Below are positions 1 through 45,394 of a stretch of DNA of 45,394 nucleotides, one piece after another (the first letter of the stretch is position 1; each line of letters opens with the position of its first letter). The stretch is from a virus (taxonomy: Duplodnaviria > Caudoviricetes). The stretch covers positions 1 through 45,394 of the IMG/VR virus record IMGVR_UViG_3300043391_000337. One strand, written 5' to 3'. The position numbers and the translations under genes are program-made. The notes beneath the pieces are model-generated. The model was not told the DNA's origin. It saw only the letters and a list, made by a program, of their open reading frames with translations, and ran no database searches.

Positions 1-1
1 A

Positions 2-85
2 AACAAAATAGATAAAAATCAACTAAAAAAATTAGCTAAAAACTTTATACAATGGAATAATAATAAACACGAGGTCGTTTTATAG
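2..85 (+). CDS. 3' end of an upstream ORF (partial, unknown product)
   Basis: Open frame from the window edge, NKIDKNQLKKLAKNFIQWNNNKHEVVL, ending TAG at 83-85. Confidence 0.45.
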   Translation, partial: NKIDKNQLKKLAKNFIQWNNNKHEVVL

Positions 86-86
86 G

Positions 87-115
87 TTGACAAAGTATCA
101 TAATTATGTTATATT
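87..115 (+). promoter_or_regulatory. sigma70-like early promoter
   Basis: TTGACA (87-92), 17-nt spacer ending TGt, TATATT (110-115). Confidence 0.75.
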
Positions 116-121
116 GGTAAC

Positions 122-256
122 ATGTATATTAAAATATTAAATTATTTAATAGATAGACTTGAAAAACTACGAGATAGATTGAAATACCCTAAAGGTATTT
201 CAGCTAAAGAATGGGCAGCTCAACACAAAAAGTGGCGAGAAAAGAGTTATAAATAA
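122..256 (+). CDS. small basic hypothetical protein (44 aa, probably leaderless)
   Basis: ATG 6 nt after the -10 box; MYIKILNYLIDRLEKLRDRLKYPKGISAKEWAAQHKKWREKSYK; not in the ORF track. Confidence 0.55.
   Translation: MYIKILNYLIDRLEKLRDRLKYPKGISAKEWAAQHKKWREKSYK
248..255 (+). promoter_or_regulatory. T4-type late promoter upstream of gp32
   Basis: Exact TATAAATA. Confidence 0.65.
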
Positions 257-309
257 TAATGATAGCGATTATACAGCTAACACAAATACAATAATAAGGA
301 GAAAATACA

Positions 310-1203
310 ATGGACTTTAATACATTAAAAACTAGTCATTCTAACTTTGATAAACTTACCAAAGCATTAGAAGCTAACCTCAATCCTGAGGATATTAATA
401 AATCAAAAGACAAATACGCAGACGACAGAATATGGAAACCTGAACTAGATAAAACTGGTAGTGGTTATGCCGTTATTCGTTTCTTACCAGCATCCGAAAA
501 AGAAGAAATGCCATGGGTAAGAGTTTGGTCTCATGCCTTCCAAGATAAAGGTGGTTGGTATATTGAGAACTCATTAACAACTCTTAATCATAAAGATCCT
601 GTTAGTGAAGAAAATACTAGACTATGGAATTCAGGTGTTGAATCTGATAAAGAAATAGCAAGAAAAAGAAAAAGAAAATTATCTTATTTCTCTAATATAA
701 TGGTTGTAAGTGATCCTGCTCATCCAGCAAACGAAGGTAAAGTATTCATATTCAAATTCGGTAAAAAGATATTTGATAAGATTACAGAAGCAATGCAACC
801 AGCATTTGAAGATGAACAACCAATTAACCCATTTGATTTTTGGAAAGGTGCAAACTTTAAACTGAAAATTAGAAAAGTTGATGGTTATTGGAACTACGAC
901 AAATCTGAATTTGAGCCTGTTAAGGCAATTGCTGATACTGATGAAAGCATCAAAGCAATTTGGTCTAAACAGTACCCTCTAACTCCTTTCTTGGCCCCTA
1001 GTAATTTTAAGACCTATGATGAACTCAAAGAGAAACTGAATAGGGTAATTACGGGAACTAGAAATACTGCAACTGTTGAAAGTGCTGATCTCTCTAAGGC
1101 AAAAACAAATGGTTCAGTAAAAAGTAACGGTAAAACTACTCCAACTGTTAGTGATGATGACGATACGTTGTCTTACTTTAGTAAATTGGCAGATGACGAG
1201 TAG
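310..1203 (+). CDS. gp32: single-stranded DNA-binding protein gp32
   Basis: GSGYAVIRFLP, YIENSLTTL, FKFGKKIFDKI, NPFDFWKGANFKLK, YWNYDKSEF, acidic tail DDDDTLSYFSKLADDE; AAGGAG RBS. Confidence 0.96.
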   Translation: MDFNTLKTSHSNFDKLTKALEANLNPEDINKSKDKYADDRIWKPELDKTGSGYAVIRFLPASEKEEMPWVRVWSHAFQDKGGWYIENSLTTLNHKDPVSEENTRLWNSGVESDKEIARKRKRKLSYFSNIMVVSDPAHPANEGKVFIFKFGKKIFDKITEAMQPAFEDEQPINPFDFWKGANFKLKIRKVDGYWNYDKSEFEPVKAIADTDESIKAIWSKQYPLTPFLAPSNFKTYDELKEKLNRVITGTRNTATVESADLSKAKTNGSVKSNGKTTPTVSDDDDTLSYFSKLADDE

Positions 1204-1226
1204 AATCTCTCTCTACTAGTACTTTA

Positions 1227-1250
1227 ATGGTGGCCAGAAATGGCCACCAT
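1227..1250. terminator. probable bidirectional intrinsic terminator
   Basis: Perfect 10-bp stem ATGGTGGCCA-GAAA-TGGCCACCAT between convergent genes. Confidence 0.85.
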
Positions 1251-1252
1251 AT

Positions 1253-2836
1253 TTAAACTGGTATACTAGGTGAATTTAAATTAATAAAAGAACGATCAAA
1301 ATTTCCAGGTTCCATAGTTACAATAGTTTGACTATTCTGATTCACCACTTGATTAGATGGTGCAACAACCACATTACTATTATTACTAGACTTATCTTTA
1401 CCAGCAATATTCTCAACACTCATTCTATTTAATTCACCACCTGTAATTGGTGCGATTTGACGTTGTAATATACTTTGTCTAGGCATCATTAATTGTTCAT
1501 TATCTGTAGCGCCTGGCGTTGATGGTAATATATTAGGGCCGGCTGGTTGACTTTTAGCTCCTATTTGTTTTGCAATAGATTCATTTGAATAATCACCAAC
1601 TGCATCTTTTTCTAATCCTTTTGTTGAGGTCTGTAATTGATTTTCTTCTTCATTTTTATTAGAAATGTCTGTTTCACCTTCTTTTTTCTTTTTAAACCAA
1701 TTCATTGGGTTTAAATTAGATAACTTATCTGCTGCCCAAGCTACGGCCGCAACTAATGCTATAATTCCTATTATGATAGCAATAATTGGGGCAGCTAATA
1801 ATAAAAATTCTATAATAACTGGCACCATTGCAATTGCCATTTTAGCAAAGTTAGCTGCACTTGTTAATAGACCTTTACCTAGATTTCCAAGACCACTCAT
1901 AAGACCACTTAATGATTGTTTAATACCTTTACCCATCTGACCCAATTCTTGTCCAAATAGTTTAAATTGATCTACTGCTGCACCGACTGTTTGTGATAGA
2001 GGTCCTTGTATCTTTTCATCAGGTTTAAGACCTGCTTTTTCTTTTCTTTCTGATAATATCTTTTGATCTTCTGTTAATTTCTTTTCATCATTAACCAATT
2101 GTTGTCTTTTCTTTAAATCCTCACCATCACTCTTTTTAAATTGTTTAATATCTCTTTGTAATTCTTTTTCTCTAAACTGTAATTCTTTTTCTTGTTTTAA
2201 TATAGATTGTTTTTCTAATTTCTCTTGTGCAAATGTTCTAATCTCCAATTGCATATTCTTTTCATCAACATAAGTATTGATACCACGCTCTCTTAATATA
2301 TCTCTTTCTTTAACTAATTCAGAAACCTTTTCTTCATGCACTCTTTTACGTTCTTCTTTTTCATTCTTTTTCTTTTCTGCCATTTCAAATAACTTATCAA
2401 TACCATCACCTAAGTCTTTACTAAACGATTTTAAATCTATGCCTAATTTGTTTTGTAATGTATCTATGGTCTTAAATGCCTGTTCATTATCTTCTTCTTT
2501 ATTAGATTGTAGTAATTGAACAACTTGTTTTAATTCAGATTCAATAGGTAAGAACTCTTTAACAGTGGCTTGAGTTAAATTAGTTACTTTACCTGTAACG
2601 GCCTGTAGTATAGATTTACCTAATTCAACTATTTGTTGTGAACTGATATTTTGTTTTTGAGATTCAGCAACTTGTTTAATTGCTTGAGTAACTTCAACAT
2701 TGTATTTTGGTAATGTTTGTTTTACTTCAGCAACATCTTCTTGTATAGTTTCTTCTTTGGCCTGCATTTTGTCAATTTTTTTAACAAAATTGCTACCTAA
2801 AGCTAACTTATCTGAATCGTCTATAAAATCTGCCAT
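1253..2836 (-). CDS. putative tail tape measure protein (gp29-like)
   Basis: Long K/E/Q coiled-coil, Gly/Ala-rich amphipathic stretch, hydrophobic segment LLLAAPIIAIIIGIIALVAAVAWAA, N/Q-rich C-terminus; downstream of gp26/gp51. Confidence 0.6.
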   Translation of the reverse strand: MADFIDDSDKLALGSNFVKKIDKMQAKEETIQEDVAEVKQTLPKYNVEVTQAIKQVAESQKQNISSQQIVELGKSILQAVTGKVTNLTQATVKEFLPIESELKQVVQLLQSNKEEDNEQAFKTIDTLQNKLGIDLKSFSKDLGDGIDKLFEMAEKKKNEKEERKRVHEEKVSELVKERDILRERGINTYVDEKNMQLEIRTFAQEKLEKQSILKQEKELQFREKELQRDIKQFKKSDGEDLKKRQQLVNDEKKLTEDQKILSERKEKAGLKPDEKIQGPLSQTVGAAVDQFKLFGQELGQMGKGIKQSLSGLMSGLGNLGKGLLTSAANFAKMAIAMVPVIIEFLLLAAPIIAIIIGIIALVAAVAWAADKLSNLNPMNWFKKKKEGETDISNKNEEENQLQTSTKGLEKDAVGDYSNESIAKQIGAKSQPAGPNILPSTPGATDNEQLMMPRQSILQRQIAPITGGELNRMSVENIAGKDKSSNNSNVVVAPSNQVVNQNSQTIVTMEPGNFDRSFINLNSPSIPV

Positions 2837-2840
2837 TTAA

Positions 2841-3134
2841 TTATTTTGTTTCTTCTTGTTGTGCTTGTAGTTTTTTATCTTCTATCTTCTCTTGTGTTCT
2901 ACCATAAGCAGATATACCTAATACAGCACCCATACAAATATGGAAGAATCCAGCACCTTGTAAAGTTAATGGTTGCCATTGTGTAAATACAATATTTTTA
3001 AGATATGTTGCTTGTGCTATATTCCACAGTATAGGAAATAGAATAAAATCAAATGCACATACTGATAAGTATAACCAACCCATAGCAGGACGCCATTTAG
3101 TATTAAAACCTGTTTCTTTATTTTGTGTACTCAT
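2841..3134 (-). CDS. small membrane protein, 3TM holin-like (WRP motif)
   Basis: KWRPAMGWLY...FDFILFP and hydrophobic helices ending LGISAYGRTQEK, resembling the GTA 3TM holin family. Confidence 0.55.
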   Translation of the reverse strand: MSTQNKETGFNTKWRPAMGWLYLSVCAFDFILFPILWNIAQATYLKNIVFTQWQPLTLQGAGFFHICMGAVLGISAYGRTQEKIEDKKLQAQQEETK

Positions 3135-3325
3135 TACCTGTTTTTCTCCCTGTTTCTCTCGTTTTCTTCTTTAATGTAATTAACCAACAGTGATATGTAT
3201 ATATCACGTTCCCATGGCAACATATTTTCAATTTCAGTTAATGAATATTTATGATGTTGCATCAGCGCAAAATTGGTTTCGAAGTATGCCTCTAACGTGT
3301 TATGGGAGAGGCTAATTCGAAAAAA
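3134..3325 (-). CDS. gp51: gp51-like baseplate hub assembly protein; frame probably entered by -1 frameshift from gp26 (only ATG at 3262)
   Basis: Frame reads FFRISLSHNTLEAYFETNFALMQHHKYSLTEIENMLPWERDIYISLLVNYIKEENERNREKNR; LMQHHKYSLTEIENM.PWER is the gp51-like signature; TAATG overlap with the next gene; not in the ORF track. Confidence 0.8.
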   Translation of the reverse strand, partial: FFRISLSHNTLEAYFETNFALMQHHKYSLTEIENMLPWERDIYISLLVNYIKEENERNREKNR

Positions 3326-4029
3326 TCTGCAATACCTGTTAACGTAACCTTACTTGTTACATTAGTTTTAGGGTTAGTTACTTCAATCTCATGTTTCAAT
3401 CTAGGCATAGTTTCAAAGAACTTTTTGATTTTACTGAATGAATCTTGTGGCATCATTTCAACAAATTCTTTTAATTCAGTTTTTGTACTATCTTTTGACG
3501 GATATATCTTTTCACCTTCAAAGATATGATCTATGCAATCAACTAACACATTGAATACTTGTTCTATTTCAAGTTTTTCTATACCTTTACCCACATCATA
3601 ATTTTTTAATGTAGGGTACTTTAATACTAAACCTAAATTTCTTTTTTCATCAACAATAATTTTATTAGTATGATCATCATCAACATGTACCTGAACTTTA
3701 GTTAAATCAACTTCAGCTTCAGCATAAGTTTTACCATCATCAGGACATATTGTTTTAAATTTAGCAATTTCAGATACAGATTTTGCACGAATATTTAAAA
3801 AAATATATTCAACATCAAATATTGGTAATTGATCTACTTTTAATACATCAAACGTACATGCTTTAATAACTTCTTTTAAAGCTTCAACCATTTGTTTATT
3901 ATCACCTGTTTCAAGTGCAATATACAATATTTTTTCTTCTTTAACAAGAAACGGTCTATATTTTATTTTTATATCTTGTGATGGTAACGTCAATTCATAC
4001 GTAGGCACATCAACTCTTGGTAACGCCAT
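3292..4029 (-). CDS. gp26: baseplate hub assembly protein gp26
   Basis: MALP..PTYELTLPS, YRPFLVKEEK, FDVEYIFLNIRAKSV, KFFETMP, LTGIADFF. Confidence 0.9.
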   Translation of the reverse strand: MALPRVDVPTYELTLPSQDIKIKYRPFLVKEEKILYIALETGDNKQMVEALKEVIKACTFDVLKVDQLPIFDVEYIFLNIRAKSVSEIAKFKTICPDDGKTYAEAEVDLTKVQVHVDDDHTNKIIVDEKRNLGLVLKYPTLKNYDVGKGIEKLEIEQVFNVLVDCIDHIFEGEKIYPSKDSTKTELKEFVEMMPQDSFSKIKKFFETMPRLKHEIEVTNPKTNVTSKVTLTGIADFFELASPITR

Positions 4030-4046
4030 AATTAACTCCTTTTATA

Positions 4047-5036
4047 TTATAAATTAAGTGGTGGTAAATTGCCGAATGGAGGGAATACTCTACCACCTGT
4101 AATACCCCCAATTGGAATACGTCTTTTCAGACCTTCTAATACATCTTGACCAACACGTCTTAATTCTGGTGGTAATTTATTTAGAATGCCTCCAAAAGCA
4201 CCATATCCACTTTTAACTGTAACATCTCTAAATGCTGGATTACCTACACCAATTTCACCTGCTTTATCTAAGAAGTAGTTAATCCAATATCTAAATGTAA
4301 ATGTAACTGTAAATGTTTGTACAGCATTTGCTTCGTAATTATATTCAACCGGTCCAATAATTTTAGGAAACACATCATATAATTGAACAGCATAAGTTAT
4401 GTCATCTCTTTCATTACGACTAGCAAATTGACCTAATTGATAAATGTTAATATCAGAAACGTAATTGTCATAAAAATTATAATTATTAGATTGATTACTA
4501 TAAATGGCCGATTGCCATAATTCAAAATATGATCTCTCTCTTAAAAACTTATCACAATAGAATGTTGCTGTAATATCTGCTGACTTATGATCAAAAGCAA
4601 TCTTGTATGCTGGACCATGATGTCTAATTTCTTTTGTTTGTATATCTCTATCAGGCATAGCAATAGCAGAACAAAATGCTCTCACTCTACGACCATTAGA
4701 ATTATGTACAGCTCTCATTTCGTCCGGTGATTTAAAAGATGCCATCTGTTCAGCGCTTTGAGGAGACATACCTTGTTGAGTAATATCTTCAATACCTAAT
4801 AAGTTTGCTCCACCACCTTTTGGTAAATTAAACTCAACATAAAATCTGGCCTTACGAGCAAATCCTTCTGCCTCATTAACATAAGATTGAAAACGGCCAA
4901 TAGTAGTTTCTGGATTGCCACCTGCCTTTTGTCTAAAACGTGGATCTGATTCAACGTTGTCTAATGATCTATCTCTAGGAATACCTAATCTGATATCAAA
5001 ACCACCAATACGAACACCACCTCGTAGTATTGCCAT
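4047..5036 (-). CDS. gp54: tail tube initiator gp54 / gp19-like tube-fold protein
   Basis: ARFYVEF, CSAIAMP, ITATFYCD, YFELWQ, YDNYVSDINIYQL, LYDVFP, FTVTFTFRYW. Confidence 0.7.
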   Translation of the reverse strand: MAILRGGVRIGGFDIRLGIPRDRSLDNVESDPRFRQKAGGNPETTIGRFQSYVNEAEGFARKARFYVEFNLPKGGGANLLGIEDITQQGMSPQSAEQMASFKSPDEMRAVHNSNGRRVRAFCSAIAMPDRDIQTKEIRHHGPAYKIAFDHKSADITATFYCDKFLRERSYFELWQSAIYSNQSNNYNFYDNYVSDINIYQLGQFASRNERDDITYAVQLYDVFPKIIGPVEYNYEANAVQTFTVTFTFRYWINYFLDKAGEIGVGNPAFRDVTVKSGYGAFGGILNKLPPELRRVGQDVLEGLKRRIPIGGITGGRVFPPFGNLPPLNL

Positions 5037-5590
5037 TAGATCATACTCCTAGATGCACGATAAACTCCCGTATCGGATGCACCAACAAATCTTTGAACTG
5101 GTAAATAACATGCAATAGCAGCTGCTTGAGCATCAATCTTTAAAAAGTTTGATCTCACATGTTTATACAAATATTTTTTGATAGTTGGTCTAACTAATGG
5201 AATAGATTTAACTCTACGCCAACTAACGTCAAATTTTGTAGTTGAATCTAATTTATTGTTTGTAGCCCAGCGTTGCATATTTTCTAATAACCTTAATCTT
5301 AGTACAGGTGGTAAATAGTGAAAGTTTAATCCACTGAAGCCGCCTGGTATTACTTCTAATGGTAATACTAATGGAAAAGTATCATAATAAGGTAATGTCT
5401 TTTTATATTTTGGATCATAAAGAAACAAATTTAAAGAACCAACACTTGGTCTTGGTGTCAATTTACCTTGAGCCATTAACTTGTTAGCACTAATTCTATC
5501 AGCAATAGATGAAACGGCATTTTTATACCATGCTGCCGATTTTGTAGTATCGCCTTGTTGACTAACCAGTTTATCTAAAATACTAACCAT
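5036..5590 (-). CDS. gp2: DNA end protector protein gp2
   Basis: FLYDPKYKKTLPYYDTFPLV, GLNFHYLPP.LR, IKKYLYKHVRS. Confidence 0.9.
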   Translation of the reverse strand: MVSILDKLVSQQGDTTKSAAWYKNAVSSIADRISANKLMAQGKLTPRPSVGSLNLFLYDPKYKKTLPYYDTFPLVLPLEVIPGGFSGLNFHYLPPVLRLRLLENMQRWATNNKLDSTTKFDVSWRRVKSIPLVRPTIKKYLYKHVRSNFLKIDAQAAAIACYLPVQRFVGASDTGVYRASRSMI

Positions 5591-5596
5591 TTACTA

Positions 5597-5604
5597 TATT
5601 TATG
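5597..5604 (-). promoter_or_regulatory. late promoter variant upstream of gp2
   Basis: CATAAATA on the minus strand, 6 nt before the ATG. Confidence 0.5.
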
Positions 5605-5605
5605 T

Positions 5606-6040
5606 CTAATTATAGACGCCTATATCTTTTTCAGTGAAGATTTTAAACTCTAAATCATTACCCTCACAATAGGTTTTGGCGGCTGTCCATTTAGCTTGAT
5701 TTTTAATATATTCTAATTGTTCCTGTATGAAGTACTTGGTTTTTTTCTTAGGTGTTTTTGGTGGGAAACATTGTTTATAAGGTTTAATCTCAACCATATA
5801 TTTCTTACCAGTTTTTAACTTAAAAATAAAATCGGGATAATATCTATGAATACGATAATCAATAGGTGAACGATAAACAATAGGAACTTCTTCGCTCGCC
5901 CAAAATTCAATTTGATCATTTTTATCTAAGTAAACCATCATTCTACGTTCAAGCATAGAACGATAGACTATTCTGTTTGGATCACCAATGTATTTTTTGG
6001 GGTTGATAGGTTTATATATTCCTTTATAACTCTTTGTCAT
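5606..6040 (-). CDS. gp4: head completion nuclease gp4 (TnsA-like PD-(D/E)XK fold)
   Basis: YKP.NPKKYIGDP, YRS.LE, WASEE, HRYYPDF, VEIKP, NQAKW.AA. Confidence 0.93.
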   Translation of the reverse strand: MTKSYKGIYKPINPKKYIGDPNRIVYRSMLERRMMVYLDKNDQIEFWASEEVPIVYRSPIDYRIHRYYPDFIFKLKTGKKYMVEIKPYKQCFPPKTPKKKTKYFIQEQLEYIKNQAKWTAAKTYCEGNDLEFKIFTEKDIGVYN

Positions 6041-6046
6041 ATCACA

Positions 6047-6081
6047 TATAAATATTACTATTAATCATATAGATATTTATA
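6047..6081. promoter_or_regulatory. pair of face-to-face late promoters serving gp48 (+) and gp4 (-)
   Basis: TATAAATA on + at 6047-6054 and on - at 6074-6081 in the 45-bp divergent gap. Confidence 0.75.
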
Positions 6082-6085
6082 GACT

Positions 6086-7264
6086 ATGGGTATAGCAGAT
6101 ATAATACAAAAGAACTTAGGCAATCTTACAGGCGGTGGTTTAGTAGGTATGGCAGGTGGTATTGCTGGTAGTTTATTTGATAAAGGCAAAAACAACATGG
6201 CACAAAATAATGCTGCCGCAAAGATATTAAACAAATCACCATTAGAAATAGCAAACGATACAAGTCCTGTTTCTCATATGCAATCCAATCCTTATGAATA
6301 TGGAACAGCATGGTATCCTGAAAATGTACAAAATTTAGGAACAGGTCATTACATTATATTTGATATATTAGAAACAGATACCGCTTATGGTCAAGTTTGG
6401 AATAGTATGAAAAAAGGTGGTAATGCAGTAGCTAAATCTTTAGGTAAGGATACTATTGCCGAAACTTATGCTGATCAAACTAGTAATTATAAAAATACTA
6501 GAAGTCAACAAGCAGCTCAAGCAAGAGTAACTCAACAGTCATCAGGTATTAATAGACAAACAAATCAAGCAAGTGGAATGTTTAATAGAATAGGAGTTGG
6601 GTCGAGACACACAAGAGTTTGCGACACATTAATATTATACACACCTGCAGGATTAAAAACAAGTTACAATGTATCACACGAAGGAACAGAAACAGGAATG
6701 TTAGGAGACATATTAGGTACAGATATATCATCTGGCGCAGATATAGTAGGTAGATTAAAAGAAGTTAGTACTAAATTAGGTACAGAAATTGCTGGTATGG
6801 CATTGAGTTTAGTCCCAGGCGCCGGTGATTTAAAAGGTGCATTATCAAAACTAACAGGTATGGCATTTAACCCAAATTTAGAAATGGTTTTCAAAGGTGT
6901 ACCAATGAGAGAATTTGATTATTCATTTGAATTTGCACCTAAAAATAAAAAAGAATTAGAAAGCGCACAAAAAATTATAAACAAATTTAAATATCATATG
7001 CACCCCGAAATGGGACCAAGTAATGATTTTATTGTGCCATCACAATTTCAAATAACTTATATGTATATGGAAAATAGAAACACATATATTCCTAAAATTA
7101 GTAAGTGTGTATTAAAATCTTTGGACTTGCAACATGGTGATGAAGGAGTATTCAGTACTTTTGCTGCTGATGCTTTTGGTGCTGCTCCTATTTACACTAA
7201 AATGGTATTAAAATTTGCTGAAACAGAAATTATGACTAAAGGAACTATAAGCCAAGGATTCTAA
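6086..7264 (+). CDS. gp48: baseplate tail tube cap gp48
   Basis: ILYTP, NPNLEMVFKGVPMREFDYSFEFAPKN, FKYHMHP, PSQFQITY, LKFAETEI. Confidence 0.88.
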   Translation: MGIADIIQKNLGNLTGGGLVGMAGGIAGSLFDKGKNNMAQNNAAAKILNKSPLEIANDTSPVSHMQSNPYEYGTAWYPENVQNLGTGHYIIFDILETDTAYGQVWNSMKKGGNAVAKSLGKDTIAETYADQTSNYKNTRSQQAAQARVTQQSSGINRQTNQASGMFNRIGVGSRHTRVCDTLILYTPAGLKTSYNVSHEGTETGMLGDILGTDISSGADIVGRLKEVSTKLGTEIAGMALSLVPGAGDLKGALSKLTGMAFNPNLEMVFKGVPMREFDYSFEFAPKNKKELESAQKIINKFKYHMHPEMGPSNDFIVPSQFQITYMYMENRNTYIPKISKCVLKSLDLQHGDEGVFSTFAADAFGAAPIYTKMVLKFAETEIMTKGTISQGF

Positions 7265-7265
7265 T

Positions 7266-7799
7266 ATGTATTTCTCTTATTTTCCAAAAGGCCTGTACGA
7301 TTTAAAAGGTGATGGTAACGAAAAATTAGTTACCAATCTAATGAAAAGAGTTAAGGTTAGATCAAAGATTTTAGATCAGGCAAGTCTATATGATTTATAT
7401 GATGTACCAGAAGGAGAAACTCCAGAGATCACATCATTAAAACATTTTGGCAGTACTTATTATCATTGGGTAATTTTAATGACAAATAACATTACAGATA
7501 GATTTTATGGATGGCCATTATCATCATACGAATTTGAACAATATGTAAACGATAAGTACGATAATCCAGATGCTATACATCATTATGAAATAGATCAAAC
7601 AAGTGGCAGTGTTAAGAATTTAGGCCCAAGTGATTATTCATACAAAATAGAAGTTAATAGTGATACACCTCTTGCAACATCAGTATCTAATAGAGAATAC
7701 GAACAAAGAATACAAGATCAAAAAAGACAAATCAAATTACTAAATCCAGCTTACTTAACTTTATTATTGGAAGAATTTGAAAATTTGATGGCAGGGTAA
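7266..7799 (+). CDS. gp53: baseplate wedge subunit gp53 (LysM-like)
   Basis: MYFSYFP, GETPE, YHWVILMTNNI, WPLS, IHHYE, KRQIKLL. Confidence 0.9.
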   Translation: MYFSYFPKGLYDLKGDGNEKLVTNLMKRVKVRSKILDQASLYDLYDVPEGETPEITSLKHFGSTYYHWVILMTNNITDRFYGWPLSSYEFEQYVNDKYDNPDAIHHYEIDQTSGSVKNLGPSDYSYKIEVNSDTPLATSVSNREYEQRIQDQKRQIKLLNPAYLTLLLEEFENLMAG

Positions 7800-7800
7800 A

Positions 7801-9297
7801 ATGAGCATATATGATACACTTGACGCCAGTTCAATAAAAAAACCTGGTGCATACTACCTATCTGATATCAGATTGGTCTCTTATAGAAGTAAAGACGGCG
7901 ATAGCGAACCTGATTCTATTGGTATTGAAACAATGGTTGTAGATTTAAACATCTATGAAAGTATATTCAATAAAACATTATCAGGTAATTTATTAATCGT
8001 AGATGCTAATAACATAATAGGTAAATTACCGTTAACAGGTAATGAACGATTAGAATTTAAATTCTTTACACCATCACTATCAAAAGGGTACGATTTCACA
8101 TCTAAGACAGGCAATCCAATGTACATTTACAAAATACAAAATCGTACAGATATTTCACCTAGAGCACAAACTTACCTATTACATTTTTGCAGTAAAGAAA
8201 TGATGACAAATGAATTAGTTGTAGTAAGTAATGCACAAACTGGACAATATTCAGATATGGTGGCTAACATAACAAGAAATGAAGATTTCTTGGCGTCAGT
8301 AAAAGATTTTCAATTTGAACCATCTTGGGGATTACATAAACACGTATTTCCTAGAATAAGACCTTTTGATGCTATTGATACATTGTCTTTACAAACACGA
8401 AGTACAAAATTTGAAGGCGCAGGTTATTACTTCTATGAAACATCATCAGGTTTTAATTTCAGATCATTAGAATCAATGATGGCAATAGAAGCCAATACGG
8501 CACGACCTGCCTTGGCAAGATTTAGACCTAAACCGGCCAATGTAAATCAAGGCGGTGATAAAGATATTAAAAACGAAATGCAAATTGCCATCAAGTATAG
8601 AATTGTAGATCAGTTTGATACATTAAAGAATTTAAGAAATGGTGTATTTGCATCTAAACTAATTACACATGACCAACTCAACAAAACATACGAAGAAACA
8701 GATTTTAGTTACCATGCTGAATATCAAAATTTATTTCATGTAGAAACAGGTAAAGACGGTGTAAGAACCGACAATCAAGGCATATTACCTTTTTATACAA
8801 GAGAAGGACAGACATTGTCCGACTATCCTGAATCCACATTATATCTATGGTCGCAAACATCAGATACACATTATTCAGGTGATACACCTTTATACAATCC
8901 TGATATGAAAGAGATATTACAAAAACGATTATCACAAAGACTGGCATTACATTCATTTAAATTAGAATTAACCGTACCGGGAATGACAGGGTTACAGGCC
9001 GGCGATATCATTAACTTTGATATGCCTTCTTATGAACCTGCAGGTGGTTCAGAACCATTAGATCACGACCCTTACCTATCAGGACGATATCTGGTTACGT
9101 CTATACGCCACCAATTAAATCGTAAACAAAACAAACACTTCATGGTCTTAGAGTGTATGAAAGACAGCGTTAAACGACCTTATCCTGAAGAATACATAGA
9201 TACATTTATTAATAAGGAAAAGGCACACGATGGAATAGTAGATATTTACGAAATAGATAAAATGGTTGCGGATTCGTCAAGTGGTCTTTTTAGTTAA
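7801..9297 (+). CDS. baseplate hub protein (gp27-like)
   Basis: IYESIF..TLSG, LPLTGNE, YYFYET..GFNFRS, SGRYLVTSIRH; lies between gp53 and gp5. Confidence 0.65.
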   Translation: MSIYDTLDASSIKKPGAYYLSDIRLVSYRSKDGDSEPDSIGIETMVVDLNIYESIFNKTLSGNLLIVDANNIIGKLPLTGNERLEFKFFTPSLSKGYDFTSKTGNPMYIYKIQNRTDISPRAQTYLLHFCSKEMMTNELVVVSNAQTGQYSDMVANITRNEDFLASVKDFQFEPSWGLHKHVFPRIRPFDAIDTLSLQTRSTKFEGAGYYFYETSSGFNFRSLESMMAIEANTARPALARFRPKPANVNQGGDKDIKNEMQIAIKYRIVDQFDTLKNLRNGVFASKLITHDQLNKTYEETDFSYHAEYQNLFHVETGKDGVRTDNQGILPFYTREGQTLSDYPESTLYLWSQTSDTHYSGDTPLYNPDMKEILQKRLSQRLALHSFKLELTVPGMTGLQAGDIINFDMPSYEPAGGSEPLDHDPYLSGRYLVTSIRHQLNRKQNKHFMVLECMKDSVKRPYPEEYIDTFINKEKAHDGIVDIYEIDKMVADSSSGLFS

Positions 9298-9448
9298 CTG
9301 AAAGAAACTCAGAGTCCGACCGCTCCGAGGATTTTTGAGACCGCAATTTTTTATAGCTATGTAGATAACGACTATTTGGCTGGCCGATATTACAGGTACC
9401 GAGAGAATGGCCTTCTAAATATTAGAGACAAACTAAGGTTACGAAACT

Positions 9449-9562
9449 ATGATATACAACATATTAAAGACACCATTAAGAACACTGCAAGGCATATTCT
9501 CACTAAGGGTATGTAAGTGTAAAGGGTGCAAATGTAAACCAGGTATATTAAGAAGAAAGTAA
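9449..9562 (+). CDS. small Cys/Lys-rich hypothetical protein (37 aa)
   Basis: MIYNILKTPLRTLQGIFSLRVCKCKGCKCKPGILRRK; preceded by CTAAATA (9415-9421) and AAGG. Confidence 0.4.
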   Translation: MIYNILKTPLRTLQGIFSLRVCKCKGCKCKPGILRRK

Positions 9563-9565
9563 ACT

Positions 9566-9685
9566 ATGAGCGGCCATGTAGATATATTTGTAGATAAAGT
9601 CATGCTAGCGCATGCCTGGCTCATGAATAATATAGAAATGGCAAGTATTTTGGTATTTACTGGTGCGGCCAGCTGGCCTGCGTAG
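9566..9685 (+). CDS. small hypothetical protein (39 aa)
   Basis: MSGHVDIFVDKVMLAHAWLMNNIEMASILVFTGAASWPA; starts 3 nt after the previous stop. Confidence 0.3.
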   Translation: MSGHVDIFVDKVMLAHAWLMNNIEMASILVFTGAASWPA

Positions 9686-9754
9686 AAAAAAGGAAATGAA
9701 TAAAAATGACGTATGTTGAAGTGTTATTATCAGGCCATATAACGAAAGGCCGAA

Positions 9755-10630
9755 ATGAATAACGATAATTATATGGGCCTAGGAGGTTTTCACTGGTTCA
9801 TCGGAGTTGTTGAGGATAGAAACGATCCTCTCAAAGTCGGCCGTTTAAAAGTAAGAATCATCGGAGCACACACATCCGATAAAACAATTCTGCCTACTGA
9901 AGATTTATTCTGGTCGTCTGTAATGTTACCAATTACGGCCAGTGGTATATCTGGTATTGGCCAGTCGGCGACCGGACTACTCGAAGGAAGTTGGGTGTTT
10001 GGTTTCTTTCGTGATGGTGAAAGAAGTCAAGATGCGGTTATATTGGGTAGTTTACCAGGAAGGCCAACACAGGGAGCAAATAGCTCACAGGGCTTTTTTG
10101 ATCCTAATGGAGTTTATCCTCGTTATATAAATGAACCAGATACCAATCGTCTGGCCGTTAACAATGGTGAGAAACCACATCCAAGTTCGGCCATAGATGC
10201 GGCCAATAGAATTACGGATATACAGGCCTATAACTCGGAATGGTCGCAACCAGCGAGCACCTATGCGGCCGTTTATCCTTTTAACCAAGTATACGAATCA
10301 GAGTCAGGCCATATAGTAGAGTTTGATGATACAGAAGGAGCGGAGAGAATACACATCCGCCATCGATCCGGTACTCGCTTTGAAATCACGGCCAACGGCG
10401 ACCAACTGGCCATTACCAAAGGCGACAACTATATAATCATAGATGGTAATAATAAGGTCTATATAGCAGGCTCATCCGATATCACAGTAAATGGAAACGC
10501 AAACATCAAAGCAGGTGGAGATGTAGGTGTGCTGGCCAGTAATATAGACATAACGGCCACAGGCAATATCAACATGGATGCAGGTGGTAACGTGGTAATC
10601 ACAGGCACACGAATTGATCTAAACCCTTAG
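9755..10630 (+). CDS. gp5: baseplate hub/spike protein gp5 (OB-fold plus beta-helix, no lysozyme domain)
   Basis: WFIGVVEDRNDPLKVGRLKVRI, GSWVFGFFRDG, YPFNQVYESESGH.VEFDDTEGAERI, short beta-helix repeats. Confidence 0.9.
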   Translation: MNNDNYMGLGGFHWFIGVVEDRNDPLKVGRLKVRIIGAHTSDKTILPTEDLFWSSVMLPITASGISGIGQSATGLLEGSWVFGFFRDGERSQDAVILGSLPGRPTQGANSSQGFFDPNGVYPRYINEPDTNRLAVNNGEKPHPSSAIDAANRITDIQAYNSEWSQPASTYAAVYPFNQVYESESGHIVEFDDTEGAERIHIRHRSGTRFEITANGDQLAITKGDNYIIIDGNNKVYIAGSSDITVNGNANIKAGGDVGVLASNIDITATGNINMDAGGNVVITGTRIDLNP

Positions 10631-10861
10631 TGATAAAGAGACGGCCAGACAGTACTGGAGAACTTTTGCTAATCTATAAAGACTCACCTATGGTTACTAC
10701 TATTAGAACAGGCCCTTATTCTAAAGTAAACCCTTATGTTATTCCTATAGGAAACCTCGGAGGTTCCAGGATCTGTTAAAAGATTGGTAGTATCTTTATA
10801 GGCGGAAAATTCCCTGGTGGATTTTACTTGTTCCAGGTTCGTTCATTCCATAAATAGGTTC

Positions 10862-11095
10862 ATGTATAAAATCATAAGTGTGATTTTATTATGTTTAACT
10901 TTGTTTTCGTCATCTTCTACATACTCTAAGACAGCAACTGGAACTATGATGGTTACAGCAACGGTACCTGTTAAGGTTGTACCTACTCATATATTCTTAC
11001 CTAATAATACTTCTATAATTAAAGACTTGCCAATTGGTACTAAGGTTACCACGGTTACAAATGGGCATATAACAACCATTACTTTAATATATTAA
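10862..11095 (+). CDS. small secreted protein (77 aa; start revised from 10817)
   Basis: CATAAATA at 10849-10856 then ATG; signal-peptide-like MYKIISVILLCLTLFSSSSTYS followed by beta-rich mature part. Confidence 0.55.
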   Translation: MYKIISVILLCLTLFSSSSTYSKTATGTMMVTATVPVKVVPTHIFLPNNTSIIKDLPIGTKVTTVTNGHITTITLIY

Positions 11096-11096
11096 C

Positions 11097-11125
11097 TTGA
11101 CATTGTTCCAGGTTTGATATATAAT
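11097..11125 (+). promoter_or_regulatory. perfect-consensus sigma70 promoter
   Basis: TTGACA-17 nt-TATAAT, followed by AAGGAG RBS and ATG at 11149. Confidence 0.85.
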
Positions 11126-11148
11126 GGTGGTCAGAAGGAGTATTAACT

Positions 11149-11349
11149 ATGGGTGTATCTAAAAACAATCCTGGTGTAAGACAGGAACAGAAGAAGAAGT
11201 TTTATAAAGGTGTGGAGTTAAGGCCTACTCTATATGTTGGTAGTGCAGTAAATAAAGGTAGATATCTAGCAGGTGCAATTAATGGTGAATTGATTTGTGA
11301 TGCAAATGACACACCTTTACAATTAGCAAAGATACCTTTAGATAAATAA
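11149..11349 (+). CDS. hypothetical protein (66 aa)
   Basis: Strong AAGGAG RBS directly after a consensus promoter. Confidence 0.7.
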   Translation: MGVSKNNPGVRQEQKKKFYKGVELRPTLYVGSAVNKGRYLAGAINGELICDANDTPLQLAKIPLDK

Positions 11350-11369
11350 TAGTATAAGTATTCAGTACA

Positions 11370-11477
11370 ATGATTCAATGGAATATAATTACTTGGTGTA
11401 TTATTATTAGTTTATTAATATGTATGATATTGTTTCCGTCGGAATCGTATCTACAAGCATTACTTCATGGCTATTAA
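11370..11477 (+). CDS. single-TM microprotein (35 aa)
   Basis: MIQWNIITWCIIISLLICMILFPSESYLQALLHGY; fills the gap and overlaps the iscA start. Confidence 0.45.
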   Translation: MIQWNIITWCIIISLLICMILFPSESYLQALLHGY

Positions 11478-11796
11478 CATCACAGACAAAGCAAAGGTTC
11501 AGTTAATTGAATTATTAACGAAGAACAATAAACCTTGTGTATTACTCCAAGCCAAAGGCGGTGGTTGTGCAGGTTTTAAATATGACTGGTCTTTTATAGA
11601 AGAAGATAAAGTGGACGAAAATGATTCGTTCATTGATCTGAGCAATGGTAAGTTCTTTATCATTGATAGTAATAGTGTACCTTTAATTGACGGTATGACC
11701 GTAGATTGGAAAGAAGAAATCTTTGGTTCCAATTTTGAATTAATTAATCCTAACGCAAAGGCTTCATGTGGTTGTGGAGAGTCTTTTGGTGTTTAA
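11467..11796 (+). CDS. iscA: A-type Fe-S cluster carrier (IscA/SufA/ErpA, HesB family)
   Basis: INITDKA, GGGCAGFKY, NPNAKASCGCGESF. Confidence 0.93.
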   Translation: MAINITDKAKVQLIELLTKNNKPCVLLQAKGGGCAGFKYDWSFIEEDKVDENDSFIDLSNGKFFIIDSNSVPLIDGMTVDWKEEIFGSNFELINPNAKASCGCGESFGV

Positions 11797-11989
11797 ACAA
11801 TATCTTTATATACTATTATTAATAGTGTTAGTGTTTATTTGTATAGGTTGTTCTAATGTTAAAATGGCCTGTACAATGACTAATGATAAAGCGTTAACAA
11901 AAGATGGTAAAGAGATATCACCTACTGTAACAGATAAAGCAAAAGACTGTGTAAACAATCCAACTGTAATTGTATTTAAAGAGTTTTAA
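11789..11989 (+). CDS. putative small lipoprotein (GTG start revised from 11768)
   Basis: Basic N-terminus, hydrophobic stretch, lipobox-like CIGC; two further Cys. Confidence 0.5.
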   Translation: MFKQYLYILLLIVLVFICIGCSNVKMACTMTNDKALTKDGKEISPTVTDKAKDCVNNPTVIVFKEF

Positions 11990-12201
11990 AAGAAGAAGTA
12001 TTTAATTAAACCTGATAACCAAGTTGCGGCCATAATAATGAATACTGAAGCGGCTGCATAATCTTTAATAGAAATAAATTTTAATATCCAACAAAGATTG
12101 CCTACAAATAAAAAAGAAGAACCTATTAACCAGTCTATCTGAAAAGATATAAAGATAGCCCCAACAAACATAAAAAAGGTAAACAACCATTTAATAGACA
12201 T
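11986..12201 (-). CDS. small multi-TM membrane protein
   Basis: 71 aa, three hydrophobic segments; similar layout to 18209-18436 (KW..T...VG). Confidence 0.6.
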   Translation of the reverse strand: MSIKWLFTFFMFVGAIFISFQIDWLIGSSFLFVGNLCWILKFISIKDYAAASVFIIMAATWLSGLIKYFFF

Positions 12202-12213
12202 GTACTATATAGT

Positions 12214-12783
12214 CTATGGATTGTTTGCCGACATAGGCACATCAAAAATAAAAGCAATACGTTCTGCTGGCCCTATATTTTCTGCCATGTGATTCTTCTT
12301 ATTATCAAACCAAAAGAATACTCCTGGTTCTACTACAATCACTTCTTTAGTATTATCGTCATCGCCATCGTCCCAAACTGTATAACGATATACACCTTTA
12401 ATAGATAAATGATAACGATCTTTAGTTAAATAATAATTACCTTGATCTATATGTTTACCTGTAATTTTACCTGCAGGTGTATTTAAAAAGGCACAACGGC
12501 CTACTTTTAATGATTTAGATGCTAACCATTGTTGAATGGCCGTATGGCGTCTTGTTGCATCTGTTGGTACACAGATTTCTGTATCACCTATAAATTCTTC
12601 TGGTTTAGAAATACCACCCATAACTAATTGAAGTACATCTGCTGTTACAAGTTTACTATGAGGGTCTTGACGATCAACACCTTTTAAGCGACTAGCATTA
12701 CCCCAATCATCTGAGTATTGTTCCAACTGTTCACGTATTTTAGATACGTCTATATTCTTTTCAATAATACGTATGTTCTTCAT
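12214..12783 (-). CDS. aspartyl/asparaginyl beta-hydroxylase-like 2OG-Fe(II) oxygenase
   Basis: HID (HxD) motif, RYHLSI, FWFDNKKNH, RIAFIFD. Confidence 0.8.
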   Translation of the reverse strand: MKNIRIIEKNIDVSKIREQLEQYSDDWGNASRLKGVDRQDPHSKLVTADVLQLVMGGISKPEEFIGDTEICVPTDATRRHTAIQQWLASKSLKVGRCAFLNTPAGKITGKHIDQGNYYLTKDRYHLSIKGVYRYTVWDDGDDDNTKEVIVVEPGVFFWFDNKKNHMAENIGPAERIAFIFDVPMSANNP

Positions 12784-12875
12784 TTACAAAACATATCTTT
12801 AATCATTAATATCCAAAGACCTATTATTGCAACTATACCTGCTAGAAAGAATGTATTTACTATAATTGCTATCAT
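12780..12875 (-). CDS. single-TM microprotein 4 (31 aa)
   Basis: MIAIIVNTFFLAGIVAIIGLWILMIKDMFCK; ATGA overlaps with both neighbours. Confidence 0.65.
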   Translation of the reverse strand: MIAIIVNTFFLAGIVAIIGLWILMIKDMFCK

Positions 12876-12949
12876 TTTGAAATATGATGTAAAATTATTA
12901 AAGCCGGTATTAATAATACTAATGGTATTAAAAAATTAAATGTCAACAT
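12872..12949 (-). CDS. single-TM microprotein 3 (25 aa)
   Basis: MLTFNFLIPLVLLIPALIILHHISK; TAA-T-ATG junction upstream, ATGA downstream. Confidence 0.6.
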   Translation of the reverse strand: MLTFNFLIPLVLLIPALIILHHISK

Positions 12950-12950
12950 A

Positions 12951-13019
12951 TTATTTCATTCCGTAGTACATGACTGCTCCTAGAACAATCAACGCCACAA
13001 TGATATAAAAAGTTACCAT
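12951..13019 (-). CDS. single-TM microprotein 2 (22 aa)
   Basis: MVTFYIIVALIVLGAVMYYGMK; TAA-T-ATG junctions on both sides. Confidence 0.6.
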   Translation of the reverse strand: MVTFYIIVALIVLGAVMYYGMK

Positions 13020-13020
13020 A

Positions 13021-13104
13021 TTAATTATCCAATACTCTATCTATAAACCAAAGTATAACACATACACCTATAATCAATAACACATAACCAAAAAAATATT
13101 CCAT
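13021..13104 (-). CDS. single-TM microprotein 1 (27 aa)
   Basis: MEYFFGYVLLIIGVCVILWFIDRVLDN; ATG abuts the nuclease stop (TAAATG). Confidence 0.62.
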   Translation of the reverse strand: MEYFFGYVLLIIGVCVILWFIDRVLDN

Positions 13105-13536
13105 TTAATTACACCAAGTAGTTTTGGCTTCGCCGTAGTATTCTCTAGCGTAACCATTTTTAATTAATAATGATCTTAAACTCTGGCCATCTATTATTAT
13201 ATCACCTAATACACGACCACCAAATTTATCCCAATTAGCAATAGCAACTTCTATCTTCTTAGCACTAGCAATTGATTTCTTTGTAAATTCTGTAGCAGCA
13301 AGACCTTTAGTGTTTTCAGATTCACATTTAGCACGGAATCCTTTTTCTGGTGTATCAACACCATAGACACGAATAGATAATTCTTTTTTAAGAGGTTCTG
13401 GTAAGAAATTTGCTTCGAATGCTACAGTATCACCATCTAATACTCTAGTTATTTTATAGTTGTAAATTTTCATTTCTACATCCTTCGCTAACGCCAAAGT
13501 AGGTAGAATCATTAATATTAATAATAATCTTTTCAT
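13105..13536 (-). CDS. secreted thermonuclease (SNase family)
   Basis: Signal peptide MKRLLLILMILPTLALA; RVLDGDT, IRVYGVDTPE, DKFGGRVLG, LIKNGYA. Confidence 0.9.
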   Translation of the reverse strand: MKRLLLILMILPTLALAKDVEMKIYNYKITRVLDGDTVAFEANFLPEPLKKELSIRVYGVDTPEKGFRAKCESENTKGLAATEFTKKSIASAKKIEVAIANWDKFGGRVLGDIIIDGQSLRSLLIKNGYAREYYGEAKTTWCN

Positions 13537-13543
13537 ATACCAT

Positions 13544-13572
13544 AATATATCAGTATTTGACTATTTTGTCAA
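13544..13572 (-). promoter_or_regulatory. sigma70-like promoter for the nuclease operon
   Basis: TTGACA-17 nt (ending TGa)-TATATT, ATG 7 nt downstream. Confidence 0.75.
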
Positions 13573-13815
13573 CAGCTTTTTAACTTCTTCATACCAATAG
13601 ATACCACCCTCACGTAGTTTATCGTTTGAATTACGTAGCTTTTCCATACCACGTTTAAACTTATATAACTGGCCTCTTTTTAATACATCTAATCTTTCAA
13701 TAGAATCTATAATAGCATCTATATCTGGACAAGTAAATTCCGGTATCTTAGGTGCCTTTTTCTTTAATGTCTTTAAATTTGGTTTCTTTCTTTTTGTTCT
13801 CTTAATACCGAACAC
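13561..13815 (-). CDS. basic hypothetical protein
   Basis: 84 aa, AGGAG upstream of a GTG start; TCPDID and EKLRNSNDKLR motifs. Confidence 0.65.
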   Translation of the reverse strand: MFGIKRTKRKKPNLKTLKKKAPKIPEFTCPDIDAIIDSIERLDVLKRGQLYKFKRGMEKLRNSNDKLREGGIYWYEEVKKLLTK

Positions 13816-13975
13816 GTTTTCTCCTTGTTAATCGTTGAGATAACAATTTCAGCTTCTTTAATCTTTTAAGTTTTTTAGTATAACGCTTTGATTGACAATA
13901 GATTGAAAGGTACAACCATGCTAGTAATGAGAATATAATGCCTACTATAATTAGGCCTATGTATTTGTTGTCCAT
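13802..13975 (-). CDS. single-TM protein with very basic tail (57 aa)
   Basis: MDNKYIGLIIVGIIFSLLAWLYLSIYCQSKRYTKKLKRLKKLKLLSQRLTRRKRVRY; fills the gap; not in the ORF track. Confidence 0.6.
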   Translation of the reverse strand: MDNKYIGLIIVGIIFSLLAWLYLSIYCQSKRYTKKLKRLKKLKLLSQRLTRRKRVRY

Positions 13976-13997
13976 TTAACCCTTTGTTGAGTCAAAG

Positions 13998-14019
13998 GGT
14001 GCCTAGTTACCTAGGCACC
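13998..14019 (-). terminator. GNRA-capped hairpin, probable terminator
   Basis: Minus strand GGTGCCTAG-GTAA-CTAGGCACC followed by CTTT, just after the 14037 stop. Confidence 0.7.
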
Positions 14020-14036
14020 TGAAATATAGATTGTTG

Positions 14037-14213
14037 TTATTCTTCGTCTGTTTCGTCTATTTCCTCGTCCTCGTCAAAGTCGGAAACGTTTGAATCAGAA
14101 GAAACACTTATAGTGTCCTCTAAGTCCCACAATAAATCGTCAATTTCAGATTGTTTTTCTTTTATATCGTTAATGATATCTTCAGGAGTTTTAACTTTAC
14201 TTTTTCTTACCAT
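14037..14213 (-). CDS. small highly acidic protein (start revised from 14219)
   Basis: AAGGAG RBS then ATG; C-terminus DFDEDEEIDETDEE. Confidence 0.7.
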   Translation of the reverse strand: MVRKSKVKTPEDIINDIKEKQSEIDDLLWDLEDTISVSSDSNVSDFDEDEEIDETDEE

Positions 14214-14238
14214 ACACACTCCTTAGTTGTTGGTAGTC

Positions 14239-14250
14239 TATTTATAAATA
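14239..14250. promoter_or_regulatory. palindromic bidirectional late promoter
   Basis: TATTTATAAATA contains TATAAATA on both strands, between divergent ORFs. Confidence 0.7.
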
Positions 14251-14255
14251 ATCTT

Positions 14256-14393
14256 ATGACACACACAGAATTTAATGCAGGAAATTTTCAGGAATATAAT
14301 TACGAATGTGAATGGATAGAATGTGTTTGGAATATTACCTATAAACAAATACATTTAGTATCAGCGTTCTACTACCCTTGGATTCAAAGGTAG
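14256..14393 (+). CDS. small aromatic-rich hypothetical protein (45 aa; start revised)
   Basis: ATG 5 nt after TATAAATA; MTHTEFNAGNFQEYNYECEWIECVWNITYKQIHLVSAFYYPWIQR. Confidence 0.55.
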   Translation: MTHTEFNAGNFQEYNYECEWIECVWNITYKQIHLVSAFYYPWIQR

Positions 14394-14417
14394 TAAAACA
14401 CTTTCAATTATAACAAC

Positions 14418-15794
14418 TTACTTTTTAGGCAATAATTTACTTAAAGCAAATGCAATAAGAGGTGTAACAAACATTGCTAAACTAACTGCTATAACATTAA
14501 ACTCTGGAGTTTTAGTAATGATACCTTGTAAACCTAGATAAACGGTTAATGGTGCCATTACAATCGCTGCCCAAAATATTCCTCTACCTGTTAAGTATGC
14601 TGTTGTTAAAATACTTATTAATATAATAAATAAATTAACACGTAATACTCCGTAAGTAAAGAATATGTAAGTTAAGTCCCAGTTTTGCATTGCGATTAAC
14701 CAAACCATAAATGCAACACCAACTATTGACCATCTTGCAACATTAATTGATTTGTTTTTATCTTTAACAAAGTCGTTTGCAATAATACTAGCAATAGCAT
14801 TACCATGTGCATCAATGATAACACAAGCAACGTTTAGCATTGCAACACCAAAGATAGCAACAGCGGCTACACTTACAGATTTTAATAACACTAGTTGATT
14901 TAAACTAACGTCTTTTATTTCTAAACCTGAAGCTAATGCAGCCGTTCCTATTAGTGCAATAATTGTTTGAAGTACAAAATATGTTGGTACTCCCCACACC
15001 CATGCTTTCCAAGGTTTGAAGTTTTGTTGAGCATAGTTTTTTTGGTGGTGTGTTGCACTCATTAAAGGGCCAGTAAAAAATGTTAAAGCGGCTGTATAAC
15101 CAAACGTTAACATAAGAGTAGGATCAAATAGATCACCAATCTGTTTTTTACCTGTTAAGAAATCAGAAAAAGACTTATCTGATGGAATAGCCTTAACTGC
15201 TATATAAAGTAAGACTGAAAATAATATAAAGTTTAAAGCCGTCTGTATAGAACCGGTTACTAAACTAGTTTTAATACCGCCACGGAAACTGTACAACGCT
15301 GTACCAGCCACTATTAAACCTGTAATTATTTCTGCATTACCTATTTCAATAAATTTAATGTATTTAAATGCTGCTGTAAATGTTGTTGCTAAATTGCCGA
15401 AACAAGCAAGTATGAAAATTATTTGAAATAAAGTACCTACGCCTGGACCATAAGTTTTTTTAATCCATTCACTTGTAGTGAAACCATTTGGTACTTTTTT
15501 GTTAATTCTAATTGTAAGCCAGGCAAACAATAAGAAACCTAATAGTTGAGGTACTGTAAACCAAAAATATCCTGCCCAACCATTATTATAAAATTGTTGA
15601 CTGCCTGCAAACAGAGCTAAACCTGTTAACCAGCAACCAATCATACCTAGTGTACTTTCAACTAGGCCTGCGTTACGATTAGCTACAATATAACCTTCTT
15701 TTGTAGTACCATAACTATTTGTAAATTTACTTATACCATAGAATATGGCAAAGTAACATACTAGAAATAGTATGACTGTTGTTATATCAAACAT
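14418..15794 (-). CDS. sodium:solute symporter family transporter (PutP/DUR3-like)
   Basis: About 13 TM segments; YIVANR, PNGFTTSEWIKKTYG, YSFRGGIKTSLVTGSIQ; AGGAG RBS. Confidence 0.85.
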   Translation of the reverse strand: MFDITTVILFLVCYFAIFYGISKFTNSYGTTKEGYIVANRNAGLVESTLGMIGCWLTGLALFAGSQQFYNNGWAGYFWFTVPQLLGFLLFAWLTIRINKKVPNGFTTSEWIKKTYGPGVGTLFQIIFILACFGNLATTFTAAFKYIKFIEIGNAEIITGLIVAGTALYSFRGGIKTSLVTGSIQTALNFILFSVLLYIAVKAIPSDKSFSDFLTGKKQIGDLFDPTLMLTFGYTAALTFFTGPLMSATHHQKNYAQQNFKPWKAWVWGVPTYFVLQTIIALIGTAALASGLEIKDVSLNQLVLLKSVSVAAVAIFGVAMLNVACVIIDAHGNAIASIIANDFVKDKNKSINVARWSIVGVAFMVWLIAMQNWDLTYIFFTYGVLRVNLFIILISILTTAYLTGRGIFWAAIVMAPLTVYLGLQGIITKTPEFNVIAVSLAMFVTPLIAFALSKLLPKK

Positions 15795-15824
15795 CAGTTC
15801 TCCTTATTAAATTATTATCAATAC

Positions 15825-15853
15825 AATATATCACATATATGTTGTTTTGTCAA
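15825..15853 (-). promoter_or_regulatory. sigma70-like promoter for the symporter
   Basis: TTGACA-17 nt (ending TGa)-TATATT. Confidence 0.75.
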
Positions 15854-15898
15854 GATATATATACAAATAATATTGTGGTTAAGGTATACGATTGTATA

Positions 15899-15906
15899 TA
15901 TAAATA
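15899..15906 (+). promoter_or_regulatory. late promoter for the DctP-like genes
   Basis: TATAAATA, then AGGAG RBS and ATG at 15940. Confidence 0.65.
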
Positions 15907-15939
15907 TAACAAAACATGTTTAAAATAGGAGTTATTTAA

Positions 15940-16410
15940 ATGACAAAAACAACTAAAATTAAATGGGTTATCGCCCATGAGCCTTTAAAGCTTTTTATAA
16001 GAGCTGCTAAAGATTTTCAAGATTTTGTTAATGCTGCTCAATCTGTTGAAAAGATTGAAGTAGAAGTTATGACATTATCAGAGTATAGTAACAAATATAA
16101 CAATGGCGTACAAGTTACTAAACACGATTTACTTGATCTTATGGAACAAGGTAAAATCGAAATGTCTCAAATGTACACAACTTGGTTAGCTGAGAAGTAT
16201 GACCATGATTTATTAGCATTAGAAATGCCATACATATTTAAAGATCACAAACATGCTGAAAGAGTATTAGAAGGTAAAGTTGGTGAAACTTTATTAGAAA
16301 AAATTACATCTTTCGGTAACGTTAGAGGTCTAGCGTTCACTTATTCAGGTGGATTTAGAAATATTGTAACTAATAAAAAAGAAAGCAATTTAGATACTTT
16401 AAAGAAGTAA
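15940..16410 (+). CDS. TRAP DctP-like substrate-binding protein, N-terminal half
   Basis: GKIEM, LEMPYIFKDHKHAERVLEG.VG, GGFRNIVTNK; no signal peptide. Confidence 0.8.
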   Translation: MTKTTKIKWVIAHEPLKLFIRAAKDFQDFVNAAQSVEKIEVEVMTLSEYSNKYNNGVQVTKHDLLDLMEQGKIEMSQMYTTWLAEKYDHDLLALEMPYIFKDHKHAERVLEGKVGETLLEKITSFGNVRGLAFTYSGGFRNIVTNKKESNLDTLKK

Positions 16411-16429
16411 TTTAAATTACTATTATAAA

Positions 16430-16924
16430 ATGAAATTAAGAGCAAATCGTAATCCAGTTGCGAAAGCAACTTTGAAAGCTCTGAAAGGTTCTGATAAAGA
16501 TATTCACGTTTGTGAAATCGAAGAACTTACAGATCATGTTGCTACCGGAAAATGTGATGGTGGCGAAAGTAACTATAGCAGAGTCTATCCTTTAAAACAA
16601 AATGAAGTGATAGAATCTGTTGTAGATACTGAACATAGTTTATTTCTTACATCAATGATTATGCGTGAGAATTTTTGGAAAACATTAAGTCCAGAAGTTC
16701 AAAAGGTAATCAAAGATGCTGCCATTAAAGCTGGTAGACGAGAAAGACAAACTACAATTGAAGATGGTGAAGAAGCTAAAGAGATGCTTATTAAAGAAGG
16801 TAAAACAATACACACTTTAACACCAGAAGAAAAACAAGATTTTATTGATAAAACTAAGGTGGTTTATGAGGAGTTTGAAAAAACTTTTACACCAGGTTTA
16901 ATAAACGATATAAAGAACGGTTAA
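16430..16924 (+). CDS. TRAP DctP-like substrate-binding protein, C-terminal half
   Basis: MKLR, GKCDGGES, TEHS, FWKTLSPEVQKVIKDAA, LTPEEK. Confidence 0.8.
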   Translation: MKLRANRNPVAKATLKALKGSDKDIHVCEIEELTDHVATGKCDGGESNYSRVYPLKQNEVIESVVDTEHSLFLTSMIMRENFWKTLSPEVQKVIKDAAIKAGRRERQTTIEDGEEAKEMLIKEGKTIHTLTPEEKQDFIDKTKVVYEEFEKTFTPGLINDIKNG

Positions 16925-16925
16925 T

Positions 16926-16943
16926 TATAAATAGGTATAAATA
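16926..16943 (+). promoter_or_regulatory. tandem late promoters
   Basis: TATAAATA at 16926-16933 and 16936-16943. Confidence 0.65.
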
Positions 16944-16979
16944 TGGTAACAATTACTATAAAAAAGAGGAGAGATTTAA

Positions 16980-18032
16980 ATGTCTAACAAAAAAACTTTA
17001 CGTTGGGTTATAGCACATCACCCAGTTTCATTATTTGAAAGAACAGCAAAATTGTTCAAACAAGAATTAGAAAAAGAGTGCCCAAATCAATTTAATTTGG
17101 AAATTTATACACCTGGAACTTATGATAATAAATTCAAAAACCATCCAGAATTTAAAATTGTACCACCAGATGTTAATGGTTTAGAAGAAAGACCTTCTTC
17201 TGTAAAATCACTTAATGGTGAAGAAGTACAATTAAAAAAACAAAAACTTTGGTCAGAAGCTAAAGGAAGATGGACGTCTTTTTTCAATGCTCTTAGAGAC
17301 GGAGATTTTGAAATCAGTCAAACACAAGTTGGTATCGTAGGTGGTTTCTTAGATAGAAATTATCACGCTATTGATTTGCCTTTCTTATTTAATGGCCACG
17401 ATCATGTATCTAAAGTATTAGATAACGAAATCGGCGATTATATGTCTGACAATTTAGCAAGAAAAACTGGAGTTAGAGGTTTAGCTTTTACATACTCTGG
17501 AGGTTATAGAGTAATTGGTGCTAAAAAAGGAATAACAGCTCTAAGCGATTTATCAGCATTAAAATTAGTAACTCACACTGCTCACAGTGATGAATTATTT
17601 AATAATGTTGGTGCTAAAACTCTTAGAAAAGATAAAGCAACTATTGAAGATGTTGCTGATCTTAATAAAGATGAAAACGGAGCAATTGAAACAACTTATT
17701 TAAGATTTGCTGGTAAAAACGTGTTAAAGACACAGCACAGTATGTTTACTACTACAATCTTAACAGGTGATAAATTCTGGAATACATTAACATCAGAACA
17801 ACAAGCAGCTTTCAAAAGAATTGCTAAAGTTGTTGCTAAAGAGGAACGTAAATGGTCTCTACAAGATTCGGCTGCTTACGAAGCTAATGCTCAAGCAAAT
17901 GGTGTTACTATTACAGAAATCAATAAATCTGATCTTGCAAAATTACAAGAATCAGCTAAGAAAGTTTATTCTAATTTAGATAACATTGGAATTGACAAAA
18001 AATTAGTTGACAGAATTATTGCTGCTGCTTAA
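16980..18032 (+). CDS. full-length DctP-like substrate-binding protein without signal peptide
   Basis: ALRDGDFEI, IDLPFLF, GLAFTYSGGYRVI, FWNTLTSEQQ; paralogue of the split pair (WVIAH.P, RGLAFTYSGG); GAGGAG RBS. Confidence 0.82.
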   Translation: MSNKKTLRWVIAHHPVSLFERTAKLFKQELEKECPNQFNLEIYTPGTYDNKFKNHPEFKIVPPDVNGLEERPSSVKSLNGEEVQLKKQKLWSEAKGRWTSFFNALRDGDFEISQTQVGIVGGFLDRNYHAIDLPFLFNGHDHVSKVLDNEIGDYMSDNLARKTGVRGLAFTYSGGYRVIGAKKGITALSDLSALKLVTHTAHSDELFNNVGAKTLRKDKATIEDVADLNKDENGAIETTYLRFAGKNVLKTQHSMFTTTILTGDKFWNTLTSEQQAAFKRIAKVVAKEERKWSLQDSAAYEANAQANGVTITEINKSDLAKLQESAKKVYSNLDNIGIDKKLVDRIIAAA

Positions 18033-18053
18033 TTAATACTAAGTTTAAATCTC

Positions 18054-18081
18054 GAAGCACTCAATTAACTTTGGGTGCTTC
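18054..18081. terminator. hairpin between convergent genes
   Basis: GAAGCACTCAA-TTAACT-TTGGGTGCTTC (11-bp stem with one G-U pair on the + strand). Confidence 0.55.
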
Positions 18082-18216
18082 AACCTCATCTACATCTTTA
18101 CACCAATCATCAATTTCTTCTCGTAACATTACATTAGAAAATCCTTTATACTTAACAAGATAACATTTACCCCAAGCGCCAACGTAGTTTATATCAATAA
18201 TTTCTGGTTTATACAT
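18061..18216 (-). CDS. hypothetical protein (51 aa)
   Basis: MYKPEIIDINYVGAWGKCYLVKYKGFSNVMLREEIDDWCKDVDEVEAPKVN; overlaps the upstream stop; not in the ORF track. Confidence 0.55.
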   Translation of the reverse strand: MYKPEIIDINYVGAWGKCYLVKYKGFSNVMLREEIDDWCKDVDEVEAPKVN

Positions 18217-18436
18217 TTAAATAATATATAATAAGACCTATTGTAGTAACAACAGCAAATATAAGATTAGTAACTATCAAAGACATTTCTTTCCACATAA
18301 TACTAACTATTAACCATACGATAGAACCTAGTCCTAATATCATTGGTCCTGCAGGATAATAACCAAGAGAGTTAACTAAACTACCAACAATTAATATTCC
18401 AGTAGCAACCCATTTTAAAATTTGATCTGATTTCAT
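18209..18436 (-). CDS. small 3-TM membrane protein (start revised from 18445)
   Basis: LKWVATGILIVG, YP.GP, W...SIMWKE.SLIVTN; TAATG overlap with the upstream ORF. Confidence 0.7.
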   Translation of the reverse strand: MKSDQILKWVATGILIVGSLVNSLGYYPAGPMILGLGSIVWLIVSIMWKEMSLIVTNLIFAVVTTIGLIIYYLNV

Positions 18437-18570
18437 TAAATACAACCTATAATACAGTTAGCAGTACCATAAGCAACCATATATTTTGCTCCAATGTAAA
18501 ATAAAGCGTAACTTCCTAGTACAATAGCAGCAACAAGTAACAATGATTTGACATCTTCTTTAGTAAACAT
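18436..18570 (-). CDS. single-TM microprotein (44 aa)
   Basis: MFTKEDVKSLLLVAAIVLGSYALFYIGAKYMVAYGTANCIIGCI; coupled by TAATG. Confidence 0.6.
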   Translation of the reverse strand: MFTKEDVKSLLLVAAIVLGSYALFYIGAKYMVAYGTANCIIGCI

Positions 18571-18602
18571 TTATTTTATTTTTTTGTTGTTAATATACAT
18601 AT

Positions 18603-18631
18603 AATATACACTGTATTTTTGCTTAAAACAA
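18603..18631 (-). promoter_or_regulatory. sigma70-like early promoter
   Basis: TTGTTT-17 nt-TATATT upstream of 18570. Confidence 0.5.
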
Positions 18632-18716
18632 GCGAAAAATGCACTTTTTTAAAAATAAAAGGCAACAAAAACAGTAACTTAATTGAGTGTTGTAAAAATA
18701 CAACAACAAAATTCTT

Positions 18717-18724
18717 TATAAATA
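18717..18724 (+). promoter_or_regulatory. late promoter restarting the structural operon
   Basis: TATAAATA. Confidence 0.7.
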
Positions 18725-18732
18725 GTAAATAT

Positions 18733-18864
18733 ATGATTGATTTTGATAAAATTGATGATTTGTCGTTTATGATTCAAGATTTTGATTCGAAAAAACTTAA
18801 AAAAAAGAAAAATAATGGCAAAAAAAGTATCAAACAGCGCAAACGCATTAAGAAACGCAGCTAA
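18733..18864 (+). CDS. small acidic/basic protein (start revised from 18619)
   Basis: ATG shortly after the late promoter; MIDFDKIDDLSF... with Lys-rich tail. Confidence 0.45.
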   Translation: MIDFDKIDDLSFMIQDFDSKKLKKKKNNGKKSIKQRKRIKKRS

Positions 18865-18964
18865 ACCAAAAAGAACTAGCATTGGTCGTGGATTTCACAG
18901 TAAATCTATGATGAATAAACATAAAAGAAGAAGTTTCAAGGCTTATAGAGGCCAAGGAAGATAA
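18815..18964 (+). CDS. small basic protein typical of T4-like marine phages
   Basis: MAKK...KPKRTSIG...NKHKRRSFKAYRGQGR (C-terminal YRGQG motif). Confidence 0.75.
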   Translation: MAKKVSNSANALRNAAKPKRTSIGRGFHSKSMMNKHKRRSFKAYRGQGR

Positions 18965-18968
18965 AAAA

Positions 18969-19259
18969 ATGCCAGGAATTTGTAGGGTAGGATTAGACAG
19001 GCATATTGGGCATGCTTGTGTAAAAGTACCTTATCATCAAACACCTTATAAGACCGGTTCTGCAAATGTTTTTATAAATGGTGCAAAAGTAGTTAGAATT
19101 GGAGATATTTGTGCTTGTACAGATCCTGCTATCAGAGGAAGTGAAACTGTTTTTGTAAATGGTATAGGTGTACATAGAAAAGAAGATGCAACAGGCGGAC
19201 ATGGTTGTTGGGTGCCAAATAAGGCAGCTACAGGTTCAACAAACGTATTTGCAGGTTAA
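18969..19259 (+). CDS. PAAR spike-tip protein (gp5.4-like)
   Basis: GSANVFING..VRIGD, GSETVFVNG, GSTNVFAG; His/Cys metal ligands. Confidence 0.9.
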   Translation: MPGICRVGLDRHIGHACVKVPYHQTPYKTGSANVFINGAKVVRIGDICACTDPAIRGSETVFVNGIGVHRKEDATGGHGCWVPNKAATGSTNVFAG

Positions 19260-19260
19260 T

Positions 19261-19512
19261 ATGGCACAATTAGATTCATCAGGTTTAACATTTACAAGTC
19301 AACCAACAAAAGCTGAAACTGAAAGATTTGAATATGCAGCTTTTGGTTACTTTGATAATAACCCAGCGATAGTTGGTAATACATATCAAAGTCTTATTGG
19401 TATATATTATGATGATTTTGGAAATAAAACAGATGATAACTCTCAATACGATTATTTGTACATGTTATTAAATTATGTACAAAGTGGATATGTTACTGTT
19501 CAAAATCAATAA
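19261..19512 (+). CDS. hypothetical virion-associated protein (start revised from 19168)
   Basis: ATG 1 nt after the PAAR stop; Tyr/Asp-rich, ends YVQSGYV. Confidence 0.6.
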   Translation: MAQLDSSGLTFTSQPTKAETERFEYAAFGYFDNNPAIVGNTYQSLIGIYYDDFGNKTDDNSQYDYLYMLLNYVQSGYVTVQNQ

Positions 19513-19529
19513 TAAAGAATAAATAAAGT

Positions 19530-22265
19530 ATGACCATAGTCTATCGAAATACAAAAGGAGCCGCTCTTACTTACAATGAGATGGACGAGAATTTACGTGA
19601 TCTACGACAAGACACAACAATTGATAGAGTATTAGCAAATGGTAACACAACTACAAAAAGTTTAAATCTAGGTTCTTTAAATGCAACTACTATTACACTT
19701 AATGGTCAACCTTTAGCAGGATTAGGTTATACAGGATCAAGAGGTGATGCAGGTTATACAGGAAGTTTAGGTTACACAGGATCTACAGGCACTGGTTACA
19801 CAGGTTCAGCAGGCAGTTTAGGTTACACAGGTTCACAAGGTGATCAAGGACCGGCAGGTGGTTATACAGGTTCACAAGGTGATATCGGTTACACAGGCTC
19901 AGCATCAACTGTAGTTGGTTATACAGGAAGTTCAGGTTATGCCGGTTCACAAGGTGTAATTGGTTATACTGGATCAAAAGGCGATGAAGGTAATCAAGGC
20001 ATACAAGGGTTTACAGGAAGTTTAGGTTACACAGGTTCACAAGGCGTACAAGGTTATACAGGAAGTTTAGGTTACACAGGTTCACAAGGCGTACAAGGTT
20101 ATACAGGAAGTTTAGGTTACACAGGTTCACAAGGTTATACAGGAAGTTTAGGTTACACAGGTTCACAAGGCGTACAAGGTTATACAGGAAGTTTAGGTTA
20201 CACAGGTTCACAAGGTTATACAGGAAGTTTAGGTTACACAGGTTCACAAGGACCTCAAGGTGAACAAGGCGCAACTGGTTACATTGGTTCGCAAGGTACT
20301 GCAGGAGACAAATATAAAACAACATCACAAACTAGTTTAAATTTATCTTCTTATGCTTTAAATGATACTATATCTTTAACAACTTCTGAATTTTCTTTAA
20401 GTTTTACATCACAACAGACAGTTATAATTGCTGAAGCTCCATCATTAGGAAATCCATCACCAACAAATCATTTACATGCTCAAATTTTATCATTTGATAT
20501 TAGTAATGGTAATATGGTGGGTGTTGTTACAAACAACGGTAATGTACAAAATAGTATTTTAAGTTCTTGGATAGTTAACATAGATGGAGCCATTGGTGTA
20601 CAAGGTTATACAGGTTCGAGAGGTTATAATGGTTCACAAGGTTATACAGGATCAAAAGGTGATACAGGTTATGTTGGTTCACAAGGTATACAAGGAGATT
20701 TTGGTTACACAGGTTCTCAAGGTATAATAGGTTATACAGGCTCACAAGGTTATACTGGAAGTTTAGGTTATACCGGCTCACAAGGTATTCAAGGTGTACA
20801 AGGTTACACCGGATCAAAAGGTGATCAAGGTATTCAAGGCACAGCAGGATTTACAGGCAGTCAAGGAGTAGGTTATACAGGATCTGCTGGAGTTGGTTAC
20901 GTAGGTTCAAAAGGAGATTTGGGGTATACTGGTTCTGCTGGAACAAATGGTTACACAGGTTCAAAAGGTGATCAAGGTCCTGCAGGAGGTTATACAGGCT
21001 CTCAAGGAGAAGCGGGAAATACTTTTTTAACATATTCTAATAATACTTTTACATTATCAAGTACAGGTTCTCAAACAATTATTATAGGAATAGGTTTAGC
21101 ATATTCTGTAGGACAGAATATTATTCTTTCAGCGGATTCAAATAATATTCAATATGGAATGGTAACATCTTATAATGATGGTAATGGATTTTTCACATTT
21201 GATAAAATAAGTTATATTGGTACAGGAAGTTATGATAGTTGGACAATTAATTTAGCTGGACCTGCAGGAATAAATGGTTTTGCAGGCAGTAGAGGATATA
21301 CAGGATCATCTGGTGCTGGCTATACTGGTTCTGCCGGTTCAACAGGTTATGTAGGATCAAAAGGAGATTTAGGTTATTCAGGATCAAAAGGCGATCAAGG
21401 CACAACAGGTTACACTGGATCAAAAGGCGAACAAGGTATTTTGGGTTACACTGGCTCGGCTTCAACTGTAGTTGGTTACACAGGAAGTTTAGGTTACACA
21501 GGTTCATCTGGTTACACCGGTTCACAAGGAGATCAGGGTCCTAGAGGAGGAAACGGATTTACAGGCTCGTTAGGTTATACAGGTTCGAGAGGTTATAATG
21601 GTTCACAAGGTTATACAGGATCTGATGGTGCTGGTTATACAGGCAGTCAAGGTATTCAAGGATATCAAGGTAACATAGGTTACACAGGATCAACAGGATA
21701 TACCGGCTCTGCTTCAACAGTAATTGGTTATACAGGAAGTTTAGGTTACACAGGATCACAAGGCGCTGGATTTACAGGTTCAAGAGGAGAAACTGGATTT
21801 GTAGGTTCACAAGGTCCTGCAGGAGGTTATACAGGATCTAAAGGTGATACAGGTTACACCGGTTCAGGTGGAACAGCAAGTGGATTACAATCAAGAACAA
21901 CTGCAAGTGTTACTACAAGTAGTTTGCCTAATAATGGAGTTGTTACTGCTAATATAACTGGTTCTAAATCTTATATGTTATTAAAAGTTACAACAAATGT
22001 TGCTTCTTGGATTAGAATTTATACTGACGATTCATCAAGAACGGCAGATGTAAGTAGAAGTCAATATACAGATCCAACACCTGGTTCTGGAGTACTTGCA
22101 GAAGTTATAACTTCAGGAAGTCAAACAGTAATATTAACCCCCGCTGTATTGGGTTATAATAATGAAAATCCTGTAACAACAGATGTGCCTATCAGAGTAA
22201 CAAATTTAAGTGGTAGTGCATCTACAGTTACCGTAACATTGACATACATACAATTAGAGTCGTAA
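19530..22265 (+). CDS. collagen-like fibre protein 1 (GYTGS repeats)
   Basis: N-terminal [13 protein letters not shown] anchor motif, three Gly-X-Y blocks, two inserted beta-domains, C-terminal globular domain. Confidence 0.85.
20011..20250 (+). repeat. exact DNA tandem repeat within the collagen-like gene (45/36-bp units)
   Basis: Unit TACAGGAAGTTTAGGTTACACAGGTTCACAAGG(CGTACAAGG)TTA repeated about six times with identical synonymous positions. Confidence 0.85.
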
Positions 22266-22266
22266 G

Positions 22267-23913
22267 ATGCCTGCAATTACAAACGCAGATGTTAATCAAA
22301 CAATATTAGTTACTTTATATCTTAAAAGAGATTTGCATGAAAACGGCCAATCTTTATCGGAATATGTTAAAGGTATACAATCAAAAGAAAATTCTATTTT
22401 AACACACGAAGAATTTACTTATCAATTTGGTACAACTGAAGAAGATATTAAATTAGTAACAGATTATGTTACATCAAAAGGATTAACTATAGAAGATGAT
22501 TGTAGGTTAAAATCATCCGTTAAAGTATCAGGAACAATAGGTACGTTTAATGATATATTTTCAATAACACTACAAACTGCGGTTGATGGTGATAGAACTT
22601 ATACGACACATGAAGGAGATATTAATATTCCTACAGAAATATCTTCTGTAGTAGAAAGAGTTTTAGGTTTAGATAATAAAATAGTAGTAGCAAGACCATC
22701 AGCAATAAGATTTGTTGAAGAAGAATATGTACCACCTGAAAATGTTCCTCCAAGTGTTTACATAGGTGCTGTTACTCCTGTTGAAGTTGCAAATGCTTAT
22801 AATTTACCGGCCGGAGATGGTTACGGTGGTTGTATTGGAATTTATGAATTAACTTATTATGGTTATCAAACAGGTTGGAATCAAACTGATGTTAATAACT
22901 CTTTCAGTAGAATAGGAATTACTCCACCTACTATTGTAACGATTAATACTGACGGCGTAACAACATTAACTACAAGTGATGCTGAAAGTATGTTGGACAT
23001 TTATTGTGCTGGTGCGGTTGCGCCTAGAGCAAAGATTGCTTATTATAATGCTCCTAATTCTTTTCAGGGAGTTATAGATAATTTTTTAACAGTAGCAGCA
23101 GATACTACAAATAGTCCTAGTGTTATTAGTTGCAGTTGGGCTTTTGGAGATTATTTGCCAGGATCTTGGTTTGGTTCAGCTATGGCCGCTTGTTCTGCTT
23201 TAGGTATCACTGTATTAGTGGCTTCGGGAGATGCAGGTGCTCAAAATTTTAATATGTATTCTCCTTATGGAATAACTACTGATCTTAATGCTTGTATTTG
23301 TGGAGGAACTACTATCTATTTAAGTAATGATAAACAATCTTATTCACAAGAAATAGGATGGAGTGGTTCGGGTGGAGGTATTAGCAATGTTAATAATTTA
23401 CCATCTTATCAAATAGGTTGCAAATACACAACTAAAACTTTAGGAGGAATAACAGGAACTCCAACACAATTACCTAAGAGAGGTGTTCCTGACATAAGTG
23501 CTCCTTCAGATCCAGGTACAGGTTTTCAATTTTATATTAATGGAGGTTTAAGTCAATATGGTGGAACAAGTGCAGCTGCGCCTTGGTTAGCGGGCATGAT
23601 AGTAAGATTTAATGTACTTACAAGTAAAAGAATGGGACATGTAAATCAATTTTTTTATGCCAATCCTTCAACATATAGAGATACTGCTTTAGGAGATAAC
23701 GTTAGAGGGTATGCAAATGGTTATACTACTACAGCAGAGAGTTGGGATGCCGTTACTGGCTTAGGAAGTCCTTACGGACCTGGAATTTACACATTATTAA
23801 AGAAAGAAATGAAAATTGCATATCCCAAAGTAAATTATGGGTTTAGAAGTGCAAATAAACAAAGATATCCGAGATATACAACTGGTGTATCAGGAAGAAC
23901 CAATAATTCGTAA
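22267..23913 (+). CDS. sedolisin/kumamolisin-like serine-carboxyl peptidase (S53) with prodomain
   Basis: ESMLD (catalytic Glu/Asp), ISCSW, ASGDAG oxyanion Asp, GSGGGIS, RGVPDIS, GGTSAAAP (Ser), WDAVTGLGSP Ca site. Confidence 0.92.
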   Translation: MPAITNADVNQTILVTLYLKRDLHENGQSLSEYVKGIQSKENSILTHEEFTYQFGTTEEDIKLVTDYVTSKGLTIEDDCRLKSSVKVSGTIGTFNDIFSITLQTAVDGDRTYTTHEGDINIPTEISSVVERVLGLDNKIVVARPSAIRFVEEEYVPPENVPPSVYIGAVTPVEVANAYNLPAGDGYGGCIGIYELTYYGYQTGWNQTDVNNSFSRIGITPPTIVTINTDGVTTLTTSDAESMLDIYCAGAVAPRAKIAYYNAPNSFQGVIDNFLTVAADTTNSPSVISCSWAFGDYLPGSWFGSAMAACSALGITVLVASGDAGAQNFNMYSPYGITTDLNACICGGTTIYLSNDKQSYSQEIGWSGSGGGISNVNNLPSYQIGCKYTTKTLGGITGTPTQLPKRGVPDISAPSDPGTGFQFYINGGLSQYGGTSAAAPWLAGMIVRFNVLTSKRMGHVNQFFYANPSTYRDTALGDNVRGYANGYTTTAESWDAVTGLGSPYGPGIYTLLKKEMKIAYPKVNYGFRSANKQRYPRYTTGVSGRTNNS

Positions 23914-23930
23914 TAACTATAGGAATATTG

Positions 23931-23938
23931 TATAAATA
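23931..23938 (+). promoter_or_regulatory. late promoter
   Basis: TATAAATA before gp25. Confidence 0.7.
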
Positions 23939-23947
23939 TTACCACTT

Positions 23948-24373
23948 ATGCCAAATTACGATGCCTCTCTTACTAATAATAGCAAACGTGCTAATGTAAA
24001 TTATAAAGATTTGGATTTAGATTTTGGTCGTAATGTGGTAACTAATGATGTTAATAAATTAACAAATATAGAAGCTGTCAAAAGAAGTGTTAGAAATTTA
24101 ATCAATACTTCTCACTTTGAAAGGCCTTTTCATCCTGAAATAGGTTCTGATGTTAGAGCTTTGTTATTTGAAAATATGACACCATTAACCGCTTTGAATT
24201 TGCAAAGAAAAGTACAAGAAGTATTGATTAATTTTGAACCAAGAATTAGACTAGTACAAATCTATGCAACACCTGATTATGATGGCAATTCATATCAATT
24301 ATCAGTTTATTTTTATGTTATTGGTACAACAGAATTAGTAACTGTACAAACTTTTTTAGAAAGACTAAGATAA
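23948..24373 (+). CDS. gp25: baseplate wedge subunit gp25
   Basis: YKDLDLDF, AVKRSVRNLI.T...ERPFHPEIGS, LFE, FEPRI, LERLR. Confidence 0.93.
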   Translation: MPNYDASLTNNSKRANVNYKDLDLDFGRNVVTNDVNKLTNIEAVKRSVRNLINTSHFERPFHPEIGSDVRALLFENMTPLTALNLQRKVQEVLINFEPRIRLVQIYATPDYDGNSYQLSVYFYVIGTTELVTVQTFLERLR

Positions 24374-24374
24374 T

Positions 24375-26237
24375 ATGGCAAGTAATAAATTAGAAGTATC
24401 AGATTTTGATTTTGATAATATAAAACTTAATCTTAAAAAGTTTTTACAAAGCCAAGCTGAATTTTCAGATTATAATTTTGAAGGTTCAGGTTTTTCCGTT
24501 CTTTTAGATGTCTTAGCTTATAATACACACTATCTTGGTTTTAATGCTAACATGCTAGCAAATGAAATGTACTTAGACAGTGCTGACATTAGAAAAAATA
24601 TTGTTTCAATTGCAAAGATGTTAGGATATACTCCAGCATCAGTAACAGCGCCAGTTGCAAATATTACTGTTCAAGTAAATGATGCGGCCGGTTCTACTTT
24701 AACTATGATTAAAGGAACACCCTTTACAACTTCTGTAAATGGAACAACCTATCAATATATTACAAATGAAGATTATACAATTTCTCCTTCAAGTGGCCTT
24801 TACAAATTTGAAAACGTAAATGTTTATGAAGGAACTTTAGTTACTTATAGATACACTGTTGATTCAACTGATACAGATCAAAAATTTATAATTCCTAGTA
24901 ATACTACTGATATGACAACATTATCAGTAACGGTTCAAAATAGTGCAACCGATCTTACACAAACAATATTTAATAGATTTGATGTTACAGTTCAAACTAG
25001 AGATTTTAGTACAGTACCAATTTATTTAATACAAGAAGTTGAAGATGGTAAATTTGAAGTTTATTTTGGAGATAATATAATTGGTAAAAAATTAGATGAC
25101 GGCAATATTGTTATACTTCAATATATTGTAACAAATAGAGATCAATCAAACGGCGCTTCTTCTTTTTCGGTATCGAATACGATTAATGGTTATTCAGATG
25201 TTTTAATAACTACAAATTCGGTATCTCAAGGAGGTGGTGCGGCCGAATCAAAAGAATCTATTAGATTTAATGCGCCATTATTTTATGCGGCTCAAAATCG
25301 TGCCGTTACTACAACAGATTATGAGGCATTAGTTAGAGACATTTATCCAAATGCTTTATCAGTAAGTGCTTGGGGCGGAGAAAATGACGAAACTCCAACT
25401 TATGGTGCCGTTAAAATAGCAATCAAAGCAGCATCAGGTTCTACCTTAACAAATTATACAAAACAATCCATCGTTTCTCAGTTAAAACAATATAACGTTG
25501 CTGCTGTAAGGCCTATTATTGTTGATCCTGAAACTACTTACATATTATTAACAAGTAATATTAAATATGATTCAAGATTAACTTCCTATTCAGCAGATAC
25601 TTTAAAAACAAATGTTATAACTAATATATCAAATTATAATAACACTACATTACAAAGATTTGATGGTATTTTTAGATATTCAAAAATTGTAGGTTTAATT
25701 GATAATACTGACACAAGTATTATATCTAACATAACTACAATTAAAATAAAAAAAACATTTACTCCAATATTAAATTCAACACAGAAATATAATATCTATT
25801 TTAGAAATGCTTTATACAATCCTGTTACAGGATATAATGCTTCTAATGGTGGTATTTTGCAATCATCAGGATTTAAAATAAATGGAGATACCACAAACAT
25901 TTATTACTTAGATGATGATGGTGTTGGTAATGTTAGACGATATAGATTAACAGGTTCTACCAGAGTGTATTCAATAACAAATCAAGGCACAATAAATTAT
26001 ACAACAGGCCAAATAACATTAAGTACTTTAAATATTACATCTATTGAAAATATTAGAGGTAATGTTTCTACTTTTATAGAATTAATTGTAGTTCCTCAAT
26101 CAAATGATATAGTTCCTGTTAGAGATCAAACATTAGAAATAGATTTAATAAATTCTTCAATCGCTGTAGAAGTAGATGCCTTTGTTACTGGTTCTTCTGA
26201 TGCGGGAATAGGTTATACAACTATATCAAGTAGATAA
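24375..26237 (+). CDS. gp6: baseplate wedge subunit gp6
   Basis: DFDFDNIK, FSDYNFEGSG.SVLLDVLAYNTHY, NEMYLDSA, YFGD..IG, QNRAVT..DY, WGGE. Confidence 0.95.
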   Translation: MASNKLEVSDFDFDNIKLNLKKFLQSQAEFSDYNFEGSGFSVLLDVLAYNTHYLGFNANMLANEMYLDSADIRKNIVSIAKMLGYTPASVTAPVANITVQVNDAAGSTLTMIKGTPFTTSVNGTTYQYITNEDYTISPSSGLYKFENVNVYEGTLVTYRYTVDSTDTDQKFIIPSNTTDMTTLSVTVQNSATDLTQTIFNRFDVTVQTRDFSTVPIYLIQEVEDGKFEVYFGDNIIGKKLDDGNIVILQYIVTNRDQSNGASSFSVSNTINGYSDVLITTNSVSQGGGAAESKESIRFNAPLFYAAQNRAVTTTDYEALVRDIYPNALSVSAWGGENDETPTYGAVKIAIKAASGSTLTNYTKQSIVSQLKQYNVAAVRPIIVDPETTYILLTSNIKYDSRLTSYSADTLKTNVITNISNYNNTTLQRFDGIFRYSKIVGLIDNTDTSIISNITTIKIKKTFTPILNSTQKYNIYFRNALYNPVTGYNASNGGILQSSGFKINGDTTNIYYLDDDGVGNVRRYRLTGSTRVYSITNQGTINYTTGQITLSTLNITSIENIRGNVSTFIELIVVPQSNDIVPVRDQTLEIDLINSSIAVEVDAFVTGSSDAGIGYTTISSR

Positions 26238-26239
26238 AG

Positions 26240-28792
26240 ATGTCTAAATTTAATAATAAGTTAACGAATTTAATAAATTCACAAGTACCTCAATTTGTTG
26301 TAGAAGATCATCCTAATTTTGTAGAATTTTTAAAAGCTTATTACAAATTTATGGAATCGGCCGAATTGTCTGTTACGGCCACAGAGACAACTGATGGTAT
26401 TATTTTAGAAGCTGATACAAATATTAAAGATAAAATAATATTAAATGCTTCAAAGATTGGTTCTAGTATAACACCAATAGATGAAGGTGATAAAGTACTT
26501 TTAGAAAGTTCGTCTTACGGAAAATTTACAAATGGCGAAATTATTATAGGTCAAACTTCAAATGCAACATCAACAATATTAGCGGAAGATTTAGTTAATA
26601 ATCGTTTATTCATATCTGCACAAGATAAATTTATAATAGGTGAAACTATTGTGGGTCAAACTTCAAATGCAACAGGCACAATAATTAATTATAAACCTAA
26701 TCCTGTACAAACTATACAAGAATTATTAAATTTTAGAGATCCTGATAAAGTTATAGCTAATTTTTTAAATCATTTTAAAAACGAATTTTTAAATACTTTA
26801 CCTGATAATTTGGATTCTAGTTTGAATATAAGAAATTTAATTAAGAATATAAAATACATATATGGTTTAAAAGGAACTTCTGAGGGTAATAATTTATTTT
26901 TTAGACTTTTATTTAATGAAGGGGCTACCACAACATATCCAAGAGAACAAATACTAAGAGCTTCTGATGGTAAATGGAATACAAGTACAATATTAAGAGC
27001 TATTACGGTACAAGGCGAAACAAATAAATTGATAGGAAGAACAATAACAGGACAAACATCCGGGTCTACAGCTATTGTAGAAACGGTAACTACATTTCAA
27101 ATTGGTGCCGATACAGTAACAGAATTTATATTGAATGCCGAAACTATAGATGGTAATTTTCAAATTGGGGAAGAATTATTGGGAACTGAAAAGGATCAAG
27201 ATTCTTATTACATAAAATTAACGGTTACAGGTATACCTAATAATCCTGTAATAACTAATGGTGGTAGTTTATACATTTCTGAAAATTCTGTTTCTGTTTC
27301 TGGTGGTGGAGAGGGAGCATTAATTCAAACACAAGCTATAGGTCATGGAAAAATTACACACCTTTTTATTGATAATCCTGGACAAGGTTATAATATAGGT
27401 GATGATTTGGTTTTTAATAATGCTAATACTAATGGTGGTGGTGCAGTAGCAAAAGTTTCTATAGTCAATGGAGGATTTGTAGATGAAACTTTAGGAGAAG
27501 ATCGTATAGTTTTAGAAGATGCCACACAAGAAGGAGATTATTATTCAGGAAATGTTTTAGTACAAGAAGCCGGAACAGGTATTAAAGATATTACAGATAT
27601 TAGATTTATAAATGAAGGATCAAACTATACATCATTACCTACGGTTACAATTAACACTGTATTGGGTATGAACGCTGCTATAAAAAGTTATGGTGATAAT
27701 ATAGGAAGTGTTCGATCATTAAAGGTTATAGAACCAGGAAAAGGTTATGAAAATTCTCCATCTCCAACTTTATCTTTATCTACAAACATTTTATTTTTAA
27801 ATCGTGTAGGAAATTTTATTGTAGGAGAAACAATTACAGGTTTAGGTTCAGATGGTTCTTCTATAGTATCTGCAACAATTGTTAGTATAAACAATAATAC
27901 AAATATTTTAAGATTAAAAAATTTAACAGGAACTTTTGGAACTAATGTTGTTATTACCGGTCAAAATACAGGTGCTTATGCTACTGTTGCAATATTTAAT
28001 CAAGCAACAGCTGAAGTAGATGTTGTATCTATTTTAGACACAACAGGTGCTTTTTTAAATTCTGATGGTAAAGTTTCTGAAAGTACAATGAAAATAGAAG
28101 ATAATTTATTATATCAAGATTTTTCTTATGTAATAAGTGTTGGACGTTCTATTAATGACTGGCGTAATAGTTTTAAAAAGACTATGCACCCAGCAGGATT
28201 TTATTTTCAAAACCAAGTATTATTATCATCACGAATTTCTGCAAAAGCTCAAGCAGTACAACAAAATTTATTAGATATTCTTAAAAATATATATTTCATT
28301 GGTACATATTTCCGTAGAAAATTAGGAACACTTACTGACAGCACTACTTTAAGTAATACTCCTGTTTTAGGACAAACACTTTCATTAAACAATCCTATTA
28401 CTTTGTTTGTAAGTACTACACGAGACACTACACTAAGAACTGAGTTATTATATTCATTAGAATTAACTCCTCAATTAAATATAAGAGATGAAAATATAGA
28501 TTACAGAAGATTTGGATATGCAAGTGCTGGTCCACGTATGAGAAATATAAATCGTTTTGGTTTTACTACATTTAGTGGAAGTGGCAATGCACAATCTGGT
28601 AATGTAGGTAATAATCATACAACTGCAACGTATATATCTCCTATGACAATGGCAAATTGGGCTGATTTTAGAATTATAGGTACTAAAAATACAGATATTG
28701 ATGGTGAATTAACACAAATACAAGACATTAACGTTGATAATCTAAAAACATATATTGCTTTACCAACAGAAATTACAGTAACTCAACCATAA
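26240..28792 (+). CDS. gp7: baseplate wedge initiator gp7-like
   Basis: QVPQFV.EDHP.FVEFLKAYYKFME, KGT...FFRLLF, ASDGKW, YQDFSYVI, HPAGF; between gp6 and gp8. Confidence 0.8.
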   Translation: MSKFNNKLTNLINSQVPQFVVEDHPNFVEFLKAYYKFMESAELSVTATETTDGIILEADTNIKDKIILNASKIGSSITPIDEGDKVLLESSSYGKFTNGEIIIGQTSNATSTILAEDLVNNRLFISAQDKFIIGETIVGQTSNATGTIINYKPNPVQTIQELLNFRDPDKVIANFLNHFKNEFLNTLPDNLDSSLNIRNLIKNIKYIYGLKGTSEGNNLFFRLLFNEGATTTYPREQILRASDGKWNTSTILRAITVQGETNKLIGRTITGQTSGSTAIVETVTTFQIGADTVTEFILNAETIDGNFQIGEELLGTEKDQDSYYIKLTVTGIPNNPVITNGGSLYISENSVSVSGGGEGALIQTQAIGHGKITHLFIDNPGQGYNIGDDLVFNNANTNGGGAVAKVSIVNGGFVDETLGEDRIVLEDATQEGDYYSGNVLVQEAGTGIKDITDIRFINEGSNYTSLPTVTINTVLGMNAAIKSYGDNIGSVRSLKVIEPGKGYENSPSPTLSLSTNILFLNRVGNFIVGETITGLGSDGSSIVSATIVSINNNTNILRLKNLTGTFGTNVVITGQNTGAYATVAIFNQATAEVDVVSILDTTGAFLNSDGKVSESTMKIEDNLLYQDFSYVISVGRSINDWRNSFKKTMHPAGFYFQNQVLLSSRISAKAQAVQQNLLDILKNIYFIGTYFRRKLGTLTDSTTLSNTPVLGQTLSLNNPITLFVSTTRDTTLRTELLYSLELTPQLNIRDENIDYRRFGYASAGPRMRNINRFGFTTFSGSGNAQSGNVGNNHTTATYISPMTMANWADFRIIGTKNTDIDGELTQIQDINVDNLKTYIALPTEITVTQP

Positions 28793-28808
28793 CCACATGA
28801 TTATCGTG

Positions 28809-28816
28809 TATAAATA
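28809..28816 (+). promoter_or_regulatory. late promoter
   Basis: TATAAATA before gp8. Confidence 0.7.
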
Positions 28817-28838
28817 TAATTAGAATTTAAGGAAAACT

Positions 28839-30305
28839 ATGCCAGCAATTATAACAAATAAATTTAGAAAACACAATAGTGATCAGTTTTATGAATCTTT
28901 TTCTGAAGCTTCACCAAATACTTATTATCTAGGAATAGGAAGACCACAAACTTTTAGAACATCAACAAGACCTGATGGAAGAACAGAAAATGAAGGTACA
29001 GACCTTGCACCACTTACACCAACAGATTCAATTAAAGATGAGTTATACATTTATGATGATCTTTTAGCTGTTAAAAAAATAGCAAGTTCGGATGTATCTT
29101 ATGTTGTTCCGAGAAGAAATTGGGTTTCAGGACAAATTTACGATTATTATAGAGCTGATTATGGTAATAGAATTACAGGTACAACAACAACATTGACATC
29201 AAATAGTGGAGCATCAAATTTATTTGATTCTTTATTTTATGTCTTAACACCAGTTTATAACGTTTACAAATGTTTAGATAATAACAATAATATTGCTTCT
29301 ACAATACAACCAACAGGAACTTCAACCTCTGTTTTAACAACAGCTGATGGTTATAAGTGGAAATATATGTACACTTTAGATGCTTCTCAACAAGCAAATT
29401 TTTTATCAACAGATTTTATGGCTGTTTCAACAAACTCTACAGTTTCATCAGCTGCTGTTGATGGTGGAGTTCACGTAGTAAAAATTAAAACAGCAGGTAC
29501 AAGTGGAACAAACGGAACATATACAAATATTCCTATCAGAGGAGATGGTACTAATGGTAGAGTTACAGTAATAATTGGAAGTAACGCTGTTACTTCTGTT
29601 GCTGTTACTAACGTAGGTTCAGGTTACACTTATGGTTATATAACTGTTGCCGATATTATTTCTGCTGGTGGTTCAGGTTTAACAGGAGTTGAATTAGATG
29701 TTATGATTGAACCAATAGGCGGACACGGATTTGACGCTGTAAAAGAATTAGGTGGATATTTTATAATGATGAATACAAATCTTCAAGGTTCTGAATTAGC
29801 TAATAGTGCTGACTTTGTTACAAATAACGATTTTAGAAAAATTGCTTTAATACGAGATCCAAAATCTGGTGGTTTAGCTGCATCAACATCTACACTAAGA
29901 GGAACTAAAGCACTTAGATTTGCTTCTTCTCCAACTCCAGGAACTTTTCAAGTTGATGAAAAAATAACTCAAGCAACAACAGGTGCAACAGGAATTGTTG
30001 TAAGTTGGGATTCAACAAATAGAATTTTATATTATATACAACCAAGATTTAGTAATGAAGGTTTAGATAGTAATGGAAACAAAACAGCATTTTCAGGAAC
30101 ATACGGTATTACAGGGGCAACATCAAGTGCTACTGGAACGCCAGCAAGTGCAACTGAAACTGTTAACTATGTGTCATTTACTTCCGGATATTCTGATCCT
30201 GAAATAGATACACACAGTGGTGATGTTTTATACGTTGAAAATAGAGCGCCAATAACAAGAGCATCAGACCAAACTGAAAATATTAAATTAATAATTGAGT
30301 TTTAA
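28839..30305 (+). CDS. gp8: baseplate wedge subunit gp8
   Basis: MPAIIT..FR, YLGIGRP, VVPR.NW, VYKCL.N, DGYKWKYMY, GHG.DAVKELG, SGDVLYVENR.PI.R..DQTE.IKLIIEF. Confidence 0.93.
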   Translation: MPAIITNKFRKHNSDQFYESFSEASPNTYYLGIGRPQTFRTSTRPDGRTENEGTDLAPLTPTDSIKDELYIYDDLLAVKKIASSDVSYVVPRRNWVSGQIYDYYRADYGNRITGTTTTLTSNSGASNLFDSLFYVLTPVYNVYKCLDNNNNIASTIQPTGTSTSVLTTADGYKWKYMYTLDASQQANFLSTDFMAVSTNSTVSSAAVDGGVHVVKIKTAGTSGTNGTYTNIPIRGDGTNGRVTVIIGSNAVTSVAVTNVGSGYTYGYITVADIISAGGSGLTGVELDVMIEPIGGHGFDAVKELGGYFIMMNTNLQGSELANSADFVTNNDFRKIALIRDPKSGGLAASTSTLRGTKALRFASSPTPGTFQVDEKITQATTGATGIVVSWDSTNRILYYIQPRFSNEGLDSNGNKTAFSGTYGITGATSSATGTPASATETVNYVSFTSGYSDPEIDTHSGDVLYVENRAPITRASDQTENIKLIIEF

Positions 30306-30313
30306 GGAAAGAT

Positions 30314-33300
30314 ATGCCAAGTCCAACAGACTTTAACCTTTCGCCTTATTTTGATGATTACGATCCTACAAAAAAATATCATAGGATTCTTTTCAGACCA
30401 GGATATGCAGTACAAGCAAGAGAGTTAACACAGTCTCAATCAATACTACAAAATCAAGTAGAAAGATTATCAGATCATCTTTTTGAAAAAGGTGCAATGG
30501 TTATTCCTGGTGAAATTGGATTTGATTTAAATTACTCTGCTGTAAAACTTACTTCTAAAACTTTTACTTCAATAACAGATTATGTTGGTTTAATATTAAC
30601 AGGTGTAACTTCAGGTGTGGAGGCTACTTGTGTTAATTCTATAGCAACTAATGGAACAGATCCTGATACTTTATATGTAAAATATAGTTCGACAGGAACA
30701 AACAATACTTCGGTTTCATTTACAAACGGTGAAACCATTAACGCTACAACATCAACTAATCCTACTATTTTAGCAACAGCAGTTGTTAATTCTACTGCAA
30801 TAGGTTCGGCGGCTAGTATTGCTAATGGTTCTTATTATATTAATGGTTTTCATATATCAGTAGTTGCTCAAACAGTTGTATTGGACAAATATTCAAACAC
30901 ACCAAGTTATAGAGTTGGTTTAGAAATTACAGAATCTTTTGTAACACCAAATGACGATCTTTCGTTAAATGATAATGCTCAAGGTTCCACAAACATAAAC
31001 GCACCAGGAGCTCATAGATTTAAAGTTGATTTAACATTGTCTAAAAGAGCTTTAACATCATCTGCTGATGCAAATTTTGTTGAATTATTAAGATTAAAAA
31101 ATGGTATTAGAGCAAATCAAGTTACTAGTACTGCTTACAGTGTTTTAGAATCTACTTTAGCAAGAAGAACTTATGATCAAGCTGGCGATTATACAGTAAA
31201 AGATTTTGATATAGATGTTAGAGAACATTTATTGGCTGGAAATAATAGAGGTATATATTCATCAATTGATGGTGGAGATACAACTAAGTTAGCGTTAGGA
31301 TTATCTCCGGGAAAAGCATACGTAAAAGGATATGAGATTGAAAAAATTGGTACTAATTATGTTGAAGTAGATAAAGCTAGAGATTACGATACAGAAAGCA
31401 ATTTTAGAACAAGATTTGATGTTCAAAACTATGTTAATGTTACAAACGTTTATGGTACACCAGATATTGGATATGTTTCCGGCGATACAGAAGCATTTAA
31501 GAATATAAACTTATTTGACACTGCAACAGCAGTCAGAGGAACTCAACAATCAACTACAGGTGCTAAAGTGCCTCAAATTGGCAGAGCTAAATCAAAAGGT
31601 TTTGAATTAAATAACGGTGTAGCGAGTAGTTTTATATTATCTAGTTCGAGTTTAACATCAGCTGTTTACAAACAATATTTATTTGATATTGAAATGTTTA
31701 CACATTTAAACGTAACAACTGCACCATCATTTACTGATGGAGAAAAAATTATAGGAGTAACTTCTGGTGCTTATGGTTATAAACAATCTATTACATCTAC
31801 TAAGTCAGCAACTATATCAGCAGTTACAAAAGCAAATCCAGGTGTTGTAACAGCAACTGCACACACGTTTAAAGAAGGACAACAAGTTACAATTTCAAGT
31901 GTTGGTGGTATGACACAATTAAACAGTAATGTTTACACTGTAAGAAATCCTGAAACAGATACTTTTGAATTATATGATGTTGATGGTTTAACTAAAATAG
32001 ATACTACAGGTTATACAACTTATACTTCAGGTGGTACAGCAATTCATGGTGTTATAGTTCTTAATAACGTTATTGGTACATTTTCAGCTGGAGAAACAAT
32101 TACAGGTGCAACATCCGCTGTAACAGGTGTTATACAAAGAAATGCTGTAGGATTTAATGGCGTACAATCGTTCAATTTTAATCAAGTTAAACAAATTGGT
32201 ATGTCAGGTTCTCCTACATTTACTGCCAATACATCAACTGATGCAAGTTTTGGAGATAATTATCAAATATATGGACAAATATCAATTGCAAATAATGGAA
32301 CAACTGTAACAGGATTCGGTTCTTTATTTAATACAGAATTAACAATAGGAGATTCTATTATATTTACTACAGATGCTGGAACTTCAATTACAAGAATTGT
32401 AGAATCTATACAGTCAAATACAAGTTTACAACTTTCTATTGCCGTGGGCGCTGGCGATGTATCTACAAAAACAACAGCTGTTAGACTTAGAAGTTTTTTA
32501 CAAGGAGGAAATAAAAATACTTCTATATTTAAATTACCTTATACTAGAATTAAAACACAAAAGACAGCTAAAAATTCAAATCTGTCAGATACAAATTTTT
32601 ATGTAAGAAGAAACTATACGGCAAATTTATCAAACGGTGCTGCTACAATAACAGCAGGAACAAACGAAATATTTACTGGTGCTGCTGAAAAAGATTTTAT
32701 TGTTTCTGTAATGACTACAAGTGGTTCTGCTGTTGCAGGTAACGTTTTAAGTATATCTGGCAATAATGGCAATGGTAACCCAATATTTGTATTGGGTGGT
32801 TCTCCAACAGGAAAAACATTAACATTAGATTTTGGTAGTGCTTATGGTACTGCTAAAATTAAAATACTTGCCACAGTTTCAAGAGGAGTTGCAAATTCTA
32901 AAACAAAAACATTAAATACTGGTTCTACAATTTCTGTTTCATCTCAATCAACTATTGAATCTGGTTTAATTGGTTTAGGGAAAGCAGACGTTTATCAAAT
33001 TAATTCAGTTTATATGTCTCCTGATTTTAGTACACCAGCTACTACAAGCCATACAAATATTACAAATAGATTTACTTTAGATACAGGACAAAGAGATAAT
33101 TTTTATGATATAGGAAGACTTAAAATAAATTCTGGCGCCTTAACGCCTACTGGCCGTTTATTAATTAATTTTAATTATTTTTCACATGGTTCAGGAGATT
33201 ATTTTGACGTAGATTCTTATTCAATAGATTACACAAGCATACCTTCTTATACTTCTGATACGTCAGGTGTTTCTTATGACCTTAGAGATTGTTTAGATTT

Positions 33301-36300
33301 TAGACCAAGAGTTGATGAAGCTTCTACTATAAGAAGTGCAACACAAGATAGACAATATAGTGGAACAGGATCTTCAGTAATTGATGTTATACAATTTAAC
33401 TCAGATATAACTTCTGATTTTGAATATTATTTACCAAGAGTAGATAAAATATTCTTAGATAACCTTGGTAATTTTAAAGTTGTAAAAGGTGCAAGTTCTT
33501 TATCACCTCAATTACCTAAAAACTTAGATAATGCTATGCAATTAGCAACTGTATTTTTAAATCCTTATACTTTAGACACTAATGATTTATTAATTAAGAA
33601 AGTAGATAATAAACGATATACAATGAGAGACATTGGTCGTTTAGAAACAAGAATTTCAAATGTAGAATACTACACTCAATTATCTCTATTAGAGACACAA
33701 ACTCAAAATTTACAAATACAAGATGCACAAGGATTTGAAAGATTTAAAAATGGATTTATTGTAGATAATATGACAGGTCATGGAGTTGGCGATCCTACAA
33801 ATTTAGATTATAAAGTTGCTATGGATATGTCAAACGGTATTATGAGACCTATGTTTAATTCTGAGTCTGTTCAATTTATAGAAGCGGCAAATGATGGAAG
33901 TGCAATTACAGATTCTATAAGATCAAATTCTAACTATAAAAAAACAGGTGCATTAATTACTTTACCTTATACTGAAGTTTCTTCTATTGAACAGTCTTAT
34001 GCAAGTCATTATGAAAATGTAAATCCATTTAGCGTATTTACATGGGCAGGCTCTGTTACTTTAGATCCTCCTAGCGATGAGTGGAAAGAAACAAATAGAG
34101 TTCCTGATTTAATAGTTAATCAACAAGGTTCTTATGATACTCTTTTGAATACTTTGGGCAACCCTAATTTAGCAAGTGTTGAAATTGATACTATATGGAA
34201 TGAATGGCAAGACACGTGGACAGGAACTTCTGTTGAATCTACTACGGTTTCTGGTGGCAGAGATGGTGGTGGAGGAGGACGTAGAGCTATTGTACGAGAT
34301 GTAATAACTACAACTGCACAACAAGTATCACAAACAAGAACAGGTATTAGAAGTGCATTAGTTCCTCAAATAGTACAAACATCTTTAGGCGATAAAGTAT
34401 TGAGTGTTGCTTTTGTTCCTTTTGTTAGAAGTAGAACCATCAATTTTACTGCTACAAGATTAAAACCAAATACAAAAGTTTATCCTTTCTTTGATAATGT
34501 TGCTATTACTTCTTATGTAACACCTACAGGTGGTTCTTTAGGTGGCAATTTAGTATCAGATGATAACGGCGCTCTTTCAGGTTCTTTTACTATTCCAGAT
34601 CCTACTGTAGATTCAAATCCTAGATGGAGAACTGGTAAAAAAATATTTCGTTTAACAACAAATTCAACTAATGGCGACACAAATGTGGAAACTTCAGCTG
34701 AAGGTGATTATAATGCTCAAGGTTTATTAAACACTGTTCAAAATACTATAATATCTACAAGAGAATCTACATTAGCAAGACAAACAGTAACAGATAATCA
34801 AAACATTGTTAGAACATCTACAAGAACAACTACCGAAGTTATTGGATGGATTGATCCTATTGCACAAACATTTTTAGTAGATGATTCTGGAGGAATTTTT
34901 GCAACTTCTGTTGATATTTTCTTTAAATCAAAAGATGTAAATATACCTGTAACATTACAAATCAGAGAAGTTGTAAATGGTTATCCTTCAAGAAGTATTG
35001 TGCCATTTGGTGAAGTTGTATTAAATCCAAGTTCTGTAAATATTTCTGATGATGCTACTATAGCTACTAAATTTAGTTTCCCTTCTCCTGTTTATTTACA
35101 AGAGAAAACAGAATACTCTTTCTGTTTATTAAGCAATTCAAATAGTTATAATGCTTTTGTTGCAACTATAGGTAAAACTCAAATAGGTTCGGATAGAACA
35201 ATATCCGTAAACCCTTATGCTGGTGTATATTTCAAATCGCAAAACGGTTCAACATGGACAGCAGATCAAACAACAGATATTAAATTTAAAATCAATAGAG
35301 CAGAATTTGAAAACACAACAGGTACAGTTACATTAGTAAATGGTGTTGTACCTTTAAGAACATTACCAAATAACCCATTAAGAACAACAAACAGTTCAGG
35401 TGTTATTAGAGTATTTCATAGAAACCATGGTATGCACGGATTAAACAATAGTGTTACAATTGCAGGGGTTCCAGCAGGAACTTATAATGGTATTGCACAT
35501 ACAGCAATAAATGGAACATATACAAGCATTTCAAACGTAACTTTAGATAGTTATGATATTACAACTGCTGGCACAGCGACTGCATCTGGTGATGTTGGTG
35601 GAACTGTGGTAACAGCAACCCAAAATAGATTATTTGATGTAGCAAATTTAAGCATACAAACTTTAACTGTTCCCGGTACAACTATTAATTATAACATGTT
35701 AACAACTACAGGAAAATCAATTCATGGATCTGAATCTGAATTTGTAACAACAACCGTATCTAATGCTTTAAGTATAACTTCAGGAAATAATATTTACTTT
35801 ACATCTCCTCAAATGGTAGCAAGTCAAATAAATGAAACTAATAGTATGGGTGGTTACAAATCTTTATATACTAATTTAACTTTATTAACAACAAATACTA
35901 AGGTTTCTCCAGTTATTGATACATCAAGAATGAGTATGATCGCTGTTCAAAATAGATTGAATCAACCAACGTCTGGTAATACACCAAATTTTATTGAAGA
36001 TACTGCTCCTACAGGTTCTTCTTCGTCAGGAATTTACGTAACTAAACCAATTGTATTAGAAAATATTTCAACAGCAATTGATTTAAGAATTACTGCAAAC
36101 GTTAGAACGTCATCATCTGTTAAGGTATATTACAGAGTTACAAGTTCTTCGGAAGTTAGAAACGTAAACGATTTAGCGTGGACACCGTTTAATACAGATG
36201 GATCTTCTGATTTGTCTGTAACTCCTGCTCAAGATGATTCTACTTTTAAAGAATACAAATATTCAGATAATAATATTACAGGATTTACGGCATTTCAAAT

Positions 36301-36379
36301 TAAAGTGGTATTAAAAGGAACTAACTCAGCATATCCTCCTCTTGTTAAAGATTTAAGAGGAATTGCTTTAGCATTATAA
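30314..36379 (+). CDS. large virion structural protein (VrlC/DUF4815-like)
   Basis: LSPYFDDYD..K.YHRILFRPG.AVQARELTQ.QSILQNQ, APGAHR, ARRTYD, GKAYVKGYE, RYTMRDIG.LE.RI..VEYYT, FKNGFIVD, DPIAQTF, FKSQN. Confidence 0.88.
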   Translation: MPSPTDFNLSPYFDDYDPTKKYHRILFRPGYAVQARELTQSQSILQNQVERLSDHLFEKGAMVIPGEIGFDLNYSAVKLTSKTFTSITDYVGLILTGVTSGVEATCVNSIATNGTDPDTLYVKYSSTGTNNTSVSFTNGETINATTSTNPTILATAVVNSTAIGSAASIANGSYYINGFHISVVAQTVVLDKYSNTPSYRVGLEITESFVTPNDDLSLNDNAQGSTNINAPGAHRFKVDLTLSKRALTSSADANFVELLRLKNGIRANQVTSTAYSVLESTLARRTYDQAGDYTVKDFDIDVREHLLAGNNRGIYSSIDGGDTTKLALGLSPGKAYVKGYEIEKIGTNYVEVDKARDYDTESNFRTRFDVQNYVNVTNVYGTPDIGYVSGDTEAFKNINLFDTATAVRGTQQSTTGAKVPQIGRAKSKGFELNNGVASSFILSSSSLTSAVYKQYLFDIEMFTHLNVTTAPSFTDGEKIIGVTSGAYGYKQSITSTKSATISAVTKANPGVVTATAHTFKEGQQVTISSVGGMTQLNSNVYTVRNPETDTFELYDVDGLTKIDTTGYTTYTSGGTAIHGVIVLNNVIGTFSAGETITGATSAVTGVIQRNAVGFNGVQSFNFNQVKQIGMSGSPTFTANTSTDASFGDNYQIYGQISIANNGTTVTGFGSLFNTELTIGDSIIFTTDAGTSITRIVESIQSNTSLQLSIAVGAGDVSTKTTAVRLRSFLQGGNKNTSIFKLPYTRIKTQKTAKNSNLSDTNFYVRRNYTANLSNGAATITAGTNEIFTGAAEKDFIVSVMTTSGSAVAGNVLSISGNNGNGNPIFVLGGSPTGKTLTLDFGSAYGTAKIKILATVSRGVANSKTKTLNTGSTISVSSQSTIESGLIGLGKADVYQINSVYMSPDFSTPATTSHTNITNRFTLDTGQRDNFYDIGRLKINSGALTPTGRLLINFNYFSHGSGDYFDVDSYSIDYTSIPSYTSDTSGVSYDLRDCLDFRPRVDEASTIRSATQDRQYSGTGSSVIDVIQFNSDITSDFEYYLPRVDKIFLDNLGNFKVVKGASSLSPQLPKNLDNAMQLATVFLNPYTLDTNDLLIKKVDNKRYTMRDIGRLETRISNVEYYTQLSLLETQTQNLQIQDAQGFERFKNGFIVDNMTGHGVGDPTNLDYKVAMDMSNGIMRPMFNSESVQFIEAANDGSAITDSIRSNSNYKKTGALITLPYTEVSSIEQSYASHYENVNPFSVFTWAGSVTLDPPSDEWKETNRVPDLIVNQQGSYDTLLNTLGNPNLASVEIDTIWNEWQDTWTGTSVESTTVSGGRDGGGGGRRAIVRDVITTTAQQVSQTRTGIRSALVPQIVQTSLGDKVLSVAFVPFVRSRTINFTATRLKPNTKVYPFFDNVAITSYVTPTGGSLGGNLVSDDNGALSGSFTIPDPTVDSNPRWRTGKKIFRLTTNSTNGDTNVETSAEGDYNAQGLLNTVQNTIISTRESTLARQTVTDNQNIVRTSTRTTTEVIGWIDPIAQTFLVDDSGGIFATSVDIFFKSKDVNIPVTLQIREVVNGYPSRSIVPFGEVVLNPSSVNISDDATIATKFSFPSPVYLQEKTEYSFCLLSNSNSYNAFVATIGKTQIGSDRTISVNPYAGVYFKSQNGSTWTADQTTDIKFKINRAEFENTTGTVTLVNGVVPLRTLPNNPLRTTNSSGVIRVFHRNHGMHGLNNSVTIAGVPAGTYNGIAHTAINGTYTSISNVTLDSYDITTAGTATASGDVGGTVVTATQNRLFDVANLSIQTLTVPGTTINYNMLTTTGKSIHGSESEFVTTTVSNALSITSGNNIYFTSPQMVASQINETNSMGGYKSLYTNLTLLTTNTKVSPVIDTSRMSMIAVQNRLNQPTSGNTPNFIEDTAPTGSSSSGIYVTKPIVLENISTAIDLRITANVRTSSSVKVYYRVTSSSEVRNVNDLAWTPFNTDGSSDLSVTPAQDDSTFKEYKYSDNNITGFTAFQIKVVLKGTNSAYPPLVKDLRGIALAL

Positions 36380-36386
36380 AGGTTTT

Positions 36387-36605
36387 ATGAAATTAAAAGT
36401 AGAAGGATATGATTATCTAGCAAGAGATTCAAGATCAAATGCTATTATTAATACTTCTAAAAATGATTATCAACTTTATATTAATAGAATTAAATCACGT
36501 GAACAACAAGGCGATAATATAAGAAATGTTATTAAAGATGTTAATTTATTAAAACAAGAATTACATGAAATCAAAGCTTTATTAAAGGAAATGGTTAAAA
36601 AATAA
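36387..36605 (+). CDS. small coiled-coil virion-associated protein
   Basis: KVEG...L.RD..SNAIIN plus C-terminal coiled coil; directly follows the VrlC-like gene. Confidence 0.7.
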   Translation: MKLKVEGYDYLARDSRSNAIINTSKNDYQLYINRIKSREQQGDNIRNVIKDVNLLKQELHEIKALLKEMVKK

Positions 36606-37909
36606 TGACTGCTAAAACCGTACTTACAACTGATACACTAGAAACGTTTAGAACTACGTTTAATAGTTTATCTACAAACGATATTGGCGATCCTGCTACA
36701 TTAACATCTACTGCTACTAATTTGGTAGGAGCCGTTAACGAAATTAAAGCAGAAGAAGTTACTTTAACAGGAACACAAACCGTAACTAATAAAACTTTAA
36801 CAACTCCTAAGATTGCTACTATTTTAACAAATAGTGGTGCAAATACTGTTACATTACCTTTAGCAACTGATACTTTACTAGGTAAAGCAACTACAGATAC
36901 ATTAACTAATAAAACTTATGATACTGCCGCAACAGGTAACGTATTTAAAGTAAACGGAAATTCTATTACTGGTTATACTGGTTCTGGTGCTACTGTTGTT
37001 TTATCAACAGGTCCAACAATCGGAGGACATCCTACTGTTGAAGGAATAACTTCTACTGGTGCTACAGGAACAGGAAAATTTGTATTTGACACAGCTCCAA
37101 CTTTAGGTTCACCAATTTTAACAACACCAAAATTATTAAATAATGGTTACATTGCTGATGATAATGGTAATGCACAAATTAAATTTATTACAACAGCTTC
37201 TTCTGTAAATCAATTATCGGTTACAAACTCAATCACAGGTTCTGGTCCTTCAATATCTGCTACAGGAACAGATAGTAATATAGTTTTAAATTTAGTACCA
37301 AAAGGCACATCAACTGTAAAAGTTCCTTCTGGTTATAAAGATAGAGCAGGATTTGCTGCTGATTCTCTTGCAACAAAAGAATACGTAGATACAAAAACTT
37401 TTTCAGGAGCTATTGTTAGTGAAACAACGATAACCCCTTCAAATGTTAATATTACATTAAACAACGTTCAAATTACAGATACAATAGGAAATTTTTCTTG
37501 TAATAATCCTGGCAGAACATTAGTTGTTGATCAAACAATAACTATCAGTGGTACACTTACGGGTACAGGATCTATTACAGATTATTCTTCTCCTAAAACT
37601 TATTACATTATAGAAACAAATGGATCAACAACATTTAAATTATCAACTAAAAATTTAAGAAATTCAATGGTAGATGGTGGTGCAGTTCTTGTAACAACTG
37701 CTGGTACTACGGTAGGATTAACTTGTGTAGCAAGTACCTATCAAACTAGTTTCAACGTAACTTATGTTTATAGTAACGTTGCTGTGTATTTGAACGGAAT
37801 TAAACTAGTTGGTGGTGGAAGAGACTTTACAGCAAACGATCAAGCAACTGTTGTATTAAATAGTCCAGGAGCTCTACCAACAGACGTAATTCAATTCGTA
37901 ACTTACTAA
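36605..37909 (+). CDS. tail fibre-like protein
   Basis: TDTLETFRTTFN, NLVGAVNE, TLTNKT repeats, LATKEYVD; Thr-rich. Confidence 0.7.
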   Translation: MTAKTVLTTDTLETFRTTFNSLSTNDIGDPATLTSTATNLVGAVNEIKAEEVTLTGTQTVTNKTLTTPKIATILTNSGANTVTLPLATDTLLGKATTDTLTNKTYDTAATGNVFKVNGNSITGYTGSGATVVLSTGPTIGGHPTVEGITSTGATGTGKFVFDTAPTLGSPILTTPKLLNNGYIADDNGNAQIKFITTASSVNQLSVTNSITGSGPSISATGTDSNIVLNLVPKGTSTVKVPSGYKDRAGFAADSLATKEYVDTKTFSGAIVSETTITPSNVNITLNNVQITDTIGNFSCNNPGRTLVVDQTITISGTLTGTGSITDYSSPKTYYIIETNGSTTFKLSTKNLRNSMVDGGAVLVTTAGTTVGLTCVASTYQTSFNVTYVYSNVAVYLNGIKLVGGGRDFTANDQATVVLNSPGALPTDVIQFVTY

Positions 37910-37913
37910 TAAA

Positions 37914-38255
37914 ATGGCAGCTATAGCAAATTTAACAATAGACGCAGGTGCAACTTTCTCCAGTGATGTTGATGTTTTAACTGATGATGGCAGTGTATTC
38001 AGTTTAGTAGGATATACGGCTGAAGCAAAAATGACTAAAGGATATTCCGAAACATATCCTAGAGTTTATTTTGATATTACTGTTTATGAAAATGATGGTA
38101 TCGTAAGTATAAGTTTAGATCCTGCTGACACCATTCAACTAGAAGAAGGCCGTTGGGTTTATGATGTTCACATAACAGAAACAGCAACTGGCGATGTAAC
38201 ACGTGTTGTTGAAGGTATGATTACTGTGTTTCCTTCTGTTTCAGGTATAGTTTAA
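37914..38255 (+). CDS. small virion structural protein (BppU-N/Ig-like)
   Basis: ANLTIDAGATF, L.GYTAEA.M, GRWVYDV, TRVVEG.ITV.P. Confidence 0.7.
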   Translation: MAAIANLTIDAGATFSSDVDVLTDDGSVFSLVGYTAEAKMTKGYSETYPRVYFDITVYENDGIVSISLDPADTIQLEEGRWVYDVHITETATGDVTRVVEGMITVFPSVSGIV

Positions 38256-39466
38256 GATTCGTATTTAAATATAGCTTTATTATTGCCAGTTTTAATTTCT
38301 TTAAAACCGTTTTCTATTAAGTACTCACCTATTTTTTTAATATCATACGTAGTAACATCATCAAATATAAAAACACTATCATTCGCTTTTCTAAGCATAA
38401 AAAATTCAACTTCTTCCATAACACTAATTGTATCGTGTGGCCCGTCAAAATGCACCAAATCGTATTCGGTTATTAATTTTTTAACTTCATTATATACAGG
38501 ATAACCATCTCCGTATCTTTTGAAAAATTCTGTATCTTCTAAACAAACAAGATGAAATTCAGGATAATCTTTTGTAAAGTTTAATAGTGCTTCTTTTTTC
38601 ATATCGTTTGTGTAATCACATTTAGTTTGTGGTGCTTCATCTGAATAAGCATAAACAATATTTCCATAAGGGTCAATACCTAAATGATTTAGTTTTACTT
38701 GTGGATGATATTTTCTAAATGAATCTATAATAATCTTACTTCCCATTCCAAGTCTTACGCCAATTTCAACCGTAGCTCCTGTAGGATTTTTTAATAACTT
38801 AACTGCTTCTTCTAAAGATTCATATTCATGGCTATCGCCATTAAATGTTGCAGGTTTTTCCTTATTGATAACATCTGTAATTTTAAATGTATTAGCACCA
38901 ATATGATCACAAAGCACTGTTGTATCAGCGAATATTTTAAATCCTCTAATCTTTGCTTTTCTACAAAAATCTACATCTTCTGATACTGTATTTTTATGAT
39001 CTAAAGCTGAATGGTAAACATATTGAGGATAACCTATAGTTTTAAAAACTTCCGATTTAATTAGAACACAGCCCATACCAGCTGCTTCTATTTCTAAGAA
39101 AGGAACGTTTTTAATATTTTCATAAGGTATATTTGAACAACCACCAAATTGGTTCTTCTCATATATTTCTATAACATGTCTATCGTGGTGTCTTTGTCTA
39201 TATAAACCCGATACCATATCTACATTATGACTTAAAAGTTTTTTAAGAGTATCTGGTGCAAATACAATATCACTATCTACAGAAAACAAATAGTCGTAAT
39301 GAGTTGCCCAATGAGCGATAAGATTTCTTATTTGATCTACTTGATAACCATAAAAAAATTGAAATTGGGTTTTATAGCCCTCAGGAACTTCAAGATTATA
39401 TATTGCTCTCATTGTTTCTGGTTCAATATATTTGTTTGTAGGTATTCCTATTAATATTGTTTTCAT
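38252..39466 (-). CDS. GT2-like glycosyltransferase fused to a class I SAM methyltransferase
   Basis: N-terminal SVDSD (DxD), GMGCVLI, SEDVDFC; C-terminal VEIGVRLG, HFDGPH, FIFDD. Confidence 0.85.
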   Translation of the reverse strand: MKTILIGIPTNKYIEPETMRAIYNLEVPEGYKTQFQFFYGYQVDQIRNLIAHWATHYDYLFSVDSDIVFAPDTLKKLLSHNVDMVSGLYRQRHHDRHVIEIYEKNQFGGCSNIPYENIKNVPFLEIEAAGMGCVLIKSEVFKTIGYPQYVYHSALDHKNTVSEDVDFCRKAKIRGFKIFADTTVLCDHIGANTFKITDVINKEKPATFNGDSHEYESLEEAVKLLKNPTGATVEIGVRLGMGSKIIIDSFRKYHPQVKLNHLGIDPYGNIVYAYSDEAPQTKCDYTNDMKKEALLNFTKDYPEFHLVCLEDTEFFKRYGDGYPVYNEVKKLITEYDLVHFDGPHDTISVMEEVEFFMLRKANDSVFIFDDVTTYDIKKIGEYLIENGFKEIKTGNNKAIFKYES

Positions 39467-41493
39467 TGTGTTAATATCCTATTTGCATTTTTAGTTTGTT
39501 CTGTTGAATTTACTTTATAATCATTTAATGAACTCATATCATTATAATTATAAAATATATCTTGTACTACTTTAATTTTGTTTGGATCTGCTTTTTCTAT
39601 TACTGTATAGAATATAGAACCATCACCACCTGCTTTGTACCAATTTCCTTTTTCATCTTTAAAATTTCCATCATTTACATTATGCAATAGATATGCTTTA
39701 AATGTTCTTAAATGAGTATAAGGCATATTCCAATTAAATTTATATTGTCTATATTTCTTTTCTTTTTTAGTTTCTTGTAAATAATTTTGAGATATCAAAG
39801 GTATTTTATCTACCATTGAATAACATGAACCATAAGTAAATTCAGTTGTACCATCATAAAGATTATTGTAAAAATGAAATATTTGATTGTCGTTTACTAG
39901 AGAATCGTCTCCGTCTAAGAACATTACAATATTGTCCATTTGAGAATATTTAATTATAGCTTCTATTTGATTTCTCACTGCACCTTTATTTTCTGTATTT
40001 TTAATTACGATTACTTTATCACTTTCATATCTTTTAGCAATATCATAAGTATTGTCTGTAGAACAATCATCAATAACAATCATTAAGTAATTATCATAAT
40101 CTTGTGTAATAACAGACTTAATACATGTTTCAATATATTGACTGGCATTATATGCAGGTGTAACTATAATCATTTTTTGTTGAGTGTTTCTAGGTATATA
40201 ATTTTCTTCATAATTTTCAAATCTTCTACCAAACACAGTTTTAACTCTTGCATTAATATAACTTACTTGTTTATATTCTTCTTTTGAAAGGTATGCGCCT
40301 AATTTTTTATAGATATGTTGTTTCCATTGTAATGCAACAGAATCCCAACCTACAATATCTTTTATAATATTACAAGCATACATTTTTTGTTGATGTAGAT
40401 ATCTATCAACATTTGCTCTTAAAACCATATTTACAAATTTATCTTCTTGTTGCTTTTTGTCGATAAATCTAAAAAGACTATTTGGTTCAATTGCATAATC
40501 CATTAAATAGCAGGCCTGTTCAACGGCCGTTTCTTCTAATGCACCAAAACGAGTTGTAATTAAAGGAGTATTGTAAGCAATAGATTCCAACGTTGAAATA
40601 CCAAATGTTTCAGGAAATGCACCAGGAAATAACATGAAACTTGCTTTGGCCATTAATTCTGCTATTTCTGATTGTTTAATAATACCAGTAAACTCTACAT
40701 CTAGTTTTTTATATTTTTCATCAGCAACCAATTCTCTCCATTTTTTTTCTTGTTCATCGGGAGCAGCATTTTCTCTAAATCTATAATATCCACCAATTAC
40801 TTTTAATTTAGCTTGAGGTATATTTTGTTTAATTCTTTCCCACATATTCTCAACCAGAGGCAACATGCCTTTTGTAACAGAAGCATTGTAAACATATAGA
40901 TAAGGATCTTTTTTTCTTATATCTACTTCGTTTTTATAATATATAATACCGTTACGTGTCATAAAAACTTTTTTCTTTAATACTTCAAAGTTTCTTTTTC
41001 TTCCATGATCACAATTTGTAACATAAGACGTATGAAAATCTGAAAGTGTAAATATTTCATCTAAATCACCATGTACCAGCATATCTTCTAATATATGATC
41101 ACCATACATTGAAAATGTATCGTGCATCCACATGGCTTTTAGTTTAGCATTAGCTTTTATTTTAGAATATCTTTGAGGTTTAAAACGTTCAAATTGACTA
41201 TATAACTGTTCGGGTACAAAAGGTATTACTGTTCTGGAAGATATAACAACATCAAAATTAAAATCGTTTTTATAATCTAATATAGTATGATCAATATATT
41301 GAACATTATCAAATATTCCTTCTTTAGATTCTTTATCTATGCAGTTATTAAATACTGTTACTTTGAAATTCTTTTTAGCTAGTTCTTTTGCAAGTAAAAT
41401 AACGGCTGATTCTGATCCACCTAGACCTCTTTTATTTAAGGTATCACCATCATAGGTCAATCCAATAATGTCAATAATCGCTATAGAAATCAT
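39463..41493 (-). CDS. GT4 (GT-B) plus GT2 (GT-A) double glycosyltransferase
   Basis: GLGGSE, ETFGISTLE (EX7E); then VTPAYN, IDDCSTD, FLDGDD; ATGA overlap with the next gene. Confidence 0.9.
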   Translation of the reverse strand: MISIAIIDIIGLTYDGDTLNKRGLGGSESAVILLAKELAKKNFKVTVFNNCIDKESKEGIFDNVQYIDHTILDYKNDFNFDVVISSRTVIPFVPEQLYSQFERFKPQRYSKIKANAKLKAMWMHDTFSMYGDHILEDMLVHGDLDEIFTLSDFHTSYVTNCDHGRKRNFEVLKKKVFMTRNGIIYYKNEVDIRKKDPYLYVYNASVTKGMLPLVENMWERIKQNIPQAKLKVIGGYYRFRENAAPDEQEKKWRELVADEKYKKLDVEFTGIIKQSEIAELMAKASFMLFPGAFPETFGISTLESIAYNTPLITTRFGALEETAVEQACYLMDYAIEPNSLFRFIDKKQQEDKFVNMVLRANVDRYLHQQKMYACNIIKDIVGWDSVALQWKQHIYKKLGAYLSKEEYKQVSYINARVKTVFGRRFENYEENYIPRNTQQKMIIVTPAYNASQYIETCIKSVITQDYDNYLMIVIDDCSTDNTYDIAKRYESDKVIVIKNTENKGAVRNQIEAIIKYSQMDNIVMFLDGDDSLVNDNQIFHFYNNLYDGTTEFTYGSCYSMVDKIPLISQNYLQETKKEKKYRQYKFNWNMPYTHLRTFKAYLLHNVNDGNFKDEKGNWYKAGGDGSIFYTVIEKADPNKIKVVQDIFYNYNDMSSLNDYKVNSTEQTKNANRILTQ

Positions 41494-41521
41494 TTTAAAA
41501 AAATTGTTATAAAGTTATAAT

Positions 41522-41563
41522 TATTTATAAATATACTATAACATAATGTAACTGTATTGTCAA
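41522..41563. promoter_or_regulatory. palindromic bidirectional late promoter plus minus-strand sigma70 promoter
   Basis: TATTTATAAATA at 41522-41533; minus-strand TTGACA (41563-41558)-17 nt-TATAGT (41540-41535). Confidence 0.72.
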
Positions 41564-41590
41564 TCAAATAGAATTAAATGTAAATTATAG

Positions 41591-43243
41591 ATGGCCATAA
41601 TAAAAGGACCCACACAACAAGTAAAAGTAACACTTCCTTCAAGAGCTAGTGGATCAATAGGTTACACAGGATCACAAGGTTATACAGGATCTGGTGGAAC
41701 TGGAAATGGTTACACAGGTTCACAAGGATATTCAGGTAGTTTAGGTTACACAGGTTCACAAGGACAAATAGGTTATACAGGATCTGGTGGAACTGGAAAC
41801 GGCTATACAGGTTCTCAAGGTTCAACAGGATTTACAGGAAGTTTAGGTTACACAGGATCGGCTGGAGTTGGTTATACAGGATCAAAAGGTACTGATGGAA
41901 CAATTGGTAGAGACGGGTACACAGGTTCTTTAGGATTTACCGGTTCAGCAGGAGTTGGTTACACAGGCTCCACAGGCACTGGTTACACAGGTTCACAAGG
42001 TACTATTGGTTATACTGGATCAGCAGGCGCTGCTAATACAGGAAATATTACATTTAACACAAATACAATTTCAGCAACTTCAGGAAATATTATACTTGAT
42101 CCTCCAGGAGCAGGAGTTGTAGATGTTAATACAAGTAGAATTATAAACGTAACAGATCCTTCTTCTGATCAAGATGCTGCTACAAAAGCGTATGTTGATT
42201 CTCAGGTGTCTGCTGTTGGTGATGGTTACACAGGTTCACAAGGTATAGTTGGTTACACAGGATCAAAAGGCGATCAAGGAAATTTAGGATACACAGGATC
42301 GGCTTCAACAGTTGCTGGTTATACAGGATCAGCCGGTGCTGGTTATACAGGTTCACAAGGAAATTTAGGTTATACTGGATCAATAGGTACTCCAGGTTCA
42401 ACAGGTTATTCTGGGTCAGTTGGTTACACAGGTTCAAAAGGCCAATTACAAATCACAACTTCAACAACTCCTCCAGGAAGTCCTGATTACGGAGATATTT
42501 GGATTGATTCTGCTACAGGTATACAATATTTTTATATTACTGATGGAGATTCAAATCAGTGGGTTGAAGATTCAAATGTGGGTGTAAGAGGGCCTATAGG
42601 TTTTACAGGTTCACAAGGAGAATCAGGAATAGCAAATTTAGGAAGAAAATTTAGTTGGTCTGCTCCAGCTGATGGAACACCTACAACAGGTGGAACAACA
42701 ACAGGTACAATAGCAGGTTCTAATGCAACTTTTTCTAACACTTCAATTGGTGTTGTATTAACAGATACAGGCGCAACTCAAAATGGTAGAGTTGTTTGGA
42801 ATTTAACAGATATAGATTTTACTAAAGATTTAAGTTTAGATATTTCTTTTTATCAATCTGGTGCTGACGGCATTTCTTTTGGTATAGGAGGTACAAATGC
42901 TTTTTCAAATTCTCAACCTTATACAGTTACTAATAATAGTTTATCGTTTTGGTATAAAACAAATACAAACAAAACACAATTTTATAAAAATGGTACAGCC
43001 AATGGAAGTGAAACTGATTATATAGCTGGATTGACTTATGAAGATTCTTGGGTTTCATTAAAATTAGTATTAAGGACAATTTCATCTACTCGATATGCTT
43101 TTGTATATCATCAAGGTGTTTTAATAAATTCATTAGATATTACGTCTTGGTCGCCTACAGGAAAATATATATTTGTAGGAGCTTGGTCAGGTGCAGCTGT
43201 AGGATCGCATGCTGTTAATGCTGTTTCTATTGATTATATTTAA
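41591..43243 (+). CDS. collagen-like fibre protein 2 with lectin-like C-terminal domain
   Basis: GYTGS blocks, DAATKAYVD, GDIWIDS module, C-terminal GRVVW...GADGISF resembling the L-type lectin fold. Confidence 0.8.
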   Translation: MAIIKGPTQQVKVTLPSRASGSIGYTGSQGYTGSGGTGNGYTGSQGYSGSLGYTGSQGQIGYTGSGGTGNGYTGSQGSTGFTGSLGYTGSAGVGYTGSKGTDGTIGRDGYTGSLGFTGSAGVGYTGSTGTGYTGSQGTIGYTGSAGAANTGNITFNTNTISATSGNIILDPPGAGVVDVNTSRIINVTDPSSDQDAATKAYVDSQVSAVGDGYTGSQGIVGYTGSKGDQGNLGYTGSASTVAGYTGSAGAGYTGSQGNLGYTGSIGTPGSTGYSGSVGYTGSKGQLQITTSTTPPGSPDYGDIWIDSATGIQYFYITDGDSNQWVEDSNVGVRGPIGFTGSQGESGIANLGRKFSWSAPADGTPTTGGTTTGTIAGSNATFSNTSIGVVLTDTGATQNGRVVWNLTDIDFTKDLSLDISFYQSGADGISFGIGGTNAFSNSQPYTVTNNSLSFWYKTNTNKTQFYKNGTANGSETDYIAGLTYEDSWVSLKLVLRTISSTRYAFVYHQGVLINSLDITSWSPTGKYIFVGAWSGAAVGSHAVNAVSIDYI

Positions 43244-43277
43244 TTAAAAAAAATAATTACATGAAAGATAAAACTTT

Positions 43278-43285
43278 TATAAATA
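43278..43285 (+). promoter_or_regulatory. late promoter
   Basis: TATAAATA before the ATG at 43320. Confidence 0.7.
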
Positions 43286-43319
43286 ATAACAAGAATAACA
43301 AATTAATTAGAGAGAATTA

Positions 43320-45394
43320 ATGCCAGCTATAAATTTCCCTTCAACAGGTTTAACACCAAATGTAACTACATATACATTAGGTAATCGTACTTGGTTATGG
43401 AATGGAAACGCTTGGCAATTACAAACAACTGTAGCAGGTTACACTGGTTCACAAGGTGATATCGGTTACACTGGTTCTCAAGGAACAACAGGTTTTGTTG
43501 GTTCAAAAGGTGATTTAGGATATACAGGTTCACAAGGTATTCAAGGAAATCAAGGTAACGTTGGTTACGTAGGTTCACAAGGTATTCAAGGAAATCAAGG
43601 TAACTTAGGTTACACAGGTTCACAAGGTGATATCGGTTATACAGGTTCATTAGGTTATACTGGTTCACAAGGTATTCAAGGTAACGTTGGTTACGTAGGA
43701 TCTAAAGGTGATATAGGATATTCTGGTTCACAAGGTATTCAAGGAAATTTAGGTTATACAGGATCAAAAGGCGATCAAGGTATTCAAGGTTATTCTGGTT
43801 CACAAGGTATTCAAGGAGATTTAGGTTACACAGGATCAAAAGGTGATATAGGATATTCTGGTTCAAAAGGTGATTTAGGTTATACTGGATCAAAAGGAGA
43901 TACAGGACTTGGATTTAATATTGCAAAAATTTATGCTTCAGTTGCGGCTTTAACAGCAGACACTTCGCCAACAGCAATTGTTGCTGGAGAATTTGCTATC
44001 ATTAACACAAATGATGTTGAGAATGCTGAAGATGGAAGATTATATTTATGGACAGGATCAGCTTACTCTTATGTTTCAGATTTATCAGGTGCTGCCGGCA
44101 TACAAGGTCCTCAAGGTAATGATGGTTATGCAGGATCACAAGGAAATTTAGGTTACACAGGATCAAAAGGTGATATAGGTTATTCTGGCTCAAGAGGTTA
44201 CACAGGTAGCCAAGGTATTCAAGGAGATTTTGGTTACACAGGATCACAAGGTGTAATTGGTTATTCTGGTTCACAAGGTGTAATTGGATTTACAGGATCA
44301 AAAGGTGATCAAGGAAATTTAGGTTACGCAGGTTCACAAGGTATTCAAGGTGTTATAGGTTACACAGGATCACAAGGCGTAATTGGATTTACAGGTTCAC
44401 AAGGTGATCAAGGTATTCAAGGAAATTTAGGTTACACAGGATCAAAAGGTGATCAAGGAAATTTAGGTTACACAGGATCTAAAGGCGATATAGGATATTC
44501 TGGTTCGCAAGGTATTCAAGGAGATTTAGGTTACACAGGATCAAAAGGTGATCAAGGAAATCAAGGTAACGTTGGTTACGTAGGTTCACAAGGTATTCAA
44601 GGTGTAATTGGTTACACAGGATCAAAAGGTGATCAAGGAAATTTAGGTTACACAGGTTCTCAAGGTATTCAAGGAGATTTAGGTTACACAGGATCAAAAG
44701 GCGATATAGGATATTCTGGTTCACAAGGTGTAATTGGTTATACAGGATCAAAAGGTGATATCGGTTACACAGGTTCAAAAGGCGATATTGGTTACACAGG
44801 ATCACAAGGTGATTTAGGTTACACTGGATCTGCCGGTGTTGATGGTGATACATATCACACATTTGCAACAGGTTCATTTACATTAGGAACTTCAGGTAAC
44901 GATTCTGTTACTTTAACTACAACTAATGTTGATTATTCTCCAGGACAAAGTATTATTCTTGCCGCTACTGCAAATCCAGGTTCTTATCAACATGCAATTG
45001 TAGTTTCTTATGTACAAAATACAGGTGTTTTAACATTTAATAAAAATACAAAAACAGGAACAGGAACTTACTCCGCTTGGGAAGTTAATTTAGATGGCGC
45101 TATAGGTATTCAAGGTTTCACAGGATCAAGTGGATACACAGGATCACAAGGTGTAATTGGTTACACAGGATCACAAGGTGATTTTGGTTACACAGGTTCA
45201 CAAGGTGATATCGGTTATTCTGGTTCACAAGGTGTTATAGGTTACACAGGTTCACAAGGTATTCAAGGTGTAATTGGTTACACTGGTTCAAAAGGCGATC
45301 AAGGAAATTTAGGTTACACAGGATCAAAAGGCGATCAAGGAAATCAAGGTAATATAGGTTACACAGGTTCACAAGGTATTCAAGGTGTAATAGG
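43320..45394 (+). CDS. collagen-like fibre protein 3 (partial, runs off the window)
   Basis: MPAINFPSTG...RTWLWNGNAW then long GYTGSQ/GSKGD/GIQG triplet runs with two inserted domains; no stop seen; absent from the ORF track. Confidence 0.88.
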   Translation, partial: MPAINFPSTGLTPNVTTYTLGNRTWLWNGNAWQLQTTVAGYTGSQGDIGYTGSQGTTGFVGSKGDLGYTGSQGIQGNQGNVGYVGSQGIQGNQGNLGYTGSQGDIGYTGSLGYTGSQGIQGNVGYVGSKGDIGYSGSQGIQGNLGYTGSKGDQGIQGYSGSQGIQGDLGYTGSKGDIGYSGSKGDLGYTGSKGDTGLGFNIAKIYASVAALTADTSPTAIVAGEFAIINTNDVENAEDGRLYLWTGSAYSYVSDLSGAAGIQGPQGNDGYAGSQGNLGYTGSKGDIGYSGSRGYTGSQGIQGDFGYTGSQGVIGYSGSQGVIGFTGSKGDQGNLGYAGSQGIQGVIGYTGSQGVIGFTGSQGDQGIQGNLGYTGSKGDQGNLGYTGSKGDIGYSGSQGIQGDLGYTGSKGDQGNQGNVGYVGSQGIQGVIGYTGSKGDQGNLGYTGSQGIQGDLGYTGSKGDIGYSGSQGVIGYTGSKGDIGYTGSKGDIGYTGSQGDLGYTGSAGVDGDTYHTFATGSFTLGTSGNDSVTLTTTNVDYSPGQSIILAATANPGSYQHAIVVSYVQNTGVLTFNKNTKTGTGTYSAWEVNLDGAIGIQGFTGSSGYTGSQGVIGYTGSQGDFGYTGSQGDIGYSGSQGVIGYTGSQGIQGVIGYTGSKGDQGNLGYTGSKGDQGNQGNIGYTGSQGIQGVI

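Follow-up and report, generated by a model that had tools for sequence, protein, structure and literature searches.

The region of interest lies on the minus strand of a 45,394-nucleotide viral sequence (the whole stretch that we analysed, below called the window), whose source DNA was found mostly in freshwater metagenomes. Here a gene with a strong Shine-Dalgarno (SD) sequence (3292..4029, minus strand) encodes a 245-aa protein of the T4 gp26 family, as judged by its matches to PF12322 T4_baseplate (208.5 bits, cutoff 24.5) and phrog_150; it is a putative short tail-assembly chaperone (TAC-N, the equivalent of lambda G). The end of this ORF reads GCA GAT TTT TTC GAA and contains, in frame at D235-F236-F237, the heptamer U UUU UUC of the slippery X XXY YYZ type (3319..3325, minus strand), with the TAG stop codon (3294-3292) following 8 codons past it. 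The open stretch of the -1 frame spans 3349 to 3134, a TAA closing its 5' side 8 codons before the heptamer, and the 63 codons running from the heptamer (3134..3325, minus strand) encode a gp51 C-terminal domain (putative TAC-C, the equivalent of lambda T). The earliest ATG, GTG or TTG in this frame is the ATG at 3262, where gene callers begin its product, within the second predicted helix. An initial annotation made from the letters alone had pointed out both the in-frame heptamer, eight codons before the gp26 stop, and the -1 frame that is closed by a TAA on its 5' side and start-less until 3262, and the sequence bears out both; the gp51-like identity it gave this frame agrees with our matches to phrog_634 (gp51-like; E 6.7e-30), which begin at residue 7 of 71, well 5' of ATG 3262, and to Pfam Gp51_C (Atlas features). 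Slipping by one base at the heptamer would give a predicted long product of 298 aa next to the short product of 245 aa.

Across the 31 window genes (12,576 codons) we counted 97 in-frame X XXY YYN heptamers, two of them T TTT TTY, and only the heptamer in the gp26-like gene has a -1 frame that stays open for at least 50 codons past the stop. Contigs of two other DNA samples span the site gap-free, so the heptamer is not an assembly slip. Our search of the 45-kb window for a separate full-length gp51 gene gave none, though the rest of the genome may have one; the two-gene arrangement of T4 is not what we found here, the end of gp26 being slippery.

For a comparison across relatives we gathered the loci of 34 close IMG/VR matches, of the best 80 of 594 matches by similarity and of eight cultured phages hand-picked from the spread of 634 records; with the window this came to 123 loci, and removal of seven incomplete and ten duplicate junctions left 106 distinct junctions. 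In every one of these 106 junctions T TTT TTY stands in frame and the second reading frame lies at -1 to the first. The junctions range from 22 to 100% protein identity and include the eight cultured phages, and because of how the loci were chosen this strict conservation applies to the sampled loci only. The alignment of relatives was the check that the initial annotation had proposed, and its outcome favours the proposal. The -1 frame is open for 58–71 codons in every junction, and while the zero-frame stop lies anywhere from 0 to 8 codons past the FF pair, the register of the -1 domain is constant throughout the 106. The codon before FF is GAT in 59 junctions, AGT in 31, TCT in 15 and AAT in one; all of these codons end in T, so that the T stays the same for three different residues (Asp, Ser and Asn). 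The first Phe codon is TTT in all 106 and the second is TTC in 92. When set against the codon usage of each gene itself, these choices gave a log10 P of -11.5 (27 representatives below 60% identity, with rows treated as independent), and an equally conserved FF motif in the same gene, F204-F205, served as a control: there the heptamer occurs in 3 of 89 sequences and the codon is TTC in 52 and TTT in 37. The pattern of constraint also changes phase at the heptamer. Mean information by codon position is 0.40, 0.73 and 1.15 bits upstream (zero frame) and 0.78, 1.18 and 0.41 bits from +7 on (-1 frame), the least-conserved position moving from the zero-frame wobble to the -1-frame wobble, and in 20 distinct eight-codon overlaps conservation is 0.65 in the -1 frame versus 0.48 in the zero frame.

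These junctions bear directly on the idea that the frame change is a homopolymer sequencing or assembly error, or the trace of a decayed fused gene. Five of the 30 longer database matches are full in-frame fusions of 279–301 aa, as such an idea would have it; however, these fusions are single-member clusters from contigs no longer than about 2 kb, and off-frame residues precede FF in several of them; they stand against 106/106 junctions out of frame, cultured phages included, and against the two other samples that bridge the site. We consider an artefact effectively refuted by the conservation, and we did not count the fused database proteins as support for a frameshift.

The same T run could also act on RNA polymerase, which by transcriptional slippage would add one U and, through normal translation of the altered message, give the same long product. 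The signal for such slippage is a T homopolymer, runs of T7 or T8 are present in 14 of the 106 junctions, and slippage is an established bacterial alternative to frameshifting in the account of one review (PMC5009743). Yet 92 of the 106 runs end at six T with TTC, though 78% of the Phe codons in these genes are TTT (934/1198), and since a TTC ending shortens the T run but keeps the re-pairing of tRNA-Phe, this preference counts against transcriptional slippage, as does the fit between ribosomal -1 shifting and an SD-like site 9–10 nt ahead of the heptamer. The contigs from RNA libraries extend only 18 nt past the heptamer, too short a reach to bear on U insertion. We regard transcriptional slippage as very unlikely.

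The annotations all treat the gp51-like frame differently, as a separate small gene, which would be initiated either from ATG 3262 or a non-canonical codon, or through re-initiation past the gp26 stop, with the heptamer incidental. In many cyanophage-type loci an ATG does lie near the gp26 stop, and about half of the window genes are without an SD. The lack of one at 3262 therefore says little, and we did not accept it as evidence for a frameshift. The first start codon of the -1 frame lies upstream of the heptamer in one junction, at codons 1–10 in 38, at 11–19 in 10, at 20–21 in 43 and at codon 28 or later in 14; 57 of the 106 junctions thus have no start before codon 20, and 14 of those have none before codon 28. 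What the initial annotation had named for relatives as speaking against it, variable frame relations or ordinary upstream starts, was not seen, although start codons upstream of the heptamer or no more than 10 codons after it are present in 39/106, some of them overlapping the gp26 stop. Because of these early starts, which in the 39 phages speak against frameshifting as the sole route, re-initiation could also occur there. P-SSM2, YB07 and D482 have a -1-frame ATG overlapping or directly adjoining the gp26 stop (TGATG, TAATG and TAAGTATG), so that a free C-terminal domain could arise there by re-initiation besides frameshifting. A separate gene leaves the invariant synonymous choices and the phase switch at the heptamer unexplained. 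It also fails to account for the conservation of 21 residues ahead of the ATG and for the absence of this ATG from 14 loci; and it sits badly with a gap-free match to T4 gp51 and with the predicted structure of the C-terminal domain, which has four helices, the second of them (11–24) cut by ATG 3262. A tblastn search with the -1 frame matched 571 phage records, and in 59 of the 60 matches listed the match ran from residue 1 onward. We give a separate gene with an incidental heptamer very little weight. As a side observation, in two members of the Straboviridae, Aeromonas phage Ah1 and Cronobacter phage LPCS28, we found the heptamer and a 59–60-codon frame with the -1 domain unannotated.

A programmed frameshift of the dnaX or IS type is stimulated by an internal SD and a 3' RNA structure, and both have candidate counterparts in the window: a weak SD-like site 9 nt before the heptamer (3334..3339, minus strand; -3.1 kcal/mol) and a predicted hairpin 6 nt past it (3288..3312, minus strand), with a 6-bp core pairing 3312-3307 with 3293-3288. 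According to the review, an internal SD 9–14 nt upstream stimulates -1 shifting (PMC5009743). Among the relatives, the mean energy of anti-SD pairing 18–9 nt upstream is -4.74 kcal/mol, whereas none of 50 in-frame upstream positions goes beyond -1.9, and synonymous resampling did as well in 0/1000 at three redundancy levels; 35 of 66 loci have a four-out-of-five match to GGAGG that ends 9–10 nt ahead of the heptamer. The site is weak in the window phage and stronger in many relatives, and a conserved Gly accounts for part of it; the enrichment of GAG over GAA within it was not significant (p 0.07, 27 representatives). Folding z-scores peak 10 nt after the start of the heptamer (mean -2.07, 43 loci) and are about 0 in the gene body; the window hairpin scores -3.63, and across 60 sequences its six pairs are maintained in 64% of cells, with 26 double changes (2/500 shuffles). 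RNAalifold found no common structure downstream of the heptamer, and the synonymous-recoding control for structure also passes at +60 (-4.5 versus -3.2), so it overstates the significance at +9. Both stimulators are enriched over controls but non-universal, 28 of 66 loci passing neither threshold. The SD-like site and downstream hairpin are possibly an unreported part of the system, and we found no account of them in the literature searched (subscription papers lay outside its scope). Tentatively, and at somewhat below even odds, we propose that the frameshift of T4-like phages is tuned by an undescribed dnaX-style pair, an SD in a conserved Gly codon 9–10 nt before U UUU UUY and a 3' hairpin whose register depends on the clade, and that the T4 group later replaced the recoding by gene duplication.

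In T4 itself the two proteins come from two divergently transcribed genes without a slippery site, in place of the overlapping frames with a slippery site of the window. T4 gp26 ends GAG TTC TTT, and the heptamer is absent from T4 and ten other two-gene phages (0/11), although seven of them retain E-F-F. T4 gp26 (208 aa) matches the short form of the window up to its last residues, and T4 gp51 (249 aa) matches the entire predicted long form. The -1 frame of the window aligns, from its second residue, to residues 200–244 of T4 gp51, and a profile of the predicted long products matched T4 gp51 over residues 15–245, ungapped at the junction (E 2.4e-15 in a three-sequence database), with both parts contributing when compared separately (E 1.4e-8 for the N part and 6.7e-8 for the C part); against nine other gp51 proteins the profile gave E-values from 5.6e-24 to 1.1e-13, likewise in small databases. 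In an unrooted tree of 43 rows a single branch separates off gp26 (96/91), gp51 (100/100) and the frameshift-type proteins (99/97) in turn, and the gp26 and gp51 rows taken together likewise fall on one side (99/97), a grouping of sequences that is consistent with one duplication. As the tree is unrooted, the order of frameshift and duplication is left unpolarised.

For the fold of the gp26-like protein we used an AlphaFold model (pLDDT 84.9, 12 sequences). A VIA-align comparison of residues 1–95 with 48,161 chains placed 3FGX, 2OB9 and 3KLU at the top (Z 7.1, 7.0 and 6.4; the next chain 4.7), all three being phage tail-assembly chaperones according to PMC9603447. The scores are modest and apply to residues 1–95 only (rmsd about 4, 84–85 aligned residues), and as a Z below 8 can reflect a common arrangement, the weight rests on three solved chaperones leading together. 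A Foldseek search of the model against the PDB returned nothing at E 0.001, and no chaperone match was found for residues 96–245. The fourth-ranked chain, 5IR0 (Z 4.7), is an uncharacterised protein of a Vibrio cholerae PICI-like element that may have a chaperone fold too. We also considered a duplication of the chaperone domain inside gp26 and rejected it, hhalign of the two halves giving a probability of 1%. With 18 members of the C-terminal domain we found no match to a Pfam T-type (lambda T) family, Gp51_C being the only family hit, and its predicted fold matched nothing significantly in BFVD.

The neighbouring genes may be arranged as they are beside lambda-type chaperones. Upstream of the gp26-like gene lies a tail-tube-fold gene (phrog_45, gp54/gp19-like; 4047..5036, minus strand), with counterparts in 103/106 loci, and downstream lies a 527-aa tape-measure candidate (1253..2836, minus strand), an ORF of at least 400 aa being found in that place in 51 of the 52 loci with room. 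An Atlas lead of 0.93 (144/256 features) and one annotation weakly support the identity of the latter, which we treat as a lead; it had no PHROG or Pfam match, and none by tblastn against 50,697 phage records. The order given by the initial annotation (tube-fold gene, gp26, gp51, small gene, tape-measure candidate) is seen here, the tape-measure identity and the role of the tube-fold gene having weak support. The small gene encodes a 97-aa membrane protein (2841..3134, minus strand) outside the frameshift signal, with weak holin-family matches (phrog_3427, E 1.3e-5; PF11351, 24.5 bits, below the cutoff of 24.8); located between the chaperone and tape-measure candidates, it has homologues in 15/106 loci, the others having an unrelated small gene or none. 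Elsewhere in the window, three adjacent ORFs (15940-18032, plus strand) match phrog_31178 (unknown function), the first two covering profile positions 70–164 and 171–323 like a split copy beside an intact 350-aa copy. Two glycosyltransferase-like genes (38252-41493, minus strand) run counter to the tail-fibre and baseplate genes that surround them, two tail-fibre genes with collagen-like repeats encode 911 and 550 aa (19530-22265 and 41591-43243, plus strand), and the product of a gp5-like hub gene (9755-10630, plus strand) has just 291 aa, its match being to the N-terminal portion of a profile of 868 positions.

Even with a real frameshift, the products could serve in the baseplate hub, as components or as catalysts, in a way that differs from lambda G/GT. 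Gp26 and gp51 of T4 are classed as hub assembly chaperones, and some genetics puts gp26 in the hub (PMC3004832); the protein is moreover twice the size of the solved chaperones, with its chaperone match limited to residues 1–95. Yet fold and the predicted short/long architecture match G/GT, as the gene position appears to, and since T4 gp29, the tape measure, belongs to the hub as a subunit, hub and chaperone descriptions may be one. A purely hub-related role, which is not exclusive with a frameshift, seems to us unlikely.

Characteristic of a G/GT chaperone system are a frameshift product made at a few percent, the formation of spirals and absence from virions, and the slip site of lambda is G GGA AAG. 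Compared with lambda, the window has U UUU UUY as putative slip site, a short form of 245 aa with about 150 extra residues, an extension of 61 residues and an intervening small membrane gene, and the tube-fold gene beside it possibly encodes a gp54-like initiator instead of the major tube. As described in the 2016 review, lambda makes G and GT at 30:1, with G binding the tape measure and T the tube protein, and lambda gpG/gpGT, HK97 gp13 and P2 E/E+E' share a short and a long product from a low-level -1 shift near the 3' end of a gene beside the tube and tape-measure genes (PMC5009743); the N-terminal fold of HK97 gp13 resembles that of the gp26-like protein. The starting point of the initial annotation, that T4 is usually treated as lacking this frameshift, fits a statement of that review, which has the -1 shift conserved in long-tailed phages 'except T4' (PMC5009743), and is at odds with the literature of 2022. 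Vladimirov et al. 2022 is cited for T4-like phages whose TAC-N genes carry poly-T -1 signals (PMC12846349) and for some T4-like phages in which a short gene is accompanied by a fused long one (PMC10885494). A chaperone frameshift in T4-like phages appears to have been in print since 2022, with the window as another predicted example. Vladimirov, Gautam and Davidson (2022, Virology 566:9-15, PMID 34826709) reportedly identified the TAC genes of T4-like phages, which in T4 are said to be 26 and 51, and the frameshift is reportedly conserved in other T4-like groups. The TAC-N genes of that study reportedly have poly-T -1 slip sites, as is predicted for the window phage, an uncultured phage unlikely to have been included there. 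PMC11526630, PMC12671138, PMC12859696, PMC12484599 and bioRxiv 2023.03.23.533998 contributed nothing further. In the literature searched, with subscription papers outside its scope, we found no experimental test of the frameshift in T4-like chaperone genes.

Taken from comparative sequence evidence, the best explanation of this locus is, with a probability of roughly 0.88, a programmed -1 ribosomal frameshift by which one gene yields a short and a long tail-assembly chaperone. Translation would mostly terminate at the TAG at 3294 and give the 245-residue form. A smaller share of ribosomes would shift back by one base at U UUU UUC, the two tRNA-Phe on UUU and UUC re-pairing to UUU UUU, and add the gp51 C-terminal domain for a product of 298 residues; the upstream SD-like site and the downstream hairpin may aid the slip. 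The claim that gp26 and a gp26-51 fusion are the G/GT equivalents is supported by fold, synteny and collinearity with T4 gp51. By analogy to lambda G/GT, the short form would coat the tape-measure protein, the extra domain of the long form would recruit the tail tube protein, and the slip rate would set the short:long ratio; T4-type phages would make the same chaperone pair from the duplicated genes 26 and 51.

If this reading is correct, the 42–60-aa genes annotated as 'gp51 baseplate hub assembly catalyst' would be mis-called C-terminal halves of a frameshift product, annotations that occur in hundreds of cyanophage, pelagiphage, Vibrio and Rhizobium phage records, in line with the count of matching records above. 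T4-like myoviruses would then follow the chaperone logic of lambda in building their tails, a prediction that has apparently already been published.

Follow-up and report, generated by a model that had tools for sequence, protein, structure and literature searches.

A selected GGCC-rich tract over gp5 in a clade of T4-like phages adjoins a conserved single-copy box, a candidate packaging start site

The baseplate gene gp5 of a T4-like phage lies within a dense island of GGCC sites that is genuine, selected and clade-wide, and the island ends at a conserved box that is newly recognised here. It forms a double-strand-symmetric, one-sided tract of 1.2-1.5 kb that is under selection and directly adjoins this single-copy box. 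We tentatively propose that island and box together form a single-copy element with one direction, in which the island makes up the upstream arm; this may be a pac-like site at which the packaging enzyme would load and start.

The window, which is the whole stretch of 45,394 nt (45.4 kb) that was analysed, represents part of a T4-like phage genome, from gp32 through the tail-fibre region, and has 32.5% G+C. Its closest cultured relative is Pelagibacter phage Mosig (47% by gp5, 38% by the upstream tail gene). The runs holding at least half of the window's words are mostly labelled freshwater, and we infer a freshwater SAR11 host, helped by the lack of curli genes after gp32, a trait that the available text of PMC7029224 reports for Ca. 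Fonsibacter phages. The features of the island and its surroundings are as follows.

7801..9297, plus strand: tail protein gene (PHROG 350) with a mild G/C shift (z = 4.8), the upstream taper of the shift.
9382..10714, no strand: GGCC tract, 24 sites at irregular intervals (8-163 nt) without helical phase; G+C 42%, compared with 32% in the window.
9449..9562, plus strand: small ORF of 37 aa, basic, with a CKC motif and a late-promoter-like TAAATA ahead of it at ~9416.
9566..9685, plus strand: small ORF of 39 aa, overlapping the 20-nt block and three GGCC sites.
9593..9730, plus strand: conserved upstream boxes, found in GGCC-rich and GGCC-free relatives alike.
9593, plus strand: the 20-nt block, present once or twice more in relatives.
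9667, plus strand: conserved upstream box, the 12-bp palindrome GGCCAGCTGGCC.
9679 and 9707, plus strand: conserved upstream boxes of GCGTA type.
9721, plus strand: conserved upstream box GTGTTATTAT.
9755..10630, plus strand: gp5, baseplate hub/spike of 291 aa with an OB domain and a beta-helix (Pfam Gp5_OB, PHROG 430), holding 15 GGCC.
10643..10681, plus strand: conserved core, with GGCC at 10643 (-27), ACTG at 10654 (-16) and the box TAATCTATAAAG at 10670-10681.
10807..10845, plus strand: degenerate early (sigma-70-type) promoter block, where G+C and GGCC drop to background.
11097..11125, plus strand: consensus sigma-70 promoter (12/12), directed away from the island into a variable region.

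With a GC3 of 0.377 (z = 11.6), gp5 ranks top of the 28 ORFs tested in the window; its product shows no lysozyme match. The first-pass annotation had spoken of a gp5 leader, and although its GGCC sites are there (seven), the stretch is not empty and holds the two small ORFs at 9449-9562 and 9566-9685, the former matched by a similar ORF in aligned relatives and kept at ~60% gp5 identity. Downstream, the early-promoter block copies at 10807-10845 and 11097-11125 flank a 92-aa ORF (10817-11095), and contigs of other runs join ~10781-10798 directly to 11097, which suggests a one-gene cassette gained or lost between the promoter copies. The variable region carries an IscA/HesB-type iron-sulphur assembly gene (11467-11796; best identity 35-47% among 401 sampled bacterial genomes). 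DctP-type (TRAP) substrate-binding genes occupy 15940-18032, one of them split (15940-16410, 16430-16924) and followed by a full-length copy (16980-18032), and a Kumamolisin-like protease with pro-domain and subtilase (22267-23913) lies in the baseplate module between a collagen-like fibre gene and gp25. Scanning host genomes with the DctP-like gene returned nothing, the gp5 scan returned two contigs in metagenome bins, and no SAR11-like host was present among five small genomes sampled from the 401.

Recounting gave 72 GGCC in the window, 24 of them within 9382-10714 (7 before gp5, 15 within it and 2 after it), and one in the 6-kb gene at 30314-36379, in agreement with the counts made earlier by hand (about 24 in about 1.35 kb, 15 in gp5, one in the 6-kb gene). 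The remaining window predicts 1.46 GGCC for the region, and dinucleotide shuffling of the region itself predicts 3.7 +/- 1.7 (maximum 11 in 3,000 shuffles). When the 72 sites are placed at random, no 1,337-nt window receives more than 14 (20,000 trials). Within gp5 the excess withstands control for both GC content and codon usage, the check that the first-pass annotation had set: shuffling the gene's own synonymous codons yields 2.9 +/- 1.4 sites (maximum 9 in 10,000 shuffles) versus the 15 seen, and genome codon usage yields 0.43. As described earlier, the sites arise from particular codon pairs, ten of the type NNG GCC, four GGC CNN and one AGG CCA.

The motif is exactly GGCC. Its flanks lean slightly to YGGCCR (56% of 733 island sites vs 44% of 607 outside), a lean only, and we reject the longer motif. 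GGCC words with one mismatch show no enrichment once the genome-wide bias is removed, and enrichment does not extend to CCGG, GCGC or CGCG. Spacing is irregular (CV 0.84) with no 10.5-bp phase, and among direct repeats in 9100-11500 the largest family with more than two copies consists of three 10-mers, with no regular 12-nt iterons. In the window and in the related records G001-G004 the island is the unique best GGCC cluster (19-26 sites per 1.5 kb, next best 6-8); in Mosig it is weakly the best window (7 vs 5), and likewise in G005 (6 vs 5, gp5 being cut off). An assembly artefact is rejected: a contig of one run (X1, possibly the window's own source) spans 6934-13110 without differences, and relatives carry the island too. 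The RNA runs X16-X19 contributed only short, dispersed contigs. Other palindromes behave differently in these phages. CGCG is missing from the window (0, ~10 expected) and TCGA is halved; Mosig is without CGCG and ACGT and nearly without GATC, and HTVC008M is nearly without TCGA, a strong avoidance even though restriction systems are reportedly rare in SAR11. GATC is dense (up to 19 per kb) at 19001-22000 and 41001-45394, in collagen-like repeat genes, probably as a by-product of repeated codons.

Beneath the GGCC sites lies a broader G/C shift, and the two can be separated. gp5 is the top GC3 outlier in both Mosig (1/136) and HTVC008M (1/136), and the latter gene has zero GGCC and yet a z of 9.1. 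The shift persists when GGCC codons are masked (masked GC3 0.295 vs 0.151). A codon-choice model finds it strand-symmetric (AA~TT, CC~GG) in each of four gp5 groups, with AA/TT steps the most depleted, and finds no shift in 11 outgroup genes. No G-over-C asymmetry, as an R-loop would favour, was found. Such a strand-symmetric shift fits a duplex-binding protein and not an RNA or an R-loop. A role of the island as RNA is not supported: Rfam gave no match at E <= 1 in 8800-11500, and sense-strand folding (z -2.3 to +1.8 in 11 gp5, vs -2.1 to -0.2 in 7 control genes) showed no signal beyond the controls. Gene 5 of T4 itself has no G/C shift (z -1.5) and one GGCC. Recent import of gp5 from a GC-rich donor, which the first-pass annotation had named as the outcome that would overturn its reading, is rejected, as the shift is clade-wide and extends over the flanking DNA.

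GGCC itself is switched on and off. Among 63 Mosig-type gp5 genes, 30 carry at least 8 GGCC and 25 carry 0-2, with 7 changes of state on a quick tree and at least 4 forced by well-supported branches. The GGCC-rich genes hold 372 sites vs 128 expected (flanking ORFs 127 vs 110), and the GGCC-poor genes 11 vs 53 (flanks 46 vs 69). Among close marine relatives GGCC toggles and the strand-symmetric shift and the box are retained. Mosig and HTVC008M differ in GGCC state and share the same recorded host strain, which speaks against a purely host-set GGCC rule. A switch to another word in the GGCC-free relatives (AGGCA, CANAG, CGCC, CAGCC, CAACG, AGTTG) was considered and rejected, the hints coming from single genes with p of ~1e-3 to 3e-6 before correction for thousands of words and being mostly remnants of lost GGCC or chance. 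Primase-type single-strand words were rejected as well; near-miss 4-mers first looked enriched and vanished after correction for genome bias, and residual trinucleotide scores disagree from group to group.

At least 5 GGCC are found in 100 of 123 unique related gp5 genes (from the window, 79 virus-collection loci and, after removal of partial matches and duplicates, 58 of 80 metagenome loci), at shifting positions; in the virus-collection set (the window and the 79 loci) the 47 genes with at least 5 sites spread them over 86 distinct aligned positions. The sites nevertheless resist silent change. Across 39 disjoint pairs, fourfold third positions within GGCC differ in 13% vs 31% of other G/C-ending fourfold sites. 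In 24 pairs with flanks the figures for gp5 are 17% within GGCC vs 34% for other G/C (OR 0.41) and for neighbouring genes 27% vs 30% (OR 0.89, p 0.64), each pair in both tests being counted both ways. Transitions inside island GGCC are the most suppressed (0.052 vs 0.172; transversions 0.121 vs 0.168). Related loci are not independent, and pooled p-values overstate certainty throughout. This turnover of sites, together with silent-site conservation confined to the island, supports the view, put forward in the first-pass annotation, that selection at the gp5 GGCC sites acts on the DNA and not on the protein.

The same data bear on a neutral footprint, in which a local mutation or gene-conversion bias would lift G+C and GGCC would accumulate wherever it is not purged. 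The G/C shift without GGCC in HTVC008M and after masking is what such a bias would leave, and silent A/T sites do diverge faster in gp5 (27%) than elsewhere (13%). Against it, GGCC stands five-fold above the expectation from gp5's own codons with no enrichment of CCGG, GCGC or CGCG, site conservation is restricted to the island, lost sites turn into many words, transversions included, and one-step precursors of GGCC are not depleted. Silent divergence of gp5 falls below that of its neighbours in just 2 of 11 pairs. We consider a neutral origin very improbable.

The family consensus of the box behind gp5 is TAAWCTATAAATGYAATAA, preceded by ACTG at -16 and, in many copies, by GGCC near -28; read in order, the extended core consists of GGCC (-25 to -34, often present), a run of C or G, AAACTG at ~-16 and then the box. 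The window copy keeps the first 11 letters of the consensus, its tail having diverged, and it is the window's best site at 10670 (22.1 bits, next 8.6) with a matrix trained leaving out the window's closest relatives. One best copy per record was found in the window, Mosig, HTVC008M, Melnitz, G001 and G002, and 40 kb of T4 scanned with the same matrix gave nothing above 8.2 bits. The copy of the Mosig record lies at ~96,800 and that of HTVC008M at 23,933. The box sits 27-111 nt past the gp5 stop in flank alignments. Of 135 loci with sufficient sequence downstream, 107 have it behind gp5 by a loose pattern, and its presence goes with the G/C shift (Fisher p 2e-9, the related loci not being independent); it is absent from cyanophage-like outgroups and from the sister loci L040 and L042, which are without the island. 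Scanning the collection with a 20-letter consensus gave at least 120 loci, of an estimated ~200. Of the 112 matches with at least 250 nt upstream, 106 lie directly behind gp5 on the same strand, and four exceptions with full flanks follow other genes, in two cases DNA polymerase, and keep the same extended context. The second scan gave 201 unique matches, 66 behind gp5, 46 elsewhere (chance matches included) and 89 too short for assignment. A nucleotide search of cultured phages recovered the box from Mosig and four Melnitz isolates only, with marginal E-values. We found no description of island or box in the literature searched, which was largely open-access text.

The box contains a sequence resembling a late promoter, and one may ask whether the tract is a regulatory or structural zone, whose G/C-rich duplex would keep an A/T-binding host nucleoid protein or cryptic transcription off a special late promoter, with a lineage-specific regulator binding GGCC. 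The box holds TATAAAT, a core used for calling late promoters in Melnitz (PMC9004378, available text), conserved promoter-like boxes lie on both sides of gp5, and AA/TT are the steps most depleted. Ordinary late promoters of these phages, however, read TATAAATA and share no flanks, whereas the box has the core TATAAATG in the family consensus and TATAAAG in the window, fixed flanks (~-30 to +20), a final G, a single copy per genome and varying downstream genes. A regulatory or structural zone seems unlikely to us.

The tract follows the box when the box lies away from gp5. In Melnitz the box (74,309) precedes the start of gp5 (76,363) by 2 kb; the genome's GGCC-richest window (7, mean 1.0) and the gene ranking first for GC3 (1/148) both lie directly upstream of the box, and gp5 is unremarkable (2 GGCC, z 2.5). 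For 22 full elements away from gp5, GGCC is the top 4-mer upstream of the box, with 77 sites in the upstream kilobase vs 21 downstream and higher counts upstream in 20 of 22. In 23 loci, excluding the core and sites adjacent to -35 boxes leaves 76 upstream vs 28 downstream within 1.5 kb; 28 of 104 upstream sites at non-gp5 loci lie in the core or beside promoter -35 boxes. The excess away from gp5 is about three-fold. The non-gp5 loci form 9 clusters; 7 are informative and 6 of those agree (p 0.125), and the G+C difference is small (0.409 vs 0.386). The 95%-complete G414 shows no GGCC excess by the box (3 sites, mean 1.44), and in G415 the box-side window ties for best. The link between tract and box away from gp5 is good, weaker than over gp5. 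Three tandem antisense consensus promoters occur 1.2-1.4 kb before the box at ~16,500-16,750 of locus L083 (Melnitz 72.9-73.1 kb); beside them is the small gene Melnitz_142, relatives of which occur close to the box at several loci.

These positions matter for an interpretation as a replication origin, the counterpart of T4 oriE, in which promoter activity would originate in the A/T-rich box or run across it, and a replication protein would bind the GGCC repeats as iterons. The first-pass annotation had pointed to gene 5 and oriE. In the window clade the tract does overlap gene 5, where the T4 record puts oriE with a primer antisense to the gene; T4 gene 5, on the other hand, is unshifted and has no box, and the signal follows the box away from gp5. 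The element is at gene 5 in the window and most loci, and elsewhere in Melnitz, G414, G415 and the loci where DNA polymerase precedes the box. A strand switch is found close to oriE, which contains iterons and depends on an early promoter (PMC3016281, available text); the window switches strand at 6040/6086. At 23 non-gp5 loci sigma-70 promoters number 45 sense and 11 antisense upstream of the box vs 11 and 0 downstream, the submotif of GGCC, C run and AAACTG is repeated downstream in some loci, and in L091 an 18-nt unit with GGCC is repeated 3.9 times in tandem just downstream of the box (1258-1327). A perfect sigma-70 promoter lies antisense in HTVC008M gp5 (L084 ~23571, minus strand), with the geometry of T4 oriE. 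After alignment a conserved antisense promoter was rejected, the perfect copy being missing at the aligned position in relatives, and no antisense consensus promoter lies within the window gp5. In none of eight genomes or contigs does fourfold-site skew switch at gp5, a test of low power with its 10-kb bins, and the irregular unphased spacing, the missing G-over-C asymmetry and the lack of any enrichment of primase-type words likewise argue against an origin. We regard an origin as a serious but doubtful possibility.

Methylation gating was the other idea of the first-pass annotation: a cytosine methyltransferase of phage or host would modify GGCC, and the methylation state of the sites would gate the element, as Dam sites gate P1 pac, where seven clustered methylated sites mark the cut (10.1101/2021.05.08.442635, available text). 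In the window and G001-G004 a methylatable palindrome is indeed packed into one dense cluster within coding sequence, as in the P1 arrangement. GGCC is also the sole C/G palindrome over-represented in the background genes of the island phages (112 vs 74), and transitions are the changes most suppressed within its sites. Melnitz encodes a C5 methyltransferase, a candidate enzyme with no homologue in ten other records tested. The search for a GGCC methyltransferase, which the first-pass annotation had suggested, found zero PF00145 or PF01555 matches in complete Mosig and HTVC008M and no PF00145 match in ten partial records (G001-G007, G009-G011), the genomes of strong-island phages being partial only. 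Two methyltransferases of bin G008 lie on other contigs than the phage locus and are not linked to it. Marine myoviruses with RGCY m4C are described in the available part of 10.1101/2021.05.08.442635, but AGCT, AGCC and GGCT, which RGCY covers, are not enriched, and Pelagibacter methylomes, as far as PMC9516812 and PMC12570018 describe them, have GANTC-type motifs. We consider a methylation gate distinctly unlikely.

The other part of the earlier interpretation, a protein-bound cis element, fares better, and we think that box and tract are likely a protein-loading signal, given a selected, duplex-symmetric tract beside a conserved box. In the packaging reading that we tentatively favour, a phage protein preferring G/C-rich double-stranded DNA would coat the tract, and GGCC would be the best short site of that protein in some lineages, while lineages that purge GGCC may keep the function through general G/C richness. 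The leading candidate for the coating protein would be the small terminase gp16. The late-promoter-like box might position the first cut, possibly via the late transcription machinery; T4 packaging is coupled to late transcription. Single copy, direction, free position, duplex symmetry, the GC preference of gp16, a flat gene 16 and the late-promoter-like core favour packaging. T4 gp16 is reported to prefer GC-rich DNA (PMC10893049, available text). Gene 16 of Mosig, HTVC008M, Melnitz and G414 has GC3 z of -1.7 to 1.4, with 29-36% G+C in its last 100 nt; T4 gene 16 is mildly G/C-shifted (z 2.4), the contrast in gene 16 being indirect and resting on this one T4 value. Gene 16 lies outside the window. 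No candidate for the tract-reading protein emerged from gene content (island phages vs HTVC008M, a Pfam scan of 65 of ~200 Mosig proteins, and shared genes).

Several observations count against packaging. Contig ends in 80 loci rise mildly within 500 nt of the box on both sides, as assembly breaks would give, and a sharp pile-up at the box is rejected. Described pac sites are much shorter than the 1.2-1.5 kb tract. The effect away from gp5 is weak, GGCC is dispensable, as the 25 of 63 Mosig-type gp5 with 0-2 sites indicate, and the window box is diverged and does not keep the late-promoter core. The prevailing view is that T4-like genomes are permuted and lack a single pac site (PMC3896407, available text), and Melnitz is described as circularly permuted from CheckV (PMC9004378). 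With still more reserve, we suggest that SAR11/OM43-type T4-like phages could have replaced the diffuse, gene-16-linked packaging start of T4 by a portable late-promoter-like box and a kilobase of G/C-rich loading tract overprinted on whichever genes precede it, and that GGCC toggling might serve lineage-specific self-recognition in co-infection.

Defined start sites of packaging or replication in T4-like phages are unsettled even for T4, and we found nothing in print for the SAR11-infecting relatives; if true, the pac-like reading would give T4-like phages such a site. SAR11 are among the most abundant cells in water, and the element marks one place per genome in three cultured phages (Mosig, HTVC008M and Melnitz) that differ in GGCC state and box position. 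The element further provides a clear example of a DNA signal that reshapes codon use across a whole gene and is gained or purged between close relatives.

Among known systems, T4 oriE, which by the T4 record and the available text of PMC3016281 comprises gene 5, an antisense early promoter, repEA/repEB and 12-nt iterons, shares with the element the overlap with gene 5 in the window clade and the nearness to a transcription strand switch. Unlike oriE, the island has neither regular 12-nt iterons nor a conserved antisense promoter, its G/C shift, GGCC excess and box are absent at T4 gene 5, and the element can sit off gene 5. The T4 late promoter TATAAATA (PMC2984593, available text) is matched by the TATAAA(T) of the box on the late-gene strand, whereas the box ends in G, is conserved over its flanks and single in copy, and reads TATAAAG in the window. 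With P1 pac the island shares a single cluster per genome, made of a 4-bp palindrome and embedded in coding sequence; GGCC is not the Dam site, the tract is far longer, and no cognate methyltransferase was found in Mosig or HTVC008M. The P1 cluster lies in the terminase gene pacA, and that of the window over gp5 instead. From a T4-type pac the element differs by its tract of 1.2-1.5 kb, its 4-bp motif, its end box, its distance of ~60 kb from gene 16 in Mosig and a gene 16 without G/C shift in the four box-bearing genomes. It resembles a T4-type pac in belonging to a T4-like phage, in the gp16/gp17 homologues of the complete relatives and in being a G/C-rich duplex overprinted on a coding gene.
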